Shown: piece by piece, positions 1 to 64,000 of the stretch
Position numbering within the stretch: position 1 is the first letter of the stretch
How the letters are laid out: the number at the start of each line of letters is the position of its first letter
Origin: Ostreococcus lucimarinus
Lineage: Eukaryota
Length of the DNA stretch: 64,000 nucleotides
Strand: one strand, 5' to 3'
NCBI GenBank assembly: GCA_000092065.1
Contig: CP000588.1
Notes under the pieces: model-generated
Databases searched by the model: none
The model's input: only the letters and a program-made list of their open reading frames with translations
Told to the model about the DNA's origin: nothing
Made by a program: the position numbers and the translations under genes

Positions 1-483
1 GTGACGATGACGATCGGCGCGCACGGCGACGTGCGGCTGCGACTGCGCCCGGATTGGCACGCGGAGAGCGCGGCGTACGTCGCGGCGCTCGCGGCGGACG
101 CGCGCGCGTGCGAGGACGCGTGCGAGGTGTACCGCGTGGAGCCGGGATTCTTGGTGCAGGGAACTTTAAAGAGCGCGTCGGCGGCGAGCAACACGAAGAC
201 GAAGGAGGGGCCGAGGTTGATGCGACGAGGCGACGTCGGGTGGGCGGGCGAGGGACCGGGACCGGATTTTTTCGTGTACGTGGGCGCGAAGCCGGCGGCG
301 CACTTCGGGAGGCGACACACGGTGTTCGCGGAGGTGGCGGACGAGACGTCGATGGCGACGCTGGAGCGCGTGGCGAACGCGCCGAGCTCGACGCCGGGCG
401 GGACGGGGACGATGCGGTTCATCGATGAGCGCCCGCGGATTACGCTTCGCGACGCGCGGTCGAAAGGCGCGGCGCGCGCGTAG
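1..483 (+). CDS. Cyclophilin-type PPIase-like domain protein, 5'-truncated by window edge (C-terminal part only)
   Basis: ORF runs in frame from base 1. 'YRVEPGFLVQG' and 'GPGPDFFVYVG..HFGRRHTVFAEVADE' resemble the cyclophilin motifs 'FHRVIxGFMxQGG' and 'GPNTNGSQFFI...GKHVVFGKV'. Divergent; assignment by motif recall only. Confidence 0.4.
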   Translation: MTMTIGAHGDVRLRLRPDWHAESAAYVAALAADARACEDACEVYRVEPGFLVQGTLKSASAASNTKTKEGPRLMRRGDVGWAGEGPGPDFFVYVGAKPAAHFGRRHTVFAEVADETSMATLERVANAPSSTPGGTGTMRFIDERPRITLRDARSKGAARA

Positions 484-689
484 CGACGGCGAGTCGAAAA
501 CGGTGGACGGCGTCGAACGCGTCGTCTCGCGCGTCGCGACGGCGAGTCGAAAACGGTGTAAATTATTGAATGCGCGTCGCTCGCGCGCGACGACGCGCGT
601 TTTCGCTAGGTTTTTCTTCTATGGAAGTACGCGTCCCGCGCTCGCGCGCTCCCGTCCTGCGCTATGCTATGCTACCGCGACGTCGCGAC

Positions 690-1019
690 TCAACTTTTGA
701 AGCGCGCGCGCGCGTCGCCGAGCGGCGAGTCGCCCTCGCGCAAACGCGCAATCTCCTTATCCTTGCGTTCGATCTCCCCCCTCGCCGTGTTAAACAAGCA
801 CGAAATGTTCCTCTCCAAGTTCTCGCATCGCTCGCGCAGGCTCGCGTTCTCGTCCATCAACGCTCGACGTCGCGCCTCGCTCTCGCTCAGTTTCAGGTTC
901 AATCGACCGATCGCTCCCGCGCTCGCCGCTTCCGCCCCGCGCGCGCCCTCGCGCGCGTCCAGATCGCCGTACAGCACGTCTTCGTCCTCGCCGTCGTCTC
1001 GCGCGCGCTCGTGCGCCAT
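690..1019 (-). CDS. Hypothetical small coiled-coil protein (~109 aa)
   Basis: The last 110 codons of minus ORF 690..1808 lie outside eIF2B-eps, in the only long (615 bp) spacer of the window. ATG at 1019, GC3-rich codons, heptad-like segment 'LMDENASLRERCENLERNISCLFNTARGEIERKDKEIARLREG'. Using it leaves a 79 bp divergent spacer to eIF2B-eps. No family recognised. Confidence 0.3.
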   Translation of the reverse strand: MAHERARDDGEDEDVLYGDLDAREGARGAEAASAGAIGRLNLKLSESEARRRALMDENASLRERCENLERNISCLFNTARGEIERKDKEIARLREGDSPLGDARARFKS

Positions 1020-1097
1020 CGTCGACGCCACCGCGCGGCGGGACGCGCGGGCGCGCGCGTCACTTTTTGCCGCGTCGGCGTCGCTTCGCGCGTCGCC

Positions 1098-3410
1098 ATG
1101 GCGCCCAAGCCCGCGGCCGCGGACGTGCACGTCAAGCCGACGCTCCAGGCGGTCGTCCTCGCGGACTCGTTCGCGACCGCGTTCAAACCGCTGACGGAGA
1201 AGACGCCCAAGGCGCTCGTCCCGCTCGGCCACGTCCCGATGTTGGAGTACACCCTCGAGTGGTTGTCGTCGCAGGGCGTCGAGGAGACGTACGTCTTGGC
1301 GTGCGCGCACGCGGAGATGATCGATCAGTACCTGAAGAGCGCGGGATGGGGGGAAGGAGACGCCGGGGATAAAGAGACGAAACCGGGACAGCGAAGAAGG
1401 ATGACGACGAAGTGCGTGCCGAGTGCGAGCTGCGTCAGCGCGGGCGAAGCGCTGCGGTTGATCGATCATAAACACGTCATACGGAGCGATTTCGTGCTGG
1501 TGAGTGGGGATGTCGTGACGAACATCGATCTGAAGGATGCGCTGGAGCGACACCGGGCGAGGAGGAAGAAGGAAAAGTTGGCGGTGATGACGGTGTGCTT
1601 GCGAAACGTCGGGGCGAGCGTGAGAGAATCGAGGTATGGGGATTCGAATTTGACCATCGCCATGGATGCGGAGACGAATAAGATCGTACATTACGAGGAG
1701 CACGGGAGTGGACACAGCGCGACGAAGTTGCCGCCGACGTCGCTGGACGCGTCGTTGTTCGGGGAGGTCAAGAATATTCGAGTGAGGACGGATTTGATGG
1801 ATTGTCACGTCGATATTTGCGCACCCGAGTTCTTGATGCTATTCACGGACAACTTCGATTATCAGCACATTCGTCGGGACTTCATCGTCGGGACGCTTAA
1901 CGAGCGGGAGCTGGGGAACACGATTTACGGGTATGAGATTTCGCGATACGATTACGCCGCGCGCGTGCACAATTTGCGCTCTTACGACGCGGTTTCACGC
2001 GATATTTTGAACAGATGGACGTTTCCGTACGTACCGGACACGCGCGTCGTACCAGTTCAAGATCCACAGACGTTCACGCACACGTGGGGGAACAATTATT
2101 TGAGCCCCGACTGCGAAGTGCACGAATCGGCCAAGCTCACTAAGGGATGCTCAATCGGTGCAGGAACGATGATTGGCGCCGGCACGTCGGTATCGCACAG
2201 TGTGATCGGAAAGAACGTTATCATAGGACAGAACTGCGTCATCTCAGGCGCGTATATCTTCGATGGTGCGCGCATCGAAAACGAATCTTCGGTAACGAGC
2301 GCCATCTTGCAAGAAGCCGTCGTCGTGCACGCCTACGCACATGTCACCGCCGGATGCGTGTTAGCCGCGGATGTCGTCATAGGAAGTGGATTCAGCGTGA
2401 AACCAAACACGCGAATTTCGCTCAAGGCGCAGCCCGCTATCGAAGACGACGATTACGATTCGGACGACTCGGAGCAGTCCACGTCGCTCGGACTCGGCGA
2501 GCTTGAACTCGTTCGCGACGAAGTTCTCGGTGAACACACGATGGAACAGATCGCTGAAGCGCTCGCTGCGGCGAAAGCACGAGCGGGCGCGGACACAAGC
2601 GCGATTTGGGCGCCCACGTCTGTTGGTGCAGGCGGAGCCGGGTACGTGTGGGCCCCGCGCGAGGAAAGCTGGTTTCGCAACATCGCCCAGCCGAAAGCGC
2701 GAGAGCCGTATGATTGCTCACACGAATACGCTACCGACGAAGCGAAACGCGAGAGCGCCCCCGATTCAAGGGCGGCAGCGGTGGCGGAGTCTGATAGCGA
2801 CGAACAAGAAGACGTCAAGCGCGAGGGCGTGTTTCAGCGCGAAGTCGCGGAGACGTTTTTGCGCTGCGTCAAGCAAGGGTACGCTCAGGAAAATGCAGTG
2901 GTCGAGCTGCAAGGTTTGAAGATGGCGGAAAATAGAACGTTCGCCGATATTGCGCGATATGTTTTGATGACGATAGTCGGATTGACGTTACCGGCGCACG
3001 GTAAGACGTCTCGCGAAAACGTAAAGCTGTACCCGGCGACGGCGCCGTCGGGCACGCCGGAATTGTTGAAACGATTGCGAGAGCGATTGAAGGAGTGGGC
3101 GCCACTCTTATCGAGGTTCCTTCGGAGTGAAGATGACCAAGTCGAGGCTTTGTTAACGCTCGAAGAGTTTTGCTCCGAGGATGAGGTCTTCAAAGGCATG
3201 GGTGGCGCCGTCTGCGTGCCATCCTTCGCCAAAATTCTGCACATGCTCTACGACATGGACGTCATCGGCGAAGAGAGCGTGTTAGCTTGGGCGGAAGAAA
3301 AGGCCGAGGCCGACGAAGCGGATAAAAAGTTTCTCAGGCTCGCGCAACCGTTCATCGATTGGCTCGAAGAGGCCTCGAGCGAGGAGGAATCGTCTAGCGA
3401 AGATGACTAA
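1098..3410 (+). CDS. EIF2B5: Translation initiation factor eIF2B epsilon subunit
   Basis: Start chosen at 'MAPKPAAADVHVKPTLQAVVLADSF' (ATG 1098), inside ORF 570..3410 whose upstream part is Arg-rich and antisense to another ORF. N-terminal nucleotidyltransferase-like fold, left-handed beta-helix hexapeptide repeats ('IGAGTMIGAGTSVSHSVIGKNVIIGQNCVISGAYIFDGARIE'), C-terminal W2 domain with acidic/aromatic boxes ('FIDWLEEASSEEESSSEDD'). Confidence 0.85.
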   Translation: MAPKPAAADVHVKPTLQAVVLADSFATAFKPLTEKTPKALVPLGHVPMLEYTLEWLSSQGVEETYVLACAHAEMIDQYLKSAGWGEGDAGDKETKPGQRRRMTTKCVPSASCVSAGEALRLIDHKHVIRSDFVLVSGDVVTNIDLKDALERHRARRKKEKLAVMTVCLRNVGASVRESRYGDSNLTIAMDAETNKIVHYEEHGSGHSATKLPPTSLDASLFGEVKNIRVRTDLMDCHVDICAPEFLMLFTDNFDYQHIRRDFIVGTLNERELGNTIYGYEISRYDYAARVHNLRSYDAVSRDILNRWTFPYVPDTRVVPVQDPQTFTHTWGNNYLSPDCEVHESAKLTKGCSIGAGTMIGAGTSVSHSVIGKNVIIGQNCVISGAYIFDGARIENESSVTSAILQEAVVVHAYAHVTAGCVLAADVVIGSGFSVKPNTRISLKAQPAIEDDDYDSDDSEQSTSLGLGELELVRDEVLGEHTMEQIAEALAAAKARAGADTSAIWAPTSVGAGGAGYVWAPREESWFRNIAQPKAREPYDCSHEYATDEAKRESAPDSRAAAVAESDSDEQEDVKREGVFQREVAETFLRCVKQGYAQENAVVELQGLKMAENRTFADIARYVLMTIVGLTLPAHGKTSRENVKLYPATAPSGTPELLKRLRERLKEWAPLLSRFLRSEDDQVEALLTLEEFCSEDEVFKGMGGAVCVPSFAKILHMLYDMDVIGEESVLAWAEEKAEADEADKKFLRLAQPFIDWLEEASSEEESSSEDD

Positions 3411-3462
3411 GTCGAAGCGCTACAGAGTTCTATTCTAATACAAATACACATGTTCCGCACAC

Positions 3463-4080
3463 CTACACGTCGCTACGAAAACTCTCAAGGTCCTCCCCTA
3501 CTCTATGTTTCCAAAATGATTTTCCATAGCTGATCAAAATCTCCTCACCCTTCGCAATCGTCGCTTGAGGAAGCACAAAAATCGCGAGCTTCGCGTGTCC
3601 CGCCTCGTCGACGTAGGACTCAAATTTCGCATTTTGCGATCGACCCGTGTTTCTAAAGTCGTTGCAAAATCGCGCGTCGTTCCCTTCCTTTTCTGCGTCG
3701 ATAGCCAATTCGTTCGCGTCGCCGAACGCGAGCGAATAATCCGTCGTCTTGGAACAATCCACCGCGGTCGTGACCACGCCGTGGTAGTCGATGATTCGTT
3801 CCCTACCTCTCAACCGCGTGTTCGCGAACAAGCCGAACTCTCCGCGCGCCGGATGCGTCGCATCATCGATGATGCGCCCTCGCGCGCGTTTCCTATCATT
3901 CGCGCGCGTGTGCTTGATCGCGCTGCGCGCGCTCGGGGCATACTTTTCGATTACGTCTGGGGACACACTCGCCGCGTCGTAGCGCAACGAATCGAGGAAG
4001 ACGACGTCGGACGGCCACGACGCGGCAGCGGACGTCGACGCAGGCGTTTGTTTCGCGGTTTTGCGGACGTCGCGCCCCAT
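3463..4080 (-). CDS. SET-domain protein (putative lysine methyltransferase), 205 aa
   Basis: 'GNDARFCNDFRN' resembles the SET motif 'GNxARFINHSCxPN'. C-terminal 'GEEILISYGKSFW' is a post-SET-like motif. Confidence 0.65.
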   Translation of the reverse strand: MGRDVRKTAKQTPASTSAAASWPSDVVFLDSLRYDAASVSPDVIEKYAPSARSAIKHTRANDRKRARGRIIDDATHPARGEFGLFANTRLRGRERIIDYHGVVTTAVDCSKTTDYSLAFGDANELAIDAEKEGNDARFCNDFRNTGRSQNAKFESYVDEAGHAKLAIFVLPQATIAKGEEILISYGKSFWKHRVGEDLESFRSDV

Positions 4081-4155
4081 GGGGCGCGACGCGGGTGTGT
4101 GCGGTGAAGTCTACTTAGTACAGATATTAGATTTTTGTTACATTTCCTGCAAGGA

Positions 4156-7100
4156 TTAATACCAAGGCGCCCAAATCGCTGCGGAACGACTGACGTTGCG
4201 AATGTTAAGAGCGGCATCGACCAGGTGTAAGACAGCCTTTTGAACGCTCGGTACCGTGTCCGACGTGTCGGGGAGTACCGGGGTCGGGGCGATGATCGGT
4301 AACCTCCGAAGCACCTCCTGTACATTGGCGCGCGCCATGTTTTTAATCTCCGACGGCGACGGGCTCACGGGAGGGGTGTCGCCGCCCATGCGACGCCACG
4401 GCCAAACCATGAGTTGATCGCGAAAGAATAATTCAAGATGGGCCTCTAAGTCAGCTTCGGGCGCTGTGCACGCTTGCGCGGCGGACGCCATGGAGGCGAC
4501 AAAGTCACCCTTGACGCCAAACGGTGTGAAGAACGTGTGCAAGTTTCGCGTTAGGCGGAACGGCACGGGTTCGATGTACTCGACAATACCTTTTTGATCA
4601 AACGCCGGGTGGAAGTCAAGCATGAATATCTTGCCAGTATTCTTGGCGAACATGATCTTGTTCGGTGTTCGGCCGCCAATGCGTAGGAGCGCGGACAAGA
4701 AGCTTGACATTGCGAGCTGCTGCGAAAGTTGACGCTTAAACGTCCACAAGTGCGAGCTGCTCGGAAGTGTCTTGTACATGTACTGCGAGAAGATATTTTC
4801 TGTCACGTGCTTTTGCGTAATCTCCATCAGGGCTTTCAGGCGAAGCTCCAGTACCTCTTCGGTGCCCGTAACTTCTCCCAGAATCGCAGGGTCGAGCGCG
4901 GCCTTGAAGAGCGTAATCGGTAAGTCTGCTTCGCGGCCGTAACGCGCGCAGTTGGCGTCGTACACCTCGGCATACGTGCCGTTTGCATCGTCGTCTTCGA
5001 GCAAGCGCACTTGTGGCCATACTGGAACGATGGCTGGGGTGTAATAGCACATGTTTCGACGTCTCGTCTCTGTGTGCTTGGCCAAAACTCCATTCAATGT
5101 GGACAAAAGTTGCACCATGCGCTCCTCACCGCGCGCCGCCGGTGTTAGCGACGTCTGGACCAAGAATTGCTTGGACGAACCATCCGTGCCAAGGAACTCT
5201 AAGCGTCGTAAGCAGTTTCCGTTCCGTCGCACGACGTGCACATCGGCACCGATACGCTCGAGCTTGACAAAGCGATCGGTGACGCCAAACGTCAAGTCGC
5301 CCGAATACTGCCCAGGAATTTCAATCTCGTGAAACGTGACATTTCTGAGCTGGTCGGATTCAGCCTCGAGACGCAACGTCGCCGGCAATCGATCCTCAAC
5401 ATCGTTCAGTAAGCGTTGTTTCCAAGCCTTAAGCTTCACCATGAGTTCCGCAACCGTCGTCGGAAATGTACTTTCCTCCGGATTCAATTCGCGTTCGTAA
5501 CTCGCTTTGTATTCTTCGACGAAATCTGCGTGCTTCGCCGAAGTATCCGCGCTGAAGCAGGCCTTACACACGCCTATGAGTTCCTTCTTGAAGCTCTCCG
5601 GAACTTCGCCGGTCGTCGCCGCTGGATACTTGTAGCATCGGTGCAACAACGTGTAGACGACAACTAATAACCGTTCTTCAGGCGTACACGCAAATTTCGT
5701 ACCGAGTTCGCTAAGTAAGACTTCGAGCTCGCCGACCAAGTTGCCGTGTCTGGTTCGAATGTGTTCCATGATTTCTTTCGCCGCTTCGAAAGCCCAGTTG
5801 GCATCCTTCGCGCGCGATGCAGCCGCGGCAACATCGGGTGGTAAAGGTGTGCCTGGGGCGCTGGATGACTTCTGAGTAGCGCCACTCTTCTCGGCAATTG
5901 TGCGCGCAGTTTGAGTCGCTCGCGCCGCCGAGTCTCTTCGCTCGAGTAAGCACGTGCGCAATTGGTAGTAAACCGCTTGCGGGTGCGCGGCGGCGACGTC
6001 TTTGAGAATTGCCAAAGCATACGCTTGTTCCTGATGTGCGAGAGACAGAAGTAGCTGTGGAATCCAAGGAATCCAAACCCAAGTGGGCAAAGCGTCGAGA
6101 TGACGCACGATGGCGAGGCTGATAGGCTCGGGATTTACGTCAAACGCGAGCATTTGAATCACATGAATCAACTGGTGTCGATTCTCGTGAACGTTGTGCT
6201 TGACGGCTTGCAAGTAGCAGGTCGCTGTTTGTTGCGCAATGTTTGAAATAGAGCCGTCATCACCGCGCATTCGACAAAACTTGCCCCACGACAGCCACGA
6301 CTCGGCGCGTTGCTTGCACAACGACACAGAAGTCGAATACGACGCGTGCGCAGCGTCGTAATCTTCAAGCTGCTCTTGGAACTTTGCTCTCAGGCGGAAT
6401 AACTCAGCCTTTTGCGGTGGTGAGAAGAACTCCAGACTCGCAGATTCAAGGAGATTGATTCCAGTGATGGCTTCATTCTCAAACGCGAGGTACGCTTCGC
6501 ATTGTTCTCGAAGCTTTGAGAAAGCCTCTGAAACTTCAACTTGACCTTGATGACGCGACAAGATGTTCAGCGCAACCTCAGGCAAGCGCTGTTTACGCGC
6601 CGCTCGTGCAAACTTATTCAAACTCCACGCGCGCTCACGTTGACCGAGCTGATCGAGCTGTTGCGTTACTTGCAACATCGCGGGATTTTGCTCGCCGATT
6701 TGCTTTGCTGCGTGCGTCATGATGTTGTGCATGTTTCCGCGCCACATGAGGATCTCGCTCCACCACGGCACCGGATCCCATTCGTTGGGTGTGCGCAGAC
6801 GCCAAGTTTCCATGATGTCCTGAACCAACGTGCGATTGTTCGTGATCCCTTGCACGCCTCGGCGTTGGGTATTGGAAAGTTCGAGCAAGATGCGCGTAGA
6901 TTCTTGTACTTCCGCGATGGCGTTGAACATGTGAAGCGACGGAATGTGGCACGTTGAACCGGTCTCTGGAAGACGCCACCATCGATCAAGCGATGACTTA
7001 ACGGCGTTCGCCCAGTGCTGTTCAGCTTCGCGTACGCGTCCACTGACAAGTGAGGCGAACGCGCGAACTGTGGTGATTTCGGGGGTTTCCTCGATTTCAT

Positions 7101-10100
7101 TCAGCGTGCCGCTCGGCATCAGATCTTTCACACCCGCCCAATCTGAAAGTCGCCACATGCTCTGCACCATCAACTCGCTGTGCTCAACAGTTCGACTGAA
7201 GTCAGAAATCAAGTCCCATTGATTCAGTTGTTTCGCTGAATTCAGCCATTGCGTTTCCCACAGACACATCTCCGTCTTCGACACTCCCGGAGCCTGCCCA
7301 GCGGTGGCGAGCTGGATACCTTTGAAGAAGACATCTTGCGCATCTTGCCAGTGTCCGTGCTGCACGAGAGAGAGACCTGCTCGTGTGACATCGGACTGGC
7401 AACGCTGCATCCATAAGCCAACCAAAACGTCTTGCTCGTTCAACAATCGGTAAAGCTCGCTGAGAGCGTCGAAGCATCTAGCCTCTTGCGGATAGCGCAC
7501 GACGTGATTCTCGAGCAAAGCGATGGCGGTGTGCCATGCGTTGAACGTCTTACCAAGGAACTTGCTCAACTCGCTTGGAATCTTCAGCTGCGGCTGAGAA
7601 AGAGATATTCCTTCCAGTAGAGCTTGAATGACGTTTGGACGCACTGCGGCCTGACGAAGGTGCGATTCTTTACTGAGCAAACCAATCATCGGTTTGGCAA
7701 GTTGCAACTGCTCTTCGCGTTGCAATGTCGCCCAAACGATGGGGAAGATCAAGACCCAGAGATAATACGCAATGTGTGCGTTCCTCGTCGCCACTTGTCG
7801 AAGCGGCGACATTAAGTCATTTACGCGAATCTGCGCCTTTTCGTGGAGGAACTTCGCGTGGCGCTTGATCAAATCGTCGAGTTCGGCGGGATTTGCCTTC
7901 GCGTTTTTTGATTTAGCCGGAACGGGTAGAGGTTTCTTTGTCTCTGAATCAATCGGCAGAAGCGGGGTGATCAACGCACTGTTCGGAGCAAGCATGATTC
8001 TTTCATCCTCGGCGAGCGTGCTGAGAATCAAATCCAGGCCTTGCATCAACCAGAAAGTGTCCGCCATAGCATCCCAATCTTGAATGGTCAAGATATACTG
8101 CAAGCGCTGAAAGAGCGACTTGCCGATGGCGTCGTGATAAAGTGCAAAGAACTTCTTACGGAGCTCCGGCCTTCGAGTGCGGAGACCAAGCAGGTGAGTA
8201 CGTTCGACTTTGAGGAACACTTCAGTGCGCACGGCTGGGTCGTGTTTGCCCTCGGGTGCACAGAGTTTGTAAATCGCCCCCAAAAGCTTTTCTTCCCATG
8301 CTTGCGTTTGCGTGATGGCGAGGCCCATGCGCGTCAACTGTGCAAGCTTGGACAAGAACAAGACGGTTTCCTTTGCGTTCAAGCTACCGACACGTGTATC
8401 GTTGTCTTCGGGAGCGCCGCCTTCGCCCAAGGCTAAGTCGTCCGTCCAAGTAACCATAGCGTCGAGAATAGCCATGAGAACGTTACCGTGCGTTGACTTG
8501 TCATTAATGAGTTGTAGCAGTAAACGCAAGAAAATCTGCTTCTGATCTGAGCCAGCCGCAATGACTCGCTGAGATAAGATCTTGATGCACTTAGCCATGC
8601 AGTAGGCAACGCTACCGTACTCTGGTTCGAGCACTTCAGGGGGCGCTTGACCACGCTTCGGATGCGCAGCCTGAAGCTCACCCGCGGCGGACGCAGTATT
8701 CAACTCGTGCGTCATGCGCGCGAGCACCTTCATCAAGTTTGGCAGATACGTGTCAATCTTAGAAGCGGCAAAGACGGCTTCGGATTCAACCACCGTGAGA
8801 ATGCCAGCCAATGACGTGTTTGCTTGGTCGTTATTCGGCGAACTCTTTGAAATGATGGCATCTTCCGTGCATTTTACGTAAAACACCCCGATATGCTGCC
8901 TCAATTCTTCGATATCAGCGTCGTGCTTGCCGTTCGAATCGCCGTTACACTTGAGTATCTCACCGATGACTTCACCCAAAAGCCCATGCGCTTCACGGCT
9001 CGCAGACGAGTAGGAAGGTTCGATGAGGCGAAGAGTTTGTTGAATGCTTTCTGTGACGAACTCGTAATCGGGCGTCTTCAATGCGCACTTGAGAACGGAA
9101 AGACCCATGATGAGGGTAGACGTGGGATCGCGTTGGGCTTGATTTGCCAATGTCAAGAGCTTGTCGATGAAAGTGAACTTGATGCGCACAGACGGCCACA
9201 TCGCCAACGCCTTTGAGAGGAGATCTAAAGTTCGCACATTGAGAACTTGTGCGTCTTGGTCCTTACCTTCTCCAGTGATGAAAGTCATTCGAACGAGGAA
9301 GTTGACGATGATTTCAGCCATCGCCGGCGACGTTTCAAACTCCTTTTCTTCATCTTGATCGTCGGCCGATTTGGGCATCGATTTGAGCTTTTCTGTATCC
9401 GGTAAGTCACTAACCATTTCTTCGGTAGCTTCCTCTTCTTCCTTGGTCTGCTTCGCCGAGCGCGAAGCGCGCTTTGAACGTCCCGGTGATTTGCTTTCGG
9501 CTTCTTCCTTCTTCGACTTTTTGGTACCCTTCTTTCCGCGACGAGTCGGCGTCGTGACTTCCTCGTCTCTTTCTGGACTCTCCGCCGCCTTGCGCTTTCC
9601 AGTCGTCGACGGCTCAGCTTCGTTCGATCCTACTCCAGTGATTCTATCATTCTCCCAGCTAATGATGAGTTCGACCAAATCGACCGAAAGCACTCGGTTA
9701 GAATGCGAAGAGCTCGTGGGCAAGCCCAAACGCGAAAGCAAGTTTACCATCTGCCCAACAAACTGCGCTCGTGATGAGTAAAACAACTTGGAATGCCGCA
9801 CAATCAAGTTCCAAATGTGAACGAGCTGCGGAAGCGAATGACCGTCTTCGATTAAGCTCTTCTTGGTGTATCGAATCCAAATCGGGTGCTTGTGCTCACC
9901 TGGTTGAAGACGCAAAGGCAACGCTGGAGTGAGAGCGTCAAGCGCCTCGGTAACTAATGATTTTTGCTCTGGTTGATATGCCCGAAGTAACGCAACGAAG
10001 ACTTGCAATATGATCTTTTCTGGCGCTTGATACGCCTGTAAAAAGTAACTGATGTTGACGAAGGCCCATTGCTTGCTCGAAGAATCTTCACGCTTCAAGT

Positions 10101-13100
10101 GATTCCATCCGAACTTGATGAGTTCCTTACGATGATTAACCAAAGTTTTGGGAACGTGACGAATAAGCAACGTGCTTAGTTGTAGCAACTGAATAAGAAG
10201 GGACTCGTTGTACAACGTGGTGTTGTCACCATCGGAGGGTTCGAGCACATCATCGACCAGTTCGTTCACGAATTCGTCAGTGACGACTTCAAGAGCCTCA
10301 CTTGACGCCTCTCCGTCTTCGTCGGCACAGCCGACGAGAACTTTCTCAAGCATTGGATTTATCAAAACCTTGAGCGCGGTGACGAGAACATCCGGATCGG
10401 CTTCGCCGCCGGCTTCGGCTTGCTCGCGAAACTCGGTTAAAAATTGTGTCAAGACTGCGTTGCGCTCTGCCGGTGTGTACACGTCGACGACTTCAGACTT
10501 TATGAATTCTCGGACGAAGGTGTAATCCACCACGCTACATTTGCAGAGCACTGGCATGATCTTAAACAGTATTTGAACCTGAGAACGATCGCCTTTGACG
10601 ACAGAAAGGAAGCACTTCACGAGATATTTGCTTTCCATCATTGCCGGAAGCGAGTTTGTATATCCGTTGAGCAAACGATCGGCCCGTTCTTCGCTGTCCC
10701 AACATTCGTCTAGTTGCGTCAATATGGCGCTCTCCTCGGAGAGCCACTTTGGCATGATTTTAACAATCGTAGATAAGAGCTTCAAGCCATTGTAGTAGGC
10801 AAGCTGTGGGTCTTTGTTCTTCTGCAAGTCTTTCATCGCGATCTTGTCGTGTTCATCTAGTTCGCCATTGGCACCAAAGATCACACGCAACAGCTTGGAA
10901 GAAGTCGCGGTGAGCGCGTTCAGAAGTTCGGCGCCTTCAGATAACTTGAGAATCTTTACGAAGAGGGAGAAGTGTTCCGGCTGGTCCAGACGCGCCAAGA
11001 AGTACGCGATCGATTCTTTCGGATACTTGCACAGAAATTTCGTAAGCGGCACGGTGTAAAGGGAGTTGGCCTCGCTGTACACACTTTCAGGGGGCATCGT
11101 CGCCTCAATCGCCATCACGTCGCGCACCAAAGGCTTGATGAAATCAAACGGCGTAAGCTTCGGCTCGTTCGCTTTTGCATCACTTTTACCGTCGCGAAGC
11201 TTCGGAAGTAAGTGAAACAAGTTGACGATCGACGCGATCAACTTCGCATCTTTCGGAGACTTTCGAATCTGTCCTGGTACACTCGGCGCGCTTGCGTCGA
11301 GCTCCAGCCAATACTTGATGTGCTCCAGCAACTTCTCACCCAGTGTCGGGCTGAACCACTCAGCTAAAAGTTCGAGTAAGTACTCCAATGCTTCTAACAG
11401 CGGAATTGTCAGCTTTGAGAGATGTTGCAAGTTCATCAAAATCGGGCTCACGGATTGCTTGAGCGTGTTCTTGTTCATGTGAGGCTTGACTTCAACCAAA
11501 CCACGCTTTGCGATAGCCACGATGTCTCCATTACGAGACGTCAAGCTCGTGAAGAGCACCGTCGAAATCCGCTCGCGCACAGCAACAATGTCGGCCGAGC
11601 TATCTGATTTTGAAAATTCAGGTGTGCTCAGGGCGGTACTCAAGACTTTCACGCACGACTGCCGAAGAGTGGACAGCGACTCGTTCTCTTGCGTCTCGAC
11701 GTTCAAAACTGTATTGTCATCACTCTCAGCGACAAGGAGCACAGCGTTAAAGAACGCGCCCGGGCTAGTTTGTACCGACATATCCTTCAATGGGATCAGC
11801 GATGGCGAACGAATCAAGCAAAAGTCGACAAACTTCACCAGTTGAATCTGGGCCAACACGTGTCGAGTCTGCAACGGCTTTTCAAGCAACACGGTCAAAT
11901 GTGACTTGGATTGCGACAAAATGCTTTCCATGGTAGTCGAGGTTCGCTCAGCGATCCCCAAAAGCGCTTTCTCGACCGCAGTACGACATGCACACGTGCT
12001 CGCTACGCTACGCAGTTCTTCAAGGAGAATTGACACACTAGCTGCAACGCCATCGCCGCTATCGCCTTCAATCACCGTCGGCGGCTCGCTTCCGCTCGGA
12101 ATGCTTCTCTCAATGATTCGCAAAAACACTTCTTCAGCTTCCTTTTTCTGCGTCATCGCGTACACTGGAAGTAGCTGAATCGCGCGCATTATCGCGGGAA
12201 GTATGTCGGGGAGACGAGACTTGAGGATAGACGTCGGCAAACTCTTGCACAATCTGTCCAAACCAGCAACACCGCCGATGATGCAGTGCGCTTCCTGTTT
12301 GTAGCAACAGTGGACCAATCGAGGCAGCAGCGCCTCAATAAAGGCTGCTAATTTAGGATAGGAACTCTCATCCACGTCCATCGTTTTCTTCTTCGACTTT
12401 TTCGGCGTCGGCTTTTTCTCCATCGTGTCTTCAGCGGCTTGAATCTCGTCAACTTCGTCTCGAGTTAAAATGAGCACCGCGTCGATAAAAGTACCTATCG
12501 TCTTCAAAGTTGCATTTAAGTGCACTTGCTTTGGAGATTCGAGCGACTTCATTAGCGCGTCTAAGAAGAGCGTCGTTTCCAAGATCTTGAGGTTCATCGA
12601 ACGCGGGCGATCGATTGAATCGTGATCCATTCTATCGGCCACAGGTTGCTCGGGCCGCACAGCGTTGCTAACGAACAACATGGCCATGTGCTCGCAAACG
12701 CTATCCATGAACGTCTCATCGGTTTCCTTCAAAGTTGGGTCGCATTCAGCAGCGATCACAGTGATGACCAACTGTTTGAAAACATTCTGCTCTGCCACAA
12801 GCTGACTCTTTGTTTTGTTACCTAATTGCGTCGAGCCCTCTGCGACGGTTGCAGAGTCAAACTTTTTCCCCCACCCGTTGGAAATTGCAGCTTCGATGGC
12901 ACTTTCTATTTGTTCTACAGACCCAGATAAAGCGTGGCCAGCGCTCAAGTTCAACGCGGAAATCAAGCACGTCCTAATAAAAGTCAACGCTTGGCGTCTG
13001 TGACGAATGAGTGCCTCGGACGCCTTGACGTTCGGGATCAGTGGCGTTGAAAGAATGTTCTGCATCAACACGATGCAACGATCCAAGGGGACCAGAAACG

Positions 13101-15741
13101 AAGTCTCTGGCTTGAACATCAAAATCATTCTCAAACCGTGCTCGGGATTACTTTTCGCATCCAACTCCAACGGACTTCTAAGAAACGCACGGTTGCGTCC
13201 ACCAAGTTTACCGATCAGTTGCATCGCCTTGGCGCCGAACGGCGACCCGCTCTGTTGAGGCTTGAGCATCGCCCACAACGCGAGCATCAACTCGGATTCC
13301 ACTTCGGCTATGCACGGGTCGAGAAACTCCGGATTCAATGAATCGACCCAGAACTCTAAAGTGCGTAGGCCTAGTAAGTTCAGTTCGTTTACTGGAGCAC
13401 GAAGCGCCTTACACAGCGGCGTCGCGAGCTTCGGTAAATGTGGAAGAATTGAAGACAGCCGCGCCGGCAGAATCAGGCACAACTCTACTACGGTGTCGTG
13501 TAACTCGTGCGGATCGGGTCCGTTCAACATCTCGAGCAAGCAGTCGAGACTGGCAGGCAAAATTGGTACGACTTCTCGGTAAAGAACGTCAAACTTGGCT
13601 TGCGCCATCGCTCGAAACAAATACCGAAGTAACCTGATGTACGCCGTAGGATTCTCGTGCTCCCGTATCGCCTGCAAGCATGATTCCATCATCGTGATGA
13701 CGTGCGAGCTCAGTACAGTTTCGCAGTTGCTATGCTTACTCACCGCATGAAGTAACAATGAGAAAAGCTTTAACACTAGCTGCGCTTCTTGTGACGATTG
13801 ATCGCTTAAGCACGACAACTTTTTCTCCAATAAGTAAGTCACAAACGCATCGGCGGCATACCGGCACAATTTCGCGTTCTGCAACAACAAATGGGGAACT
13901 TGTACCATCGTTGGCAGTTCTAACATTCCCGTGAAAAAGTGATCAAAGTGTAAGCAGATAATATCAACGAAATTTCGCGGTTCTAATACCGCCAAAGCTT
14001 CGGAAAAGTGCGTGCACATTTCTGTGCACTCCGTGCCCTTGAACAACTGCATGCACTTCACTCCGTTGCGAATAAATCCAGCCGAGCGCCTGAGCTCCAT
14101 GCTATCCAGTCCCAAGTCGGTGGGTTCAGAACCATTAAAGTTCGTAATACTCCACAGAAGTGTCTTCATACCGATTGTCAATGTTTTGATGATGGCTTTG
14201 CTATCTGAAAGCGATCTGAGCTTCTCGTGACTAGGGAGCTCTGGATCCTTCTCATCGTTAGCAGCGGCGTTCTTTGCGCCGCTCGCCGTTTCATCAACTT
14301 TTTTGCTCGCCGTTCCTTCAGCGCTGTCTACTTTAGGTGGCCCTGCAGCTTTGTCAGTTTTCGCCACCTTTGCCTTGATAGCTTTCTCTAAATCGTTCGC
14401 AGTCTCTAAGAGCTCGGGGACATTCGAACGCAGCGTTCTAAACTTTGCTACAGTGGCGTACATGATGTGCACTAAAAGATGCCGAGCCTGCTCCGCTTGG
14501 GTCTTCTCACTGCGCATGCGGAATATGGATTCTACAAGATGGTGCATCAGCCTCGCGCATGTCATGTGCGTCGACATTGGCAAAGTAGTATCTTGCATGT
14601 TCCGACTAAAGATGTGCACAGCTCGGCGAATCTGCGGTAGCGTAAGCTCCGCCTTCATATGATGCACTAGTTCAGCGAGGAACGAGTAAGCCAGCGGTCG
14701 CAAACTTTCAATGCACATTCGCCCCGTACCGACGAGGATATCATCATCCATCATCAAATCCAAATGCGCAAAGAACCGTTTGCAAAATGCAGGAACGCTC
14801 AGCACGTGGCGCGTGGCGACCAAGAGCTCCTTGCGCGTCGCTACGACATCTGGACAAGTCTTCAGCAACGAGACTATGGCGTCAGAGACCGCTTCTTGGT
14901 ACGGCTCCACTAGAGACGCGCTACCTCGAAGAAGATACGCGATGAAGCTGATCGTTTTCACTTGAGCCGCTTTCAGGTCGCAAAATATCGTTCGCATCGT
15001 CGGCGACATTGAGTCAGAATCGTGGCCTTCCAAGCTTGTAAACTTCACCATGAGCGGTATCATCGCCGATACTTCAGTCTGTATATTGCGATTGTAGAGC
15101 TGATAAAGCAACATGACGATGAGTGGACACTCTGTCATCACTTTAAACGACTCCAACGCCGGTATCTCACATGGATTCGACGGCTTCTCTTTCCGCCCGC
15201 GCTGCTTCACCGTCCCGCCCAGAATGTTCTCAACGCACTCCTCTGCCGAGGTGTATACGTCGGAAACGAACGCTAAAAACGGCGAGCGACGCTCATCCAT
15301 TGAAGGTCTAAAGTTTCGGTGCAAGTCAAAGATGATTCGCAAACATAGCAGCGCGTTCTTCTCGTTCTCCGACGCCAACGGGTCCAAAGCCAAATTCAAC
15401 AGTTCCTGCTCATACGGCCGTAGGACCTCGTTAAACGGCAATCTATTCAAAATCTCGTAAATGACATGACGCAGTGCATTCTCTTCGTCATCTACCAGCG
15501 TCGGTTCCGTCTTCTTCGTTAGGATCTCTTTGAAAATCGGGAAATAGCTCTTGAGAAAGTGCACGTATTCGCTCGTGTGCACGACTTCAATACCATCTCG
15601 CACGTTCGTCGCGATCTCTATCTGCTCGGAAGTCGACGCTGCGTTTAGCAATCGCTGTGCCTGCGCTCCATACGCCGTCTGCGCCATGATCACCGCCCTC
15701 GATCGCCCTCGAACTCGACTTGAGCACGGATTTGATGCCAA
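4156..15741 (-). CDS. TRRAP: TRRAP/Tra1 transcription-associated PIKK-family pseudokinase (3861 aa, single exon)
   Basis: Very long HEAT/FAT-repeat protein with a C-terminal PI3K-like domain ('NGNCLRRLEFLGTDGSSKQFLVQTS..') and a FATC tail ending in 'IWAPWY'. Size is typical of Tra1. An alternative start is 'MAQTAYGAQAQRLLN' (ATG 15687), 18 codons in. Confidence 0.9.
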   Translation of the reverse strand: MASNPCSSRVRGRSRAVIMAQTAYGAQAQRLLNAASTSEQIEIATNVRDGIEVVHTSEYVHFLKSYFPIFKEILTKKTEPTLVDDEENALRHVIYEILNRLPFNEVLRPYEQELLNLALDPLASENEKNALLCLRIIFDLHRNFRPSMDERRSPFLAFVSDVYTSAEECVENILGGTVKQRGRKEKPSNPCEIPALESFKVMTECPLIVMLLYQLYNRNIQTEVSAMIPLMVKFTSLEGHDSDSMSPTMRTIFCDLKAAQVKTISFIAYLLRGSASLVEPYQEAVSDAIVSLLKTCPDVVATRKELLVATRHVLSVPAFCKRFFAHLDLMMDDDILVGTGRMCIESLRPLAYSFLAELVHHMKAELTLPQIRRAVHIFSRNMQDTTLPMSTHMTCARLMHHLVESIFRMRSEKTQAEQARHLLVHIMYATVAKFRTLRSNVPELLETANDLEKAIKAKVAKTDKAAGPPKVDSAEGTASKKVDETASGAKNAAANDEKDPELPSHEKLRSLSDSKAIIKTLTIGMKTLLWSITNFNGSEPTDLGLDSMELRRSAGFIRNGVKCMQLFKGTECTEMCTHFSEALAVLEPRNFVDIICLHFDHFFTGMLELPTMVQVPHLLLQNAKLCRYAADAFVTYLLEKKLSCLSDQSSQEAQLVLKLFSLLLHAVSKHSNCETVLSSHVITMMESCLQAIREHENPTAYIRLLRYLFRAMAQAKFDVLYREVVPILPASLDCLLEMLNGPDPHELHDTVVELCLILPARLSSILPHLPKLATPLCKALRAPVNELNLLGLRTLEFWVDSLNPEFLDPCIAEVESELMLALWAMLKPQQSGSPFGAKAMQLIGKLGGRNRAFLRSPLELDAKSNPEHGLRMILMFKPETSFLVPLDRCIVLMQNILSTPLIPNVKASEALIRHRRQALTFIRTCLISALNLSAGHALSGSVEQIESAIEAAISNGWGKKFDSATVAEGSTQLGNKTKSQLVAEQNVFKQLVITVIAAECDPTLKETDETFMDSVCEHMAMLFVSNAVRPEQPVADRMDHDSIDRPRSMNLKILETTLFLDALMKSLESPKQVHLNATLKTIGTFIDAVLILTRDEVDEIQAAEDTMEKKPTPKKSKKKTMDVDESSYPKLAAFIEALLPRLVHCCYKQEAHCIIGGVAGLDRLCKSLPTSILKSRLPDILPAIMRAIQLLPVYAMTQKKEAEEVFLRIIERSIPSGSEPPTVIEGDSGDGVAASVSILLEELRSVASTCACRTAVEKALLGIAERTSTTMESILSQSKSHLTVLLEKPLQTRHVLAQIQLVKFVDFCLIRSPSLIPLKDMSVQTSPGAFFNAVLLVAESDDNTVLNVETQENESLSTLRQSCVKVLSTALSTPEFSKSDSSADIVAVRERISTVLFTSLTSRNGDIVAIAKRGLVEVKPHMNKNTLKQSVSPILMNLQHLSKLTIPLLEALEYLLELLAEWFSPTLGEKLLEHIKYWLELDASAPSVPGQIRKSPKDAKLIASIVNLFHLLPKLRDGKSDAKANEPKLTPFDFIKPLVRDVMAIEATMPPESVYSEANSLYTVPLTKFLCKYPKESIAYFLARLDQPEHFSLFVKILKLSEGAELLNALTATSSKLLRVIFGANGELDEHDKIAMKDLQKNKDPQLAYYNGLKLLSTIVKIMPKWLSEESAILTQLDECWDSEERADRLLNGYTNSLPAMMESKYLVKCFLSVVKGDRSQVQILFKIMPVLCKCSVVDYTFVREFIKSEVVDVYTPAERNAVLTQFLTEFREQAEAGGEADPDVLVTALKVLINPMLEKVLVGCADEDGEASSEALEVVTDEFVNELVDDVLEPSDGDNTTLYNESLLIQLLQLSTLLIRHVPKTLVNHRKELIKFGWNHLKREDSSSKQWAFVNISYFLQAYQAPEKIILQVFVALLRAYQPEQKSLVTEALDALTPALPLRLQPGEHKHPIWIRYTKKSLIEDGHSLPQLVHIWNLIVRHSKLFYSSRAQFVGQMVNLLSRLGLPTSSSHSNRVLSVDLVELIISWENDRITGVGSNEAEPSTTGKRKAAESPERDEEVTTPTRRGKKGTKKSKKEEAESKSPGRSKRASRSAKQTKEEEEATEEMVSDLPDTEKLKSMPKSADDQDEEKEFETSPAMAEIIVNFLVRMTFITGEGKDQDAQVLNVRTLDLLSKALAMWPSVRIKFTFIDKLLTLANQAQRDPTSTLIMGLSVLKCALKTPDYEFVTESIQQTLRLIEPSYSSASREAHGLLGEVIGEILKCNGDSNGKHDADIEELRQHIGVFYVKCTEDAIISKSSPNNDQANTSLAGILTVVESEAVFAASKIDTYLPNLMKVLARMTHELNTASAAGELQAAHPKRGQAPPEVLEPEYGSVAYCMAKCIKILSQRVIAAGSDQKQIFLRLLLQLINDKSTHGNVLMAILDAMVTWTDDLALGEGGAPEDNDTRVGSLNAKETVLFLSKLAQLTRMGLAITQTQAWEEKLLGAIYKLCAPEGKHDPAVRTEVFLKVERTHLLGLRTRRPELRKKFFALYHDAIGKSLFQRLQYILTIQDWDAMADTFWLMQGLDLILSTLAEDERIMLAPNSALITPLLPIDSETKKPLPVPAKSKNAKANPAELDDLIKRHAKFLHEKAQIRVNDLMSPLRQVATRNAHIAYYLWVLIFPIVWATLQREEQLQLAKPMIGLLSKESHLRQAAVRPNVIQALLEGISLSQPQLKIPSELSKFLGKTFNAWHTAIALLENHVVRYPQEARCFDALSELYRLLNEQDVLVGLWMQRCQSDVTRAGLSLVQHGHWQDAQDVFFKGIQLATAGQAPGVSKTEMCLWETQWLNSAKQLNQWDLISDFSRTVEHSELMVQSMWRLSDWAGVKDLMPSGTLNEIEETPEITTVRAFASLVSGRVREAEQHWANAVKSSLDRWWRLPETGSTCHIPSLHMFNAIAEVQESTRILLELSNTQRRGVQGITNNRTLVQDIMETWRLRTPNEWDPVPWWSEILMWRGNMHNIMTHAAKQIGEQNPAMLQVTQQLDQLGQRERAWSLNKFARAARKQRLPEVALNILSRHQGQVEVSEAFSKLREQCEAYLAFENEAITGINLLESASLEFFSPPQKAELFRLRAKFQEQLEDYDAAHASYSTSVSLCKQRAESWLSWGKFCRMRGDDGSISNIAQQTATCYLQAVKHNVHENRHQLIHVIQMLAFDVNPEPISLAIVRHLDALPTWVWIPWIPQLLLSLAHQEQAYALAILKDVAAAHPQAVYYQLRTCLLERRDSAARATQTARTIAEKSGATQKSSSAPGTPLPPDVAAAASRAKDANWAFEAAKEIMEHIRTRHGNLVGELEVLLSELGTKFACTPEERLLVVVYTLLHRCYKYPAATTGEVPESFKKELIGVCKACFSADTSAKHADFVEEYKASYERELNPEESTFPTTVAELMVKLKAWKQRLLNDVEDRLPATLRLEAESDQLRNVTFHEIEIPGQYSGDLTFGVTDRFVKLERIGADVHVVRRNGNCLRRLEFLGTDGSSKQFLVQTSLTPAARGEERMVQLLSTLNGVLAKHTETRRRNMCYYTPAIVPVWPQVRLLEDDDANGTYAEVYDANCARYGREADLPITLFKAALDPAILGEVTGTEEVLELRLKALMEITQKHVTENIFSQYMYKTLPSSSHLWTFKRQLSQQLAMSSFLSALLRIGGRTPNKIMFAKNTGKIFMLDFHPAFDQKGIVEYIEPVPFRLTRNLHTFFTPFGVKGDFVASMASAAQACTAPEADLEAHLELFFRDQLMVWPWRRMGGDTPPVSPSPSEIKNMARANVQEVLRRLPIIAPTPVLPDTSDTVPSVQKAVLHLVDAALNIRNVSRSAAIWAPWY

Positions 15742-16156
15742 TTGTTAGGGCAGAGGTCCGATCGGTCGAATTGCGACGAATGCTCCGCGACGAGGCGCGC
15801 GTTTTCGATCTACAATCGCGCCAATACGATCGAAGAGGGTTCTTCTTTCGTTTACCGCGGCCAATCGAAGGAGTGGGCGCGCACGCGTCGATCTAGCGCA
15901 CGATTCAGCCGGCGAATTCGCGATCGGAATTGCCGCGAGGGTTCTAGAGGGAAAATAAGCGCACAGGAATTTTAGCGGTGTCGTTCGTTGGTACAGACGA
16001 GTGTCACACAGCTCGGTACCATCGTGCTGATTGAGACGACGAACATCGTTAAGATGGGGGCTTGTTAAGTTTACAACGCGAATGTTCTACACATAGAAAA
16101 GTAAGAAGTGTGAGACGCTGAGACGTCGGCGACGTCCACAGCCACATATTAGTCTG

Positions 16157-18259
16157 TTACGCATCTTCGGAGATGTTGGTCGTCTCTTTTGACTCGTTCG
16201 TTCGAGCTGGCAGAGCATCGTTGGACGAGCTTTTCTCATCGAGCCACTCAAACTTGCACAAAACGCCAGCGCAGGACTTGCTGTCGTGTACGTATTCGTC
16301 GTCGCGCGCGAGCAACGGTACAATGCGGACGCCTTCGCGCAAAGCGCTAACGGCGACGTCGTAGTGTGCGAGGAACTCATCGCGCGCGCCATCTTTGTCC
16401 ATGGCTTGGATTTGTAGCACCGTGAGTTCGGGCTCGCGAATTTCCAAGTCAAAGTGCTCGTTCCAAATGGGTTGAGCGCACGGACCGACTCGTGCCTTGG
16501 AGTACACCGACGTTCTCATTGAATTCCCTCTGGAAGTCGCGGACAAGCGATCGGCGACGCAACCGAAGAGGGAAATCTTCATGAACGTATCCGGTGCCGA
16601 CATGAAATCGGCATCCTTGAAATTTTCCCAACCTAGTCCGCAGAAGACGTGTATGCGCAGAATTCTAGGCTTGGTCGGTCTTTGAACCGACGGGTTGATT
16701 AAATAGTCGGGCTTTTTCACGTAACCGCACCCACCGTTGACCGCAAACTTGGCTTGGTTCACCCACATATATCTGTCTTGCGCCTGAAAGTTGAGCGCGA
16801 CGAGCGATGCGCCTATGGACCACGCGTCGGAGGGATCGTAATTGTTACTCATGATGCGTTGACCGCCCGGGTACGTGCGAAGCAAATGCGCCTTGGTGAA
16901 TTCGAGCAAATCCTTTTGGCTCGACTTTTCGACTAATTTCTTGGCCTTGTTCTCGCTCCAACTGCAAGAAAACTTTGTACCGAGATCTTTCGCTTCCTTG
17001 AAACCATGAAACTTCAAATTTCGCAATGAGACGAGTGCCTTGATGTCCTCGTCGTCCTCGCCGCCGTCGTCCTCGCTCGTCCCATCGGAGTCTTCAGGAA
17101 CGCCTGCAGGCGCACTTTTGGAGAGGTTGACCACGGAGTTCGCCACCGAGAGCTTGTTTTTCCCAGTTGAAAGTGTAGCTTTGGTGCTCTCCTGTAGAAG
17201 CTTCCGAGTAGACTTAGACTTGCCCCTCGAGGATATCGCCTCGAACACTTTTCCGACGCCGAACGATGCGTTCTTGACTTCGTCTTGCTTGTGCTTCACC
17301 TTGTCCCGAATTATCACTTTACCCTTCAACTCGGCCGGCGATGGCCAGCGGTCCAACACGTATGATTCTTCTTCGCCTTCGCCTTCGCCTTTCGACGGCG
17401 GCGTCCAGAGTTTATCGCCGAACGTGTGTCGCATGATTTTCGCCATCACCGCGCGCGTCTCCCGACTCGCGTGATTCTCCAAAGTCACAATCACCGGATA
17501 CTCGCTAGCTACGTGTGCCCTGTCGTTGATAACCGCGATCGCGTCCTTAAACAACATCGGGCGCACCGCCGTCCCTCCGTGCGTGATGATCGGCCCCTTC
17601 GACCCTCCGTCGTAACAGTCCAGCTCGACGACTCTGCACCCGCGTTCGAGCGCCCACGCGATGGCCGAACTCGTCGACCTCGAGAACAACTGTCCGCCGT
17701 CCAAGTACGTATTATGCGAAGAATTCACAAAATAGTGCGACAATTCATCCGTCATCGACGCCTCGTCCACCTCCGAGCGCGCGAACGGAAAATTCTTCTC
17801 GCTCGTCAGCGCCCGCTTCGCGAACTTTCGCATCTTCACCGCGCCCTCCTCCGCCTCCCCGCAACGCTCGATCACCGCCTCCGCCTCCTCCCGCGTCATC
17901 CCCTGCGTCGTCATCATAAACTCCATCGCCTTCTCTATCGACACGCGCGCGTCCCTCCCTTCGCCCGTCGTTCCCTCGCGCAAGCGCGCATCCAGGACGC
18001 GCCAATCGAATTCGGCGTTGAACGCGATTCGCCGCGCGTCCCACCCTTGCCCGGACGTCCTGCGCGCCGTGACGCACGCCGACGCGCAGACGCCCATCGC
18101 GGACCCCGTGCGCGCGCGCGCGTCCGTCCCACCGCGCGCGCGGCGTTCTGCGCCGACGAACGCGTCCCGCGCGCGGGCGCCCGGAGACGCAACGGTCGAC
18201 GGTTCGATCGATCGATCGATCGCGCGATGTCTTCGCGAACCTCGCGTCGAGGGATACAT
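16157..18259 (-). CDS. Phosphoinositide-specific phospholipase C (X and Y catalytic domains plus C-terminal C2)
   Basis: PI-PLC X box 'HYFVNSSHNTYLDGGQLFSRSTSSAIAWALERGCRVVELDCYDG'. Y box 'LVALNFQAQDRYMWVNQAKFAVNGGCGYVKKPDYL'. C2-like tail. The first 136 codons of ORF 16157..18667 are Arg-rich low complexity and probably not coding. Start placed at 'MYPSTRG' (18259); an alternative is 'MGVCASAC' (18097), which has a myristoylation/palmitoylation-like motif. Confidence 0.8.
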   Translation of the reverse strand: MYPSTRGSRRHRAIDRSIEPSTVASPGARARDAFVGAERRARGGTDARARTGSAMGVCASACVTARRTSGQGWDARRIAFNAEFDWRVLDARLREGTTGEGRDARVSIEKAMEFMMTTQGMTREEAEAVIERCGEAEEGAVKMRKFAKRALTSEKNFPFARSEVDEASMTDELSHYFVNSSHNTYLDGGQLFSRSTSSAIAWALERGCRVVELDCYDGGSKGPIITHGGTAVRPMLFKDAIAVINDRAHVASEYPVIVTLENHASRETRAVMAKIMRHTFGDKLWTPPSKGEGEGEEESYVLDRWPSPAELKGKVIIRDKVKHKQDEVKNASFGVGKVFEAISSRGKSKSTRKLLQESTKATLSTGKNKLSVANSVVNLSKSAPAGVPEDSDGTSEDDGGEDDEDIKALVSLRNLKFHGFKEAKDLGTKFSCSWSENKAKKLVEKSSQKDLLEFTKAHLLRTYPGGQRIMSNNYDPSDAWSIGASLVALNFQAQDRYMWVNQAKFAVNGGCGYVKKPDYLINPSVQRPTKPRILRIHVFCGLGWENFKDADFMSAPDTFMKISLFGCVADRLSATSRGNSMRTSVYSKARVGPCAQPIWNEHFDLEIREPELTVLQIQAMDKDGARDEFLAHYDVAVSALREGVRIVPLLARDDEYVHDSKSCAGVLCKFEWLDEKSSSNDALPARTNESKETTNISEDA

Positions 18260-18351
18260 GTGCGCGTCGAACCTCGACGCGAGGTTCGCGAGGACACCGC
18301 GGCGTCGATCGCGGTCGCGCGCGGCGTCGCGATCGACGATCGCGCGCGGCA

Positions 18352-18416
18352 GACGACGACGACGACGACGACGACGACGATGGCGACGGCGACGGCGACG
18401 GCGACGGTGGTTCGAC
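18352..18416. repeat. (GAC)n / (GGCGAC)n trinucleotide/hexanucleotide microsatellite in the PLC-FHA divergent spacer
   Basis: Directly visible: 'gacgacgacgacgacgacgacgacgacgatggcgacggcgacggcgacggcgacgg'. Confidence 0.8.
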
Positions 18417-18535
18417 CGACGCGCGCGACGACGCGACGGGCGGCGACGCGCGCGACGACGCGCGCGCGCGCGGCGCGCGAGGGCGACGCGAACGCGCGCG
18501 CGCGGTTCGAGCTGCGAAACTGCGGGGACAAATCG

Positions 18536-18874
18536 ATGGCGCACCTGGACGCGCCGGTGCGCGCGCCGGGAGATCTGACGATCGAGGCGACGAAGAGCGT
18601 GATCGGACGACAGCGGTCGGAGGCGGTGAACCTGCCGATCGAGGTGCCGACGGTGAGCGGGGCGCACGCGATGATCGATTTGGTGGACGGGAAGGTGATG
18701 GTGACGGATTTGACGTCGACGAACGGGACGTTTATCGATGGGGAGGAGCTGTTGCCGGGCGTGCCGACGCAGTTGGTGGTGGGGGGGGAGGTGATTTTTG
18801 GGGATGAGTTTCTCGCGCGGTTCGAGCTGGTGGAGACGGCGGACGAGGGGAGCGGCGACGACGCCGCGGATTGA
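18536..18874 (+). CDS. Small FHA-domain protein (~112 aa)
   Basis: 'LTIEATKSVIGRQRSEAVNLPIEVPTVSGAHAMIDLVDGKVMVTDLTSTNGTFIDGEELLPGVPTQLVVGGEVIFGDEF' matches the FHA consensus (GR...S..HA...TD.S.NGT..NG...L..GD.I.FG). The upstream part of ORF 17426..18874 is antisense to PLC and low complexity, so the start is set at 'MAHLDAP'. Confidence 0.6.
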   Translation: MAHLDAPVRAPGDLTIEATKSVIGRQRSEAVNLPIEVPTVSGAHAMIDLVDGKVMVTDLTSTNGTFIDGEELLPGVPTQLVVGGEVIFGDEFLARFELVETADEGSGDDAAD

Positions 18875-18969
18875 CTGCTGCGCGGCGTGTTTCGATCGCG
18901 AAGAGACGCGCCGAAGGAGATGTAATGTTATGTTCTCATTAAAAGTACATAGATATGTGCATCGCGTTA

Positions 18970-21900
18970 CTAAATTGGTTGCGGGCGCGACTGCACGATT
19001 ATTACGGCTTCGTCGTCGCCGAGCACGCCGCCTTCAACGTCTTGCGCCGCGCCGAGCGCGGTTTCGAGTTCAATCGCCGCCTTCAAAAGCCGTCGTCCGA
19101 GACGCGCTCTCGCGTCTGCGTTCGTGCTGAGTTCTTGTCGTGAGTAGTCCACTGATTCCATCGTCACTTTGCCAAACGTCGGTGCGCCGTACCTGCATCG
19201 CAGCGAAGACGCGTGATTGGCGTACGCGAGCACATCCACGGCGCCGGTGGCGCGGTCGATCTCAAAACGCCAAGGCGTGCCGTCGATACCGCTCGCGAGT
19301 GTTTCACCTAAACCGACACACACCTCAGCTTGTACAGATTTTGCGCCTCGAATCGGGCTTTGTGTGTGAAGGACGAATGAGAGCGCGTTCGGCGACAGTT
19401 CCTGCGCCAGCACCGCCATGCGCGCTTCGGATTGTTTTACGCCTGCGGCGCGGCGCGCGAGCACGGCGCGACGCGAGTACAGCGACGCCCAGACGTCAGC
19501 AATAGCACGTTGTACTTCGGTGACGTTTTGTGCATCGATGCCCACGACACTTTCGTACAGTCCGGCCGCGGACATGCCGCTTAAATCTTCCACGTTTGCG
19601 CTCGATCGCACGACCAGGCGAGCGCTCGCGTCTAATGCCGAGCACGCCCTCTCGACGATCTCGCGCTCTGGTAGGTTTTCGACGATAAAACTTTGGATCG
19701 CCGAGCACGCGTCGTCGATGTCGTGCACGCTGACGCTTTCGAGAGCGAGCAAAAGTTGACCAAATCGCTCTTCGTCGCGAATCGACGCTTCCATGGATCC
19801 GAAAGGCACGACGAATCCCGAGGGCGCTTTAAACGCCGCACTATCGCGAGCGATGATCGCCAAGCGACTGCACGTCGACGATTTCGCGCCAGCGTTTGAG
19901 ATCGTGGCTTCCGCCAAGGGCAGACACGTCATCACGTTCACCATAGCGCACGCCGTTGGCGACACGGCCGCGTGCGACACCGCATGACCGGATTCCCGCG
20001 AATCGCGCGTTCCATCGAAATCGCGCAACTCGGTATGTAATGAAGACACGTTCAAAACGGTGTCTTTTCCCACGCGCGTGCTCACTTTAGATCGAGCTTC
20101 CCCACTTAGTGCGCTAACGAGGGGCGTGCGCTCTTGCCTCGCTCGAATTGCGAGGTGTGACAAATGTGCCAACTCGTCGCGCAAGATGACTCCCTTCACA
20201 TTGCTTCCCGCCGACGAAATCTCTTCATCTCCATCGACCTCGGAGACAAACGCTATGATGTCCTTGTCTCCGTGCACTTGAACGCTCTCTGGATTCAAAC
20301 GGTCCAAAAGTACGAGCACGCCTTGCGCGTCTCCGGGGACGATCGGATCGAACCCGTCCCCGTCAACATTGCGTTCAACCACCTCCGACATCATCTCGAT
20401 CGTTCTAGAGAGTTGGAAAGCCACGCTCGCACGAATGACAGACTCGACAAATGTCGCGCCGACGTGGTGTTCCAGACCAAATGCGTCGGCAAGTTGTGCG
20501 GGAGCGTCGCCGAAACCACTCATGACGGCTCTCGTTTGCGATTCGATGAGTCGCCTTGCGCGTTGTAGCGTTGCCTTCAAGCGAAGGGCCGCATTTCCGT
20601 CCTCGATCGCGGGTGTGCTCGTAGTCCAAGACATGAGCTCACGTGCGATGATTCCAGTCTCGAGGGACTTCCATCCCGAAAGACCGATGTGTTTCAAAGC
20701 GAGCGCAGAAACGTTCGCCGCGTGCTGCATGTTGTCTGACTTCTCTCGCTCCATGAGATTATTGCAGCGCGCTAATAACACAAACGCGTACTCCTCCAGC
20801 GACATTTCTACCTGTCGCCAGGCGTGCCGTTGTCGCACGGAATCATCCGGAGCGTCGTTTCGCATCCCCGTGCTGAGACCGGCGCAAAAGTACGATCGTA
20901 GCCGTGTGCAGACGTCTAGCGTGTGACGCAGCGTTGCACCTTCATGATTGAGCCAGCCGTCGTTGAGATTGTTGAGCGAGTGTTGCAGTTCGCTAAGTTC
21001 GCCGATGAGCGGTTCCGTTTCCTCGTCTAAAGTCCCCCTAAGGCTATCGAGACGCTCAAACACGCCGGTGGCGTTGAAGAAACGTTTGAGTTCTCTGTGG
21101 AACTCGCGAAACTCGCGAACGAAGTCTTCAGAGTACTCGCCCTCACGCGCGGTGATTCGTTCTAACACAACTTCGGTTGCGATTAAATCCTCTGGCCCAG
21201 CGTTCCGATGCAGCTTGTTCTGAATCGTGTGTTTGATGGTTTTCTTCAAATCCTCCGGAATGTCGTTTCTGTGCGCTATGTCCCGAATTCGCGTCAGCGG
21301 CACGGCGTTCGTGAACTCTTCGTTGAACGAAGGTAGCCAAGGGTGGACTTGACGCATAACAACGCGCTCAACTTCGCCCAAATCCGTTCCGTGACGATAC
21401 ATCGCGCCCTGCACCTGCTCCATACTTATAAATATCCCCCGACCCACCATCGCCGGTCCGTTTGGACGACGATGACCTCCACTCTCCACGCACTTGATCG
21501 TCCCGGTGCTTATCCAACGCAAATACGTCGCGCTCACAGCCAACTTATCGCGCGTGATCTCTTTTCCGATACCGATTTGATTCGCCACGGCCGCGAGCTT
21601 CTCGAACCACGACCCGCCGCTTTCGTCCGCGAGCACGACGGCTCGCGCCGCGCTCGCTTCTTCCAAATTGCCCACATCCCAACGCATCGTCGCCGGCCGA
21701 TCGCTCGTGTGCTCGTTCGACTGCATCATCCGTACCTCACCGCCGCTCCATCCCTTCGCGCTCGTCGAGACCGACGGCGGCTCGCCGCCGCCGCCGTCGT
21801 CGTCGCGAGCCTCCGCTCGAGCGTCCTCGCGCGTCTCGCCTCCTCCTCCACCTCCTCCACCATCGCGCGTCACCGCGCACGCTCCGTCTCCGTACACTCC

Positions 21901-22302
21901 ACGAACGACGCATTTTTTCGCGTCGCGCACGTCCTCCACGCGCACCGTCTTATTTTCTCCGCCCTCCCACTCGACGTCGCCGCTCGCGCGTCGGCGCACG
22001 CACTTAAACGCCACCCCATCGACACCGACGTCCACGTCCGCGCGCGCGCACCACGCGTCACCGTCCGTCCACTGTAACTCCAACGCTCGGTCGACGTTCC
22101 ACGCGCCGAGGGCGTCGGCGTCGCCGACGAGCGCGAGGGAATCGCCGTAGTCGAGCTGCGCGGTGATTGCAAAGTGAAACTCGATCGACGCGCGCGAAGC
22201 GATCGACGCGCGCGGTCGCGAACGCGCGCGCGGGGACGCGCGCGTTTGACTCGGTGCGCGCGCCGGGCGCGCGCGAGGCGCGAAGGCGCGTCGCGTCTGC
22301 AT
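18970..22302 (-). CDS. Phosphoglucan/alpha-glucan water dikinase (PWD/GWD3-like) with N-terminal CBM20 starch-binding domain and transit-peptide-like N-terminus
   Basis: CBM20-like 'IEFHFAITAQLDYGDSLALVGDADALGAWNV..WTDGDAWCARADV..EWEGGENKTVRV'. Phosphohistidine motif 'LSHLAIRARQ' (compare GWD 'LSHVSVRARN'). C-terminal nucleotide-binding motif 'RSSANVEDLSGMSAAGLYESVVGI'. Confidence 0.85.
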   Translation of the reverse strand: MQTRRAFAPRARPARAPSQTRASPRARSRPRASIASRASIEFHFAITAQLDYGDSLALVGDADALGAWNVDRALELQWTDGDAWCARADVDVGVDGVAFKCVRRRASGDVEWEGGENKTVRVEDVRDAKKCVVRGVYGDGACAVTRDGGGGGGGGETREDARAEARDDDGGGGEPPSVSTSAKGWSGGEVRMMQSNEHTSDRPATMRWDVGNLEEASAARAVVLADESGGSWFEKLAAVANQIGIGKEITRDKLAVSATYLRWISTGTIKCVESGGHRRPNGPAMVGRGIFISMEQVQGAMYRHGTDLGEVERVVMRQVHPWLPSFNEEFTNAVPLTRIRDIAHRNDIPEDLKKTIKHTIQNKLHRNAGPEDLIATEVVLERITAREGEYSEDFVREFREFHRELKRFFNATGVFERLDSLRGTLDEETEPLIGELSELQHSLNNLNDGWLNHEGATLRHTLDVCTRLRSYFCAGLSTGMRNDAPDDSVRQRHAWRQVEMSLEEYAFVLLARCNNLMEREKSDNMQHAANVSALALKHIGLSGWKSLETGIIARELMSWTTSTPAIEDGNAALRLKATLQRARRLIESQTRAVMSGFGDAPAQLADAFGLEHHVGATFVESVIRASVAFQLSRTIEMMSEVVERNVDGDGFDPIVPGDAQGVLVLLDRLNPESVQVHGDKDIIAFVSEVDGDEEISSAGSNVKGVILRDELAHLSHLAIRARQERTPLVSALSGEARSKVSTRVGKDTVLNVSSLHTELRDFDGTRDSRESGHAVSHAAVSPTACAMVNVMTCLPLAEATISNAGAKSSTCSRLAIIARDSAAFKAPSGFVVPFGSMEASIRDEERFGQLLLALESVSVHDIDDACSAIQSFIVENLPEREIVERACSALDASARLVVRSSANVEDLSGMSAAGLYESVVGIDAQNVTEVQRAIADVWASLYSRRAVLARRAAGVKQSEARMAVLAQELSPNALSFVLHTQSPIRGAKSVQAEVCVGLGETLASGIDGTPWRFEIDRATGAVDVLAYANHASSLRCRYGAPTFGKVTMESVDYSRQELSTNADARARLGRRLLKAAIELETALGAAQDVEGGVLGDDEAVIIVQSRPQPI

Positions 22303-22443
22303 CTGCGGAAGCTCCGCGCCGAGACAGTTACCGCGAGGCGACGACGGCGCGAAGAAGAAGAAGAAACCAATGCAGGCGCTAAATTACAACGCCGCGGAGC
22401 GAACTCGCGCGATTCGAAACGATGATGAAAACAATCGGTGAAA

Positions 22444-23733
22444 TCACTCTGCGCTGGCCTCTTTAGCGCGCGTGTTGACGAAATAAATTCCGACGAGCGT
22501 CACCGCCGCGCCGCCGAGTTGGGTGGCGCTGAGCGTCTCGTCCAGGGTGAGATACCCGAGCGCGGCGGCGAACATCGGAGTGAGGAACGTGAGCGAGCTG
22601 AGTTTCGTGAGTGACCCCTTGGTGGCAAAGTAGAAGAAGGCGCCGTAGGCGACGGCGCCGCCGAAGACCGACGCGTACAACAGCGACGCGACGTCGGCGC
22701 CGCTCAGAGACAAATGCGAATAAAGTTCCGGTTCCGTGGCGAGAGAGTACGCGAGCAAAGGCACGCCGCCGAGCGCCATGTGCCACCCGGTCGCCATCAC
22801 CGGGTCGACGTACTTGCACACCCATCGCACCATGACTGTGCCGACGGCCATGGACTGCGCCGCGAGCAACATCCACCACTCGCCGCTGTCCCACAACGAT
22901 CCTTCGAGGCGCAACGCGCTGAGCGCGTCGGCGCCGTCGCTGTTCACAACGGATTTCAACGCATCTTCCGGAAGTTCGAGCAATAACAGACCGAGAACGC
23001 CGAGCGCCAATCCCGCGACGCCCTCGACGCCGAGCGTCTCGCCGAAGAAAATCGACGCCAAAATCGCCACCGTGAGCGGTTGCGAATCGATGATCACCGA
23101 ACCTAACCCCGCCGACGTGCGCTGCAATCCTTCCGCGAGAAACCCTTGAAACATGGCGGCGTCGACGACGGCGAACGCCGCGACGGCGCCCCACGCCGTC
23201 GCCGTCTTCGGCATCGGTCGACCCTTACTCAGCGCCCACGCCACTAAAATCAACCCCGACGGAATCAATCGCACCGACGCGACGAACATCGGCGACGTCA
23301 CCGGCAAAACCCCTTTCATCGCCACCATCGACGTCCCCCACAGAAAAAACGGCGACACGAGCGCCAAATTCGCCGCCGCGCCGCCGCTCGCGCTCGCCGC
23401 CGCGCTCGCCCCCGCGCTCGCCCCCGCCTCGTCCGCGAGCGCCTCCGCGTCGCACGACGCCTCCATCCCGACCCCCACGCACTCCACCCCGCGCGCCTCG
23501 CGCGTCGGTTCCGGGATCACGCACTCCGCGCCCATCGTCGACGCCACGCACTCGACGCCCGCGTCGTCGTCCTCCTCGCGTCGCGTCGTCGTCGCCGCCG
23601 TCGCCGCCGTCTTCGTCTCCGACGACGACGACGCGCGTCTCGTCGTTCGCTCGCGCGGTCGCGTCGCGCGCCGCGTCGCGCGCGCGCGCGTCGTCGGCGT
23701 CGTCGCGCGATGCGTCGCGATCGTCATCGTCAT
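22444..23733 (-). CDS. EamA-domain (drug/metabolite transporter superfamily) membrane protein with Thr/Arg-rich N-terminal extension
   Basis: Two EamA-like halves with ~10 predicted TM helices ('LVSPFFLWGTSMVAMKGVLP', 'TLGVEGVAGLALGVLGLLLLE', etc.). N-terminus resembles an organellar targeting sequence. Confidence 0.7.
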   Translation of the reverse strand: MTMTIATHRATTPTTRARATRRATRPRERTTRRASSSSETKTAATAATTTRREEDDDAGVECVASTMGAECVIPEPTREARGVECVGVGMEASCDAEALADEAGASAGASAAASASGGAAANLALVSPFFLWGTSMVAMKGVLPVTSPMFVASVRLIPSGLILVAWALSKGRPMPKTATAWGAVAAFAVVDAAMFQGFLAEGLQRTSAGLGSVIIDSQPLTVAILASIFFGETLGVEGVAGLALGVLGLLLLELPEDALKSVVNSDGADALSALRLEGSLWDSGEWWMLLAAQSMAVGTVMVRWVCKYVDPVMATGWHMALGGVPLLAYSLATEPELYSHLSLSGADVASLLYASVFGGAVAYGAFFYFATKGSLTKLSSLTFLTPMFAAALGYLTLDETLSATQLGGAAVTLVGIYFVNTRAKEASAE

Positions 23734-24391
23734 CGTCGCGGCGTCGTCTCGGCGCGGCGCGCGTCGCCGCGCGTCGCCGCGACGGGTCGAGGGTTCGCTC
23801 GCGCGTCCGGCGCGCGTCCGGCGCGCGCGCGCGCGTGCGCGGTCGCGCGACGGGTCGGCGCGCGGTCGCGTCGCGCGCCATCGTCATCGTCGCACTGTTT
23901 GCGCATAGAACCCACAGCCACACGAGTCACGAACCCTAATTGTGCGCGCGCGACACACTCGACCGCGCGCGACGCCCGCGCGACGCCGCGAACGCTCGAC
24001 GAGGTGCGCGCGCGATCGATCGCGCGTCGATCGTTCGCGCGCGCGCGCCGGCCGCGCTCGGACGCGCGATCGAGCGCGACGCGCGAACGAACGATCGACG
24101 CGGACGCGAACGCACGCGCGCGACGCGAACGAACGCGCGCGACGCGAACGACGACGAGAGGACTGACGGCGACGCGGACGCGACGCGGACGCGACGCAGG
24201 CGCTCGGTCGCGCGCGAGATGGTGGACTCGAAGGTGCGACGACGACGACGACGCGAACGGGTGATTTCGATTTCGGGCGCGCGCGCCAACGGCTTTTTAA
24301 ACCGCGCGGCGAATCGGACGAATTGGACGCGGGAGGGGGCGATCGCGGGCGCGAGACTGACGAAAACGCGGCGAACGCGCGATAGAATGCG

Positions 24392-25291
24392 TTGCGGTTG
24401 ACGGATGAGAGCTCGCCGGAGCCGCCGAAACGGGCCATGACGGCGTATTTGATCTTTTGCAGCAAGCATCGCGAGCGAGTGATGCGGGAGGTGCACGGAG
24501 ACGACGGCGCGCGGAAGTTTTCGCGAGACGAAATGCAGTTAGTGACGACGCGGTTGGCGGAGATGTGGAATAACATTTCGGAGAAGGAGAAGAAGGAGGT
24601 GCAGGCGAAGGCGGCCGCGGCGAAGGCGGAGTATGAGATGCAGAAGGCTGCGTTTTCGCCGGCGTTGCTGAAGAAGTTGCATCGGTTGAAGAGCAAACCG
24701 AAGGGAACGGTCGTCGTGGAGGCGCAGGGTGAAAAGCCCGTGCGCGCCAAAACGGCGTATTTGATCTTCTGTGGTAAGCATCGCGCGGCGGTGATGCGGA
24801 AGATTCATCCGGAACCAGAGGCCAAGTTTACGCGCGCTGAGATGCAGCAAGTCACCACGGAGTTGGCTGCGTTGTGGAATAACATCTCCCCGCAGGAGCT
24901 CGCCGAATGCAAGGCGGCGGCGGCGAAAGAGCTCGAGCGATACAAGCAGTTGAAAGCAGAATACCGCCCGCCGGTGTACGGGCCATCCAAGCGGAACAAA
25001 GGCAAGAGCGTGCCGGGCAAGCCCAAGCGCGCTCCCACCGCGTACCTCATCTTTGCCGAAGAGTTGCGCGCCAGAATCAGACAGGAGCGACCGCATTTGA
25101 AGCACGACGAAATCTCTCAAAAACTGTCTACGGCCTGGAAGGAGATCGACGAAGCCTCCAAGAGAATCTTCCAGCAAAAGGCGGACGCAATCAAGGCGGA
25201 TCTCATGCAAAACATGCCGAGTTCTGTGATGCTCACGGGCCTGGAACACTCCTTACCGGAGCCACACTACAATACGCACATGTACCCCTAA
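24392..25291 (+). CDS. HMG-box DNA-binding protein with three tandem HMG boxes
   Basis: Three repeats of 'P(K/P)KR(A/P)xTAYLIF...W(N/K)..S..EK..' at residues ~12, ~118 and ~215 ('PPKRAMTAYLIF', 'KPVRAKTAYLIF', 'KPKRAPTAYLIF'). Confidence 0.75.
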   Translation: MRLTDESSPEPPKRAMTAYLIFCSKHRERVMREVHGDDGARKFSRDEMQLVTTRLAEMWNNISEKEKKEVQAKAAAAKAEYEMQKAAFSPALLKKLHRLKSKPKGTVVVEAQGEKPVRAKTAYLIFCGKHRAAVMRKIHPEPEAKFTRAEMQQVTTELAALWNNISPQELAECKAAAAKELERYKQLKAEYRPPVYGPSKRNKGKSVPGKPKRAPTAYLIFAEELRARIRQERPHLKHDEISQKLSTAWKEIDEASKRIFQQKADAIKADLMQNMPSSVMLTGLEHSLPEPHYNTHMYP

Positions 25292-25375
25292 TTGTGGGCA
25301 CAAAGCTCATAGCAAGAGTAGACGCATGTAACAGATTACCACGACTTACTATGAATGATTTTTTATCATCACATT

Positions 25376-27754
25376 CTAACTTTCGAGTAGGCGCAACGCG
25401 CGCTCCTCGAGTGATTCTAACTTTTCGTCTGCGGTCATCATTCCTGCGACGGCGGGGTCGATAACATTCTTCTTGCGCGGAACGTCGCGATCGTCATCCG
25501 ATTCGCTAAAGTCACCTAAACTATCTTCTGAGTCCGAACCGCCTAACGTGACATCGGCGCCGCCCTCGTCTTCAGCGTTGCGAAGCTTTTGCTTTTTGCG
25601 CTGGCGGCCCTCGCGAAGGCGCGCCTTTTCACGCCCTTTGTCCACTCGGTCGGCATCCTTGCGCTCGGCCGCGACTTCTGCGTAACGCGCCTTCACGGCC
25701 ACTCGCAGACTTTCACCTGGTGCGCTCACTTCTTCTATGCCACTCTTTACCCCGAGCGCCTGGAGTGGCGCCATGGACGTCCCGTCCTCGTCGAAGACGA
25801 CGCGTTTGTTCGCGCCGTGACCACTCTCCTTGATTTTCAGCTTGCCCTTGAGCGCGCGCTTTCGCGCGATTTCTGCCGCCTTTTTGTCGGCGTTATACTT
25901 TTCTGCGTCGTCGGACTCGGAATCACTACCCACGAGCTTGTGATTTGTGCGTTTGACATTCATAAAATCGTCGTCGTCGTCCTCGCCTTTTTCGACGACT
26001 AGACCAAATCTACCACCACCCTTGCGTTGAATGACACCCTCCTTCGGGAGCGGAACGGTTTCTTCACTTGTACTTTCATCAGTGTCGTTGTCCTCGTCGT
26101 CATCATCGTCGCCAGCATCATCGCTCGCCTCATCCTCCTCTCGATCACTGGCGTCGTCTTCCGCTTCGTCGTCGTCGTCGGAATCGCTCTCGTCGCGCGC
26201 GCCGGCTGATTTTCCTTGTTGTAAGAATCTCAAGCGCGGTGCGTTCGGTAATCCCATGGAGAATGCGTAGGCATCCATATCGATAGACTTGATGTCGAAG
26301 ACCTTCTTGTTCTTTTGGAGATACACCGATCTCAGATAGCAAATCACTGCGCGTTGCGACAAGTATTTTAAATCACTGTCCTTAGAAAGTAATCCCTGCA
26401 TCGAGCTTTGAATGCGCGAGGACTGCTTTTTGGGGTTGAGTTTGATCGGCTTCAGAGGAACTTTTGCCACCTCGAGCTCTTTCATGAAGTGAGATTCGCC
26501 CGGGGTGAGCATCAATAGACCTTTACCAGCGGCCGTGTACCTTGCCGTTCGTCCGACGCGATGAATGTACGTCGCGACGTCCTCTGGACAATCCGCTTGA
26601 ACGACCCAATCGACGGATGGGAAATCTAAACCACGACTTGCGACGTCTGTCGCGAACAAAACTGTTTCCTTGGCGTTGCAGAAGTTGTAAAACACGCCCT
26701 GGCGTCGCGCCTGTTTCAATCGTCCGTGAATGCACTGCAGCGGCACCCCGGGTCGCATGCGCTTGAAAATTTCGTACACAAACTTCACCTGCTTACAGCT
26801 CGAGAAAAACACGAGCGTCTTCGCGTTCAAGTGAGTCTTTATGAATGACCACAGCACTTCAATTTTCTTCTCAAGCGCGCATGTGGTGACCATTTGTTGC
26901 AGCTTGGGCGGTGTCGAATGTACGCTCTCCGCATGCACTGATAAGTATTCGGGATCCTTCAACCCAAGTCGCGCCAAATCCTTTACGCTCTTCGTCTGCG
27001 TCGCACTGAACAGCAGTGTTTGACGATTCTTTGGCAAGTTGTCGATGATGGCGTTGAGCGTCTTCGTGAATCCTAAATCCAACATTCGATCCGCCTCATC
27101 GAGTACCAACATTTGCAGCGTCACGCAGTCGAACATCGGCGTCTCATCCATGTGCTGCAACAACCTTCCGGGCGTGCACACTAAAATATTCATCTTATTC
27201 ACCCTATTCGCTTCTTCCTGCACGTCCTTTCCCCCGATCAACAGCCCAGCCGACATCGTGTGCCTCGCGCCCACCTTCGTGAGGCATTGAAAAATCTGAA
27301 TGGCCAACTCTCGCGTCGGCGATATCACCAACGCCCCGACGCCATCCTGCCGTCCCCACTTCTTCCGCCACAGCGATTCGATCAAAGGCACGACGTACGC
27401 CAGCGTCTTCCCACTTCCCGTTTTCGCCGCACCGAGGACGTCTCGTCCGCACAGCGCGTGCGGCAGCGTCGCTCGCTGTATAGCCGTCATCTCCTTAAAT
27501 TTACACTCCCGCAGCGCCGCCTTCGTCGCCTGGCTGATCGGCAGGTGCGCAAACTTCCGCATTCCCATCAGCGACGTCCCCGCGTCGCCGTCGGAGCTCT
27601 TACGCGGCGCGACGGCGAGCGGGTTGTCACCGCTCGCGGGCTTGGTGTCGGCGATGACGGCTTCGATTTCCGCGATTTCCGCATCGACGCGCGCGCTCGC
27701 GGACAGACGCTTCGTCGTTTTCGCGCGCGCCTTTGTGTTTTTATCTTTCGCCAT
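25376..27754 (-). CDS. DDX10: DEAD-box ATP-dependent RNA helicase DDX10/Dbp4
   Basis: Q-motif, 'AKTGSGKT', 'PTRELA', 'DEAD', 'SAT' and the C-terminal DUF4217-like segment 'VICYLRSVYLQKNKKVFDIKSIDMDAYAFSMGLP' are all visible. Acidic tail. Start set at 'MAKDKNTKARAK' (27754) because the upstream part of ORF ..28288 is Arg-rich. Confidence 0.85.
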   Translation of the reverse strand: MAKDKNTKARAKTTKRLSASARVDAEIAEIEAVIADTKPASGDNPLAVAPRKSSDGDAGTSLMGMRKFAHLPISQATKAALRECKFKEMTAIQRATLPHALCGRDVLGAAKTGSGKTLAYVVPLIESLWRKKWGRQDGVGALVISPTRELAIQIFQCLTKVGARHTMSAGLLIGGKDVQEEANRVNKMNILVCTPGRLLQHMDETPMFDCVTLQMLVLDEADRMLDLGFTKTLNAIIDNLPKNRQTLLFSATQTKSVKDLARLGLKDPEYLSVHAESVHSTPPKLQQMVTTCALEKKIEVLWSFIKTHLNAKTLVFFSSCKQVKFVYEIFKRMRPGVPLQCIHGRLKQARRQGVFYNFCNAKETVLFATDVASRGLDFPSVDWVVQADCPEDVATYIHRVGRTARYTAAGKGLLMLTPGESHFMKELEVAKVPLKPIKLNPKKQSSRIQSSMQGLLSKDSDLKYLSQRAVICYLRSVYLQKNKKVFDIKSIDMDAYAFSMGLPNAPRLRFLQQGKSAGARDESDSDDDDEAEDDASDREEDEASDDAGDDDDDEDNDTDESTSEETVPLPKEGVIQRKGGGRFGLVVEKGEDDDDDFMNVKRTNHKLVGSDSESDDAEKYNADKKAAEIARKRALKGKLKIKESGHGANKRVVFDEDGTSMAPLQALGVKSGIEEVSAPGESLRVAVKARYAEVAAERKDADRVDKGREKARLREGRQRKKQKLRNAEDEGGADVTLGGSDSEDSLGDFSESDDDRDVPRKKNVIDPAVAGMMTADEKLESLEERALRLLES

Positions 27755-27948
27755 CGCGCGCGGCGCGGGCGCGGACGCGGGCGGGACGAGGCGCCGAGTG
27801 AAGCGCCGCCGCCGCCGCCGGTCGAGCTCGGGAAACTGTTGGACGCGCGACGCGACGAGCGACGAGCCGCGATGGATGCGAGGGCGAGACGCGCGTCGAA
27901 AGGACGAGCGCGCGGCTGGCGCATCGTGACGATCTTTTTTGAATGAAA

Positions 27949-29580
27949 TCACACTCTCGGATCGATGGTTTGAAGCTTTTCGGGAAGGCGGTGATCGGCG
28001 CTCGGGAGCGACACCATCGCGTCCGCCTTGACGGTGACCTCGTGGAGGGCGCGACGATAGCGATAACGCACGCGCAAATGCTTGTCCTCGCCGGGACACG
28101 GATCGCAGAATCCGAGGAGATCGCACATGGCAACGTTTTCGTACAGATCGAGGGTGTCGTTGTCGACCATGAATTGAAGCGCGCGCGTGACGTCGACGTA
28201 CGGCGGCGGCGACGCCGCGGGCTTCGGGGCGTCTGGGCTGCCTTCTTCCGTTGAATTCGCGTTCGGCGACTGCGACGAGGGCGACCACGTCCGGAAGTTC
28301 GGAATGATTGGTGCGTCTTTAACGGTGTTTCGTCGCGGATCGAACGCGCCGAAGACGGCGCTTTCGATGACAAGACCGCCGCGCTCTCGCGCGGCGCGCG
28401 CCTTTTTATCAGCCGTCTCGGCGATCATTTTCGTCGCAGAGTGCGCTTCACGCATCGCCACGAGAATGGTCCGTTTGTTCTTCTCCCTAGCCGCGAGCTG
28501 ACGCTTGCGGATGTATCGATTCATGATCGGTCGCGCCACGAAGTGGCGCAACAGCGCGATGGCGATGGGCGGCAGCGTAAACGCCAACAGCGACTTGCGC
28601 CATGTCACCATCGGCGTTAATAATATTGGCACCACGAATCGCTGTCCTTGTCTGTTCACTCTAAATCGAAGCGAAAGCCCTCGCAAGCTGACGACGATAC
28701 TAGCGCCGAGCGCGGTGTCCTCGTCCACTTGCTTCGTCGCGCCGACGTCGAGCTCGGCGCCCGCGGTGCCTAATTTCCAACCCACCCTGTACACCCTTTT
28801 TTCGTCCATTTGTCGAATGAAATGCCCATTCAATCCACTCGCCGCTACCCCAACGCTAAAATCGCACTTGACGGCATTCTTACCGAACGCGTGCGTCGCC
28901 CCGGTGGACATCGACGACACCGGTCCGACGTTCCACGTCAAATGCCCCCTCGTTTGCGCAAACAGCTGGCGCTGAAGCATGAGCTGCAACCCGAACCCTT
29001 GCTGCGCGATATAATTATGTGACACCGCCCCCGTGGTGTGCGTCGTGAGCTGCCTCGTCACCGTCGCCGTCACCGCGCTCGTCTGCCCCGTCTGCGCGCT
29101 CACGTCGAGCGACGTCAACGGCGAAAACGCTCGTCGCCACCCTAATATAAAATTCCCCGCCCCACGTCCCCCTCGCGTCGTTCCCTGCGTCACCGTGTAC
29201 ACCGCATCCTCCTCGCTCAGCGGTATCTCCATCGAATTCTGCAGCGACACGCTCGTCAAATCCAACCCGGGATTATTCGTAAACGCCGCTCGCCGACGCG
29301 CTATGCTCTCCTCCATCAAATGCGCCGCACTGAACCCGAACACGTACGTCCCGCTGTGATTCAACCGCGCCTCCGCCGCTTCCTTCGTCTCTTTCGCGCG
29401 CCGTCGCTCGTATTCGATTCGCATCTCCTCCGTCGTTTTCCCTCTCGCGCCGAGCTCGCGTCCCGCCCGCACGCCATCCATCCCGTACGCGTCGTACGTC
29501 CGTCGCGCGTCCGCATCGCTCAGCACCTCGTACGCCTCGCTCAGCGCCGCGAACGCGCGTTGCGCCGCCTCCGTCGCGCC

Positions 29581-29618
<38 letters not shown>

Positions 29619-29772
29619 GGTCGCGGCGTCGTCGCGGCTGTTTATCTGGATGCAACGCCGCCGCGAGCTTTCGGTACGCGCGCTTGATCTCGTCGGCCTC
29701 GGCGTCGCGCGCGACGCCGAGCGCGGCGTACAGATCGCGCGCGCTCGTCGACGCGTCGTCCGCGCGCGACAT
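27949..29772 (-). CDS. J-domain protein, DNAJC11-like (N-terminal J domain, beta-rich C-terminal region)
   Basis: J domain '[32 protein letters not shown]'. Poly-Asp tract. C-terminal region resembles the DNAJC11 DUF3395 by recall. Start set at '[15 protein letters not shown]' (29772). Confidence 0.65.
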
Positions 29773-29853
29773 GGCGCGGCGCGCGCGACGGAGTGACGAG
29801 ATTGGAATCCGAACGCGAATCCACAGACGGCGACGCGCGCGAACGACGGCGCG

Positions 29854-31455
29854 ATGGCGCCGAAGCGCGGCGCGCGCGACGGCGCGCGCGCGCCCTCGAC
29901 CGCGGCGGATCGACCGGCGGCGTCGAGCCTGCGCGGGGACGTCACGGTGGTCGTCGACCTCGGAGGGTCGAGCCTGAAACTGTGCGTCGCCGAGGACGGC
30001 GCGACGGCGACGCGAAGCGCGCCGAACGCGAGCGCGCGCGTCAAGGCGAGCGATGGCGCCGGGTTCGTGACGCTGCGGGGCGAGGAGATCGATGGGGTGG
30101 TGGACGTGAACGGATTGGCGCTGCGACGGCCGTGCGACCGCGGGTACGTCGTGCACTGGGAGCAACAGCGGGAGATATTAGACGACGCGCTGCGGCGAAC
30201 GCTCGGCGTGGATCCGACGCGGTGCGATTTGATCATCACCGAACCGCCGTTCGCGCTGCCGCGCACGCGAGAGGCGCTGGATGAGATGGTGTTTGAATAT
30301 TTTGGGTTTCGGCGGGCGTTGGTGACGACGCCGGCGAAACTGACGAAACGATTCGCCGATTTCGTGGACGCGAAGAAACGAGACGCGAAGGATTTGTGCG
30401 TCGTCGCGCGATCTGGGGTGGTTTTGGATTGTGGGTTTTCTTTCGCGCACGCGACGGCGTTTGTGGATGGGACCGAGGTGCCGCGCGGGATCAAGCGGTT
30501 GAACCTCGGGGGAAAGGCGTTGACGAATTATTTAAAAGAACTCGTTAGCTTTCGACAATGGAACATGATGGACGAAAGCGCGGTGATCGAGGACGTGAAG
30601 GAAAAGATGTGCTACGTCGCCGACGATGCTTTGGCGGAATTGGAGAAGTGCAAGGCGAAGCGAGGTGGAACGGTGAAGCGCGAGTACGTATTGCCAGACG
30701 GAATACACGTCTTGCGAGGGTTCGTGCGCGAGGACAGCGCAAACGTGGACAAGAAGGATGGTTCAGACGACGACGAAGAATTATCGGAATCTGACGAAGA
30801 TGATGACGATTTCGGTGCTTCAGGGAGGACAAAGAAACGACCGAAGAAGAAGGTGCCGAAGGAAAAGAAAGTTAAAATTCCCAAAAAGGATGAACCAGAG
30901 CACCAATTCTTGACGCTCGTCAACGAGCGCTTCATGGTGCCGGAGGTGCTATTTCATCCGAGCGATATCGGCGGACGGCAGTGTGGGGTAGCGGAGTTAG
31001 TGACACAGGCAGTGGAAAACGAGGATTTGTCTAACGAAGCCATGCGAGCGCTCGCCTACCTCGACGTCATTGTCACTGGGGGGTGCTCAAAGTTTCCAAA
31101 CTTTATGGAACGCTTTGAGCGCGAATTACGGCCGCTGGTCTCGGAGTCGTACATGTTGCGCATCCGGCAAATGGATGATCCAATTCAAGCGGCTTGCTTA
31201 GGCGGCGTCGATATCGCGAAGGATCGGGAATTTTTCGAGAAACATGCGCTCACGAAGGAGGAGTACCTGGCGAACAAGACGAGTATTCGCGCCGCGCACG
31301 AGAGTTTGGAATTCGAGCCAAACGTTCGCACCGGGCGTTTGCGTGAATACGCCGCGACGCCGAACCTAAAAAAACTGGACAAGAAGCGCATCATCGAGGA
31401 TTGTGAAAAGCTGACGCCTAGTTTCGAGCGGGACATCATTCACGCGTCCGCGTGA
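29854..31455 (+). CDS. ARP6: Actin-related protein ARP6 (SWR1/SRCAP complex) with a charged insertion
   Basis: Actin fold motifs '[11 protein letters not shown]', 'LIITEPPF', '[42 protein letters not shown]' (closely matches the ARP6 signature as I recall it), '[13 protein letters not shown]'. Acidic/basic insertion '[37 protein letters not shown]'. Confidence 0.75.
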
Positions 31456-31493
31456 TAATTTGTGTTCTACGTTTTAGCGATTGTCAATACTGT

Positions 31494-33659
31494 CTATCCT
31501 CTTAGTCCTACAGTGTCCTTTCTGTGCCCGCCGATCAAACAACAGCTGAGCCCGCAGCACCCCGATCGAGCTGACCATTGCTGACTGTGCGTGCAATCAT
31601 CGCGCCAGAGTTCACTGTACACGCGCTCCTGCTCCTCCTTCTTGATGCCAACGATGTCCATCCACGCCTTGTTGTGTTTGAACTCGTTGGCGAATTGAAA
31701 GAGATAGGGAACGGCAATCGGCACGAACAATTGGCCTTTGAGTTCGTCCCGAACGGTGTCGTCCATCGGCACATACAAATCCGAGTAAAATCTTCCTCGC
31801 ACGGAACTCGCCTTCCAGCTCGGCTTGTTGTGTTTCTCCGACTTCTCCGCGCGTTCCTGAAGAAGCTTAGATTTGGAATTGATGACGTCTACATCGCTGG
31901 TAGAAGTGGAATTCCCACTTCCAATCGCCGCCGTCGAGTTTGAGGACGACGATTCCTTGCCGCTATCATCATCATACTCAGACATGAGGTTGGCGTCGCC
32001 GTCCTCGTACTGTCCAGAGGCAGTGCTTTTCGTCTCCGTCTGGCCCATGACTCCCAAAACCTCTTCGATGTCTACTCCGCCTTCGACGCCCGTCTCATCC
32101 GTGTGCTCTTGCTTAACATCATCAAGTCTGTCGTCCACTTGCGTCAAGCTCGAAATCAACCCATCGATGTCGTTCCCGTCGAAGGCGGCTGATTCATCGT
32201 CGGCGAGCAATTTACGCGACTTGACGCTGTGGCGCACCGGGATGTTGTAGCGACGCTTCCACTTGTACGGCAGGGGCGGGATCTTACCCTTCTGCGCCAT
32301 CACGTCCAAACGCTTCACATGCGGCTCGAAGAACGCCAACAACTCCTCGGTGGCTTCCTTGTCTTCGCTAGTCTTTGCCAACTGCGGTTGCAAATCAAAC
32401 GCGATGGACGCTAGGTCGGTATCTTCCAGTGCTCCCAGGCCCGCGATTTCGTACGGGGTCAGGCTCGGGGGTAATCCGAGATACGTTTCCACCTCTTTGG
32501 CGACTTCCGTGGGGTTTTCCTCGATGTCGTCAGTGTAAATTACGAGCAAATTCGGGAACTCCTTCAACCACACTTCCAAATACTCGGCGTACATGCTCCA
32601 GCCCAAAACCGAATGAAAGTCCAAGCACTCTCGAGTGAGAGTACCACTATCGGCGCCGTCTGCCTCTTTCACGCATTGCTCCAAGTACTCTTTCGTCTTC
32701 TTCGCCGTCGCTCCCCAAGTGTAGCCGTTTTCCTTCAACGCGCACGCGCTCAATCCCGACGCCTCCACGGGCGTCCCGTGAGGGTGATTCTCCTCCACGT
32801 ATCGCGCCATCGCCCGTCCCACCGGGTCTCGCAGCACTACGATTGGCCGCAAATTTGGCATCAATCGCTTCATTGTCGACGCACAGCACGCGCAATTGAA
32901 ATACGTATCACTCCAGTCCCCGGTGACGACGTCCCCGAGCTCGCGTTCAAACGCCTCGCCGTCTCGCTTCGCTTTCATCGTCTCGCTCGGATCATACGGG
33001 CTCCACGTCTCCCCGTGTCCGGCTTGCACCGCGCTAAAATACGCCTTCAGCAATAACTCCGGCGGTTCGCACATCTGCACCCCTTGCGTGGCGCCGTACA
33101 CTGGATTAAAAAAATGCATCGTCTTTTGCCCAGTCGTCAACATGTCGTGCTGCGACATCAATCGCTTCAGTCGCCGCATCCCTCCCACGTGGCTCCCGAT
33201 CACCGCGAACGACGGCAGACACGTCTGTTCGCCCGTCAGCGCCGGATCTTTGCTACACCGCATCGGTCCCGCCGCGCCGACGCTCGCCGCGCGTCGCGCC
33301 GCCCATCGGCTCACGTGCTCAAACTTCCAAATTGGGTGTTCAACGAAATACGACCCCGCGTACAGCACCATCGCGCACGCCACGAGCGCGAGCGCGCCTG
33401 GAATCAAATGCCTCACATTTCTACGTCGTTCATCGTCGTTTTCGCGCCGCGGCGCCGCGACGGCGTCGACTACGGCGCCGAAACGTCCGCCAACACCATC
33501 GTCTTCGGGCCGTCGATCGCGACGGTCGTGCGCCGACGCGACCGAGCGATCGTCGCCGTCCGAGGTGCTGGCGACGAGATTGCTGCGCTCGCTCGCCGCG
33601 CGTCGCGCGTTCGCGGACTCGCGGGCGAGCGAGGCGGCGCGCGCCGCGCGGGACCACAT
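31494..33659 (-). CDS. Type II membrane protein with sulfotransferase-like domain, Ser/Asp-rich linker and conserved C-terminal region
   Basis: Single TM 'HLIPGALALVACAMVLYAGSYFV'. 'VVLRDPVGRAMARY' resembles the sulfotransferase 3'-PB motif (RDPxxRxxSxY). 5'-PSB-like 'FAVIGSHVGGMRRL' is only weak. Start uncertain. Confidence 0.45.
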   Translation of the reverse strand: MWSRAARAASLARESANARRAASERSNLVASTSDGDDRSVASAHDRRDRRPEDDGVGGRFGAVVDAVAAPRRENDDERRRNVRHLIPGALALVACAMVLYAGSYFVEHPIWKFEHVSRWAARRAASVGAAGPMRCSKDPALTGEQTCLPSFAVIGSHVGGMRRLKRLMSQHDMLTTGQKTMHFFNPVYGATQGVQMCEPPELLLKAYFSAVQAGHGETWSPYDPSETMKAKRDGEAFERELGDVVTGDWSDTYFNCACCASTMKRLMPNLRPIVVLRDPVGRAMARYVEENHPHGTPVEASGLSACALKENGYTWGATAKKTKEYLEQCVKEADGADSGTLTRECLDFHSVLGWSMYAEYLEVWLKEFPNLLVIYTDDIEENPTEVAKEVETYLGLPPSLTPYEIAGLGALEDTDLASIAFDLQPQLAKTSEDKEATEELLAFFEPHVKRLDVMAQKGKIPPLPYKWKRRYNIPVRHSVKSRKLLADDESAAFDGNDIDGLISSLTQVDDRLDDVKQEHTDETGVEGGVDIEEVLGVMGQTETKSTASGQYEDGDANLMSEYDDDSGKESSSSNSTAAIGSGNSTSTSDVDVINSKSKLLQERAEKSEKHNKPSWKASSVRGRFYSDLYVPMDDTVRDELKGQLFVPIAVPYLFQFANEFKHNKAWMDIVGIKKEEQERVYSELWRDDCTHSQQWSARSGCCGLSCCLIGGHRKDTVGLRG

Positions 33660-33742
33660 CGCGTCGTCCTCTGGCGAGGGTCAGTTTTCGTGTTCGCCTT
33701 CGACGGCGCGCCGAAGCCGCGGAACGCGCGATGGATTACAAG

Positions 33743-34714
33743 CTAACGACGCTCGGCTAAGGTGTCTAGAACGCGAGGAAATAAGGGTAAACACACGCCC
33801 AAACACTGCTTGGCCGCGTGCGGGGCGCCCGGGAGGTTGACGACGAGCGCGCCGGCGACGGCGACGCCGGCGACGGCGCGAGAGAGCGCCGCGCGCGGCT
33901 CGGCGATCGAAGTCACCGCGCGAATGGCTTCTGGAATGCCCGGGATCTCGCGCGCGAGCACGCGCGCGGTTGCTTCGGGGGTGACGTCGCGCGGCGCGCA
34001 CCCGGTACCACCGGTGGTGAGCACGAGGTCGCATCGAGACGTCAAGTCTCGAAGCGCGGCTTCGATGTCGTCGACGTCGTCGGCGACGACGACGCGCGAT
34101 GTCTCCGCGATGACCAACGCCCCAGACGCGGCGGCGTACTCACACACCGCGCGTTCAACTAACGGCCCGCTCTCGTCCGCGTACGTCCCCGCGGCGGCGC
34201 GGTCCGAACACGTCAACACGCCCACGCGCACGCTTCGCGCCGCTGCGCCGTCCCGAAGCGCGCACGCCGCCGCGACGGCGTCTCCGCCGCCACTCGACAG
34301 CTCTTCCGCGGGCGTGCAGCAAACCTCGCTCAACGCACCGCTCACACTCACGAACGGCGCGCGCGTGGCGCCCACCGCGTCGCGCGGCGTCGCCTCGAGC
34401 GCCTCCAACGCGTCGTGCTTCGCGTGCAACCGCCGTCCCGACTCAAACGCCGCCAACTGTTCCGCGCTCGCCTTTACCTGATGCTTCTTTTTCCAATCCC
34501 CGTACGGTTCGCCGTACACGTATTCACACGCTTCGTCGTACGTCATGGGATACCCCACCGTTCGCGCGCCGAGGAGCGTCCACTTGGCGCAGCAGTTTCG
34601 GCAAAAACCAGCGAGATTCATGAGGTCGATATTTTGCACGTCGTTTCGCGCGCGCATGTGCGCCAACAGGGCGCGAAAGGCGTGCGCTTCGATTTGAGTC
34701 TGTAATGACGTCAT
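33743..34714 (-). CDS. DUF1244-like N-terminal domain fused to MogA/MoaB-type molybdopterin-binding domain
   Basis: 'NIDLMNLAGFCRNCCAKWTL' is DUF1244-like. 'VGVLTCSDRAAAGTYADESGPLV...DLVLTTGGTGCAPRDVTPEA...REIPGIPEA' is the MogA/MoaB/Cnx1-G fold motif. Start set at 'MTSLQTQ' (34714). The upstream in-frame Arg-rich 94 codons could be a presequence. Confidence 0.65.
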   Translation of the reverse strand: MTSLQTQIEAHAFRALLAHMRARNDVQNIDLMNLAGFCRNCCAKWTLLGARTVGYPMTYDEACEYVYGEPYGDWKKKHQVKASAEQLAAFESGRRLHAKHDALEALEATPRDAVGATRAPFVSVSGALSEVCCTPAEELSSGGGDAVAAACALRDGAAARSVRVGVLTCSDRAAAGTYADESGPLVERAVCEYAAASGALVIAETSRVVVADDVDDIEAALRDLTSRCDLVLTTGGTGCAPRDVTPEATARVLAREIPGIPEAIRAVTSIAEPRAALSRAVAGVAVAGALVVNLPGAPHAAKQCLGVCLPLFPRVLDTLAERR

Positions 34715-34851
34715 TCGAGCGGCGATGCGCGCGCGCGCGAGGGAACGTGCGCGCGCGAGTGTGACGCCGGCGCCGAAGCGTCTGGCGTCGGGACGGCGGC
34801 GGAGGCGACGGCGACAACGCGTGGCGGTTAAATTACATCGGGCGGCGACGC

Positions 34852-35604
34852 TCAGCCCTCTGCGCCGTGAATCTGAAACGCGGCGTACTCTTTCCAGAGC
34901 GCCTCCATGTGCTTGATGTACGGCGCCGCCACATCGGGTTGGTTGCGAGCTATCAACACGTTGTCGTGATTGTCCAGCACGCCCGCCCGCGTCCAATTAA
35001 ACGAACCCGTGATGACCACGGGATCGTTCGTCTCACCGTCGATGATGGCAAATTTATGATGCATCATCCCGCGCTTATTCGGATCGTTCGAGTGCGCGTC
35101 GCATCGTACGTCTATTTTCCGCGCCTCGCTGAGCTCTCGAATATCCGAACCGAGCGAGTCCACGTTGTTCGCGTCCGTGACGATTCGCACCCTAATCCCA
35201 CGTTTCGCCGCGCGTTGAATCGCTCGCTTAATATCATCGCACGTAATCGTAAAGCACACCACGTCCAGCGTCGACGTCGCCTTGTCCAGCGTTCGTATGA
35301 ATTTCACCAGAGACGTCGTGTGGTGCGCCTTGTCGCAGTGCGCCTTCGCGCACCGATAATTCGCATCCAGCATGCTTCGACACGGCATGACGGCGTCGGG
35401 GAATATTAAGATTTCCGTGGACTGCGACGTGAAATGCGCGTGCGCCTCGTGTTCGGCCGCGCTTTCCCACGAGTTGGTCTCGGCGTTGAAGAAGGATTTT
35501 TTCGCTCTGGCGCCAACCGTCAACCGTCGCGTTCCGGTGCTCGACGTCGCGCGACGCGCGCGGCGCGGGGCGACGGGGCGCCCGAGCGGCACGGCGCGCG
35601 ACAT
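34852..35604 (-). CDS. Single-HKD phospholipase D-superfamily protein (Nuc/Zucchini/PLD6-like)
   Basis: HKD motif 'HHKFAIIDG....VITGSFNWTRAG' and upstream 'IRVRIVTDANN'. Size 250 aa, typical of Nuc-type PLD nucleases/cardiolipin hydrolases. Confidence 0.7.
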   Translation of the reverse strand: MSRAVPLGRPVAPRRARRATSSTGTRRLTVGARAKKSFFNAETNSWESAAEHEAHAHFTSQSTEILIFPDAVMPCRSMLDANYRCAKAHCDKAHHTTSLVKFIRTLDKATSTLDVVCFTITCDDIKRAIQRAAKRGIRVRIVTDANNVDSLGSDIRELSEARKIDVRCDAHSNDPNKRGMMHHKFAIIDGETNDPVVITGSFNWTRAGVLDNHDNVLIARNQPDVAAPYIKHMEALWKEYAAFQIHGAEG

Positions 35605-35659
35605 GCCGCGCGACGTCGCGATGGCGCGACTGCGTCTCGGGACGGATCGTTCGTGACGA

Positions 35660-35725
35660 CGCGTCGGTTCTGGTCGGTCGGTCGGTCGGTCGGTCGAGCG
35701 GTCGAGCGGTCGAGCGGTCGAGCGG
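35660..35725. repeat. (GGTC)n / (GAGCGGTC)n microsatellite in spacer
   Basis: 'ggtcggtcggtcggtcggtcgagcggtcgagcggtcgagcggtcgagcgg' is directly visible between the HKD gene start and the Patched-like gene 3' end. Confidence 0.8.
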
Positions 35726-35873
35726 GACAGTTACTCCTCCGTCGGCGGGCGGCGTTTTCGCTCTAACGAGAGACGGCGACGGCGCTCGATCGCGAGCGAT
35801 GAGATGTTTTCGTATGAAAAGGTGGGATTTGCGTCGATCGATGTGGGTGTGCCGGCCTCGGTCGACGTCTTCG

Positions 35874-38800
35874 TCATCGCGGCGGCGGCTGGACGTACGC
35901 CGGGCCGAGCGCGGCCAACACGACGGGCAACACGACGACGGCGTGGATGAAGCTCGCGGTGAGCGTGACGACGATGAAGGTTGCGAACTTTGTGAAGAAG
36001 ACGATGGTACATCCGAGCAAGCATGCCGCGGCGGCGATGGATGAGAACCAGCCGGCGGTGATGGCGCCTCCGACGATGCGGAGCGCCGAGAGTGAACGCT
36101 CGTCCTTTGTCATGGGTTGGTTATGCGTTGATACGTACGCGACAGCGATGTGGCTGATATAATCGATGCTGAGACCGACAATAATCTGCACGCACACGGA
36201 TTCGATGATGCCCAGACGCCATCCGCGAAGCGCCATGAAGGCGACAAAGTATACTACGACGGAGGCGATGCAAAACGTCGCTGCGGCGGCGATTTTGACG
36301 CTCAAGGTGCAAAGAAATAGAACCATAAACGCCAAAACTAACGAATATACGACGGTCAACGAAGCGGCTGATTTAAGTTCGTCAACCGTATCTGCGAGAA
36401 CCCACGTATCGCTTGATTGAAACGCGCCGCGCGTCTCCGGAGGCCCAGTCGAGATCTTTGCCGCAAACCACGTTTCCCAGAAATCGTGCGCTTTTCTGAT
36501 TTCATCAGCCGTAGACACCCTGCGCGCCGACGTCGGTACCGTGATTGCTGAGTATGCGACACAGAGATCATCGCCCAGGCGATATTTGTCGCAGTCGTCT
36601 CTATTTCGTATGAAGCGCAGTAAGCCGTACGTATTCACGTGATTGGCGAACGTTCGAACGGCGTAACGAAAGTCTTGTCGAGCGATGGGTAAACCGTCGA
36701 TGTGTGCACCGAGTAATCCTCCGTCTTTGAGCCATACATCAAGATCATATATCCAACAATTGACCGTCGTTGGAGACACGATGCGATCGCGCATCGATCT
36801 AAGCTCGGCACAGAATTCTAGCAACCATATCTGAGAGTCTTCGTCGGAAAAATCATACGACGCATTCGGCTCAACGAGCCACACTGGAACGCCAGAGTAC
36901 GACAGAGACTTATCAGATATAGCGGACACGCTCGAGCGCGCGGCATCGAGGCCGAATGTGAACTGGACGAGGACGCTTTCTTCGTAGCGAGACGAGTTAA
37001 AACTCTGCGCGGCGAGCGTGTAATCGTGGATAACGTGGCCTTTTGGCCACAGAGACAGTGACTCGTCGCCGGTTTGCTTCACGATGTTGAGCCCAAGAAG
37101 CACGGCGCCGACAATCATGGCAACAAATACCACATTAAGCGTCCACTTCCAATACACGAGGCGAGTAAACGTCGCAGCAAGTAAATCCCGGCGACGACGC
37201 GACGTCCTCCGAGGTGAGAGCGCTGGAGACGTCGATGCGGACGATGCTTCATCTATCAAAGGGCGTCCTTCGACGGCAAATGATGGACGTAGTGTTAACG
37301 CAACCGGATCTAATGGTGCGGATGCCATGCGCCTATGGATGACACGACTGAGAGTTTCAGGAAAGTCACCAAAATCGATTGTCGCTCTCCGTTGCGCAGA
37401 TCCACGACGAGCCACCACAGTCGGATTTACGTCGACTACTTCCTCTTGAGAAGGCATCACGCGGTTTCTCGAGACCGCGATGCGCTTCCACTTTTCATTC
37501 AAAATCAACACCGAAGATGTCACGACGATACTGACGAGTAGGAGAAAAATAATCTGCGTCGCCATAAATGTGCCAAATAGCCGAACGGGAGGAATGGAGC
37601 TCGGAATGCTGCTTGCAAAAGCCGCCGCCGTAGTGAAAGATGTGATACTTATACTAAATGCCGAGTGACGTAGGGTCCATTGCATGCGTTCTTCTAAAGT
37701 TGCGTCCAGGCTCTCTTTTTCCTCGACGTTGTTCGCGCTCGCCTGCCAATGATCGTAAATCACGAAGACGTCGTCGGCGCCGATGCCGATAGATAGGAAA
37801 ATTCCCGCAATATGAATTATGCCGAACCATTCTCGTCTGTACACTTCATAGTAAGTCGCATGCGTGAGAAGAGTCGCACCGATTATACTAATCATGCTGC
37901 AAATGGCGAGTGAGAGCGAGCGGGTGTGCAAAGCGATGAACGCCACCGTCACACACAGCGAGCCCACGGCGAATACGCAATCCTTCGCGAGACGATCATC
38001 CAGCATCGAGTTGTACGCATTAATGTGCCGCCAGGAAGCGAAGGTTCCCGTGGAAACAGATGAGACGTCAGAGTTGAAATGTTCGATGACGTGCCGAGCC
38101 ACATTCTTAACCCAAATCGTCGACTGATCACTGTATGAAAGCCGAAACACGATGGCCATCCTGCGCGGCTCGCCTCGCTCTTGCGCCATGTTTGGCAAGA
38201 AAGCATCGTTTAATAATATTCCGAACGGTGCCCCGAAAGCCTCGATTGCGTCCCACGAGCTGGACCAGCGTAAAATCACTTCTATCCCGAGCATTGTATC
38301 CCACACAGCAACCGCATCGATTTCACGGCACGCCACCGCGTCGAGGTTTTTATTCATCTTCGCGACGGCGATTATCTCCCCGACCGTAGGATCCACGTGC
38401 TCTATAAAATCGCAAATACCAATCTTAAACTCTCCGATCATGCATCGCGCGCTACTCGTGACGTCGCAAGGATATTCGTGACACGCGGCGACGGCGTCGC
38501 ACATCGATCGATGCGCCGCCTCGACGATCTCGCGCGTAAACATTCGATATCCGCATTGATCGCGAATAAAATCCAAGCGCGCCGATACTTCTGCAAACGT
38601 CCCTTGCCCAAGCTTCTGTGCGCCTTCGAAGACGTCCCATAAACCCACCAATCGATACATATTCTCGATGTCAAAAATACTAAACGCCGCCGCGCATCCG
38701 TCCCCGTATCGATCCTCCTCGCACGTGTCCTCGTAGCCCCACGCGTGCTCGATGTTATGCTTTAAAACGCACACTTGGCGAAGTGCGTTCGCGATATCAC

Positions 38801-39338
38801 TCGGTGTGTCACCCTTGCGATCCACTCGACTGACGATGACGTGAAATTCATTCGCCCCCGTGCCGCCGTCGACGCCCGATTTCGCGTTCAATCCCAAAAT
38901 CCGCCGATCGAGACTCGACGCGAGCCTTCTCGTTGGCGGCAAACCAAGGAACGGCGGTGGTGGCGGCGGCGATGGTGGCAGCGGTGGCGGCAGCGGTGGC
39001 GGCAGCGGTGGTGGTGCGAGTCCATCGCTCGACGACGCATTCGTCACCAATAATCTCCGCCGCGCCAGTCGCCTCGATTGCAAATCCAACGGCGTCGCCG
39101 CGCTCCAGCGCTTCGCGAGCCCCACCGCCAGCGCCCTCGTCGTCCTCGGCGTCCCTCGCGCACGATACGATTCCAATGACGTGTCTATGCTCAGCGCGAC
39201 GTCTTTCGTCGCGATAGCGTACGCTGCGAGCGCGATGAGACCCAACGCGCACGCGAGCGCCGCCCAAGGCTGTTTGACCACGGTTCGAGTGAAAACTTTA
39301 ACGGGCCACGAGACGCGTGTGGGGCCGTCGCGAGGCAT
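35874..39338 (-). CDS. Patched/Dispatched-family RND-type transporter with sterol-sensing-domain-like TM block (1154 aa)
   Basis: 12-TM RND topology. 'GIGADDVFVIYDHWQAS' resembles the 'GIGVDDxF' RND/SSD motif. Two large extracytoplasmic loops. Polyproline tract near the N-terminus. Confidence 0.7.
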   Translation of the reverse strand: MPRDGPTRVSWPVKVFTRTVVKQPWAALACALGLIALAAYAIATKDVALSIDTSLESYRARGTPRTTRALAVGLAKRWSAATPLDLQSRRLARRRLLVTNASSSDGLAPPPLPPPLPPPLPPSPPPPPPFLGLPPTRRLASSLDRRILGLNAKSGVDGGTGANEFHVIVSRVDRKGDTPSDIANALRQVCVLKHNIEHAWGYEDTCEEDRYGDGCAAAFSIFDIENMYRLVGLWDVFEGAQKLGQGTFAEVSARLDFIRDQCGYRMFTREIVEAAHRSMCDAVAACHEYPCDVTSSARCMIGEFKIGICDFIEHVDPTVGEIIAVAKMNKNLDAVACREIDAVAVWDTMLGIEVILRWSSSWDAIEAFGAPFGILLNDAFLPNMAQERGEPRRMAIVFRLSYSDQSTIWVKNVARHVIEHFNSDVSSVSTGTFASWRHINAYNSMLDDRLAKDCVFAVGSLCVTVAFIALHTRSLSLAICSMISIIGATLLTHATYYEVYRREWFGIIHIAGIFLSIGIGADDVFVIYDHWQASANNVEEKESLDATLEERMQWTLRHSAFSISITSFTTAAAFASSIPSSIPPVRLFGTFMATQIIFLLLVSIVVTSSVLILNEKWKRIAVSRNRVMPSQEEVVDVNPTVVARRGSAQRRATIDFGDFPETLSRVIHRRMASAPLDPVALTLRPSFAVEGRPLIDEASSASTSPALSPRRTSRRRRDLLAATFTRLVYWKWTLNVVFVAMIVGAVLLGLNIVKQTGDESLSLWPKGHVIHDYTLAAQSFNSSRYEESVLVQFTFGLDAARSSVSAISDKSLSYSGVPVWLVEPNASYDFSDEDSQIWLLEFCAELRSMRDRIVSPTTVNCWIYDLDVWLKDGGLLGAHIDGLPIARQDFRYAVRTFANHVNTYGLLRFIRNRDDCDKYRLGDDLCVAYSAITVPTSARRVSTADEIRKAHDFWETWFAAKISTGPPETRGAFQSSDTWVLADTVDELKSAASLTVVYSLVLAFMVLFLCTLSVKIAAAATFCIASVVVYFVAFMALRGWRLGIIESVCVQIIVGLSIDYISHIAVAYVSTHNQPMTKDERSLSALRIVGGAITAGWFSSIAAAACLLGCTIVFFTKFATFIVVTLTASFIHAVVVLPVVLAALGPAYVQPPPR

Positions 39339-39550
39339 GTCTGCGAGCGTTTACGCGAAGATCAAGATATAATACGCGCCTGGAGCGCGTTTGAGCGCGC
39401 GTGAACGCGGACGCGCGATGCGAACCGCTTTGGAGTGAGGACGCGCGCTCGCGGTTCTCCGGCGCCAACGAGGCGCGGAGTGAGCCGCGCTCGATCGGTG
39501 CGTCCGGTTACAGAGTGCTACTATGATATTGAAACAAAATATTGTATGGT

Positions 39551-40375
39551 TTAGTTAAGGCCATCGACGAATGCACAGACGGTGGATTTCAGCTCGGGAA
39601 TCACCGGATCTTTACCGACGTAACAGTCGAAGAGCGCGCGACAGAGCGAGGCGTCGGCGATGACGCTCACGCGTTTACCCTTGATGAACGTCGCGAGCTC
39701 ACCCTCGAACGTGGCGTGAAAATCCAACGAAGTCCCCTTTTTAAAACTCACACCATCGAAAATCGCCTCAAACGCCCTCAACGCCGGCGAATCGGCGTCC
39801 ATCGCCGGTCGTATGCGTTCCGCGAGTGCCTCGACGATTTTATCGCCGCCGACGTTTCGCGCGAAAACCAATCGCACCAAGCGTTCGTACGACGCCGCAT
39901 CACCATCGCGCGCACCATCGACGTCAACATAAAATCCGCACGCGTACACTTTTACGCTCAACCCTGCGATGCGTTTCACGCGGGCGCCGCGTCCCGCGAG
40001 CGCGAGCGCTTTATCGCCCGGCGTCATCGCCGCCGGCACCTTCAGCCCCGTCCTCGGCTCCGTCACCATCGCCGTCGCTTCGCTCGATGGCGTCGAACCC
40101 GCATCGCTCGGCGCGGACGTCGACGCCAGTCCCGGTCGCGCGCGCGTCGGTCGTCGTCGTCGTCGTCGTTCGGCCGACCTCGGGCGCTCGACACCGTCGA
40201 CACCATCGGCGGCATCGGCGCGCGTCCACGCGCGTCCGTCCCCGCTCGGCGCGCGCGTCGACGCGGGCGACATCTGTTCGCGCTCCGGTCGCGCGCGCGT
40301 CGTCGCGCGCGTCGCCGCGGCGCCGCGCTCTGGCGCGCGCGCGGTGCGGTCGGTCGCGCCCATGGTCTCACTCAT
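39551..40375 (-). CDS. Chalcone-isomerase-fold protein (CHI-like / fatty-acid-binding-protein-like), probable organellar presequence
   Basis: 'GLKVPAAMTPGDKALALAGRGARVKRIAGLSVKVYACGFYVD' matches the CHI-fold core (G..L.L.G.G.R......VKvYA.G.Y). Arg/Ala/Thr-rich N-terminal ~100 aa. Confidence 0.65.
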   Translation of the reverse strand: MSETMGATDRTARAPERGAAATRATTRARPEREQMSPASTRAPSGDGRAWTRADAADGVDGVERPRSAERRRRRRPTRARPGLASTSAPSDAGSTPSSEATAMVTEPRTGLKVPAAMTPGDKALALAGRGARVKRIAGLSVKVYACGFYVDVDGARDGDAASYERLVRLVFARNVGGDKIVEALAERIRPAMDADSPALRAFEAIFDGVSFKKGTSLDFHATFEGELATFIKGKRVSVIADASLCRALFDCYVGKDPVIPELKSTVCAFVDGLN

Positions 40376-40542
40376 GAATCATACGATTCATATTGTGATC
40401 GCCGCTGATCTGTCATGAAGTCTTCGTTTGTCCGAACTAAAACTCGACGCCGCGTCGGTTTTTAGTTCGATGCGCGAGCTCGCGCGCCTCGACCGCCGCG
40501 TCCGCCTCTTCGCGACGCGCCGACCGACGCACGCACGCAACC

Positions 40543-40604
40543 ATGGGACACAACGATATCTGGGCCTCTCACCCGGCCAACTACGGCAAGGGTTCTCGAC
40601 GATG
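40543..40604 (+). CDS. RPS29: 40S ribosomal protein S29 (uS14), exon 1
   Basis: 'MGHNDIWASHPANYGKGSRR' matches the RPS29 N-terminus '[20 protein letters not shown]'. Ends with split codon 'tg' followed by 'gtacgc' donor. Confidence 0.85.
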
Positions 40605-40893
40605 GTACGCGCGACGACGACGCGAACGCGACGCGCGCGATGGGACGACGACGCGATCGCGGGGCGAGACGACGACGACGGTCGCCGCGCGCGCGCGCGA
40701 TGCGACGGCGCGAGACGACGGCGAAGGGTGACTGGGTATTCGTGGCTTCGCGCGCGAGGACGATGATGCGCGGGAGGGCGATGCGTGGGACGTGGGACGG
40801 CGCGCGAAGAGAACCCTTGCCGACCCTAGGGCTTTGAGCCCGAGCGAGCGCGAGCGAGCGACTGACCGAGGTATTGTTTTACGATGAACGCAG
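40605..40893 (+). other. Spliceosomal GT-AG intron (289 nt, GC-rich) in RPS29, phase 2
   Basis: Donor 'GTACGC' at 40605. Pyrimidine-rich 'gtattgttttacgatgaacgCAG' acceptor ends at 40893. Splicing yields a perfect 56-aa RPS29 '[56 protein letters not shown]' with the C-x2-C...C-x2-C zinc knuckle intact. Confidence 0.8.
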
Positions 40894-41002
40894 CCGCGTG
40901 TGCGAAAACCAGTGGGCGATCATTCGCAAGTACGACTTGAACATCTGCCGTCAGTGCTTCCGGGAATACGCGAAGGACATCGGTTTCGTTAAGAACAACT
41001 AA
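40894..41002 (+). CDS. RPS29: 40S ribosomal protein S29 (uS14), exon 2
   Basis: '(C)[35 protein letters not shown]' matches RPS29 '[36 protein letters not shown]'. Confidence 0.85.
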
Positions 41003-41127
41003 TGTTCAAAGTGAAGACGACGCGCGCGGGTTGACGCGCCGATTAGCTAGCGGAGAGTAGACGAGGATCGTATGTGTTGTGAATGTCGATACGACCAGTT
41101 ACTTAATACAGTGTGCGAACCTACCTA

Positions 41128-44100
41128 TCAGCCGCTCAATTTTTTGCCGCTACGCGTATGACGGGGAGACGGGTCGCGCAAGAGTTTGCGTTGATCCTCT
41201 ACGTCGGACGCGAGTCTTTTTATCGCGTTTAATCGCTTGAGCTTTTTCGGCGGACCCATGACGACATCGTCTTCTCGCACTTTTTCGGCGGCTTCCCCTT
41301 CGCCGGCGGGCTCGTCGTCCTCGCTCGGCTCCGCCATTTCTTCGTCTGCGACGTCGGCGGGCTCGTCTTCTTCGCTCGCCGTCGGAGCAGGCAAACGTCG
41401 CGGCGGCGCGTCATCATCCGCGCGCATGAAACCGAAGTTATCCAGTGTTTCGTGGGTGCGCCTGACTTCTTCCATCGACTCTTCGTCGTCTACCAAGGCG
41501 CCCGTGCGCGAGAGGAGCGTGTCGACTAAAAAAGTTCCGCGATACAGACGCTCGAGACGCGAGCGATGACGCTCGGTGTACGCCCGACACGCTCTAGTGA
41601 TTTGAGAAATCTCCGGAACCTTGCTCAGTTCCTCCATGGTGTGTGTGCGGAAGATGGCGGCGAGAACGTGTTGCGCGACGTGGCACGTGCGTCCGTTTGT
41701 GTTCCACTCGCGCACGCACTTGAGCACTCGCGCGAGCTTGTCTTCGTGCAACGGCTCGACGCATTTCCGGAGTCTGGCGTCGCCATTTTCGTAGTCACTC
41801 TCCAGAAGTTTCGTCAAAACACGAAGAAGTGCACCAGGGCGCTCGAGTCTGAGCGCTAAATCGATCGCCTTCGTGACTTCGCCCGAGCGCTCGGCGTTGA
41901 AGAATGCTTGCTCGCGTTCGACGGCGAGGGCGTGCTTCTTCGCCGCATCGGCGGTGGTGCTCGACGTGGAGTCCTTCCACAGCGCCATGGACGCGTCGGT
42001 GCCCCCAGTGGCGATCCAATCGCCATCGCTTGCCACGGCCAGCGCCCAAGCTTTGTCTTCGTGCGCATCGATGGATGCGGCGCAAGACCCAGAGGTGACG
42101 TTCCATAAATTCAACAGCCCGTCGCCACCCGTGGTGACAAGCTGGGTACCTCGAGACATAAATTTAATGCTCAACACCGCTGCGGTATGACCTTCGAGCG
42201 TGCGCAAGCAAGCACCGTTGGTGTCGCTCCCAGCACGGTCATCGGCGCTCCAAATCTTCACCATCTTGTCGCCGCCCGCGGTGGCGAGTACGCGATCCGA
42301 AGGAGAAAACGCGCACGCCCAAACTCCACGACGATGGCCGCGTAGCGTGGCCAACGGAACTAAATCGGGCATTTTCCAAATCTTCGCCGTCTTATCGCTC
42401 GAACACGTGGCAACCATGCGGAGGTGCGGCGCAACGGCAACGCCGTTGAGGGACTTGTCGTGCGCCACTGTGGCCGCCGTAGCGTTCAATTCGCCGTCGC
42501 CATTTCGCCGAACTCCATCTATGTCCCATACGCGAAGCACGCGGTCGACGCCACCCGAAATGGCAAACGGTGCGCCATTTTTCGAGTTCGGGGGAAACGC
42601 TACCGCGGCAACTGCGCCGACATGGCCTTCGCCGACGGCGATGCACTCTCGCGTGGCGGCGTCCCACAGTCGTACCGTGTGATCCTTTGCGCCCGTCAAA
42701 ATGAGCGCTGTCCCGTCCGTCGTCATCGTGGCATCAACCGAGAGCACAACGGCGCTGTGACCGTTCAAAGATCCGACACATGACATCGTCGTCGGATCAA
42801 ACATACGTACCGTGGGCGAGTTGGTGACCACGGCTACTTCTCTCGGCGGTCTCGCGAGCGTTCGCTCGTCTTCATTCTCGTTCTCGTCGCTATCGCCATC
42901 GATGTTTCGCTTCTTTTGAAGTGCTTGCTCTTTCGCACCGGGTACGAACGCCAAACCGATCACTTCATCCGTATTCGCAACAATTTCGCGTTCAATCTCC
43001 AACGACGTCGTCTCTGCGTTGGCCTGGTACGTCAACAAACGCGCGTCGCCGCTCACGCCAATCAAACGGTTCCCATCGTGTGTGAGCGCACACTTCGTGA
43101 ACGTTCCCGCGGCGGCTTCAAAATCTTCGTCATTATCATCGCCTCCTTTGGTGAGCGTATTTACCGCTACGAGAGGTGCGGACTCGATCGAATGCTTCGC
43201 CGCGTTCTCGCGCCAAACTCGAACGCGTCCGCCGTCGCCGACGACGGCGAAAATGACTCCGCGCCCGCCCGGCGGCGGCTTCACCTTGCAGTCGCGAACG
43301 ATGGCTGAATCCGGACGTAAAATCACGCAATCCTCGATCGTTTCGTGAACCGCCGTCGTCGTTCGCGGATTGAGCGTGTCTAAATCAAACGTTCGAACTA
43401 TTTTGTCCCGCCCCGCGGTGAGCAACGTGTTCGATTCGACGTCGATTCGAATCGACGTCACCGCACTCACGTGCGCGTTCGCCACGAACGCGACGCAGCC
43501 ATCGGATGAGGCCTTCTTACCCTTCTTCCCGACGCCCGCCTCGCCCGTGAGCGACCACATCGCGAGCGACCCATCCTCCGCCGCGGTGAACGCTCTCGCC
43601 TCTCTAACGCTCGGATGAAACGCCGTCGCCGTCACCGCCCCTCCGTGCTTCCCGCGAAACGCGTGCGTGCAGTACCCTCGTTCGATGTCCCACACTCGCG
43701 CCGTTCGATCGGCGCTCCCCGTGCACAACAGCGTCCCCGTGACGTCCACGCACATGTCCAACACCGGCGACGTCTTGTGCGGCGACCACGCCTTCGTCCT
43801 CCGCATCGTCGTCCCCCCCCTCCCATCCTCCATCGCGTCCAACCGCACGACGCGTCCGCTCCGACTCGCGCAAAACACCTTCGTCCCGCTTCGATCCATC
43901 GCGATCGACGTCATCGCCTCCCCATCGCCCTCGTCCCGCGCGAGCGCCGTCGTCGTCGACGTCGTCGCCGCGTCGCCTCGCCGCGTCGTCGACCGCGTCA
44001 GCGACACCCCTCCCTCGCGCGTCGCGCACGCGTACACCACCTCATCCGCGCGCGTCTCCCGTCGCGCCGCGCGCGCCTTCGGCGCGCGCGTCTCGCGTCC

Positions 44101-44265
44101 GTCGCCGTCGCCGTCGTTCGTCCCGTCGCCGTCGCCGCCGCCGTCCCGCGCCGGCGTCGCGATCGCCATCGGCGCGCCGCGTCCGACGTAGAACGCGCCC
44201 AACCGCGAGGACGCCGCGACGGACGTCCGCGCGCGCGCTCGGCGCTCGCGAGACGTCGTCGCCAT
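41128..44265 (-). CDS. UTP13: U3 snoRNP / SSU processome WD40 protein UTP13 (TBL3)
   Basis: More than 10 WD40 repeats (e.g. 'GSADRTARVWD', 'GAKDHTVRLWD', 'CSSDKTAKIWK', 'AGGDKMVKIWS') followed by the Utp13 C-terminal domain 'AIDLALRLERPGALLRVLTKLL...LKCVREWNTNGRTCHVAQHVLAAIF'. Start set at 'MATTSRERRA' (44265) because the first ATG of the ORF (44382) lies inside the tandem repeat at 44341..44625. Confidence 0.8.
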   Translation of the reverse strand: MATTSRERRARARTSVAASSRLGAFYVGRGAPMAIATPARDGGGDGDGTNDGDGDGRETRAPKARAARRETRADEVVYACATREGGVSLTRSTTRRGDAATTSTTTALARDEGDGEAMTSIAMDRSGTKVFCASRSGRVVRLDAMEDGRGGTTMRRTKAWSPHKTSPVLDMCVDVTGTLLCTGSADRTARVWDIERGYCTHAFRGKHGGAVTATAFHPSVREARAFTAAEDGSLAMWSLTGEAGVGKKGKKASSDGCVAFVANAHVSAVTSIRIDVESNTLLTAGRDKIVRTFDLDTLNPRTTTAVHETIEDCVILRPDSAIVRDCKVKPPPGGRGVIFAVVGDGGRVRVWRENAAKHSIESAPLVAVNTLTKGGDDNDEDFEAAAGTFTKCALTHDGNRLIGVSGDARLLTYQANAETTSLEIEREIVANTDEVIGLAFVPGAKEQALQKKRNIDGDSDENENEDERTLARPPREVAVVTNSPTVRMFDPTTMSCVGSLNGHSAVVLSVDATMTTDGTALILTGAKDHTVRLWDAATRECIAVGEGHVGAVAAVAFPPNSKNGAPFAISGGVDRVLRVWDIDGVRRNGDGELNATAATVAHDKSLNGVAVAPHLRMVATCSSDKTAKIWKMPDLVPLATLRGHRRGVWACAFSPSDRVLATAGGDKMVKIWSADDRAGSDTNGACLRTLEGHTAAVLSIKFMSRGTQLVTTGGDGLLNLWNVTSGSCAASIDAHEDKAWALAVASDGDWIATGGTDASMALWKDSTSSTTADAAKKHALAVEREQAFFNAERSGEVTKAIDLALRLERPGALLRVLTKLLESDYENGDARLRKCVEPLHEDKLARVLKCVREWNTNGRTCHVAQHVLAAIFRTHTMEELSKVPEISQITRACRAYTERHRSRLERLYRGTFLVDTLLSRTGALVDDEESMEEVRRTHETLDNFGFMRADDDAPPRRLPAPTASEEDEPADVADEEMAEPSEDDEPAGEGEAAEKVREDDVVMGPPKKLKRLNAIKRLASDVEDQRKLLRDPSPRHTRSGKKLSG

Positions 44266-44340
44266 CGTCGCCGTCGCCGTCGTCGTCGTCGCGCTCTGCG
44301 TCGGACGCGCGGTCGTTCTCGCGTTTTCACGCGCGTTTTC

Positions 44341-44625
44341 GCGTTTTACTGGTGGCGTGTCACTCGTTTTATCGTACACCACGTCTCGTGATCACCATGA
44401 TTGAAACGGGACCCCGCGATCGATCGCTTACTGTTTGCGCACGCGGTCGGTACGCGGTCGGTACGCGGTCGGTCGCGCGTGTTCGCGCGCGCGTGCGTTT
44501 TACTGGTGGCGTGTCACTCGTTTGAATCGTACACCACGTCTCGTGATCACCATGATTGGAACGGGTCCCCGCGATCGATCGCTGACTGTTTGCGCACACG
44601 GTCGCGCACGCGGTCGGTCGGTCGG
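44341..44625. repeat. Tandem direct duplication (~154 bp period, two copies ~95% identical) with embedded (CGGT)n tracts
   Basis: Copy 1 (from 44341) is 'gcgttttactggtggcgtgtcactcgttttatcgtacaccacgtctcgtgatcaccatgattgaaacgggaccccgcgatcgatcgcttactgtttgcgcacgcggtcgg'. Copy 2 (from 44495) is 'gcgttttactggtggcgtgtcactcgtttgaatcgtacaccacgtctcgtgatcaccatgattggaacgggtccccgcgatcgatcgctgactgtttgcgcacacggtcg', followed by 'cggtcggtcggtcggtcg'. Confidence 0.85.
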
Positions 44626-44748
44626 TCGTCGCGAGCCGATCCGCGAGAGAATTCTTTGAATTAATTCGAATGGGAACGATTCGGCGTTCGATCGTCGACG
44701 CGCGCCGCACGGCGCGACGCGCGAGCGCACGGTGCGCTCTACCACGCG

Positions 44749-46725
44749 GTGCGAACGCCCGCGCGCGCGAACGACGGTTTACGCGACGGGACGCGCGCGA
44801 TGGCGGCGGTGATGCGGTGCGCGATGCCGACGCGCGATCGCGCGGGCGCGCGAACACGCGCGGGGATTCGCGCGCGACGCGACGGCGGCGCGGCGATGCG
44901 GGCGGCGCGCGTCGCGGGAGGGGCGCGAGGGGAGACAGCGCGCGCGATCGGGGCGCACGGCGCGATCGGGGCGATCGGGGGGGTGGGCGGGACGGCGGCG
45001 CGCGGGACGGCGCGAGGGGCGCGAGGGCGAGCGGCGAGCGACGCGGCGAGCGCGGGATCGTCGTATTGGAGCGAGGAGACGTCGAGGGAGACGGAAACGG
45101 TCGTGGAGACGACGACGGGGGGGGTGAAGGCGACGATGACGTTCGCGGCGACGGAGGAGGAGGAGGAGGACGAGGGCGCGGGCGCGGGGAAGCGAGCGCT
45201 CGGTTTGGCGGCGTTCGCCGCGGTCGTCGCGGCGTTTGCGTACAGCGATGTCAGCGCGAGCTTTCCGTTTTTAGCGCCGGCGCAGACGCTGGCGAGAGCG
45301 TTGGTCGATATGGTGGCGGCGGGGGTTGATTATTTCGTCGACGTTACGCTCGACGCGTACGACGCCGCCATTTTGGGATGCATCAACGTGTTCTCTTGGT
45401 TTCAATCGTTCCTGCTGACGCCGGGTGGAGTGATCGAGAACGGTGCGAAGGCGTCGTCGGCCGTCATGGCCGATCCGAGCACGTTCGTGTCCAAGGCGGT
45501 TGGCTTGTTGTGCGCCAAGCCGTTCATGTCAATCGCGGCGGTGTTGTTGACGCTGTCTCGAGTCGTCGCGTCGTGGACGTTTGCCGCGGCTGAGTACGCG
45601 TGCGCGCTTTTGTACGCTATGCCGGTTTACGTCTTCACGCCGACGGCGGTTTTGGCGTACTTGTACTTCAAGAAGCGGTCCATCGAAAAGGTTGAGATCG
45701 AGAAGGTGAAGTCGACCAGGAAGATGGCCAAGGCGAAAGCCAAAGCGGCGACCATCGTGTCCACTGGCTCCGCCACGGGAGCGAGTGCGAAGTGGGCCGA
45801 GCGCCTCGCCGCGGGAACGACGAGCCTTGAATCGTTCACGGCATCGGCGACGCGCTCGTCTGACGTGACTGTCATCGATTCGTCGAGCGACTTTTCGTAT
45901 TCGAGCTCGAGCTCGTACGCGAACGACGCCTCGTCCACGCCCATCGTGGCCACACCGGTCAACTACGATTCTTACTCTAGCAGCTCGTCGAGCGCGAGCG
46001 CGAGCGCGAGCTTGTCAGGTTTCACCGGTGTGTACGATTTCGAGGAATCGTATGCCAATCGCGAGGCGTTGATGGGTGGCTACAACATCGATCAGGCGGA
46101 AGTCGAGCGTCTCTACGCCGAGTTGATGCCGAAGGATGCCGGTATTCCGCTTCCGACCTTGACGGTGACTGAAAAGGTCGATGACACGGCTGAAACGAAG
46201 TTCATGGAACAGGCGAGCAGCGTGGCCACGGCGACGAAGGAGGAAGTGAAATCGACCTCGAGCGCGGCGGCGGCCAAGGCGGTGGACACGAAGACCGAAG
46301 CGGTAGTGAAGGCTGAGGTGAAGCCGACGCCGGTCACGCCGGTGAAGACATCTTCCTCGTCTTCGACGTCGACGACGACGACTTCGACGACTTCGACGTC
46401 GACGGCGAGCGCGAGCGGCACGAAGGAAGTGAAAAAGGGTGGTAGCAAGGAGGCGTTCCTGGGTTTCGTCGACAAGGTGAGCTCGATTAAACCAGAGGAC
46501 GTCACGAAGGTTGTGACGGAGACCGCGAAGGTCGTGACGTCTAAAGAGAGCTTGGATCTGGCGGCGAAACTGGCGAGTGAAGCCGCTAACAAGGTGCAGT
46601 CGTCGATCAAGAGCGTCGACGAAGACGCGGAATCCAAGTCGACGACGCTTCCAGGTGGTACGCGCAAAGTCTCGTCGCAAGACGACGACTTGAGCGAAGG
46701 TACGATGATCAAGAAGAAAAAGTAA
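44749..46725 (+). CDS. Hypothetical Ser/Thr/Ala-rich membrane protein (orphan; 3-4 predicted TM helices, low-complexity C-terminal half)
   Basis: Long GC3-rich ORF with hydrophobic segments ('LGLAAFAAVVAAFAYSDV', 'FMSIAAVLLTLSRVVASWTFAAAEYACALLYAMPVYVF'), then 'SSSSSYANDASS', 'SSSSSASASAS', '[23 protein letters not shown]' tracts and a lysine-rich C-terminus. No known domain recognised. The start could be an internal ATG. Confidence 0.4.
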   Translation: MRTPARANDGLRDGTRAMAAVMRCAMPTRDRAGARTRAGIRARRDGGAAMRAARVAGGARGETARAIGAHGAIGAIGGVGGTAARGTARGARGRAASDAASAGSSYWSEETSRETETVVETTTGGVKATMTFAATEEEEEDEGAGAGKRALGLAAFAAVVAAFAYSDVSASFPFLAPAQTLARALVDMVAAGVDYFVDVTLDAYDAAILGCINVFSWFQSFLLTPGGVIENGAKASSAVMADPSTFVSKAVGLLCAKPFMSIAAVLLTLSRVVASWTFAAAEYACALLYAMPVYVFTPTAVLAYLYFKKRSIEKVEIEKVKSTRKMAKAKAKAATIVSTGSATGASAKWAERLAAGTTSLESFTASATRSSDVTVIDSSSDFSYSSSSSYANDASSTPIVATPVNYDSYSSSSSSASASASLSGFTGVYDFEESYANREALMGGYNIDQAEVERLYAELMPKDAGIPLPTLTVTEKVDDTAETKFMEQASSVATATKEEVKSTSSAAAAKAVDTKTEAVVKAEVKPTPVTPVKTSSSSSTSTTTTSTTSTSTASASGTKEVKKGGSKEAFLGFVDKVSSIKPEDVTKVVTETAKVVTSKESLDLAAKLASEAANKVQSSIKSVDEDAESKSTTLPGGTRKVSSQDDDLSEGTMIKKKK

Positions 46726-46781
46726 ACGCGATTGCCTAGCTAACTCTCACTAAGTGCTATAACATATACCGCTATGAATGA

Positions 46782-48896
46782 CTATTTCCTAAGCTTCGCA
46801 ACGACACGCAAAGACGCGGCGAGCTTCGCCACATCTTCAGACTTGGCCGAAAATTGAAGCGTCAAACCGTCGCACACGCCAGGCATCGCGAACACGACTT
46901 CACCTGACTTCTTTCGCAAGCACAAGATGACGCGTCCTGGTGCGATGCGCATCGCTCGTTTGCGCGTTTGCTCCGATAGTTCGTCCAAACTAATCGCCGA
47001 ACCGGACATCGTGAGAAGCGCATCCAGCTCCGTCGGCAGGCACGTCAGCCAATGCGAGGGAAGCTTTTCGTCGAGCAAGCTCCGAAGCGCGTCGACGCCA
47101 TCAATGGTGAGATTCAAGTCTTCTGTCTGGTCTTCCCACGTCGTGACAGCGTTATCGTCCCAAAAATCACCGTCGGAGGGTTCGAAGAGCACGACGCCGC
47201 CTCGCGCGAGTCGGACGCTTTCGGAGCACGTTCGATCCAAAATCGCGCTCGCCGTGACGCTCCCTACGTAAATTCGCCGACGAGAGGGATCGATGGAACA
47301 GAACGCTTTTGCACCGCAATAGCGTTCGCGAAGTGTCTTCGCGAGAGATTTGGACACACGATGCGCCGGAACGAGTCGATCGAGCGCGGCGTCTTTGTCC
47401 TCCGTCAAAGGTTTCGGCGGCGGTTTGCCAGCGGCCGCGGATGCGTCGCATCTCGCCACGAGTTCGCTTTCCACGAGCGCTGCGAACGCGCGACGAGTGC
47501 GCTCATCGTTCTTCCTTTTCAACTTTGCGACGAAAAATCCACCAGTGTTGTCATCGTGTGGCAAAAATCGCGCGCATAGCTCGAGCCTGAGCGCCTCTGC
47601 GTGAGCCGGCGCATCGAGCGGCCACATCGTCTTGACAAACTCGCTCGAGCTTTTACGAACGGCGTCGTCGAAACTGGCGAACCATTGAATCGAGACGTCC
47701 TCATCTTCGCTCGAAGCGTTGATGTGCTCGCCCACTTTCCACGAATACATCCCAGGCCGACCTTTCAGCGGTAAATCGAGCTCTTCGAGCTCGAGCGACA
47801 AATCTTGATCCATCAAAAGAGTCTGTACGACAGCCTCGTCCTCGATCGGGTTGAACGTGCACGTGGAGTACACCATGCTACCGCCGGGCTTGAGTAGTTG
47901 CGCGCACCGTCGCGCGACGGCGAGCTGCGTGGAATGAAGCGCGTTGCCTATTCCCGGATGCCAACGCACCAAGGCATCCGCATCCTTACGAATCGTTCCG
48001 TCGCCGCTGCACGGCACGTCCGCCAAGACGTGCGTGTATCCACCAATCGCGAGCAAAGCCGCGCGTCGCTTCGCATCGTCGTCCATGCCACAGATATTTT
48101 TCAGCGCGCGCTTTAGATCGCCTCCAGACACGAACAACGGAAAGTGTAAGTCCTGTCCAAACGATCGCGTCACGAAGAGCCCGGCGCGTTCGCAACCCGC
48201 CCGCGCGTGCCGATCGATCGCGTCGAGCAGCGTCCCTACTCTTCCGGGATGCGCATCGTTCGCGTGAACCACGCCCTCGCCTCCACTCGCGCCGTATCGC
48301 GCGCACTCGAGCAACTGCATCGTCTTTTGCCCCGGCGCGGCGCACACGTCCAAACATCTCGCCCCCGACGTCGCGCCGAGCGCGCGCACCGGCAGCGTGC
48401 TCACCACCTCCTGCCTCGACCCGAGCCCTCTGCTCGTGCCGAACGCAAACACATCTCCCACGTGTTCCGGCACCACCGGTCGGCCTCGCCTGTGCGTTCC
48501 CGTCGGATTCGCCGCTTCGTACACGCCGTGCGTCTCCTCCGCGTCGCCCCAGTCCCGCAGCGCCTCCAGCGCCTTCACGAGCGCCCTCTTCGCCGCGTCG
48601 CCCTCCCGCGCGCCGTGCACGCGGTACGTCGCCGGCAGCGGCGTCGCCAGCGCCTCCCACAGCGCCGCCGCGTCCACCGCGTCGCGCGTCACGCCCTGCG
48701 CGTCGTAATACCTTCGAAACAGCGTCTCCCCGCACGAAAACTTCCTGTGCGCGATCGCCGTCGCGCGATCGCGCGCGCCCGATCCGACCGCGCGCCGCAG
48801 CGCGTTGCGCCCGTCGTCGTCGCCGCGCGCGCGCTTCATCGCTCGCGTCGTCGCGCGTCGCGTCCCATCGCCGCGCTCTGCGGAGGTTTTCGCCAC
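46782..48896 (-). CDS. NSUN2: tRNA (cytosine-5)-methyltransferase NSUN2/Trm4 (NOL1/NOP2/Sun family)
   Basis: '[16 protein letters not shown]' (SAM site), '[15 protein letters not shown]' (motif IV, catalytic Cys), '[20 protein letters not shown]' (motif VI, Cys). N-terminal '[21 protein letters not shown]' is Trm4-like. Confidence 0.85.
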
Positions 48897-48919
48897 TCGA
48901 CGGCGCGACGGCGCGCGGG

Positions 48920-49525
48920 ATGCGGGCGATCGCGCGCGCGTCGACGCGCGCGTCGACGCGCGCGTCGACGCGCGGCGCGCTGTCGCGCGGCGCGCGCGCG
49001 ACGGGCGCGCGCGAGGACGGGGCGACGGCGAAGGACGACGACGACGGCGCGACGGCGACGCGCTGGAGCGCGACGACGCGCGACGCGCGCGAACGCGCGC
49101 TCGAAAGCGCGACCGCGGCGGCGATGCGCGCGCGCGCGTTCGTCGTGGACGGCTCGCTGGCGTCGCGAGGGATGTTTCTGGAGCTCGAGGCGGCGGCGGC
49201 GAGGGCGCGCGCGAACGCGAAGGCGAAGGCGAAGGCGACGGCGACGGAGACGGCGGGAACGGCGATGACGTTCGATGCGTATCGCTTGGCCGAACGCGTG
49301 CTGGAATTAGACGTCGCGATCGAAGCGCCGGGAGCGGTCGGTGTCGAGGTGGAGGAAGAGGAGGAGACGACGGAGGCGTGGCGGTGCGCGACGAAGCGCA
49401 CGTATCAGCCGAGCAACTTGGTGCGAAAGCGAAGGCACGGGTTTAGGGCGCGATTACGCACGGTGGGGGGGAGAAAGGTGCTGGCGCGGCGGCGAAGGAA
49501 AGGTAGAAAACGATTGTCGGCGTGA
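48920..49525 (+). CDS. Organellar (mitochondrial or plastid) ribosomal protein bL34 with long N-terminal presequence
   Basis: C-terminus '[43 protein letters not shown]' matches bL34 'MKRTFQPSxLKRxRxHGFRARMATKNGRxVLARRRAKGRKRL'. Start uncertain: the ATG at 48920 is only 23 bp from the NSUN2 ATG, and internal ATGs exist. Confidence 0.6.
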
Positions 49526-49588
49526 TTGCGTGATTTAATCATTAAAGTCGATCGAAAATAACAATCAAATCAAAGTCGCGCGCGGCGT

Positions 49589-52500
49589 CTAACCTCGCGA
49601 CGGCGCGGCCGCTGGGAATACGCGCGTCAGGCGGTAGACTTTCATCGAGACCTCGTTGATCTCGTGCGAACTAGCGCTCCATTTAAATGGGTTCATCATC
49701 TCAGTCGAAACGCGCACGATGCCGCACACGACAAACGTGAGCAAGCCCACGGGCACCGCCACCGCCACGCCGTACGAATGAATAAACGCGAGCGGCGACG
49801 TGAGCACAAAGACATAACAGAGCAAGTACACGGAGTACATGTAGAAGGGCGGGATCGGAGTGCTGACGATCGTTTCGCAGTTTGTCCACGCATCGAGGAT
49901 GCAGTCGATATCGTGGTAGATGCGGTAAAGTCTCTGTTCGTTGTTGACTTGACTCTTTGGGAGCGAACGCATCGCGCGCTTCAATTCGCCGCTGCACTTA
50001 CTGACACGAAACGCAGGCGCGATACCAGCGTAGGCGTTTCGCTGCTCTGCATTCATAAGATCTTTTGTCGATGGAGCGCCAAAGAAATCGTCATCGAGTA
50101 CGGTGTTGGGTGTCAACTCTTCCTTTGGTCGGAAAGTCGAGGGATATCCTACTCGAGACTCTCGAATCGATTGACGAGCGAAAGCCATGAGCGAGTTTAA
50201 CATGCTCAGCATCTTCGCGTGTGCCGCGCAATCTTCGTCAGTTTCAGACGATTGAAATGCAGTGTTCAGTTCAATGACCAAGTCTCTCCCGTAATCGATC
50301 AAGTTGTCCAAATATTCACGAGCGGTGTAGTAGCGCGTGTACGTCAAATTCAGCAAATGGGCGATGCAAAAGCCCAACACTGGGACGGCGATAGTATGAC
50401 CTTCGGGCGTGATCAATGTCTTGCATTGTCCGGTGGTGTAAAGCTCATCTTTGTCACAGACGGCTTCGGATAGGAAGTACAAGCCCATGGCGGCGGCGCA
50501 AGCGGCAAATATGAAAGGAAGCGTCGGCAAGATGAGCGTCCCACGTAGAGACACGAACTCGGTGAAAATACCAAATTTGCCACTCCTGAAGCTTCGTTGC
50601 TTCGGGAACGTCCACCCGGCCGGCATTTCGCGATCATAAGTCCAAGCAGGAGCGACCGCAGTCTGATCGACTTTTTGTCTCACTTCTTCGTAGCACTCCT
50701 TCCCAACGTCTAGGCGTTTTTCCTCGACTCGCTTCACCAAGAGAGAGATTTCCGCTTTGAGCTCATCGCTTTCTGCCAAGCTTTCGTGCGTGTGCGCACA
50801 AGATTTCCACAGAGATTGGCCCATTACGATTAAATCGTTTGAGCACATGACATCGCGCGTGAAAGGCTCTTCAAGGAGACCGGCTATGTCGATCATTCCA
50901 TACAGTGTCAAGGCAAGAATGCCGAGCGGTAGCCACGTCATGTACGTGAAGGCCACGACGATGACGCTTGCGGTCGCAAACATCCACAAAAAGAGTACAA
51001 TGTTGATCAAATGTTTCAACGAGTATGGTGCTCTCGTGTTCCTTGCGCGGGTACAACGAGAAAACGCGTGCAGAGCGGTTTGCATGCTATTCGCCATCAT
51101 CGCTGCCCCACGATTAGTTATGCATCCAGAGCTTCGGGCGGTCTCTACTTCCGCAAGAAGACGAGCGGCGATCGTAGCGACGCGTTCTTCTGAAGACGCG
51201 TCGAACAGTTTGAGGAAACTATTTTTGCCTTCTTCATCGAGAAGCGCACCCAGTAGTGATTCAGCGTCTTCATCGTAAAAGAGAGTGTGGGCGTCGCTCA
51301 GTTTCGTTTTCGTCTCGCCGTGGGCGAGATCCTTATTCAAGCTCTGACGCATGCTTGCAAAAAGTGCACAGCTCAAACGAAGAACTGCATATCGAGCTTT
51401 GCGAACAGCTTTAGCGGAGTTATCTTTGATTGGCTTCCCCGCCCTAGAAAGCTCGCGCAAGTGCGCGCAGGCTTGGATGTTGAGCGTGTACAACGAGTAC
51501 AGGAGATCGTAAATCCCCGTCTTTGCCTCGTAAAATACTCGAAACGCAAAGAAGAATCGATAGACAACCGCAAACATTGTCATACGTCCAATTATAGAAA
51601 CAGCTGCGGGCGCAAACACGACGTCGCACATCCTGTGGTCCGTAACGTCGTCGCCACAAAACTCAAGTTTGTAAAACTGCGCGCCAACGCCTATGAACAT
51701 CATGACGAACATCATCGGCCAAATATGTGGGAATACGGTGTTTCTCAATCGAAACAAGTACGAAAAGTACGACGAAGTCGAATCCACGCCACGTTGACGT
51801 CGTACTGCCTCCCAAACTGTGAGATCTCTCAGGGCTTTGGGGGCGGCCGCGCCGCTCAGAACGAGAGCATCCACGCCCGAGTGTGTTGTTTCTTCAGCAT
51901 CGCCGACGGCGCGCGCACATTTTTCATGAATGGCGATAGTCTCAGTGTACAGTGCCCAGCCAACTTTCGTTAAGTCGTGTTTAGGATCTTCCCAGCCGAA
52001 AGGATCAGCCAACAAACTCCCCAGCTCTGCGATTCCAAATAGCGATAGAGTCACCAACATTGACGGCACGACGGCGAGCCATTTGTACGAGGTGATGAAC
52101 ACAAACGGAGAAGAAAGTGCGAAGAAGAAGACGACAAAGTTCATCAAATGGATGAAAGCAAAAGGCATCGAGCTTGAGACGATTCGTTCAATATCAGCGA
52201 CCGCATTCACGCACGCCTCTATTCGACCGAGCATCTCGAATGCGCTGCGTTCGGAGATGTGTCCGAGGCGACGGCGTTCGTCAATGATGGCGATCATCTT
52301 CGACGCGCAGCACCCAACTCGCGCTCTATAATCACATTTTAAATAGCGAGCTTTTTCAGCATCTGTGAGCATAACCGATAGTGACGGCCAGCCTCGAGGA
52401 TCATCAATCATCTCTTCATCGGTAGGCGACAACTTCTTCAACGTGAAAGGCTCGACGCCGTGGCGACGCTCACGAACGGCTTGCCGCATGAACGCCATAA

Positions 52501-55444
52501 GCACGCATGATAACCGACGAATCTCCGTGACATCATCGTTAATTTCTTGCTCCAGCTCAGGAGATGATCTCCGATTCAGAGATCGCATCATCGTGCACGC
52601 ACCAAGGTTGAGACAACGCAAGCTGTTCACCATCACGCCAACCAAGCCTTTGCCGTCGTAATATCGCGAGTAAGAGAACATAAGCCTGAAAACGAGGGTG
52701 AAGCCGATTATAGAACCGCTCATAACGTGTGCTTTGTCATCAAACGTGAAACTGCATTGCGTCACATTCGAAACCGAACTCCCACACCAATGAATTTTCA
52801 AGAAGTTTGCGAGTACGGATACTGCGCCAGTCAATGCAATTTGAAGCGCAATCTGCGGCACGACTGTGTTTCGCACGTGAAACACGCATGAGACGAAAGA
52901 CCAACCCGTGCGTAGCGCCTGCATGTTCTTTATGGCACCTGTTTTAAATTCTTTCTCGTAGTTTGAGATATTCTTGACGCGGATGGAAGGTGCCGCCAGG
53001 AGTGACTTTTTACTCCGGTTTGCGCCGAGGCTCTCCCTGTAGAGGCCGCCAGCTGTGCTCAAATGATCGCCCAGAATCTTGGCTTCATCCATGAGTTTCA
53101 CCCATGTATCGTCACTGCCTCGCATCTTCATCGCGAACGCACCAAGTCGTTCATGACGAGTAAACATGCGCGAACCCATTCCGCTCAGATCGTGGCGCGG
53201 ACCGGTCCAACTGAACGGCTCCATCATACTTGTGGAAGTCTCGGCGATACCATAAAACGCGAGTGCGACGAGTATCACTGGCACGCTCGTGATCCACTGG
53301 TAGCTCACACTCAAAACAAACGGCATAGTGAAGACATAGAAGAATAGTAAAACTTGCAGCAAGTGTCGAAAACGGTTCGGCACCGGCGTCGACACGACTC
53401 GCATCAAGCCTTGCATCGCCTGCAGCGAGTTGCATACTTTTCGGTAGGCCTCAGCGCTAAAGCGCTCAGTCATAGCGCCTGATCGACCGTATTCTTCAAA
53501 AATTGCGTTTAGTCTCATCCCTACCCACGTCGGGAACGCATGCACGGGTAGAGATTTCAATTCAGGGTGCTCCGATTCTCGAACCAAATCGCAGAGTTTA
53601 CACGCGCCGCCAAACTTGTCCATCGTTAAAATATCATCGAGCTTGACTGTATTTCCCGATGGATCACGACTTATAAGCTCTCGCACGGCGATTCTCGCGA
53701 AGCCATACATGACGTTCGACAAACGCTGCACTTCTCTTGCGTCCGCTTCGACCGCACTCAGGTCGTCATTTTTTGCCGTCGTGAAAATCGCCGAGCACGC
53801 CGTCAACGAACGCAGACTGTTCTGCATACTGACAACCAACTTTTTGGAAGAAATGAAACGCTCGTACCCCCAATCAGTGTTAATGACGAGTAAGAGCGAA
53901 ATAGGCATCGCCAGTATACGATGGGCAGAGAGATCAAACGTCACAAGGCACTGCGACGAGTCAGTGACGTTCCAACCGCACACGAGTATCTTCAGCAACT
54001 GCGCGCCGATACCGACGACGGCCGCGAGGCCAATTTGACGGCCGATGTGAGGAAGCGTAGTCTTTTCCCAAGCAAAGCAATCGATCACGAACCAAAACGG
54101 ATTGCGCCATCTCCGGTAATTCATTGAATCTACCGATAGCGGTTCGTCGTCCACGTCGATGCCGACTACGTCTTTGCTCATCTTGAACGCATCCATCTCC
54201 CGTTCGATTCTTCGAGCTATGACATTCAGGGGGTGAGCCGGAAGCACCCATTTGAATGGATCTTCCAGTGTGCTCGCAATCTCATTGACGCCGTAAAATA
54301 ACCACGCAAGTGTCGCGCTCACGAGCGGCGTTCGCCAATCCATGAGCGAACTGAGCGCAAACGGCGCGGAGAAGATGAACGCGAATAGCAACACCGTCAC
54401 GGTATGAGAGTACTGTTTCGGTGTCGGTGTTTCGATTATCAGCATAGCCTGTCGATAAGCGTCGAGCGCGCGTTGAGACTCGCGAAATGCCTCCATCGCG
54501 GCGCGTTCGCTCAAAACGCCCGCGCGGTGCATGGTTTCGATGCGAGTCAGCGCGTCAATCATAACCGCATCCGGACGATTCTCGACCGCCAACTTCGCGT
54601 ACTCTGTACGTTCGTCACGTTTAGTGAGATTGGAAACGTTCGGAGTGCCGTCGTCATCGCGGTGGAGCAAAGACTCGGTCGAAACGTCGCGCTTGCCGCC
54701 GCGAACGCCGGCGTCGACGACGCCGAATCGCGATTCGCGCAAAGCTTGTCGCATGAACGCGAACGTCAAGTTGCACAATCGACGAATTTCACTCTGAAGC
54801 TCTTCTATCGTCGTCGGCGTATGGTGATCTTTGCTCGAAAACATGGACGCGATCGACCCCGACGCCGGTTCCCGCGCCTCGACGTCCGTCACCGAGGCGA
54901 GATTTCGCAGCGCGTCCTTCACGTCAATCATCGCGAATTTCCCATCCTCGAACCGCCTAAACGCCTGCACCGCGCGAAACACCAGCAAGAACGACAGCAC
55001 CGCCGACACCGCGTAGTGCGCTTCGATCGTAAAAGCGTACCGACACGTCGTCGAGTACCGCTGCGTCTCGTCGCACGCCGACAGTTTCAACCACTGCGCG
55101 CCCGCGCCGACCACTCCCGCCAGCGCGATCTGCGGCGTCACCCTCGACACGCACGCCATCCAGAGCGACACCAAAAACCCGAGCCTCCGCTCGAGATCTC
55201 GCGCGTCGCGCGCGCGTCGCGTCGCCGTCGCGCCCTTCCCGCGTTCGCCCCCTTCCTCGCGCGTCTCGCCGCGTCCAATCCATCGCGTCGTCGCCTCCCC
55301 GTCCCGCGTCGTCGTCGTCGCCGGCGCCGCGTCCCGCACCGCGTCGCGCGCCTCGCCCTCGCGTCCCGTCACCATCGCGATTCGCGTCGTCTCGACGCCG
55401 CGCGTCGTCGCGCGACGTCGACGTTCGTTACCGCGAACGAACAA
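49589..55444 (-). CDS. Single polypeptide of five tandem bestrophin-like (UPF0187/Best anion channel) domains (1951 aa)
   Basis: Five diverged repeats of ~340-400 aa (approx. aa 85-440, 443-842, 843-1221, 1222-1614, 1615-1951). Each has (i) a TM hairpin ending in an R(F/Y)-type motif like bestrophin 'RWW': 'LLVFRAVQAFRRFEDGK', 'LLLVINTDWGYERFISSKK', 'TLVFRLMFSYSRYYDGKG', 'AVVYRFFFAFRVFYEAKTG', 'LLNLTYTRYYTAREYLDN'; (ii) a helix 'MRQA(L/V)RE.R.G' ('FAFMRQALRESRFG', 'GFARIAVRELISRD', 'MAFMRQAVRERRHG', 'FASMRQSLNKDLAHG', 'MAFARQSIRESRVG'); (iii) 'STP(V/I/T)P..(F/Y)' followed by a second hydrophobic pair ending 'EPF/DPF/NPF' ('IETPTPKQYSH..EDPFKW', 'VSTPVPNRFRH..MEPFSW', '..LADPFGW', '..LEEPFTR', 'VSTPIPPFYMY..MNPFKW'). 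No stop codon anywhere in 5856 nt. Confidence 0.8.
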   Translation of the reverse strand: MFVRGNERRRRATTRGVETTRIAMVTGREGEARDAVRDAAPATTTTRDGEATTRWIGRGETREEGGERGKGATATRRARDARDLERRLGFLVSLWMACVSRVTPQIALAGVVGAGAQWLKLSACDETQRYSTTCRYAFTIEAHYAVSAVLSFLLVFRAVQAFRRFEDGKFAMIDVKDALRNLASVTDVEAREPASGSIASMFSSKDHHTPTTIEELQSEIRRLCNLTFAFMRQALRESRFGVVDAGVRGGKRDVSTESLLHRDDDGTPNVSNLTKRDERTEYAKLAVENRPDAVMIDALTRIETMHRAGVLSERAAMEAFRESQRALDAYRQAMLIIETPTPKQYSHTVTVLLFAFIFSAPFALSSLMDWRTPLVSATLAWLFYGVNEIASTLEDPFKWVLPAHPLNVIARRIEREMDAFKMSKDVVGIDVDDEPLSVDSMNYRRWRNPFWFVIDCFAWEKTTLPHIGRQIGLAAVVGIGAQLLKILVCGWNVTDSSQCLVTFDLSAHRILAMPISLLLVINTDWGYERFISSKKLVVSMQNSLRSLTACSAIFTTAKNDDLSAVEADAREVQRLSNVMYGFARIAVRELISRDPSGNTVKLDDILTMDKFGGACKLCDLVRESEHPELKSLPVHAFPTWVGMRLNAIFEEYGRSGAMTERFSAEAYRKVCNSLQAMQGLMRVVSTPVPNRFRHLLQVLLFFYVFTMPFVLSVSYQWITSVPVILVALAFYGIAETSTSMMEPFSWTGPRHDLSGMGSRMFTRHERLGAFAMKMRGSDDTWVKLMDEAKILGDHLSTAGGLYRESLGANRSKKSLLAAPSIRVKNISNYEKEFKTGAIKNMQALRTGWSFVSCVFHVRNTVVPQIALQIALTGAVSVLANFLKIHWCGSSVSNVTQCSFTFDDKAHVMSGSIIGFTLVFRLMFSYSRYYDGKGLVGVMVNSLRCLNLGACTMMRSLNRRSSPELEQEINDDVTEIRRLSCVLMAFMRQAVRERRHGVEPFTLKKLSPTDEEMIDDPRGWPSLSVMLTDAEKARYLKCDYRARVGCCASKMIAIIDERRRLGHISERSAFEMLGRIEACVNAVADIERIVSSSMPFAFIHLMNFVVFFFALSSPFVFITSYKWLAVVPSMLVTLSLFGIAELGSLLADPFGWEDPKHDLTKVGWALYTETIAIHEKCARAVGDAEETTHSGVDALVLSGAAAPKALRDLTVWEAVRRQRGVDSTSSYFSYLFRLRNTVFPHIWPMMFVMMFIGVGAQFYKLEFCGDDVTDHRMCDVVFAPAAVSIIGRMTMFAVVYRFFFAFRVFYEAKTGIYDLLYSLYTLNIQACAHLRELSRAGKPIKDNSAKAVRKARYAVLRLSCALFASMRQSLNKDLAHGETKTKLSDAHTLFYDEDAESLLGALLDEEGKNSFLKLFDASSEERVATIAARLLAEVETARSSGCITNRGAAMMANSMQTALHAFSRCTRARNTRAPYSLKHLINIVLFLWMFATASVIVVAFTYMTWLPLGILALTLYGMIDIAGLLEEPFTRDVMCSNDLIVMGQSLWKSCAHTHESLAESDELKAEISLLVKRVEEKRLDVGKECYEEVRQKVDQTAVAPAWTYDREMPAGWTFPKQRSFRSGKFGIFTEFVSLRGTLILPTLPFIFAACAAAMGLYFLSEAVCDKDELYTTGQCKTLITPEGHTIAVPVLGFCIAHLLNLTYTRYYTAREYLDNLIDYGRDLVIELNTAFQSSETDEDCAAHAKMLSMLNSLMAFARQSIRESRVGYPSTFRPKEELTPNTVLDDDFFGAPSTKDLMNAEQRNAYAGIAPAFRVSKCSGELKRAMRSLPKSQVNNEQRLYRIYHDIDCILDAWTNCETIVSTPIPPFYMYSVYLLCYVFVLTSPLAFIHSYGVAVAVPVGLLTFVVCGIVRVSTEMMNPFKWSASSHEINEVSMKVYRLTRVFPAAAPSRG

Positions 55445-55529
55445 TCACGCGCGACGCGCGCGATCGTCCGCGCGCGCGTCCGCGCGCGTCGTCCGCGCGC
55501 CCTCGCGCGCGCGTTCGACGCGTCGAATT

Positions 55530-55857
55530 TTGCTTCGCCCGCGTCGCCGTCGCGACGCGCGTCGTCGCCGTCGCCGCGATGTGCCGCGGCGTCGTTCGCG
55601 CGTCGCGACGGCGCGGGCGTTACGGCGCGCGCGTCGGGAGACGAGCGGACGCGACAGCGCGCCGCGCGCGATGCCCGCGCGCGCGCCGACGCGCGACGGG
55701 AAATTCGCGCGATCGCGCGGCGCGTACACCGCGCGCCGGCGCGCGGCGACGCTCGAGCGACAGCGCGCGGCGAAGCGCGACGCGCTCGCCGTCGCGCGCG
55801 CCGTCGCGCGCGTCGCGACGCGACGCGACGGCGCGACGCGCGACGCGCGCGGTGCGC

Positions 55858-55897
<40 letters not shown>

Positions 55898-57083
55898 CGA
55901 TGGCCGCGGCGCGACGGACGCGGCGCGCGACGACGACGCGAGAGACGCGAGAGACGACGAAGACGCGAGAGACGACGCGAGAGACGACGCGGACGTCGTC
56001 GCGCAGCCGGAGTGGATGTGGGACGACGCGCCGGATGATTTTCGCGAGCGGTGGTACGCGCGCGCGCGACCGCGCGGGACGCGGTGCGTGGTGGTGGCGA
56101 CGCGGGGACGAACGACGGCGCGGAGCGCGCGGGACGGGACGACGCTGCGGACGTTTCAATCGGGATTGCCGGGAGGGAGCGCGCGGACGAGTCGAGGGCG
56201 GAGCGGGGAGTGCTTTTGCATACTCGATTGCGTGTTCGCGGAGGATGAGCGGGCGAGGAATGAGACGGGCGGGCGAGGGAAGGAGGCGGCGACGGCGAAC
56301 GCGCGAGGCGCGTATCACGTGTTGGACGTCATGGCTTGGAACGGGGCGGCGATGTACGATTGCGACGCGGAGTTTCGGTTTTTCTGGGCGCACACGCGAT
56401 TGACGGAGGAGTGCGACGCGTGTGAGGCGCCGAACGCGGCGCTGGGGAGAGACTTCGCGTTCGTCCCGACGCCGTGGTACGAGTGCGACGTCGACGGCGT
56501 CTCGAGAGCGTACGCGGGAGATATCGGTACCGAGATCGATGGGTTGCTGTTTTACCACAAAGAGGCGGCGTACGAAAATGGCGCGACGCCGCTCGTGTTG
56601 GCGTGGCGCGATGCGAAGACGTCGGCGTTTTTCACGCGCGACGAAGGCGCGGCGACGGTGCTCTCGCGCGCGGGCGTCGTCCTCCCGGGAGACCCCACCG
56701 CGGCGCAAATCATCACCTTGACGAAGTCGAGCGACGGAAGATTCTTCGTCACCGGTGACGATGAGCCAATGGTCATCGCCGCCGTGGATGCGGTACCGCG
56801 GGCGTCGGAGAAAGTCGCCGCGCCCGCGACGCTCGAGCCGGGCCGCTCGGGCCGTTTTCTCGTCGGTCCGTCGGGATTCGACGTCGACGTCGAAACCGCG
56901 CACGTGCGAAGCGCTGACTTGCACTATCTCGGTCCGAAACCACCGAAGCGACGCGGTGTCGATCGCGCGGACGCGCTTTCGAAGATCCTCTTCAACGCTC
57001 GAGCGCGAACGGCGCCGCTCGGCATCGACGCTCTGTTGTCCGCCGCCGCCGCGGACGCCCCCATGACCGATCACGCGCGTTGA
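55530..57083 (+). CDS. SNUPN: Snurportin-1 (m3G-cap snRNP import adaptor) homolog
   Basis: Cap-binding domain closely matches snurportin by recall: 'RCVVVATRGRTTARSARDGTTLRTFQSGLPGG...CILDCVF...YHVLDVMAWNGAAMYDCDAEFRFFWAHTRL...[21 protein letters not shown]' (human '[89 protein letters not shown]'). N-terminal Arg-rich IBB-like region and poly-Asp tract. An alternative start is ATG 55671. Confidence 0.75.
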
Positions 57084-57253
57084 ACACGTCGACGATCCGA
57101 CACAGTCGTACTAGTTTTAGCTTGTCATCGCTAGCGTTCATCTTAGGGAAACGTCGCGCTCGCGTCGCCTTCTGCAAAACTCGTCGCGCTCGCGTCCCGC
57201 TCGCGCTCCCGCGAACGCCTCTCCCGCGCGCGTCGCCGCACTTCGCCGCGCCC

Positions 57254-59317
57254 ATGGGTTCGTCCACGCCGAAGAAGGAGAAGAAAGAAAAGAAGGAGAA
57301 GAAAGAGAAGCGCTCGAGCGAGGACAAATCGCCGGGCGGCGGCGATGAGCGGTCGAAAAAGCAAAAAGTGCAGGACGATGGCGGCGGCGGCGAACCCACG
57401 CGCGTGCGCGTCGTTGGACTCACGAAGACCGCGAACGCGGACGGCGTGGGCGCGTTTCTGGGTTTGGACGCCGCGAGCGTCGTGGTCGGGATGTGGGGAA
57501 CGCACGGGAAAGGCCCGAAGCCACCGGGAGGGCAAGCGTTCGCGACGACGGCGTCCCGAAGCGCGGCGGAGAAGCTCGTCGAGGCGTTCGATGGAAAAAC
57601 GCTGGATGGAGTCGAGTTGAAGGTGATAGTGGATGATGGAGACGTCGCGGTGCACTCGAATGGGGGAGTGACGCCCGGGAAGGACGCGAAGCCGACGATA
57701 AAGACCATGGAGGTGCCGCGACCGCCGTTGTTCGGCGGCGGCGGCGGCGCGGCGGCGAATGTATCCGTGTCAAACGCCGATACCGCGCCTTCGATGTCGC
57801 CGCATGATGTACGAGCGGACGATTGGTCGTGTGGGGCGTGTGGGTGTAGTAACTTTGCACGGCGAACGTCGTGCTTTAGGTGTGCGGCGCCGAAGAGCGC
57901 GACGACGAGCGGGGCGCCGGCGACTGCGGTGAACACCGCGGCGGCGCGCGCGTCAGCGCAAGGAAACGCACAAGATGGGTATGAGGTGTTTTTGAAGTAT
58001 TTGCCGCACAGCGCGAACGAAGAGGAGGTGACCAAGTATTTCGCCGACTGCGGCGCCATGGTCAGTCAGGCGCGTCTGTTGCGCGACCCGCAGTCGGGTC
58101 AACCCAAAGGAGCGGGATTCATCACGTTCGTAGACGAAGCGGGCAGAAACGAGGCGTTGAAGCGCGACGGTGCGCGATTCGGCGGTCGCAACGTGTCCGT
58201 GACGGTGGCGAAAAAGAGCACGTTCGGCGTGCGCGCCACGGATCAGGCGTACGGAACGCACACGCCGGCGATGTTAGCGGAAACCATCGCGGCTCTCGTC
58301 GCCCCTGATCGCTCGGGCGTGTACGTGGACGGAACTTTCGGACGTGGAGGTCACACGCGCGGAATTCTCGCCGCGCTTTCCGCCGAGGGTCGCTTGCACG
58401 CGTTCGACATGGATCCAGAGGCGATCAAGGTGGGCAAGGAGCTCGAAAGAGAAGACTCCAGGTTTAAGATTCACCACGCCCCGTTCGGATGCATGGCGGA
58501 CGTTTTGAGACCGCTCGGCGTGAAACCGTCTGGAGTATTCTTAGATTTAGGGATTTCTTCGCCCCAATTCGACGACTCGTCGCGAGGGTTCCGACCCGAG
58601 CAAGACGGTCCGCTCGACTTGCGCTTTGACGTCGAGCGCGGCGTCCCCGCGAGCGAGTATCTCAGACTCGTTTCGCGCGAAGAACTTCGACGGGTGATTC
58701 ACGAATACGGTGAGACCACTGATCCAATCGCCGCCCGTCGAATCACGGACGCCATCGTGCTCGCGCGTGAAAACGGTTCGCTCCCGAGCACGACGAAGGA
58801 ATTCGCCGCCCTCGTCGCCAAGGCCAAAGGCAAAGAATACCAGATGATGCATCCCGCCAAGCTCACGTTCCAAGCTTTACGCATCGCGCTGAACCAAGAG
58901 TTTGACGAGATGCGACGCGGTATGCACGCCGCATTCGATATCATGCCCGAACACGGACGTTTGGGCATCCTCACCTGGAAGCACAGCGAGTGCGCCATCG
59001 TCGTCGACTTTTTCCGCGACTACGAAGTCATCCGCGACGACTTCCCCCTCTACGAGTGGGCGCTCAAGAACCACGCCGATAAGTGCTCGAAGAAGCTTGA
59101 ACGCAAGTGGGGCATGCACATGGACGACGCTCAGCGCCCGAGCGAGCAAGAGATGCGTCAAAACAGCCGTTCGCGTTCCGCGACGCTTCACGTCCTCCGC
59201 AAGCGCGAAGCCGTGCGCATCGCCGACTTGGAGCGCCTCTCGTACAAGCTCAAGGGTTGGGGCAAGATCCCAGACGCGAAACCGGCGCCACCGGTGACGT
59301 TCAACTACAAGATATAG
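57254..59317 (+). CDS. Fusion protein: RRM - RanBP2-type zinc finger - RRM - 16S rRNA m4C methyltransferase RsmH/MraW (METTL15-like)
   Basis: N-terminal K/E-rich tail 'PKKEKKEKKEKKEKR'. RRM-like 'RVRVVGLT..AEKLVEAFDGKTLDGVELKV'. ZnF_RBZ 'WSCGACGCSNFARRTSCFRCAAPK'. RRM 'YEVFLKYLPHSANEEEVTKYFADCG...KGAGFITFVDEAGRNEAL'. RsmH motifs 'VYVDGTFGRGGHTRGIL', 'DMDPEAI', 'GVFLDLGISSPQFDDSSRGF', 'DGPLDLRFD'. Start set at 'MGSSTPKKEKK' (57254) inside ORF 57080..59317. Confidence 0.75.
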   Translation: MGSSTPKKEKKEKKEKKEKRSSEDKSPGGGDERSKKQKVQDDGGGGEPTRVRVVGLTKTANADGVGAFLGLDAASVVVGMWGTHGKGPKPPGGQAFATTASRSAAEKLVEAFDGKTLDGVELKVIVDDGDVAVHSNGGVTPGKDAKPTIKTMEVPRPPLFGGGGGAAANVSVSNADTAPSMSPHDVRADDWSCGACGCSNFARRTSCFRCAAPKSATTSGAPATAVNTAAARASAQGNAQDGYEVFLKYLPHSANEEEVTKYFADCGAMVSQARLLRDPQSGQPKGAGFITFVDEAGRNEALKRDGARFGGRNVSVTVAKKSTFGVRATDQAYGTHTPAMLAETIAALVAPDRSGVYVDGTFGRGGHTRGILAALSAEGRLHAFDMDPEAIKVGKELEREDSRFKIHHAPFGCMADVLRPLGVKPSGVFLDLGISSPQFDDSSRGFRPEQDGPLDLRFDVERGVPASEYLRLVSREELRRVIHEYGETTDPIAARRITDAIVLARENGSLPSTTKEFAALVAKAKGKEYQMMHPAKLTFQALRIALNQEFDEMRRGMHAAFDIMPEHGRLGILTWKHSECAIVVDFFRDYEVIRDDFPLYEWALKNHADKCSKKLERKWGMHMDDAQRPSEQEMRQNSRSRSATLHVLRKREAVRIADLERLSYKLKGWGKIPDAKPAPPVTFNYKI

Positions 59318-59414
59318 CGCGTCGTCGTTCGTCGCATTCTAGCTTTGTCCCGTTGTCAATCGTCGCCTCGACGAAGTCTTTCCCAGCTCGCGCCGCACTC
59401 CCGCGCGCCGCACC

Positions 59415-59786
59415 ATGCGCGTCGGCGTCCCGTCGACGCGCGCGCCGTCGACGCGCCCATCGCCATCGTTCGCGCCGTCCGCGTCGTCGTCGTCCGCGCG
59501 CGCGTCGCGCCCCGCGCGCGCGAACACCGTCTCGACACTCTTCGCAACCGGCGACGACGCGCGCGGCGACGCGTCGCGTCGCGCCGATCCCGCGCCCGAG
59601 ACGCGGTGTCCGGTGTGCCGCGGCACGGGCTGGAAGCCGTGCGGGCAGTGCGAGGGCACGGGGATCAACCCGAGCGACGCGTTCGGGGGCAAGTTTAAAG
59701 CCGGCGACGCGTGTTGGCTGTGCGAGGGCAAAAACGGCGCGCGGACGATGTGCGGGAACTGCGTCGACCTCACGGACACGTTTTGA
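59415..59786 (+). CDS. DnaJ-like zinc-finger (CxxCxGxG) protein, BSD2-like, with Ser/Ala/Arg-rich presequence
   Basis: Four Cys pairs in the C-terminal 60 aa: 'CPVCRGTG', 'CGQCEGTG', 'CWLCEG', 'CGNC'. This is the DnaJ zinc-finger-only architecture of the plastid BSD2/LQY1-type family. N-terminal 70 aa are transit-peptide-like. Confidence 0.6.
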   Translation: MRVGVPSTRAPSTRPSPSFAPSASSSSARASRPARANTVSTLFATGDDARGDASRRADPAPETRCPVCRGTGWKPCGQCEGTGINPSDAFGGKFKAGDACWLCEGKNGARTMCGNCVDLTDTF

Positions 59787-59858
59787 GCGCGCGCGTCGTC
59801 TCATCCACCGACGTTTTGTCTTCTATTCGTCCTGATCTAATCTACCGACGTTTGTTTT

Positions 59859-60587
59859 CTACTCGTCTCTCTCTCTCGCGCGCGCGCGGCGTCGACCCGC
59901 CTCGCGACCGTTGACGTACTCGGCGGTTTCGACGAGCTCGCGCAGAAACGCGTCGACGCCCGACGCCCCGTCGTCGTTCTCCAACACCTCCAGCATGAAC
60001 TCCCGCTGACGCCGCGTGACGAACGCGATGCACTTCTCGGGACATCGCTCGCTCGCGCACCACTCGGCGTACGCCAGCGCCGACGTCTCGTCCGCGCTCG
60101 CGTCCCCGAAGTCATCCCGCTCGATCCATCGCGCCTTCCCGGTCGTCGCGTCCGCGACGAACGACCTCGGCGCCGCCTCGACGCAGCTCGACGCGCACGC
60201 CGCCGCGCCACGACACCGCGTCGCCGCGACGAATCCGTGTCGCGCGCCGTCGAACGTCCTTGCGAGCGTCTTCGCCGCGAACGCGTCGCCGTCGCCGTCG
60301 CTCGCGCTCGCGAGCGTCCCGTCGCGCGCTGACGCCATCGCGCGCTCGTACGCCGCGCGCACCGCGAGCGCGCGCGCGGTCGACCCTCGCGCGGCGTCCG
60401 GGTGCGCGTCGCGCATCGTCGCGCGGTACGCGTCGCGCACGTCTCGCTCGGTGAGCGTCGCGGCGTCGCGCGCGTCGAGCCCGAGGCGTCGCAGCGCCGA
60501 CGCCGCGTCGTCCGAGGACGACGCCGCGACGCGCGACGCGCGGCGCGGCGGCGGAAAACGCGTCGGCGCGAATCCGAGCGCGCGCAT
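59859..60587 (-). CDS. J-domain protein with C-terminal Cys-rich (possibly Fe-S/ferredoxin-like) region
   Basis: J domain with HPD: 'DVRDAYRATMRDAHPDAARGS'. Cys clusters 'CRGAAACASSC' and 'CASERCPEKC' resemble, loosely, plant J-like/ferredoxin fusion proteins. Not canonical CxxCxxCxxxCP. Confidence 0.45.
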   Translation of the reverse strand: MRALGFAPTRFPPPRRASRVAASSSDDAASALRRLGLDARDAATLTERDVRDAYRATMRDAHPDAARGSTARALAVRAAYERAMASARDGTLASASDGDGDAFAAKTLARTFDGARHGFVAATRCRGAAACASSCVEAAPRSFVADATTGKARWIERDDFGDASADETSALAYAEWCASERCPEKCIAFVTRRQREFMLEVLENDDGASGVDAFLRELVETAEYVNGREAGRRRARARERDE

Positions 60588-60659
60588 CGAAGTGCGGCGC
60601 GGATTCGACGCAAAACGCGACGCGACGCGGCGCTAAAGCGCGTCGCGAGTCCCGCGAAC

Positions 60660-61670
60660 ATGCGCGGCGCGTCGCGTCGCGCCGCCGCGGTCGTCGCGCG
60701 CGCGCCGGGGCGCGCGGCGTCCCAGTCGCGCGCGCGTCGAATCCGCGAATTGCACTTTTCGGGCGACGAAAACGCCGCGCACCGCGCGCCGCGCGCGCGA
60801 ACGGCGCGCGCGAGCGCGCGAGACGGTCGACGCGCGCACGCCGCCGATGCGGACGGCGTCGAGCGCGTGTCGAGCGCGGAGAACGCGACGGTGAAGCACT
60901 TTGTAAAGTTGTGCAAGAGCAAGGCGTACCGGGACGAGCGCGGGACGGTGGTGCTGTCGTCGAGCGTGCTCATGCGCGAGTGCTTCGGGCGCGCGGGAGA
61001 GGGGCGCGAAGCGAAAACGCTGTTCGTCGCGGATTGGGCGGAGGCGCCGGCGGGAATTCGGGCGAAGAGGGTGATTCGGGCGCCGGCGAGCGTGCTGAAA
61101 AAGTGCGCGGGGGTGAACAACGCGGACGGGTTGGACGCCGTGGGGGAGTTCGCGTCGCCGGTGATCATGAACGCGCGCGAGTTCGTCGATGGTGCGAAAC
61201 AGAGGGACGTCGTGCGCGTGCTCGCGGTGGAGGGGGTGCAAGATCCCGGGAATTTGGGAACGCTCACGCGCACGGCGGTGGCGTTCGGTTGGGACACCGT
61301 GGCTTTACTTCCGGGAACGTGCGATCCGTTCAACGACAAGGCGATGCGCGCGGCGCGTGGGGCGACGTTTCGAGTCGATTTCGTCGCCTTCGATTCGTTC
61401 GACGATCTCGCGAGCGCTGGAAGAGAATTGAACATGGAGTTGTACGCCGCCGAGCCGAGCGCGAAAGAAGACGTCGACCCCGAACGGGCAAAGGCTGTGG
61501 CGAAGGCGTGTCTGGTGCTCGGTACCGAAGGTCAAGGATTGAGCGACGATGCCTTGCGCGCGTGCAAGCCGGTGGCGATTCCGATGTCGGGGGAGATGGA
61601 AAGCTTAAACGTCGGCATCGCGGGTGGCGTTCTGATGTATTTGATGCAGGCTACTACGAAGACCCGATGA
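60660..61670 (+). CDS. SpoU/TrmH-family (SPOUT) RNA 2'-O-ribose methyltransferase, probable organellar rRNA methyltransferase
   Basis: 'VLAVEGVQDPGNLGTLTRTAVAFGWD', 'LVLGTEGQGLS', 'VAIPMSGEMESLNVGIAGGVLMY' are the three SPOUT motifs. Arg/Ala-rich N-terminus. Start at 'MRGASRR' (60660) within ORF 60402..61670. Confidence 0.75.
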   Translation: MRGASRRAAAVVARAPGRAASQSRARRIRELHFSGDENAAHRAPRARTARASARDGRRAHAADADGVERVSSAENATVKHFVKLCKSKAYRDERGTVVLSSSVLMRECFGRAGEGREAKTLFVADWAEAPAGIRAKRVIRAPASVLKKCAGVNNADGLDAVGEFASPVIMNAREFVDGAKQRDVVRVLAVEGVQDPGNLGTLTRTAVAFGWDTVALLPGTCDPFNDKAMRAARGATFRVDFVAFDSFDDLASAGRELNMELYAAEPSAKEDVDPERAKAVAKACLVLGTEGQGLSDDALRACKPVAIPMSGEMESLNVGIAGGVLMYLMQATTKTR

Positions 61671-61756
61671 ATTAGAAGAAACTAGCTACGTGCGTGTGTG
61701 ATAAAATATAGCGCAGAAATAGTACAGTGGCGGTTGCTTCGTTCGTTCGACGTGCC

Positions 61757-62668
61757 TCAAATCGTCATCCCAGTCGCGTGCGGGACGACCCGCGAAAGGA
61801 ACGCGTACGTGCCTCCGGCGACGAGCAAAAAGCCGCTCGTCGGATTCACCCACGCGCTCTTCTCCCGCAGCGCCATCACGGATTTCAACCCATCCGTCGC
61901 CGTCGCGGCGAATAATAACGGTGCGACATACCCCGACGTGTACGTCAACAGCAACGTCCCCCCCGACAACGGATCACCGCTCGACGCCGCGTACGCCAAC
62001 AACGTCGCCAAAATCGGCGTCGCGCACGGCGACGCCGCCAGCGCGAACACCGCCCCCGCGATGTACGCCTGCAGCACCGGCGACACTCGCACAGACTTTG
62101 GATCGAAATTCGCCCCGAACGACGGAAAGCTCACCTCGACGACGTCTAACAGGTTCAATCCCATGGCGACGGCGAGCGCCGCCGCCGCCGTCGGCAATCC
62201 GTCGCCCAAGCCTTGCCCGTACGCCGCTCCGAAGCTCGCCGCTACCACTCCTAACGCCGCCAGTGTGCTCGCTAATCCTCCGGCGAACGCGACGCTCGCC
62301 ACGCGCACCGTTTTCGCGCGCTCTTCCGCGCTCGGCGCTTCGCCCGCGCCGCCGCCGCCGCCGTACCCGCCGATGTATCCAATCGTCAGCGGCAACACGC
62401 TCAGCGTGCACGGCGATAGCGACGTGAACACCCCCGCGGCGAGGACGGTGACGTACGTCGTCGCGCCGACGGTGCCGCCGCCGAGGACGTCGGCGCCGAT
62501 CGCCGCGTCGAGGGACTGCGTGGCGTCGTAGAGCGCGACGTCGAGCGACGCGAATGCGCGTCGATCGCGCCGCGCGCGGCGATCGGAAGCGCGTCGAGGG
62601 CGCGGCGCGCGCGCGAGTCGCGAGTGACGCGCGAACGCGCGGCGCGCGGGCGCGGACGTCGAGCGCAT
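61757..62668 (-). CDS. CCDA: CcdA/DsbD-family thiol-disulfide transporter (cytochrome c-type biogenesis protein CcdA-like)
   Basis: Six-TM protein with the two conserved Cys motifs 'SLSPCTLSVLPL' and 'LAASPCATPILA'. Arg-rich presequence. Confidence 0.75.
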   Translation of the reverse strand: MRSTSAPARRAFARHSRLARAPRPRRASDRRARRDRRAFASLDVALYDATQSLDAAIGADVLGGGTVGATTYVTVLAAGVFTSLSPCTLSVLPLTIGYIGGYGGGGGAGEAPSAEERAKTVRVASVAFAGGLASTLAALGVVAASFGAAYGQGLGDGLPTAAAALAVAMGLNLLDVVEVSFPSFGANFDPKSVRVSPVLQAYIAGAVFALAASPCATPILATLLAYAASSGDPLSGGTLLLTYTSGYVAPLLFAATATDGLKSVMALREKSAWVNPTSGFLLVAGGTYAFLSRVVPHATGMTI

Positions 62669-62755
62669 GGCGTCGACGAGTGCGGGGCGCCGGGACGGCG
62701 GACGAAGCGAGTCGCTGAATAATGTTACACGTGTTGCTGTTCAACCGATTGACGA

Positions 62756-64000
62756 TCACGCGCGGACGATGACGGAACCCGAACGCGTGTGGTAACGCAC
62801 GCCTTGCGTCGGCTTGTACTTTTCGTTGCGGACTTGTAAGGTTTCGACCTTGATGCCGCTGACGCCGGCGCCGGGAACGCGGAAGGAGGCGGTGATGTCG
62901 ACGACTTCTTGCAGTTGCACGCGACGCTGTGCGACGGCGACGGCGGGCTTGGCGGCGATTGCGTTGGAGGCGTTCGTCGCCGTCGTCGTCGGTTCGTCGT
63001 CGTCGTCGGCGCGCATGGTGACCTGGACGGATAAGCACGGCGTCTTGTCCGCGGGGAACTTTTCGATGACCCAGTGCACGGTGTTGCTCGTGACGTCGAA
63101 CGTCGCGTCGCCGTGCGTGGACGTAGGATCGGCACCGATGACGCGCGATGGTAAGCGCACGTCCAAGGTGACCGACTCGACGGGTTTCTCGAACGCGGGC
63201 TTGGAGCCGACGACGACGCTCACGCGTCCTTGCTGCGCGCCGAACGCGCACTGCGGACGAATGTACAGCGGTAACGGCACCGAACTCAGGTTATCGCTAT
63301 TCGCCGTCTTCAACCACGGATTGGCTTTGATGTATCGCGGTTGCCACTGATCGACGTCTTGCTTGCTCGTCGGCGGTCGAACCTTGTACGACATCAACAC
63401 GCTCGAGCCGTCGGCGGGAACGAAGGACACCACGCGATCGCTCGCGAAGCGCGACAGACGCACGCTCGGGTGAAAGCTGTACTCCTCGATCAAGTGCGAG
63501 TTGCTCAGGGTCAGGTTGATGTCCGGCATCCCGCTCAATCGAGAGTTGACTTCAATCCTCCCGTACACCGCCGACGACAGCACCTTGCCCTCCGCGTCAA
63601 TCGTCGCGTCGATGGTTTCGATGAGATCCAAATAAATCTCATTGCTCGTGTACTTGATATTATTCGGGCGCCACGGCAACGGGAGCAACTTGAGCGGATC
63701 TTGATCGCTCACGATGACGCCTTGATTCCCCATCACCGTCGCCGTGACGCGATTGTACAAGTTCGGCGGCGGCACCAGCACCTTCAACCCCCCCGCGTGC
63801 GTGTTCACCGGTATCCCACTATCCAGCATCTCATCCAACAACTGATACAGCGTCACGTGGTGCTCTTGCAGCGTCGTCTCCGTGACGCTCTCTCCGAAGT
63901 ACGCGCGCAGCACGTCGTACAATTGCGACAAGAATTCGATCACCAACAACGGCGCCGTCTCCCTCGAGCACGTCGCCACGTACGTCACCTCGCCTCGCGT
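62756..64000 (-). CDS. Adaptor-protein (AP) complex mu subunit, 5'-partial (N-terminus beyond window end)
   Basis: Longin-like segment 'LLVIEFLSQLYDVLRAYFG..LYQLLDEMLDSGIPVNT' and mu-homology domain 'HPSVRLSRFASDRVVSFVPADGSSVLMSYKV' (compare AP mu '[32 protein letters not shown]'). The reading frame continues to base 64000. Confidence 0.75.
   Translation of the reverse strand, partial: TRGEVTYVATCSRETAPLLVIEFLSQLYDVLRAYFGESVTETTLQEHHVTLYQLLDEMLDSGIPVNTHAGGLKVLVPPPNLYNRVTATVMGNQGVIVSDQDPLKLLPLPWRPNNIKYTSNEIYLDLIETIDATIDAEGKVLSSAVYGRIEVNSRLSGMPDINLTLSNSHLIEEYSFHPSVRLSRFASDRVVSFVPADGSSVLMSYKVRPPTSKQDVDQWQPRYIKANPWLKTANSDNLSSVPLPLYIRPQCAFGAQQGRVSVVVGSKPAFEKPVESVTLDVRLPSRVIGADPTSTHGDATFDVTSNTVHWVIEKFPADKTPCLSVQVTMRADDDDEPTTTATNASNAIAAKPAVAVAQRRVQLQEVVDITASFRVPGAGVSGIKVETLQVRNEKYKPTQGVRYHTRSGSVIVRA

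Follow-up and report, generated by a model that had tools for sequence, protein, structure and literature searches.

The stretch of Ostreococcus lucimarinus DNA analysed here, 64,000 nt of contig CP000588.1 (hereafter the window), carries the gene for ribosomal protein S29 (RPS29), whose two coding exons are separated by a spliceosomal intron, and an HMG-box gene that is split as well (Table 1). Apart from its splice signals, the RPS29 locus contains a conserved motif in the region of the probable transcription start, a perfect 14-bp inverted repeat that links exon 1 to the intron, and a 13-nt block within the intron that is common to four Ostreococcus lineages.

Table 1. Features of the RPS29 locus and of the split HMG-box gene, in positions of the window.
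Feature	Position	Strand	Description
RPS29, putative promoter/transcription-start motif CCGCCTCTTCGCGACGCG	40502..40519	+	motif conserved across O. tauri, lineage 3b and lineage 4
RPS29 exon 1, coding part	40543..40604	+	62 nt; M1-R20 and TG of the Cys21 codon; read directly
Exon-1 arm (CGGCAAGGGTTCTC) of the perfect 14-bp inverted repeat	40584..40597	+	stops 7 nt short of the 5' splice site
RPS29 spliceosomal GT-AG intron	40605..40893	+	289 nt, phase 2, GC 0.696; GTACGC...CAG
5' splice site GTACGCG	40605..40611	+	5/7 match to GTGCGTG; read directly
Intron arm (GAGAACCCTTGCCG) of the inverted repeat	40809..40822	+	2 nt upstream of CCTAGGGCTTTGA, 37 nt upstream of the branch motif
Invariant block CCTAGGGCTTTGA	40825..40837	+	common to RPS29 intron 1 of four Ostreococcus lineages
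Branch-site motif GACTGACC	40860..40867	+	canonical Ostreococcus form GACTGACG; candidate branch A = 40865
3' splice site CAG	40891..40893	+	direct reading and alignment of contig L040
RPS29 exon 2, coding part	40894..41002	+	third base of the Cys21 codon to N56
RPS29 stop codon TAA	41000..41002	+	end of exon 2
HMG-box gene, first coding exon	24219..24233	+	15 nt, MVDSK
HMG-box gene, intron	24234..24385	+	152 nt, phase 0; donor GTGCGAC, acceptor TAG
HMG-box intron, branch motif GACTGACG	24355..24362	+	
HMG-box gene, exon 2	24386..25291	+	

The spliced RPS29 product, obtained by direct reading and translation, comprises 56 aa and is identical to XP_001419101.1/ABO97394.1, annotated as 'Ribosomal protein S29' of Ostreococcus lucimarinus CCE9901; the split gene model is therefore already public. 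The product matches the Pfam family Ribosomal_S14 (PF00253) with a score of 49.4 bits (cut-off 27), its residues 7-54 aligning to profile positions 2-52 of 54, and it is collinear with the S29/uS14 chains of solved 40S/80S structures, the best of which aligns residues 1-54 to 1-54 (E=4e-24), whereas the unspliced read-through ORF has no Pfam match. The cysteines of the zinc knuckle CxxC...CxxC (C21, C24, C39 and C42) are present by reading, and the phase 2 intron divides the Cys21 codon as TG/C, so that its excision restores the reading frame. The length of exon 1 is identical in all lineages compared, and the GC content, which in the intron stands at 0.696, is 0.538 in the RPS29 exons and 0.593 in the window. 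A human RPS29 c.63-3 splice variant was looked for in the literature without result, and we make no claim on human RPS29. An earlier, sequence-only reading of this DNA had placed the exon boundaries at 40604/40894, had described the intron as 289 nt long, GC-rich and in phase 2, and had expected splicing to restore a 56-aa RPS29. Direct reading gives exactly these boundaries and an intron of that length and phase with 69.6% GC, and the product is borne out by its identity to XP_001419101.1, by the Pfam match and by the alignment to S29 structures. The same reading had drawn a comparison with Micromonas-type algae; the organism is not such an alga but O. lucimarinus, the RPS29 and HMG-box products being equal to Ostreococcus lucimarinus CCE9901 proteins.

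With regard to the splice signals, the RPS29 donor departs from the O. lucimarinus consensus at +3 and +6; the corresponding donors are GTGCGTC in O. tauri and GTGCGCG in two further lineages known from a metagenome scan (3b and 4). A CTRAY branch site, for which the sequence-only reading had proposed to look upstream of the acceptor, is present: GACTGAC occupies 40860..40866, and its A at 40865, the probable branch point, lies 28 nt from the last base of the intron. In the RPS29 intron of all four Ostreococcus lineages the same motif stands 28-31 nt from the AG.

Removal of the intron can be read from contigs that lack it. In a 3520-nt contig (L040; JGI 3300016815) whose identity to the window is 99.0-99.5%, 40604 is followed immediately by 40894; the contig opens with a 16-nt inverted copy of exon 2, which forms a hairpin, and then follows the window sequence from 40506, 37 nt before the ATG. 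Such an inverted exon copy at the start of a contig is a typical artefact of transcript assembly. In ten short contigs from a related fifth lineage (L007-L016) the RPS29 coding sequence is joined at the same point, and 7 of the 10 begin 34-37 nt ahead of the ATG; the intron is contained in all 11 other O. lucimarinus-type genomic contigs, the window itself aside. The lack of the intron, the shared 5' ends and the hairpin artefact lead us to infer that L040 and L007-L016 are transcript assemblies. A search by way of the UTP13 protein for genomic contigs of the fifth lineage returned short contigs only. The intron-free RPS29 contigs continue into the convergent UTP13 gene, which fits the overlapping 3' UTRs of convergent gene pairs in Micromonas (PMC4815162). 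At their 5' ends the transcript-like contigs begin at 40506 with the pyrimidine-rich CTCTTCG, and both the transcription start and the first base of the RPS29 pre-mRNA probably lie near this position. Splicing would then proceed from the donor G/GTACGCG (40604/40605) by way of the branch A40865 of GACTGACC to the acceptor CAG/ (40893/40894), and would rejoin the codon of Cys21, the first Cys of the zinc knuckle, to give the 56-aa RPS29.

In O. tauri, RPS29 has the same neighbours and a 311-nt intron that agrees in site and phase; same-site introns of 309 nt and 306 nt are present in lineages 3b and 4. In Bathycoccus prasinos, where the divergent chalcone-isomerase-like neighbour also adjoins RPS29, the site is occupied by an intron of 375 nt. 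An intron after coding nucleotide 62, in phase 2, is found in Trebouxia, in the yeast Lipomyces kononenkoae and in the mosquito Anopheles ziemanni as well, the exon structures of these three having been reconstructed from annotated genes. A position common to green algae, fungi and insects predates the split between green plants and opisthokonts and, judged by this sharing of position and phase, the RPS29 intron is ancestral. Among the Ostreococcus lineages its length ranges from 289 to 311 nt and its body is essentially unalignable, and it has therefore been diverging in place. In lineages 3b and 4 the gene has a second intron of 114-147 nt after codon 53 (nucleotide 159), followed by a last exon of 12 nt; this intron lies 3 nt before the site of the second intron in the fungal, insect and Trebouxia genes and is absent from O. 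lucimarinus, O. tauri and Bathycoccus.

The sequence-only reading had taken the RPS29 intron for the only one in the window and every other gene for a single uninterrupted ORF, and in both respects it was mistaken, as the HMG-box gene is split after a 5-codon exon by an intron that is annotated and supported by contigs. Two copies of the canonical branch motif GACTGACG lie a short distance upstream of the HMG-box ORF, and the spliced product of 306 aa is identical to XP_001419099.1. The coding sequence is uninterrupted in three Logan contigs (sequencing-run assemblies), and in the one whose alignment was checked, L048, position 24233 is joined to 24386. The window thus holds at least two introns. 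With a long ORF downstream that contains an internal ATG, the second is easy to overlook, and a by-eye scan for uninterrupted ORFs did miss this real intron behind its short first exon. A candidate 5'UTR intron with perfect signals at 24004..24199 is retained in L048 and is unsupported. A brute-force scan of the window for donor, branch and acceptor yielded mostly false positives and was replaced by a coding-frame map, Pfam and a scan for ACTGAC; no further introns in the window emerged from the ACTGAC scan or from the frame map, which is based on codon usage and shows no switch of frame within genes, and adjacent ORFs on the same strand are separate genes with intact Pfam domains. Short 5' exons elsewhere in the window cannot be fully excluded. 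Two introns per 64 kb is about what would be expected from a few hundred introns in a genome that we take to be roughly 12 Mb.

Inside the RPS29 intron, CCTAGGGCTTTGA is the longest common substring of the four Ostreococcus introns (13 nt; maximum 10 in 300 shuffles). It lies 57-69 nt from the 3' end of the intron in the four lineages, is unique in the window and occurs once per Ostreococcus locus, always in the RPS29 intron; the Bathycoccus RPS29 intron does not have it. MFE folding and RNAduplex in the four lineages found no consistent pairing partner for the block, the energies of -10 to -14 kcal/mol being background, and RNAalifold, run on the 3'-terminal 170 nt of the RPS29 introns, gave no covariation support (covariation term +0.24). 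No Rfam family matched the intron when 40300..41200 was searched at E<=10, and a mir-434 match (E=3.9) on the promoter palindrome is meaningless. The second unusual feature is the complementarity between exon 1 and the intron, whose length of 14 nt was reached in 0 of 1000 dinucleotide shuffles and whose duplex has an energy of -36.2 kcal/mol, compared with a shuffle mean of -25.5 and a minimum of -32.2. Formed in the O. lucimarinus pre-mRNA, this helix would leave ~211 nt in a loop, and the 5' splice site would come to lie near the branch site. The 14-bp complement is seen in O. lucimarinus only: the other lineages have 8-9 nt, which is chance level, and in O. tauri the exon 1/intron complement falls only in the 5% tail of shuffles. 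As the other lineages do not conserve it, the complement may equally be a lineage-specific accident. Together, the invariant block and the 14-bp complement suggest that the intron may have a function beyond that of a plain intron.

In our view the gene encodes the cytosolic ribosomal protein RPS29 (uS14) and is interrupted by one ordinary U2-type GT-AG intron that is ancestral and is not an introner element, a reading to which we assign a probability of about 0.93. The notion that there is no intron, and that the locus is a frameshifted pseudogene or a pair of unrelated short ORFs, could draw on prokaryote-style gene callers, which on metagenome contigs give only ORF fragments of 62 aa and 43 aa; it is already refuted by the annotation of the exact spliced product, by the fact that this product is a full-length uS14, by the transcript-like contigs with the intron-free form and by a split structure kept in at least 5 genera, and it retains virtually no credence. 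An introner element of the kind known from Micromonas pusilla, which would be repetitive, derived from a transposon and recent in origin, had been suggested by the sequence-only reading, and the (gacgacg)/(gcgcgcg) tracts to which it pointed are indeed present as low-complexity arrays in the GC-rich intron. What defines introner elements is that their hundreds to thousands of copies are highly identical to one another (PMC4815162); such elements abound in Micromonas, a related genus (PMC4815162, PMC3879977), where the ABC-IE family of RCC299 carries the branch motif GACTGACG (PMC3879977). Both introns of the window, moreover, share a 17-mer, CGACGACGACGCGAACG, 7-9 nt after the donor, which may be chance because exact 17-mer matches of the low-complexity part also lie elsewhere. 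Blastn of the RPS29 intron against the 64-kb window, however, found no second copy and no repeat family but only 70-80% low-complexity matches, between its first 120 nt and GC-rich stretches, many of them coding; it resembles the HMG-gene intron no more than expected by chance, the observed score being reached by 59 of 300 shuffles. Introner elements are also recognised by terminal inverted repeats and a target-site duplication at their ends. No inverted repeat joining the two ends of the RPS29 intron was found, and a short ACGATG repeat, with one copy at the exon-1 end and the other 7 nt ahead of the acceptor, is not conserved in other lineages. A metagenome scan for the conserved core together with the branch motif returned 18 loci, namely 12 Ostreococcus RPS29 introns and 6 unrelated chance matches, with the core in no other Ostreococcus gene, and among 47 loci retrieved each Ostreococcus locus has the core a single time, invariably in the RPS29 intron; the single-copy status accordingly refers to the 64-kb window, to these 47 loci and to one pattern scan restricted to the conserved core. 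In the literature found, introner elements are described from Micromonas only, and a PCR survey placed Ostreococcus sequences in the intron-less class. Because of the ancient position, shared in site and phase with Bathycoccus, Trebouxia, a yeast and a mosquito, and the single-copy evidence in the data searched, an introner origin is already refuted; the orthologous introns of the four Ostreococcus lineages, similar in length and diverged in sequence, also speak against it, and we consider it extremely improbable.

The ordinary intron that we favour might in addition contain a cis-regulatory element, with CCTAGGGCTTTGA bound by a protein or an RNA so as to tune RPS29 splicing or transcription and, in O. 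lucimarinus, the 14-bp helix drawing the 5' splice site towards the branch site. Such an element would accord with a block that is invariant, and fixed in place, in introns otherwise saturated with change, with an intron length held within narrow bounds in the genus, and with a perfect complement that no shuffle reached; it is unlikely nonetheless, given that the block has no conserved pairing partner, covariation support or Rfam match and is missing from Bathycoccus, and that the helix is specific to O. lucimarinus. A little less likely still is that CCTAGGGCTTTGA is a dedicated cis-regulatory element which tunes RPS29 output via splicing, the helix acting with it in O. lucimarinus. Here we speculate that such regulation could take the form of feedback by free uS14, or that the block could be a decoy of the uS14 rRNA site; if true, it would explain why a ~300-nt RPS29 intron has been kept throughout the genus despite near-total intron loss. 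Many ribosomal-protein introns host snoRNAs or other structured non-coding RNAs, and the conserved length of the RPS29 intron, its invariant block and GATGA-like (C-box-like) strings that precede the branch motif's CTGA by 100-150 nt could be taken to indicate such a guest. The C/D-box reading made by eye (GATGA ... CTGA) was rejected because a terminal stem is lacking and the spacing is variable. As the C-box-like strings are conserved neither in sequence nor in spacing, no terminal stem is conserved, the consensus fold has no covariation support, Rfam has no matching family even at E<=10 and the CTGA is accounted for by the canonical branch motif, a hosted RNA seems very improbable.

Ribosomal-protein genes of intron-poor eukaryotes usually keep introns, and the RPS29 intron has been kept in a genome that lost nearly all of its introns outside chromosome 2, presumably through selection for expression or for splicing-linked regulation of a highly expressed gene. 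Given that the split gene is already annotated and the intron class already described, the presence of the intron as such matters little. The variable second RPS29 intron of the genus and the invariant block could, however, serve as small test cases for intron survival in intron-poor genomes.

Several known systems offer points of comparison. The introns of the yeast ribosomal-protein genes RPS17B/RP51B, RPS14B and RPL30 contain long-range pairings or autoregulatory structures, and the pairings shorten the effective distance from the 5' splice site to the branch point. By analogy, the end of exon 1 in O. lucimarinus RPS29 could pair with an intron segment just upstream of the branch site; this potential pairing is not conserved in the other Ostreococcus lineages. 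With the introner elements of Micromonas (D-IE1, D-IE2 and ABC-IE) the RPS29 intron has in common that it is a functional spliceosomal intron in an alga of the Mamiellophyceae, and it differs from them in being single-copy in the data searched, at an ancient site, and diverged in place between species. The RPS29 genes of Bathycoccus, Trebouxia, Lipomyces and Anopheles resemble that of O. lucimarinus in encoding a zinc-knuckle protein of 56 aa (55 in Trebouxia) and in having the phase 2 intron inside the first Cys codon, after nucleotide 62; their intron sequences are unrelated to it apart from the splice signals, and Lipomyces, Anopheles and Trebouxia differ further in having a second intron after nucleotide 162, in phase 0.

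The closest comparison is with the introns of O. lucimarinus itself. Outside chromosome 2, 396 introns have been predicted and 319 confirmed by ESTs (Irimia & Roy 2008, PMC2483917), counts with which the view of the sequence-only reading, that a ribosomal-protein gene has retained its intron in an intron-poor genome, agrees. The consensus of these introns is a GTGCGTG donor and a GACTGACG branch site, and ACTGAC is present in 87% of the confirmed ones; all predicted introns of the species have a median length of 111 nt, a mean of 168 nt and an average AT content of 37% (PMC2483917). With its 289 nt the RPS29 intron is longer than this median and mean, its AT content of 30% is under the average, and its donor is GTACGCG and not GTGCGTG. 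With the class outside chromosome 2 it shares GACTGAC(G) at ~30 nt from the AG, a donor of the GTRCG type, a GC-rich sequence and membership of a rare kind that numbers a few hundred in the genome, and it is an ordinary member of this described class.

We found a 13-nt block, CCTAGGGCTTTGA, in the first RPS29 intron that is unchanged between four Ostreococcus lineages, while the rest of those introns is unalignable, and this block is single-copy in every place searched. In O. lucimarinus, the last part of exon 1 is perfectly complementary to a segment of intron 1, and in the RPS29 pre-mRNA this pairing could bring the branch site and the 5' splice site together. As a separate observation, the 3' tail of the O. 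lucimarinus intron 1 (40860..40893, GACTGACCGAGGTATTGTTTTACGATGAACGCAG) is closer to the tail of a second RPS29 intron (GACTGACCGAGCGATCATCTTTTTTGACGATGCGCAG) in lineages 3b and 4, two further Ostreococcus lineages represented by contigs L019 and L020, than to the intron 1 tails of other lineages.

The HMG-box gene, whose product after splicing is XP_001419099.1, also carries a canonical intron, which is missing from contigs of three sequencing runs. Each of the two confirmed introns of the window has the 17-mer CGACGACGACGCGAACG 7-9 nt past its donor, and these are the only exact occurrences there (n=2); one copy with a single mismatch is present on the minus strand (59476..59492). This coincidence may be due to chance in (GAC)n-rich sequence, or it may represent a 5' intronic element common to both introns. 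Upstream of the HMG-box start codon, the intron-like stretch is retained in L048, a contig in which the gene is joined from 24233 to 24386, and is therefore a 5'UTR intron that is spliced inefficiently, or else no intron.

Coordinates of the features (in the window unless a contig is named)
Feature	Position	Strand	Remarks
Intron-like stretch 5' of HMG-box start codon	24004..24199	+	GTGCGCG ... GACTGACG ... GCAG; 196 nt; GC 0.76
HMG-box gene	24219..25291	+	first coding exon 15 nt (MVDSK)
HMG-box gene intron	24234..24385	+	canonical; 152 nt
17-mer CGACGACGACGCGAACG	24243..24259 and 40612..40628	+	identical in HMG-box and RPS29 introns
18-nt near-palindrome CGAACTAAAACTCGACGC / GCGTCGGTTTTTAGTTCG	40433..40469	+	89% complementary; 1-nt spacer
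Motif CCGCCTCTTCGCGACGCG upstream of RPS29	40502..40519	+	kept in O. tauri and lineages 3b and 4
14-bp complement, RPS29 exon 1 end and intron 1	40584..40597 and 40809..40822	+	perfect; O. lucimarinus only
13-nt block CCTAGGGCTTTGA	40825..40837; L017 4317..4329; L020 4450..4462; L019 7651..7663	+ (window); - (L019)	RPS29 intron 1
UTP13	41128..44382	-	convergent with RPS29; gap 41003..41127 (125 nt)
RPS29 intron 2	L020 about 4605..4718; L019	- (L019)	downstream of exon 2

Given that the 5' ends of transcript-like contigs fall within CCGCCTCTTCGCGACGCG (40506, CTCTTCG), which is nearly conserved in a fifth Ostreococcus lineage as well, a pyrimidine-rich initiator is suggested for this region, as in ribosomal-protein genes elsewhere. 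The near-palindrome lies in the 168-nt divergent promoter of a chalcone-isomerase-like gene and RPS29; a mir-434 match at this site arises from the near-palindrome and is spurious. At the other end of the gene, transcript-like contigs (L040, L007-L012) span both RPS29 and UTP13, thus suggesting that the 3' UTRs of the two genes overlap.

RPS29 of the fifth lineage (L007-L016), ending in ...GFVKYN, is represented solely by intron-free contigs, each of at most 2 kb. Since the 343 nt 5' of the ATG in one of them (L013, 1..343) reach into promoter-like sequence, the gene itself might conceivably be truly intron-less. Another contig, L014 (1..170), is a chimera with an inverted piece from lineage 3b, made up of exon 2 and the 3' end of the intron.

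Intron 2 of the two other Ostreococcus lineages is in phase 0, measures 114-147 nt and follows codon 53, leaving a terminal exon of 12 nt, AAGCACCAGTAA; RPS29 of O. lucimarinus, O. tauri and Bathycoccus is without it. The site of this intron differs by 3 nt from the position in fungi, insects and Trebouxia.

Follow-up and report, generated by a model that had tools for sequence, protein, structure and literature searches.

A conserved cysteine pair between the first two membrane helices of every repeat in a five-repeat bestrophin from Ostreococcus lucimarinus

Results

The window analysed here (64,000 nucleotides of Ostreococcus lucimarinus contig CP000588.1, assembly GCA_000092065.1) encodes a member of the Bestrophin_2 family, recognised by HMM, fold and motifs, in which five bestrophin repeats are contained in a single chain. 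Each repeat carries two cysteines at equivalent positions between TM1 and TM2, and the conservation of this pair is far above chance or background. We consider it reasonably probable that the two residues form one intraloop structural disulfide per repeat on the outer face of the single-chain bestrophin. The pair is modestly interesting; the presumed single-chain pentamer is the more striking feature of the protein.

Gene and protein

The open reading frame at 49589..55444 on the minus strand is unbroken over 1951 codons. Its mechanical start is a TTG at 55444, and the first ATG is codon 24 (M24, 55373-55375). A database protein of 99.9% identity (P0001, 1928 aa) begins at M24, and this ATG is probably the true start of the five-repeat bestrophin. 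Pfam identifies five Bestrophin_2 (PF25539) stretches and no other domain (391.2 bits; curated cut-off, 27), and by family membership the product is a putative anion channel. Cysteine makes up 2.1% of the protein (41 residues). The features of the gene are as follows.

49589..55375, minus strand: probable CDS, ATG 55373-55375 to TAG 49589-49591, 1928 aa
54110..55207, minus strand: repeat 1, aa 80-445 of the 1951-aa ORF translation
55043..55075, minus strand: Cys loop of repeat 1, C124-DETQRYSTT-C134
52910..54109, minus strand: repeat 2, aa 446-845
53948..53980, minus strand: Cys loop of repeat 2, C489-GWNVTDSSQ-C499
51779..52909, minus strand: repeat 3, aa 846-1222
52754..52786, minus strand: Cys loop of repeat 3, C887-GSSVSNVTQ-C897
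50585..51778, minus strand: repeat 4, aa 1223-1620
51626..51658, minus strand: Cys loop of repeat 4, C1263-GDDVTDHRM-C1273
49592..50584, minus strand: repeat 5, aa 1621-1951
50423..50458, minus strand: Cys loop of repeat 5, C1663-DKDELYTTGQ-C1674 (x10 spacing)

The G+C content of the window is 59%. A foreign origin of the gene, considered on account of its low G+C, was ruled out, as the other very long ORF of the window is equally low. Such an origin is also countered by the synteny kept around a 46%-identical orthologue, which has the same neighbours (ribosomal L34, an RsmB-F-type methyltransferase and snurportin). This is an ordinary conserved nuclear gene.

Five bestrophin protomers in one chain

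Pairwise identity among the five repeats is 15-31% in a MAFFT alignment. Hydropathy analysis places four hydrophobic segments in each repeat, in bestrophin order, and the family motifs are kept: 'FR…Y.RF' in TM2, 'TP.P' before TM3 and 'PF(G/K/S)W' after TM4. Repeats 2 and 5 depart from the TM2 motif, which in repeat 2 has the deviant form LLLVINTDWGYERF. Across 25 repeats from five species, P249, G292, P303 and F304 are invariant.

Repeat 3, the sole repeat modelled alone, was predicted with AF2 using these 25 repeats as input (pLDDT 84.3, pTM 0.79). Foldseek matches the model to KpBest chains with E ~3e-8 and target-normalised TM-scores of 0.82-0.88. Because the model superimposes on KpBest, we take each repeat to be a complete bestrophin protomer, with four TM helices and a cytosolic helical domain. 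An AF2 model of three repeats (aa 80-1222) is weak (pLDDT 60, pTM 0.66, Cys loops below 50) and was built from an alignment of 8 sequences. Bestrophins are pentamers; thus, the simplest reading of five protomers per chain is a covalently linked pseudo-pentamer. The single chain presumably folds as one pseudo-pentameric channel with 20 TM helices, and its protomers would be joined head to tail via cytosolic linkers.

Conservation of the cysteine pair

The initial annotation had reported a cysteine pair in the first TM hairpin of all five repeats, and the pair is real. All five quoted motifs are present in the translation (at aa 121, 487, 885, 1261 and 1661), and each of the two cysteines falls exactly in a single alignment column. 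In the MAFFT alignment of the window repeats the two account for 2 of the 10 invariant columns, and in every other column cysteine occurs in two repeats at most. When the alignment is widened to 25 repeats from five species, only six columns remain invariant: those of the two cysteines (C42 and C52) and four with P, G and PF residues of the family core. All ten cysteines are invariant across eight orthologue clusters with 46-57% identity.

The conservation also holds on a wider sample. Both cysteines are present in 59 of 59 repeats from 12 five-repeat proteins of Mamiellophyceae and Pyramimonadophyceae, a set that comprises Ostreococcus relatives, Dolichomastix, Cymbomonas and two metagenomic five-repeat proteins. 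Loop and flanks together have the consensus K-[LI]-x-x-C-G-[DE]-x-V-T-x-S-x-[QE]-C-x-V-T-F. Of the 59 loops, 49 have x9 spacing and seven x10, with x8, x18 and x21 found once each. The 'x9-11' first given for the window was slightly loose: x9 (four repeats) and x10 (one repeat) are present, and x11 is absent. The only loop with additional cysteines is that of Cymbomonas repeat 1, which has gained two, so that parity stays even.

Location and topology of the loop

The placement of the pair in the connector of the first TM hairpin was upheld by both model and hydropathy. In the repeat 3 model the TM1 helix (residues 17-42) ends at the first cysteine, C887 being its last residue; the second cysteine follows at residue 52, and TM2 runs from residue 58 onwards. 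Over the blocks of the loop, pLDDT is 85-87. By hydropathy, the cysteines of all five repeats lie in the hydrophilic stretch that separates TM1 from TM2, and in the profile alignment the loop region directly precedes KpBest 'HLTVAPF', the start of TM2.

The TM1-TM2 turn is periplasmic or extracellular in solved bestrophins (KpBest, BEST1 topology). Averaged over the 59 repeats, the loop has 0.66 K+R and 2.95 D+E, whereas the 16 residues before TM1 have 1.68 K+R and 0.92 D+E. This modest charge bias agrees with the positive-inside rule if the loop is outside. From homology to the solved bestrophins and from the charge bias, we infer that the Cys loop faces outside. A reading by eye of the translation against the hydropathy segments found no cysteine in the TM3-TM4 turns of the window protein, and the outward face would therefore hold exactly five pairs. 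N-glycosylation sequons were also considered as a sign of exposure to the ER lumen; they occur in only 6 of 59 loops and are not conserved, and this line was dropped.

Orthologues, distribution and origin

A homologue query with the whole protein returned only eight orthologue clusters, all with PF25539, and another, made with the five-repeat profile, gave two fragments and nothing else. One cluster, at 57% identity, contains Ostreococcus tauri XP_003080714.2, 'Bestrophin/UPF0187', which is the only annotation carried by the orthologues. Searching 1.84 billion representatives with a profile yielded 5427 family hits, the best 150 of which were inspected. Other five-repeat proteins among the hits come from Dolichomastix tenuilepis and Cymbomonas tetramitiformis, and two are metagenomic. 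Among the same 150 hits the pair is also found in a few single-domain metagenomic proteins, namely P0141 (C-G-x8-C), P0171 and P0183.

Of 120 bacterial-type relatives of P0141, a single-domain protein with the pair, 118 have a TM1-TM2 turn that is short and free of cysteine. Since these relatives, KpBest and VCCN1 lack the Cys-bracketed loop, it is an insertion, a lineage-specific addition. In a rough neighbour-joining tree the green repeats pair by position, those of Mamiellales type among themselves and those of Dolichomastix with those of Cymbomonas. Thus, the fusion and its five Cys pairs are old.

Co-occurrence of the two cysteines was counted in 75 N-terminal domains drawn from the best 150 of the 5427 hits. 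Both are present in 39, only the first in 5, only the second in none and neither in 31, counts that are phylogenetically non-independent as most cases with both belong to one clade. Within the same 150 hits, five single-domain or fragmentary homologues have the cysteine at the end of TM1 without a partner, and the first position can therefore exist alone.

A probable disulfide within each loop

The initial annotation had offered two functions for the pair, a structural disulfide on the lumenal or extracytosolic side and redox regulation such as thioredoxin control of a thylakoid channel. The former is the best reading: the pair sits in the TM1-TM2 connector, a turn that is extracytosolic in solved bestrophins, while the oxidised state of the bond is our deduction. 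A bond within the loop is favoured because spacing varies (x8 to x21) and cysteine parity stays even in the enlarged loop, features that are typical of disulfide loops rather than of fixed metal sites. It is also favoured because the window protein has no other outward-facing cysteine and because the two residues occur as a pair.

In each protomer, an acidic insert of ~11 residues with a cysteine at both ends takes the place of the minimal TM1-TM2 turn seen in bacterial bestrophins. In the arrangement that we propose, the protein would reside in a non-plastid membrane of the secretory pathway, and its loops would be formed in the oxidising lumen of the ER, with both cysteines of one loop bonding on the extracytosolic (ER-lumen-derived) face. 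The disulfide would turn the insert into a closed, rigid ring and fasten TM1, at its outer end, to the stretch that enters the pore-lining TM2. Together, the five loops may constitute a fixed, negatively charged collar by the outer entrance of the pore.

Thylakoid location and alternative roles for the cysteines

Thioredoxin control of a thylakoid channel is not supported. N-terminal extensions in the Mamiellales-type orthologues are 0-77 aa long (13 aa in one orthologue, none in the O. tauri RefSeq model), contain 15-30% Asp+Glu where long enough, and are not conserved. They are thus unlike transit peptides, and, judged from composition, no transit or signal peptide is apparent at the N-termini of the five-repeat orthologues. 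VCCN1 (7EK1) ranks below 7PL9 (bestrhodopsin) and all KpBest entries as a sequence match, and both VCCN1 and the VCCN1-like hits are without the Cys pair. A location in a membrane of the secretory pathway thus seems more likely than the thylakoid, although composition disfavours the plastid without strictly deciding against it.

The same observations bear on a more general reversible redox switch, in which oxidation and reduction of the loop, by a lumenal thioredoxin-like system or by extracellular oxidants, gates or tunes the channel. The loop runs straight into the pore-lining TM2, where its rigidity could plausibly affect the outer entrance, and a permanent and a reversible disulfide fit the present data alike. 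Nevertheless, we regard such a switch as unlikely. Besides the acidic N-termini with no conserved transit peptide and the absence of the pair from the solved thylakoid channel, the loop has no CxxC or other known redox-active spacing, and conservation in 59 of 59 diverged repeats is more typical of a structural need. Redox control of a bestrophin via the TM1-TM2 loop was not found in the literature searched.

A related proposal has an equally low standing, namely that the five loops form a redox- or cation-sensitive collar at the outer mouth of a single-chain asymmetric pentamer, with oxidation or divalent cations setting gating or selectivity. Such a collar, if it exists, would regulate a covalent hetero-pentamer from outside the cell in a way that is not known from any bestrophin.

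Disulfides could instead run between repeats, from the first cysteine of one repeat to the second cysteine of its neighbour, to give a covalent outer ring. Ten outward cysteines at five equivalent positions allow a cyclic pattern of this kind, and parity and conservation fit it as well as they fit bonds within the loops. We nonetheless judge it quite improbable: the chain is already covalently continuous, so that a ring would add little, and the red-algal five-repeat proteins manage without such cysteines. Moreover, the two residues are only 9 residues apart in a compact, confidently modelled loop, and the nearest partner is a local one. Single-domain homologues bearing the pair do exist, and the corollary that the same bonds would join separate protomers in carriers such as P0141 is, to our minds, just as improbable.

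Free thiols that coordinate a metal (Zn, Cu or Cd) at the outer mouth, together with acidic residues of the loop, are very unlikely. The loop is rich in Asp and Glu and at times contains His, as in CGDDVTDHRMC of repeat 4, and a single vestibule would have as many as ten thiols around it. However, spacing from x8 to x21 and a variable interior are ill-suited to a defined coordination geometry. The conserved His that follows the loop ('AH') also occurs in bacterial homologues that have no such cysteines, and free thiol pairs are disfavoured where the extracytosolic compartment is oxidising.

Most improbable is that the cysteines have no special function and simply persist from an ancestor in a loop that evolves slowly: the multi-repeat carriers of the fully conserved pair all belong to one green-algal clade, so shared ancestry explains its presence, but both cysteines are invariant in repeats that are only 15-31% identical and have a loop interior free to vary, which points to strong purifying selection on these two positions.

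Significance

Bestrophins have been studied as homopentamers, for instance in retinal disease (human BEST1) and in photosynthesis and carbon concentration (VCCN1/BST). In the literature searched, neither a Cys-bracketed loop nor natural concatenated bestrophins are described. In a natural single-chain bestrophin each 'subunit' could be mutated independently, which would make the contribution of every ring position addressable. A conserved extracellular disulfide is, by itself, ordinary in membrane proteins of the secretory pathway. The KpBest and VCCN1 structures checked have no counterpart of the Cys loop, which may be an extracellular element with a structural or regulatory role. The pair is also a simple sequence marker of the green-algal clade, separating it from the thylakoid VCCN1/BST type.

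Comparison with known systems

The expectation that canonical bestrophins are without the pair was confirmed for the solved sequences checked, those of KpBest and VCCN1. KpBest from Klebsiella pneumoniae (PDB 4WD7/4WD8 and mutants) belongs to the same Bestrophin_2 family and is the best structural match to repeat 3. The two have the same protomer of four TM helices and a helical bundle, and the 'FR..(x)Y.RF' motif of TM2, 'TP.P' and 'PFG' are common to both. KpBest is a homopentamer of a 297-aa subunit, whereas the window protein has five diverged protomers in one chain. The TM1-TM2 turn of KpBest (…YQWYEQLGIHLTVAPF…) is a short one with no cysteine, in contrast to the Cys-bracketed acidic insert of the window repeats.

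VCCN1 (PDB 7EK1-7EK3) and algal BST, like the window protein, represent a Bestrophin_2-type fold in photosynthetic eukaryotes, and VCCN1 matches the repeat profile with E 6.5e-11. Unlike the five-repeat window protein, VCCN1 has a single domain, and its TM1-TM2 region (…AVALDLLPGIFPLLRSSSLPYQLTAPA…; …AVALDLLPGIFPLLRSSSLPYQL…) has no cysteine. VCCN1 also requires a transit peptide, which the five-repeat proteins apparently lack.

The Cys-loop of pentameric ligand-gated channels is one example of a short extracellular loop that is closed by two conserved cysteines beside the pore helices of a five-fold channel. This likeness is one of analogy only, as fold and family are unrelated, and it implies no ligand-binding role for the bestrophin loop.

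The top sequence match in the PDB is bestrhodopsin (7PL9; E 3.6e-7 with repeat 3 and 1.3e-16 with the repeat profile), another bestrophin of a marine alga that was enlarged by gene fusion. There, rhodopsin domains are fused to one bestrophin domain and five chains assemble, whereas in the window protein the five bestrophin domains are fused to one another.

Fused repeats are also known from proteins of red-algal type. In P0145 (Agarophyton chilense CAN8064519.1) and P0132 a single chain of ~1500-1650 aa holds five Bestrophin_2 repeats, and P0196, P0226, P0238 and P0240 are of similar length with 3-4 repeats detected. No C-x9-C loop is present in any of these six (0/6). In the rough neighbour-joining tree P0145 and P0132 form their own clade, with repeats that pair by position and with the green repeats apart. 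A common origin with the green-algal proteins, Cys pair included, was therefore rejected on the basis of the separate clade and the absence of the pair, and the sequences suggest that the red-algal fusion is independent of the green one. Five-fold fusion of bestrophins thus seems to have arisen at least twice, with no requirement for the cysteines, and the five-repeat protein with its Cys loops is most likely a variant, particular to its lineage, of a channel family already known.

Fused bestrophin protomers

The large minus-strand ORF at 49589-55375 encodes, in one chain, exactly five complete bestrophin protomers, a number that equals the pentameric stoichiometry of the bestrophin family. 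The five-protomer fusion is retained across Mamiellales, Dolichomastix and Cymbomonas (the window protein and homologues P0099, P0100, P0101 and P0102). In a rough neighbour-joining tree, like-positioned repeats group together between species, and because they pair by position we infer that the five-fold fusion is ancient. No description of natural concatenated bestrophins was found in the literature searched.

The gene and its surroundings, together with the other very long ORF of the window, are:

4156-15687 (-), very long ORF, 3843 aa
46782-48839 (-), RsmB-F-type methyltransferase
48920-49525 (+), ribosomal L34
49589-55375 (-), five-repeat bestrophin, very long ORF, 1928 aa
55671-57083 (+), snurportin

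The same order of the four genes from methyltransferase to snurportin occurs on the contig of a bestrophin orthologue that is just 46% identical (neighbourhood L001). Both very long ORFs have a G+C content of 0.52-0.54 and a GC3 of 0.61-0.63; most of the shorter, real-looking ORFs are richer (G+C 0.58-0.71, GC3 0.70-0.85).

Atypical homologues and a second group

The metagenomic five-repeat proteins P0100 (2,569 aa) and P0102 (2,264 aa) both have long N-termini. Some of their repeats match the profile solely as split N- and C-terminal halves, separated by profile-unmatched gaps of ~30 to 400 residues, and the Cys pair that brackets the TM1-TM2 loop insert is intact in each detected N-terminal half. 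The orthologue P0006 begins MGARTSEDG…, with the conserved domain just 13 residues on. Its Gly2/Ser6 pattern resembles an N-myristoylation signal and may be no more than a gene-model artefact.

A further group of multi-repeat bestrophins (~1,350-1,650 aa) includes a red-algal member, P0145 (Agarophyton chilense CAN8064519.1). The number of repeats detected is five in each of P0145 and P0132 and three to four in P0196, P0226, P0238 and P0240. That P0145 and P0132 form their own clade in the neighbour-joining tree, apart from the green five-repeat proteins, and that the Cys pair is missing from all six proteins, suggests a second, independent five-fold fusion.

TM2 and the putative pore neck

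Repeat 2 carries LLLVINTDWGYERF (aa ~515-528, window 53900-53940, minus strand) in place of the family TM2 motif 'LLVFR….Y.RF'. Its N443, W446, G447 and Y448 (A3 alignment numbering) are unchanged across all orthologues, and the divergent motif appears to be a specialisation tied to this one protomer's position.

TM2 of each repeat was matched by eye to that of the Klebsiella pneumoniae bestrophin KpBest (G-I-A-I-A-I-F-L-G-F-R), in which we take I, I and F to be the pore neck.

TM2 stretches and putative neck residues (rings 1, 2, 3; tentative by-eye mapping)
R1, aa ~148-156: A, F, F
R2, aa ~513-521: M, L, I
R3, aa ~910-918: S, F, F
R4, aa ~1287-1295: R, F, Y
R5, aa ~1691-1699: P, F, H

Since these residues vary among repeats, the pore would, tentatively, be intrinsically asymmetric, with Arg contributed by R4 and His by R5 at positions aligned with the KpBest neck.

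What the first reader, a model, noticed from the sequence alone, without database searches (positions are those of the whole stretch)
57254..59317. RNA-binding module (RRM - RanBP2 ZnF - RRM) fused to the 16S rRNA m4C1402 methyltransferase RsmH/MraW
RsmH/MraW (METTL15 in mitochondria, a CMAL-like protein in plastids) is normally a stand-alone methyltransferase that acts on the small-subunit rRNA of bacteria-derived ribosomes. Here it sits as the C-terminal domain after a lysine/glutamate-rich tail, two RRM-like domains and a RanBP2-type zinc finger, all in one ORF. I have not seen this architecture. It suggests a dedicated RNA-recruitment arm for an organellar rRNA methyltransferase, or a moonlighting function.
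Basis: partly seen in the sequence, partly recalled or inferred. Interest (0 to 1): 0.55.

Follow-up and report, generated by a model that had tools for sequence, protein, structure and literature searches.

The report
RNA-binding arm fused to RsmH methyltransferase
This Ostreococcus gene joins a bacterial-type ribosomal RNA cytosine methyltransferase to eukaryotic RNA-binding domains, belongs to an undescribed family found across marine algae, and has no organelle-targeting signal, so it may methylate the cell's own cytosolic ribosome rather than the chloroplast or mitochondrial one.

Summary
57254..59317(+) is one intron-less 687-aa ORF with this layout: K/E-rich tail, divergent RRM, RanBP2-type zinc finger, canonical RRM, complete RsmH domain (Pfam 2e-65; TIGR00006 equivalog 208.6 bits against a cut-off of 154.3).

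The first RRM is below Pfam threshold in this sequence. Profile-profile comparison (95%), Pfam hits in orthologues and a confident AlphaFold model whose PDB neighbours are all RRMs show that it is an RRM.

All segments are under purifying selection, and no internal Met could start a second gene.

The architecture is not unique to this gene. RRM welded to the RsmH N-terminus defines a discrete eukaryotic clade (54-85% identity in the enzyme domain). Named members are green algae, haptophytes and dinoflagellates, and several come from transcriptome ORFs. I found no paper describing the clade. The extra RRM plus zinc finger is found only in Mamiellophyceae.

The organellar reading is weakly supported. 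Of 89 complete homologues, 34 start with the RRM and 44 have highly charged NLS-like extensions. None shows a consistent transit or signal peptide.

The most likely function is a nuclear or nucleolar m4C RNA methyltransferase. The prime candidate target is the C1402-equivalent of cytosolic 18S rRNA, a modification reported in Leishmania and Entamoeba ribosomes. Target and location are inferred, not shown.

The parts
57254..57394 (+). Start codon and disordered K/E-rich, NLS-like tail (aa 1-47; KKEKKEKKEKKEK and SKKQK)
   Evidence: Translation. 13 K and 7 E, with five K[KR]x[KR] matches. Start Met and KKEKK repeat are conserved from Ostreococcus to Bathycoccus. pLDDT below 50. dN/dS 0.21 against L003. 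No ATG in 57084-57253.
57395..57637 (+). Divergent RRM (RRM1, aa 48-128) with an Ostreococcus-specific loop insertion (aa 82-90)
   Evidence: Pfam sub-threshold here, but 9 of 15 orthologues hit RRM_1. hhalign 95.3% against the family RRM2. AF2 beta-alpha-beta-beta-alpha-beta fold with pLDDT above 90. Foldseek top-50 hits are all RRMs. dN/dS 0.23.
57638..57811 (+). Disordered G/P/A-rich linker (aa 129-186)
   Evidence: pLDDT below 50. Highest dN/dS of the ORF at 0.47, but still coding.
57812..57898 (+). RanBP2-type C4 zinc finger of the ssRNA-binding class (aa 187-215; DW-C-x2-C-x3-NFARR-x2-C-x2-C)
   Evidence: Pfam 28.7 bits, above GA 27. Best PDB matches are RBM10 ZnF (1e-8), RBM5, ZNF265/ZRANB2, FUS and TAF15. 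D190, W191, A202, R203 and R204 are invariant, and C193, C196, N200, F201 and C207 nearly invariant, among the 16 Mamiellales sequences. dN/dS 0.04.
57899..57979 (+). Linker carrying the conserved N-A-A-x-R...QG-x-x-x-EGYE lead-in to RRM2 (aa 216-242)
   Evidence: Alignment A1. A related 'NAAG..EGYE' lead-in sits at the N-terminus of non-Mamiellales members.
57980..58213 (+). Canonical RRM (RRM2, aa 243-320; RNP2 VFLKYL, RNP1 KGAGFITF)
   Evidence: Pfam RRM_1 E 2.9e-13. pLDDT above 90. Present in nearly all clade members. dN/dS 0.06.
58214..58255 (+). Short conserved junction welding RRM2 to the RsmH N-terminus (aa 321-334; KSTFGVRATDQAYG)
   Evidence: Conserved across the 16 Mamiellales sequences (S322, F324, G325, R327, T329, Q331 and G334 invariant). 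Contains no Met. The E. coli RsmH alignment starts right after it.
58256..59203 (+). Complete RsmH/MraW m4C methyltransferase domain (aa 335-650) with intact SAM and catalytic motifs: DGTFGRGGH 359-367, FDMD 384-387, DLGISSPQFD 431-440
   Evidence: Pfam 2e-65. TIGR00006 208.6 bits, above 154.3. phmmer to E. coli RsmH 3tka, 187 bits. Foldseek 3tka TMt 0.91, rmsd 2.6. Motif residues are invariant in 97 sequences. dN/dS 0.05.
59204..59317 (+). Clade-specific C-terminal helix and tail (aa 651-687; LE..(A/S)YK.(L)(K/G)W) plus the stop codon
   Evidence: Absent from bacterial RsmH alignments, which end at aa 650. Conserved in the clade: E660 and W669 are at least 90% conserved. AF2 helix 656-667.

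Best explanation
This is one nuclear, intron-less Ostreococcus gene encoding a 687-aa multidomain RNA methyltransferase. It belongs to a conserved eukaryotic (algal) clade in which an RRM is fused directly to the N-terminus of a catalytically intact RsmH-type N4-cytosine methyltransferase. In Mamiellophyceae the arm is extended by a K/E-rich NLS-like tail, a divergent RRM and a GGU-class RanBP2 zinc finger.

Shown: the ORF, all five modules, purifying selection on each, conservation of the fusion across phyla, intact SAM and catalytic motifs, an RsmH fold, and the absence of any N-terminal organelle-targeting sequence.

Inferred: the protein stays in the nucleo-cytoplasm, probably the nucleolus given the KKE-repeat tail. 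The RRM/ZnF arm holds single-stranded RNA so that the RsmH domain can N4-methylate a specific cytidine. The most likely target is the universally conserved C1402-equivalent in helix 44 of the cytosolic 18S rRNA, giving the bacterial-type m4C(m) decoding-centre mark reported by cryo-EM in Leishmania and Entamoeba cytosolic ribosomes.
For: Single gene:
- The ORF is continuous.
- There is no ATG in the 170-nt intergenic region.
- dN/dS is 0.04-0.47 in every segment against an 81%-identical orthologue, with conserved synteny.
- No Met lies between aa 181, 269 and 340.

Domains.

Intact enzyme:
- D359, T361, G363, R364, G366, H367, F384, D385, D387, D431, G433 and I434-Q438 are invariant in 97 sequences.
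- The model matches E. coli RsmH with TMt 0.91.

Conserved clade:
- 120 listed homologues mostly carry PF00076+PF01795. They include Bathycoccus, Prymnesium, Symbiodinium and MMETSP/TRINITY complete ORFs.
- There is a discrete similarity gap: 54-85% identity inside the clade, against at most 45% for dinoflagellate paralogues and 38-43% for bacterial-length RsmH.
- Further named members are Chlamydomonas sp. UWO241, Cymbomonas, Tisochrysis and Polarella.

Not organellar:
- Of 89 complete homologues, 34 begin with the RRM within 30 aa and 44 have charged extensions with at least 3 acidic residues in the first 30 aa. Most of the remaining 11 are over-extended gene calls.
- K-rich C-tails occur in P0020 and P0042.
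- The K/E tail is conserved from the start Met.

Precedent for the target:
- m4Cm2059, equivalent to E. coli 1402, in Leishmania cytosolic 18S (PMC5693986; also cited in PMC6821322).
- m4Cm1805 modelled in the Entamoeba ribosome (bioRxiv 10.1101/2024.04.29.591517).

Other points:
- The ZnF belongs to the class that binds GGU/GGN ssRNA (PMC6384913).
- Established knowledge: the sequence around C1402 (GUACACACCGCCCGUC) is identical in bacterial, organellar and eukaryotic cytosolic SSU rRNA. The catalytic domain therefore cannot by itself discriminate, and location decides the substrate.
Against: There is no experimental localisation, no transcript map for Ostreococcus and no modification data for any alga.

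Targeting was judged by inspection and simple composition counts, not by a trained predictor. Mamiellales transit peptides can be short and atypical.

Every named clade member so far is a plastid-bearing alga. That could point to a plastid-linked role, although the sampling is biased towards marine phytoplankton.

I could not establish whether Ostreococcus has a second, organelle-type RsmH. If it has none, an organellar role becomes more attractive.

No kinetoplastid or Entamoeba member of this clade was seen, so the link to the reported cytosolic m4Cm is by analogy only.

The ZnF and RRM resemble those of pre-mRNA splicing factors (RBM5/RBM10, ZRANB2), which fits non-ribosomal targets equally well.
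Confidence: 0.45

Rival explanations
1. Organellar enzyme. The protein would be imported into the chloroplast or mitochondrion and methylate C1402 of the organellar 16S-type rRNA, as CMAL and METTL15 do. The RRM/ZnF arm would be an organelle-style RNA recruitment module, comparable to plant ORRM and OZ proteins.
For: The catalytic domain passes the bacterial RsmH equivalog model, and that family's known eukaryotic members are organellar (PMC7102989; PMC6821322). RRM and RanBP2 ZnF domains do occur in plant organelles: cS22/PSRP2 hits, and OZ1/OZ2 papers listed. All named clade members are photosynthetic algae. No second RsmH of Ostreococcus was identified here.
Against: The N-terminus is K/E-rich, with 6 acidic residues in the first 30, and is conserved from the first Met. 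There is no upstream ATG. Haptophyte and dinoflagellate members start with the RRM 5-15 aa after Met and have no signal peptide, although their secondary plastids require one. This includes TRINITY complete ORFs. The sequence is far from METTL15 (102-111 bits against 187 for E. coli RsmH). No named plant CMAL appears in the homologue lists. The representative list carries no names, and the cluster look-ups I made on it returned no plant protein.
Confidence: 0.2
2. Nuclear or cytoplasmic m4C writer for non-ribosomal RNA (pre-mRNA, snRNA, tRNA or other). The RBM5/RBM10-like RRM-ZnF-RRM arm would pick GGU-containing single-stranded sites and bring the RsmH domain to a new substrate.
For: The ZnF's nearest solved relatives are splicing factors (RBM10, RBM5, ZRANB2, FUS, TAF15). 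RBM5 aligns across ZnF plus RRM2 (9ze0_A, query 187-296 to chain 181-285). Relatives carry varied RNA-binding or RNA-modifying partners: KH, zf-CCHC, a PF04013 SPOUT domain and PseudoU_synth_2 within the clade, and WW in the dinoflagellate paralogues. That suggests a flexible targeting platform. There are no targeting peptides.
Against: The RsmH domain is extremely conserved (dN/dS 0.05; 54-85% identity across phyla), including its inserted helical domain (aa 441-563 in the AF2 model). That fits an invariant structured substrate such as h44 better than diverse mRNAs. From my own knowledge, known RsmH and METTL15 enzymes need assembled small subunits. I found no paper in the held library reporting an RsmH-type m4C enzyme acting on eukaryotic mRNA or snRNA; my searches were aimed at rRNA and the fusion, not at this question. 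The core of the clade has only one RRM, so the ZnF is a lineage-specific add-on.
Confidence: 0.2
3. Catalysis-independent assembly or RNA-chaperone factor. The RsmH fold would be kept as a binding module, as proposed for the trypanosome mt-SAF14 and for the catalysis-independent role of METTL15, and the methyl transfer itself would be unimportant.
For: A paper listed (PMC11197891, abstract only) reports that METTL15 catalytic activity is dispensable for mitoribosome biogenesis. mt-SAF14 is an MraW-like assembly factor found in PDB hits.
Against: All SAM-binding and catalytic motif residues are invariant in 97 clade sequences, and dN/dS of the domain is 0.05. Nothing indicates loss of activity. 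mt-SAF14 is very divergent (41 bits), unlike this protein.
Confidence: 0.08
4. Gene-model artefact. Two adjacent genes, an RNA-binding protein and an RsmH, would happen to lie in the same frame in a GC-rich genome where long spurious ORFs are common.
For: The window is 63-68% GC here and is full of long spurious ORFs on both strands. The public O. lucimarinus annotation holds only a 254-aa partial model for this gene. No Ostreococcus transcript was obtained.
Against: The frame stays open in all Ostreococcus, Bathycoccus and Micromonas-like orthologues down to about 50% identity. The RRM2-RsmH junction is conserved and has no Met, and the first Met after aa 181 is inside RRM2. Every segment, linkers included, shows dN/dS below 0.5 at pS 0.3-0.6. 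Transcriptome-derived complete ORFs from other algae carry RRM and RsmH on one mRNA.
Confidence: 0.02

Closest known systems
Bacterial RsmH/MraW (E. coli RsmH, PDB 3TKA; TIGR00006, PF01795)
   Same: Full-length catalytic domain with the same two-lobed fold (TMt 0.91, rmsd 2.6, 35% identity in the structural alignment). Same SAM and catalytic motifs. Passes the equivalog cut-off. The nearest named bacterial sequences are gamma-proteobacterial: E. coli, and Xanthomonas and Lysobacter in a search seeded with clade member P0104.
   Different: The bacterial enzyme is a stand-alone protein of about 310 aa encoded in the mraZ-rsmH-ftsL operon and acts on 30S subunits. This protein carries a 334-aa eukaryote-type RNA-binding extension and a 37-aa clade-specific C-terminal tail. 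It is encoded by a eukaryotic nuclear gene.
METTL15 (mitochondrial 12S rRNA m4C839 methyltransferase)
   Same: A eukaryotic nuclear-encoded RsmH homologue with the same fold (Foldseek TMt 0.77-0.83).
   Different: METTL15 has a mitochondrial presequence and no RRM or ZnF. Sequence similarity is much lower (102-111 bits against 187 for E. coli RsmH). The protein here has a K/E-rich N-terminus instead of a presequence.
CMAL (Arabidopsis AT5G10910, chloroplast 16S m4C1352 methyltransferase)
   Same: An RsmH homologue of the green lineage. It is the reference for the role of RsmH in plants (PMC7102989).
   Different: CMAL is 434 aa with a predicted chloroplast transit peptide, and the paper describes no RNA-binding domains. 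No named CMAL-like plant protein appeared in the homologue lists, and the unnamed representative list gave none in the clusters I looked up. Orthology was not resolved.
RBM5/RBM10 (and plant SUA) RRM1-ZnF-RRM2 module; ZRANB2 zinc fingers
   Same: Same order of RRM, RanBP2 ZnF and RRM. The ZnF is most similar to RBM10, RBM5 and ZRANB2 fingers (E 1e-8 to 1e-4), and NFARRTSC is identical to ZNF265/ZRANB2 finger 1. RBM5 aligns over ZnF plus RRM2. This class binds GGU/GGN ssRNA (PMC6384913).
   Different: No OCRE, C2H2 finger or G-patch is present (no Pfam hits). RRM1 lacks most RNP aromatic residues. The linker between RRM1 and the ZnF is 58 aa and disordered. The module is fused to an enzyme. This is a resemblance in layout, not demonstrated common descent.
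Unidentified writer of cytosolic 18S m4Cm in Leishmania (m4Cm2059) and Entamoeba (m4Cm1805)
   Same: These are reported cases where a 'bacteria-specific' RsmH-type mark sits in a eukaryotic cytosolic ribosome. A non-organellar RsmH is exactly what such a mark requires.
   Different: No clade member from kinetoplastids or Entamoeba was seen in my searches. The connection is functional analogy only.

Membership tests
RsmH/MraW 16S rRNA (cytosine1402-N4)-methyltransferase (PF01795, TIGR00006) | End-to-end match to the family models above their curated cut-offs | tested here: met
   PF01795: 221.7 bits (GA 27), profile positions 3-308 of 309. TIGR00006 equivalog: 208.6 bits against 154.3, positions 6-309 of 310.
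RsmH/MraW 16S rRNA (cytosine1402-N4)-methyltransferase (PF01795, TIGR00006) | SAM-binding G-x-G-G-H loop, acidic D-x-D motif and the D-L-G-(V/I)-S-S-P-Q catalytic loop | tested here: met
   DGTFGRGGH 359-367, FDMD 384-387 and DLGISSPQFD 431-440. These align to the same E. coli RsmH motifs and are invariant in 97 clade sequences.
RsmH/MraW 16S rRNA (cytosine1402-N4)-methyltransferase (PF01795, TIGR00006) | Rossmann methyltransferase lobe with an inserted helical domain | tested here: met
   AF2 pLDDT above 90 over aa 335-670. Foldseek: 3tka TMt 0.91, 1wg8 0.90, 1n2x 0.88.
RsmH/MraW 16S rRNA (cytosine1402-N4)-methyltransferase (PF01795, TIGR00006) | N4-methylation of C1402 (or its equivalent) in small-subunit rRNA | not testable with these tools
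   Needs an enzyme assay, or RNA mass spectrometry or cryo-EM of Ostreococcus ribosomes.
Organellar RsmH homologues (METTL15, CMAL) | N-terminal mitochondrial presequence or chloroplast transit peptide | tested here: not met
   The first 30 aa hold 6 acidic and 11 basic residues in a KKE repeat. The start is conserved. There is no upstream ATG. The family census shows no consistent targeting sequence. The assessment is by inspection and composition, not by a trained predictor.
Organellar RsmH homologues (METTL15, CMAL) | Orthology to METTL15 or CMAL | tested here: inconclusive
   METTL15 scores 102-111 bits against 187 for E. coli RsmH. No named CMAL was seen in the homologue lists. The representative list is unnamed. 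No explicit phylogeny with CMAL or cyanobacterial sequences could be built.
RRM (PF00076) | beta-alpha-beta-beta-alpha-beta fold with RNP1/RNP2, match above the Pfam threshold | tested here: met
   RRM2: 49.9 bits (GA 20.7), RNP2 VFLKYL, RNP1 KGAGFITF. RRM1: below threshold by Pfam (11.7 bits), but RRM by hhalign 95.3%, by orthologue Pfam hits and by Foldseek. RRM1's RNP motifs are degenerate.
RanBP2-type zinc finger, ssRNA-binding subclass (ZRANB2/RBM5/RBM10/FUS type) | W-x-C-x2-C-x10-C-x2-C with the D-W, N-F and R-R RNA-contact residues | tested here: met
   DDWSCGACGCSNFARRTSCFRC, aa 189-210. Pfam 28.7 bits, above 27. Best PDB matches are RNA-binding fingers, with only weak matches to Ran- or ubiquitin-binding fingers. 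RNA binding itself was not tested.
RBM5/RBM10/SUA splicing-factor family | RRM1-ZnF-RRM2 followed by OCRE, a C2H2 finger and a G-patch | tested here: not met
   Only the RRM-ZnF-RRM order is shared. No OCRE or G-patch hit appears in Pfam, and the C-terminal half is RsmH. This protein is not a member.

The most novel reading that the evidence does not exclude
The RRM-RsmH clade would be the missing writer of a bacterial-type m4C at the decoding centre (h44, C1402-equivalent) of cytosolic 18S rRNA in marine algae. A methyltransferase of bacterial ancestry would have been re-routed from organelle or bacterial ribosomes to the eukaryotic 40S by acquiring an RRM (plus a zinc finger in Mamiellophyceae) and nuclear-type charged tails. 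That would make cytosolic ribosomes of major phytoplankton groups chemically 'bacteria-like' at the P-site. It would also provide the first candidate gene family for the m4Cm reported in Leishmania and Entamoeba cytosolic ribosomes.
Probability: 0.33. Interest if true: 0.78.

Novelty: new variant of a known kind. Interest (0 to 1): 0.6.

Why it matters
RsmH-type m4C at the P-site is treated as a bacterial and organellar mark. Two cryo-EM reports place it in cytosolic ribosomes of protists, but the papers I read name no enzyme for it.

A conserved, catalytically intact RsmH clade that lacks organelle-targeting signals and is welded to eukaryotic RNA-binding domains gives a concrete, testable candidate. 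It occurs in globally abundant picophytoplankton, haptophytes and dinoflagellates, and Ostreococcus tauri is genetically tractable.

If the target is 18S rRNA, this changes the picture of how uniform eukaryotic decoding-centre chemistry is. It is also relevant to aminoglycoside selectivity. If the target is another RNA, it would be a new eukaryotic m4C writer.

There is a practical annotation point as well. The public Ostreococcus lucimarinus model is a 254-aa fragment, and the Bathycoccus model lacks part of the zinc finger, so the architecture is hidden in reference proteomes.

Tried and rejected
1. Scan of genome contigs (GTDB) with the enzyme domain, to find the closest bacteria. The peptide patterns were too clade-specific, and only one Rhodococcus locus at 32% identity came back. 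It says nothing about origin.

2. Search with the N-terminal module alone (aa 44-321), to find a donor protein such as an RBM5/SUA-like gene. Low-complexity words swamped the word filter, and only four fragments of the same orthologues came back.

3. Attempts to find a plant or algal CMAL-type sequence among the representative hits, so as to ask whether Mamiellales have a second, organellar RsmH. The long or 420-450-aa hits that carried names were dinoflagellate paralogues (Polarella, Polykrikos, Gymnodinium, Prorocentrum) and the rest were unnamed metagenome proteins. The question stays open.

4. Attempts to obtain transcript evidence in Mamiellales. The contigs carrying P0001, P0002 and P0015 are metagenomic. 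The Micromonas-like contig L005 breaks off in what looks like an intron, followed by CCCTAAA repeats.

5. The CMAL paper's supplementary phylogeny is not held in the library.

6. I considered that the in-frame 58 codons upstream (57080-57253, from a TTG) might encode a transit peptide, since the stretch is R/S/A-rich. I rejected this. It contains no ATG, it begins inside the stop region of the upstream snurportin gene, and its length differs from that of the L002 and L003 upstream regions, the L003 sequence being visibly unrelated.

7. I considered N-myristoylation of the MG start. I rejected it from my own knowledge of the consensus, because position 6 is Pro.

8. Literature searches for the fusion (RsmH+RRM; MraW+'RNA recognition motif'; a dinoflagellate RBP review) found no description.


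Full report
**What is in the sequence**

The ATG at 57254 opens a frame of 687 codons that ends at the stop codon 59315-59317. The mechanical ORF reaches back to a TTG at 57080, but that stretch starts inside the stop region of the upstream gene and contains no ATG. The upstream gene (55530-57083, same strand) encodes a snurportin m3G-cap-binding domain protein. The downstream gene (59415-59786) encodes a BSD2-type cysteine-rich protein. The intergenic spacers are about 170 and 100 nt, as expected for a compact picoalgal genome.

The nearest database protein is 98% identical. Its 90% cluster contains Ostreococcus lucimarinus XP_001419106.1, annotated only as a 254-aa 'predicted protein, partial'. 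The window is therefore from Ostreococcus, in or near O. lucimarinus.

**Domains**

- **Pfam hits.** Zn_ribbon_RanBP at aa 187-215 (28.7 bits, GA 27). RRM_1 at aa 245-314 (E 2.9e-13). Methyltransf_5 at aa 335-650, covering essentially the whole model (E 2e-65).
- **RsmH equivalog.** NCBIfam TIGR00006 is passed, 208.6 bits against a cut-off of 154.3.
- **Catalytic motifs.** The SAM loop DGTFGRGGH, the FDMD motif and the DLGISSPQFD loop are all present. They align to the same motifs of E. coli RsmH and are invariant in a 97-sequence family alignment.
- **Full-length AlphaFold model.** Mean pLDDT is 80.5. Four well-folded units are separated by disordered linkers at aa 1-44, 132-187, 216-236 and 322-327.
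- **Fold of the enzyme part.** It superposes on E. coli RsmH with TMt 0.91 and rmsd 2.6 A.
- **First RRM-like region (aa 48-128).** This is the only weak call. Pfam gives 11.7 bits, E 0.25, for this sequence. However, 9 of 15 orthologous segments hit RRM_1. A profile of the orthologues matches a profile of the family's second RRM at 95.3% probability. The isolated domain folds with pLDDT 84 into beta-alpha-beta-beta-alpha-beta, and its 50 best PDB neighbours are all RRMs. It is a divergent RRM that has lost most RNP aromatic residues.
- **Zinc finger.** It belongs to the RNA-binding RanBP2 subclass. Its best solved relatives are the fingers of RBM10, RBM5, ZNF265/ZRANB2, FUS and TAF15. It shares the D-W, N-F and R-R contact residues, and NFARRTSC is identical to ZNF265/ZRANB2 finger 1. 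Fingers of this class bind GGU/GGN in single-stranded RNA (PMC6384913).

**One gene, not two**

- The reading frame stays open through all modules in every Ostreococcus-, Bathycoccus- and Micromonas-like orthologue, down to about 50% identity.
- Against an orthologue with 81% protein identity and conserved synteny (bestrophin, snurportin, this gene, BSD2; L003), synonymous divergence is 0.3-0.6.
- dN/dS by segment:

| Segment | dN/dS |
|---|---|
| Zinc finger | 0.04 |
| RsmH domain | 0.05 |
| RRM2 | 0.06 |
| RRM2-RsmH junction | 0.12 |
| K/E tail | 0.21 |
| RRM1 | 0.23 |
| Internal linkers | 0.28-0.47 |
| C-terminal tail | 0.44 |

- The 14-residue junction between RRM2 and the first RsmH motif is conserved. 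No Met lies between residues 181 and 269, or between 269 and 340, so a downstream gene would have no start codon.
- I could not obtain a transcript from Ostreococcus itself, because the contigs I recovered are metagenomic. Transcriptome-derived complete ORFs (TRINITY and MMETSP) from other algae do carry the RRM and RsmH on one mRNA.

**The architecture is a family trait**

- The homologue search returned 120 listed proteins. Most carry PF00076 plus PF01795 and are 46-62% identical to the query over the RRM-RsmH part. They include Bathycoccus prasinos, Prymnesium parvum, Tisochrysis lutea, Symbiodinium spp. and many transcriptome ORFs.
- A second search seeded with a divergent member added Chlamydomonas sp. 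UWO241, Cymbomonas tetramitiformis and Polarella glacialis.
- An exhaustive HMMER scan of 1.84 billion representatives with the enzyme domain alone shows three tiers with a clear gap:
  - the clade itself, at 54-85% identity;
  - long multidomain dinoflagellate paralogues (fused to WW, SH3 or RanBP2 domains), at 33-45%;
  - ordinary 310-aa bacterial RsmH, at 38-43%.
- The first named bacteria are gamma-proteobacteria (Xanthomonas and Lysobacter; E. coli is the best PDB hit).
- Within the clade the N-terminal arm is variable. There may be one RRM only, extra RRMs, KH plus ZnF (a Micromonas-like sequence), zf-CCHC plus a PF04013 SPOUT domain, or a pseudouridine synthase.
- The K/E tail, divergent RRM and RanBP2 ZnF extension is restricted to Mamiellophyceae.
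- I found no paper in the held library that describes an RRM-RsmH or RRM-MraW fusion.

**Where it probably works**

The sequence argues against that.
- The conserved initiator Met is followed directly by KKEKKEKKEKKEK. The first 30 residues hold 6 acidic and 11 basic residues, with five K[KR]x[KR] matches in the tail.
- Among 89 complete homologues, 34 begin with the RRM within 30 residues of the Met. Another 44 have long, highly charged K/E/R-rich extensions. Most of the other 11 are gene calls extended upstream of the conserved start.
- Members from haptophytes and dinoflagellates, whose plastid proteins need a signal peptide, start 'M..(K)(N/D)AAG..EGYE(I/V)F', straight into the RRM.
- Several members have lysine-rich C-tails.
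- From established knowledge: transit peptides and presequences are poor in acidic residues, and KKE/D repeats are typical of nucleolar proteins such as Nop56, Nop58 and dyskerin.
- I therefore infer a nucleo-cytoplasmic, probably nucleolar, location. This is an inference from sequence, not a measurement.

**What it probably does**

- The catalytic domain is an intact, strongly constrained RsmH, so N4-methylation of a cytidine is the expected chemistry.
- From established knowledge: the local sequence around C1402 (GUACACACCGCCCGUC, the 'universal' 1392-1406 site) is identical in bacterial, organellar and cytosolic small-subunit rRNAs. Location rather than the active site would therefore determine which ribosome is modified.
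- m4Cm at exactly this position has been reported by cryo-EM and mass spectrometry in the cytosolic 18S rRNA of Leishmania (m4Cm2059; PMC5693986; noted again in PMC6821322). It has also been modelled in Entamoeba (m4Cm1805; preprint).
- A non-organellar RsmH is what such a mark needs.
- My best explanation is that the RRM (with the zinc finger and second RRM in Mamiellophyceae) tethers the enzyme to single-stranded (pre-)rRNA or to a pre-40S particle, and that the RsmH domain methylates the h44 cytidine of 18S rRNA.
- My confidence by step:
  - about 0.95 for the gene and its architecture;
  - about 0.7 for a non-organellar location;
  - about 0.35-0.45 for 18S rRNA as the target.

**Rivals**

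1. **An organellar role (0.2).** It is kept alive by three facts. All named clade members are plastid-bearing algae. RRM and RanBP2 domains do occur in plant organelles. I could not show that Ostreococcus has a separate organellar RsmH.
2. **A non-ribosomal nuclear target (0.2).** The RBM5/RBM10/ZRANB2-like finger and the layout similarity to RBM5 suggest it. The extreme conservation of the enzyme domain argues for an invariant structured substrate instead.
3. **A catalysis-independent assembly factor (0.08).** This is unlikely because every catalytic residue is invariant.
4. **A two-gene artefact (0.02).** The conservation data contradict it.

**Comparison with known systems**

This protein is a member of the RsmH family by every sequence and fold criterion tested. 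It is not a typical METTL15 or CMAL: it has no targeting peptide, its similarity to METTL15 is much lower, and its orthology to CMAL is unresolved. It resembles RBM5/RBM10 only in the RRM-ZnF-RRM order and lacks their OCRE and G-patch, so it is not a member of that family. I classify it as a new variant of a known kind: an RsmH re-equipped with eukaryotic RNA-binding modules, representing a conserved but undescribed clade.

**Limits**

- No localisation data, transcript map or modification data were available.
- The origin of the clade and its relation to CMAL were not resolved, because the searches return few named sequences and I had no CMAL or cyanobacterial sequence to add.
- Targeting was assessed by inspection and composition only.
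- The link to the Leishmania and Entamoeba marks is by analogy.

Noticed in passing
window 6001-16000 and 50001-54000: Two stretches of about 50-53% GC lie inside a window that is otherwise 56-68% GC. The second one lies within the giant minus-strand ORF. From my own knowledge, such low-GC blocks are reminiscent of the atypical 'outlier' chromosome regions of Mamiellales.
   Followed up: no
window 49589-55444 (-): An uninterrupted ORF of 1951 aa has a Bestrophin_2 domain matched in five stretches (E 4e-117). The orthologue in L003 is called at 1927 aa. That is unusually large for a bestrophin-type channel protein.
   Followed up: no
window 60402-61670 (+): A SpoU/TrmH-class RNA 2'-O-methyltransferase gene lies two to three genes downstream of the RsmH fusion, and the linkage is kept in L003. 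In bacteria C1402 receives both an N4-methyl and a 2'-O-methyl, the latter from RsmI, which is a different fold. The proximity may be coincidence.
   Followed up: partly
window 55530-57083 (+), 59415-59786 (+) and 59859-60587 (-): The neighbours are a snurportin-1 m3G-cap-binding domain protein with a long poly-Asp run, a BSD2-type cysteine-rich (DnaJ zinc-finger-like) protein, and a 242-aa ORF with no Pfam hit. The order is conserved in two other Ostreococcus-like contigs.
   Followed up: partly
public annotations: XP_001419106.1 (O. lucimarinus) and P0018 (Bathycoccus prasinos): The reference O. lucimarinus model for this gene is a 254-aa partial protein. The NCBI Bathycoccus model lacks about 34 residues, including half of the zinc finger, compared with open metagenomic ORFs that are otherwise nearly identical. 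These are probably spurious in-frame introns, so the full architecture is hidden in reference proteomes.
   Followed up: partly
P0209, P0217, P0227, P0240, P0265, P0270 (dinoflagellates: Polarella, Polykrikos, Gymnodinium): A second tier of eukaryotic RsmH paralogues, 450-1057 aa long, is fused to WW, SH3 or RanBP2-type domains. One has a C-terminal RanBP2-like finger. RsmH has evidently been combined repeatedly with eukaryotic interaction modules in dinoflagellates.
   Followed up: partly
L005 2290-2631 (Micromonas-like homologue P0065): This homologue has a KH domain between the divergent RRM and the zinc finger. Homology breaks at a GT directly after '...AAKGK'. The contig then runs into GATCCCCT and CCCTAAA (telomere-like) repeats. 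This could be an intron or introner element, a subtelomeric position or a chimeric assembly.
   Followed up: partly
L004 58-144, also P0010/P0012/P0015/P0025 (Bathycoccus-like): Gene callers start these orthologues at an upstream in-frame ATG-ATG, which adds a hydrophobic 29-aa leader (MMIIAPPPVVSFFALLFPSFAHALIRHKK) ahead of the conserved MGDTTKRK start. It is probably 5'-UTR read in frame. If it were translated, it would look like a signal or anchor sequence.
   Followed up: no
window 56992-58059 (-) and other antisense ORFs: Long ORFs of 355, 170 and 146 aa lie antisense to the gene and have Arg/Pro/Ala-rich translations. They are the usual by-product of 63-68% GC and should not be annotated as genes.
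   Followed up: no
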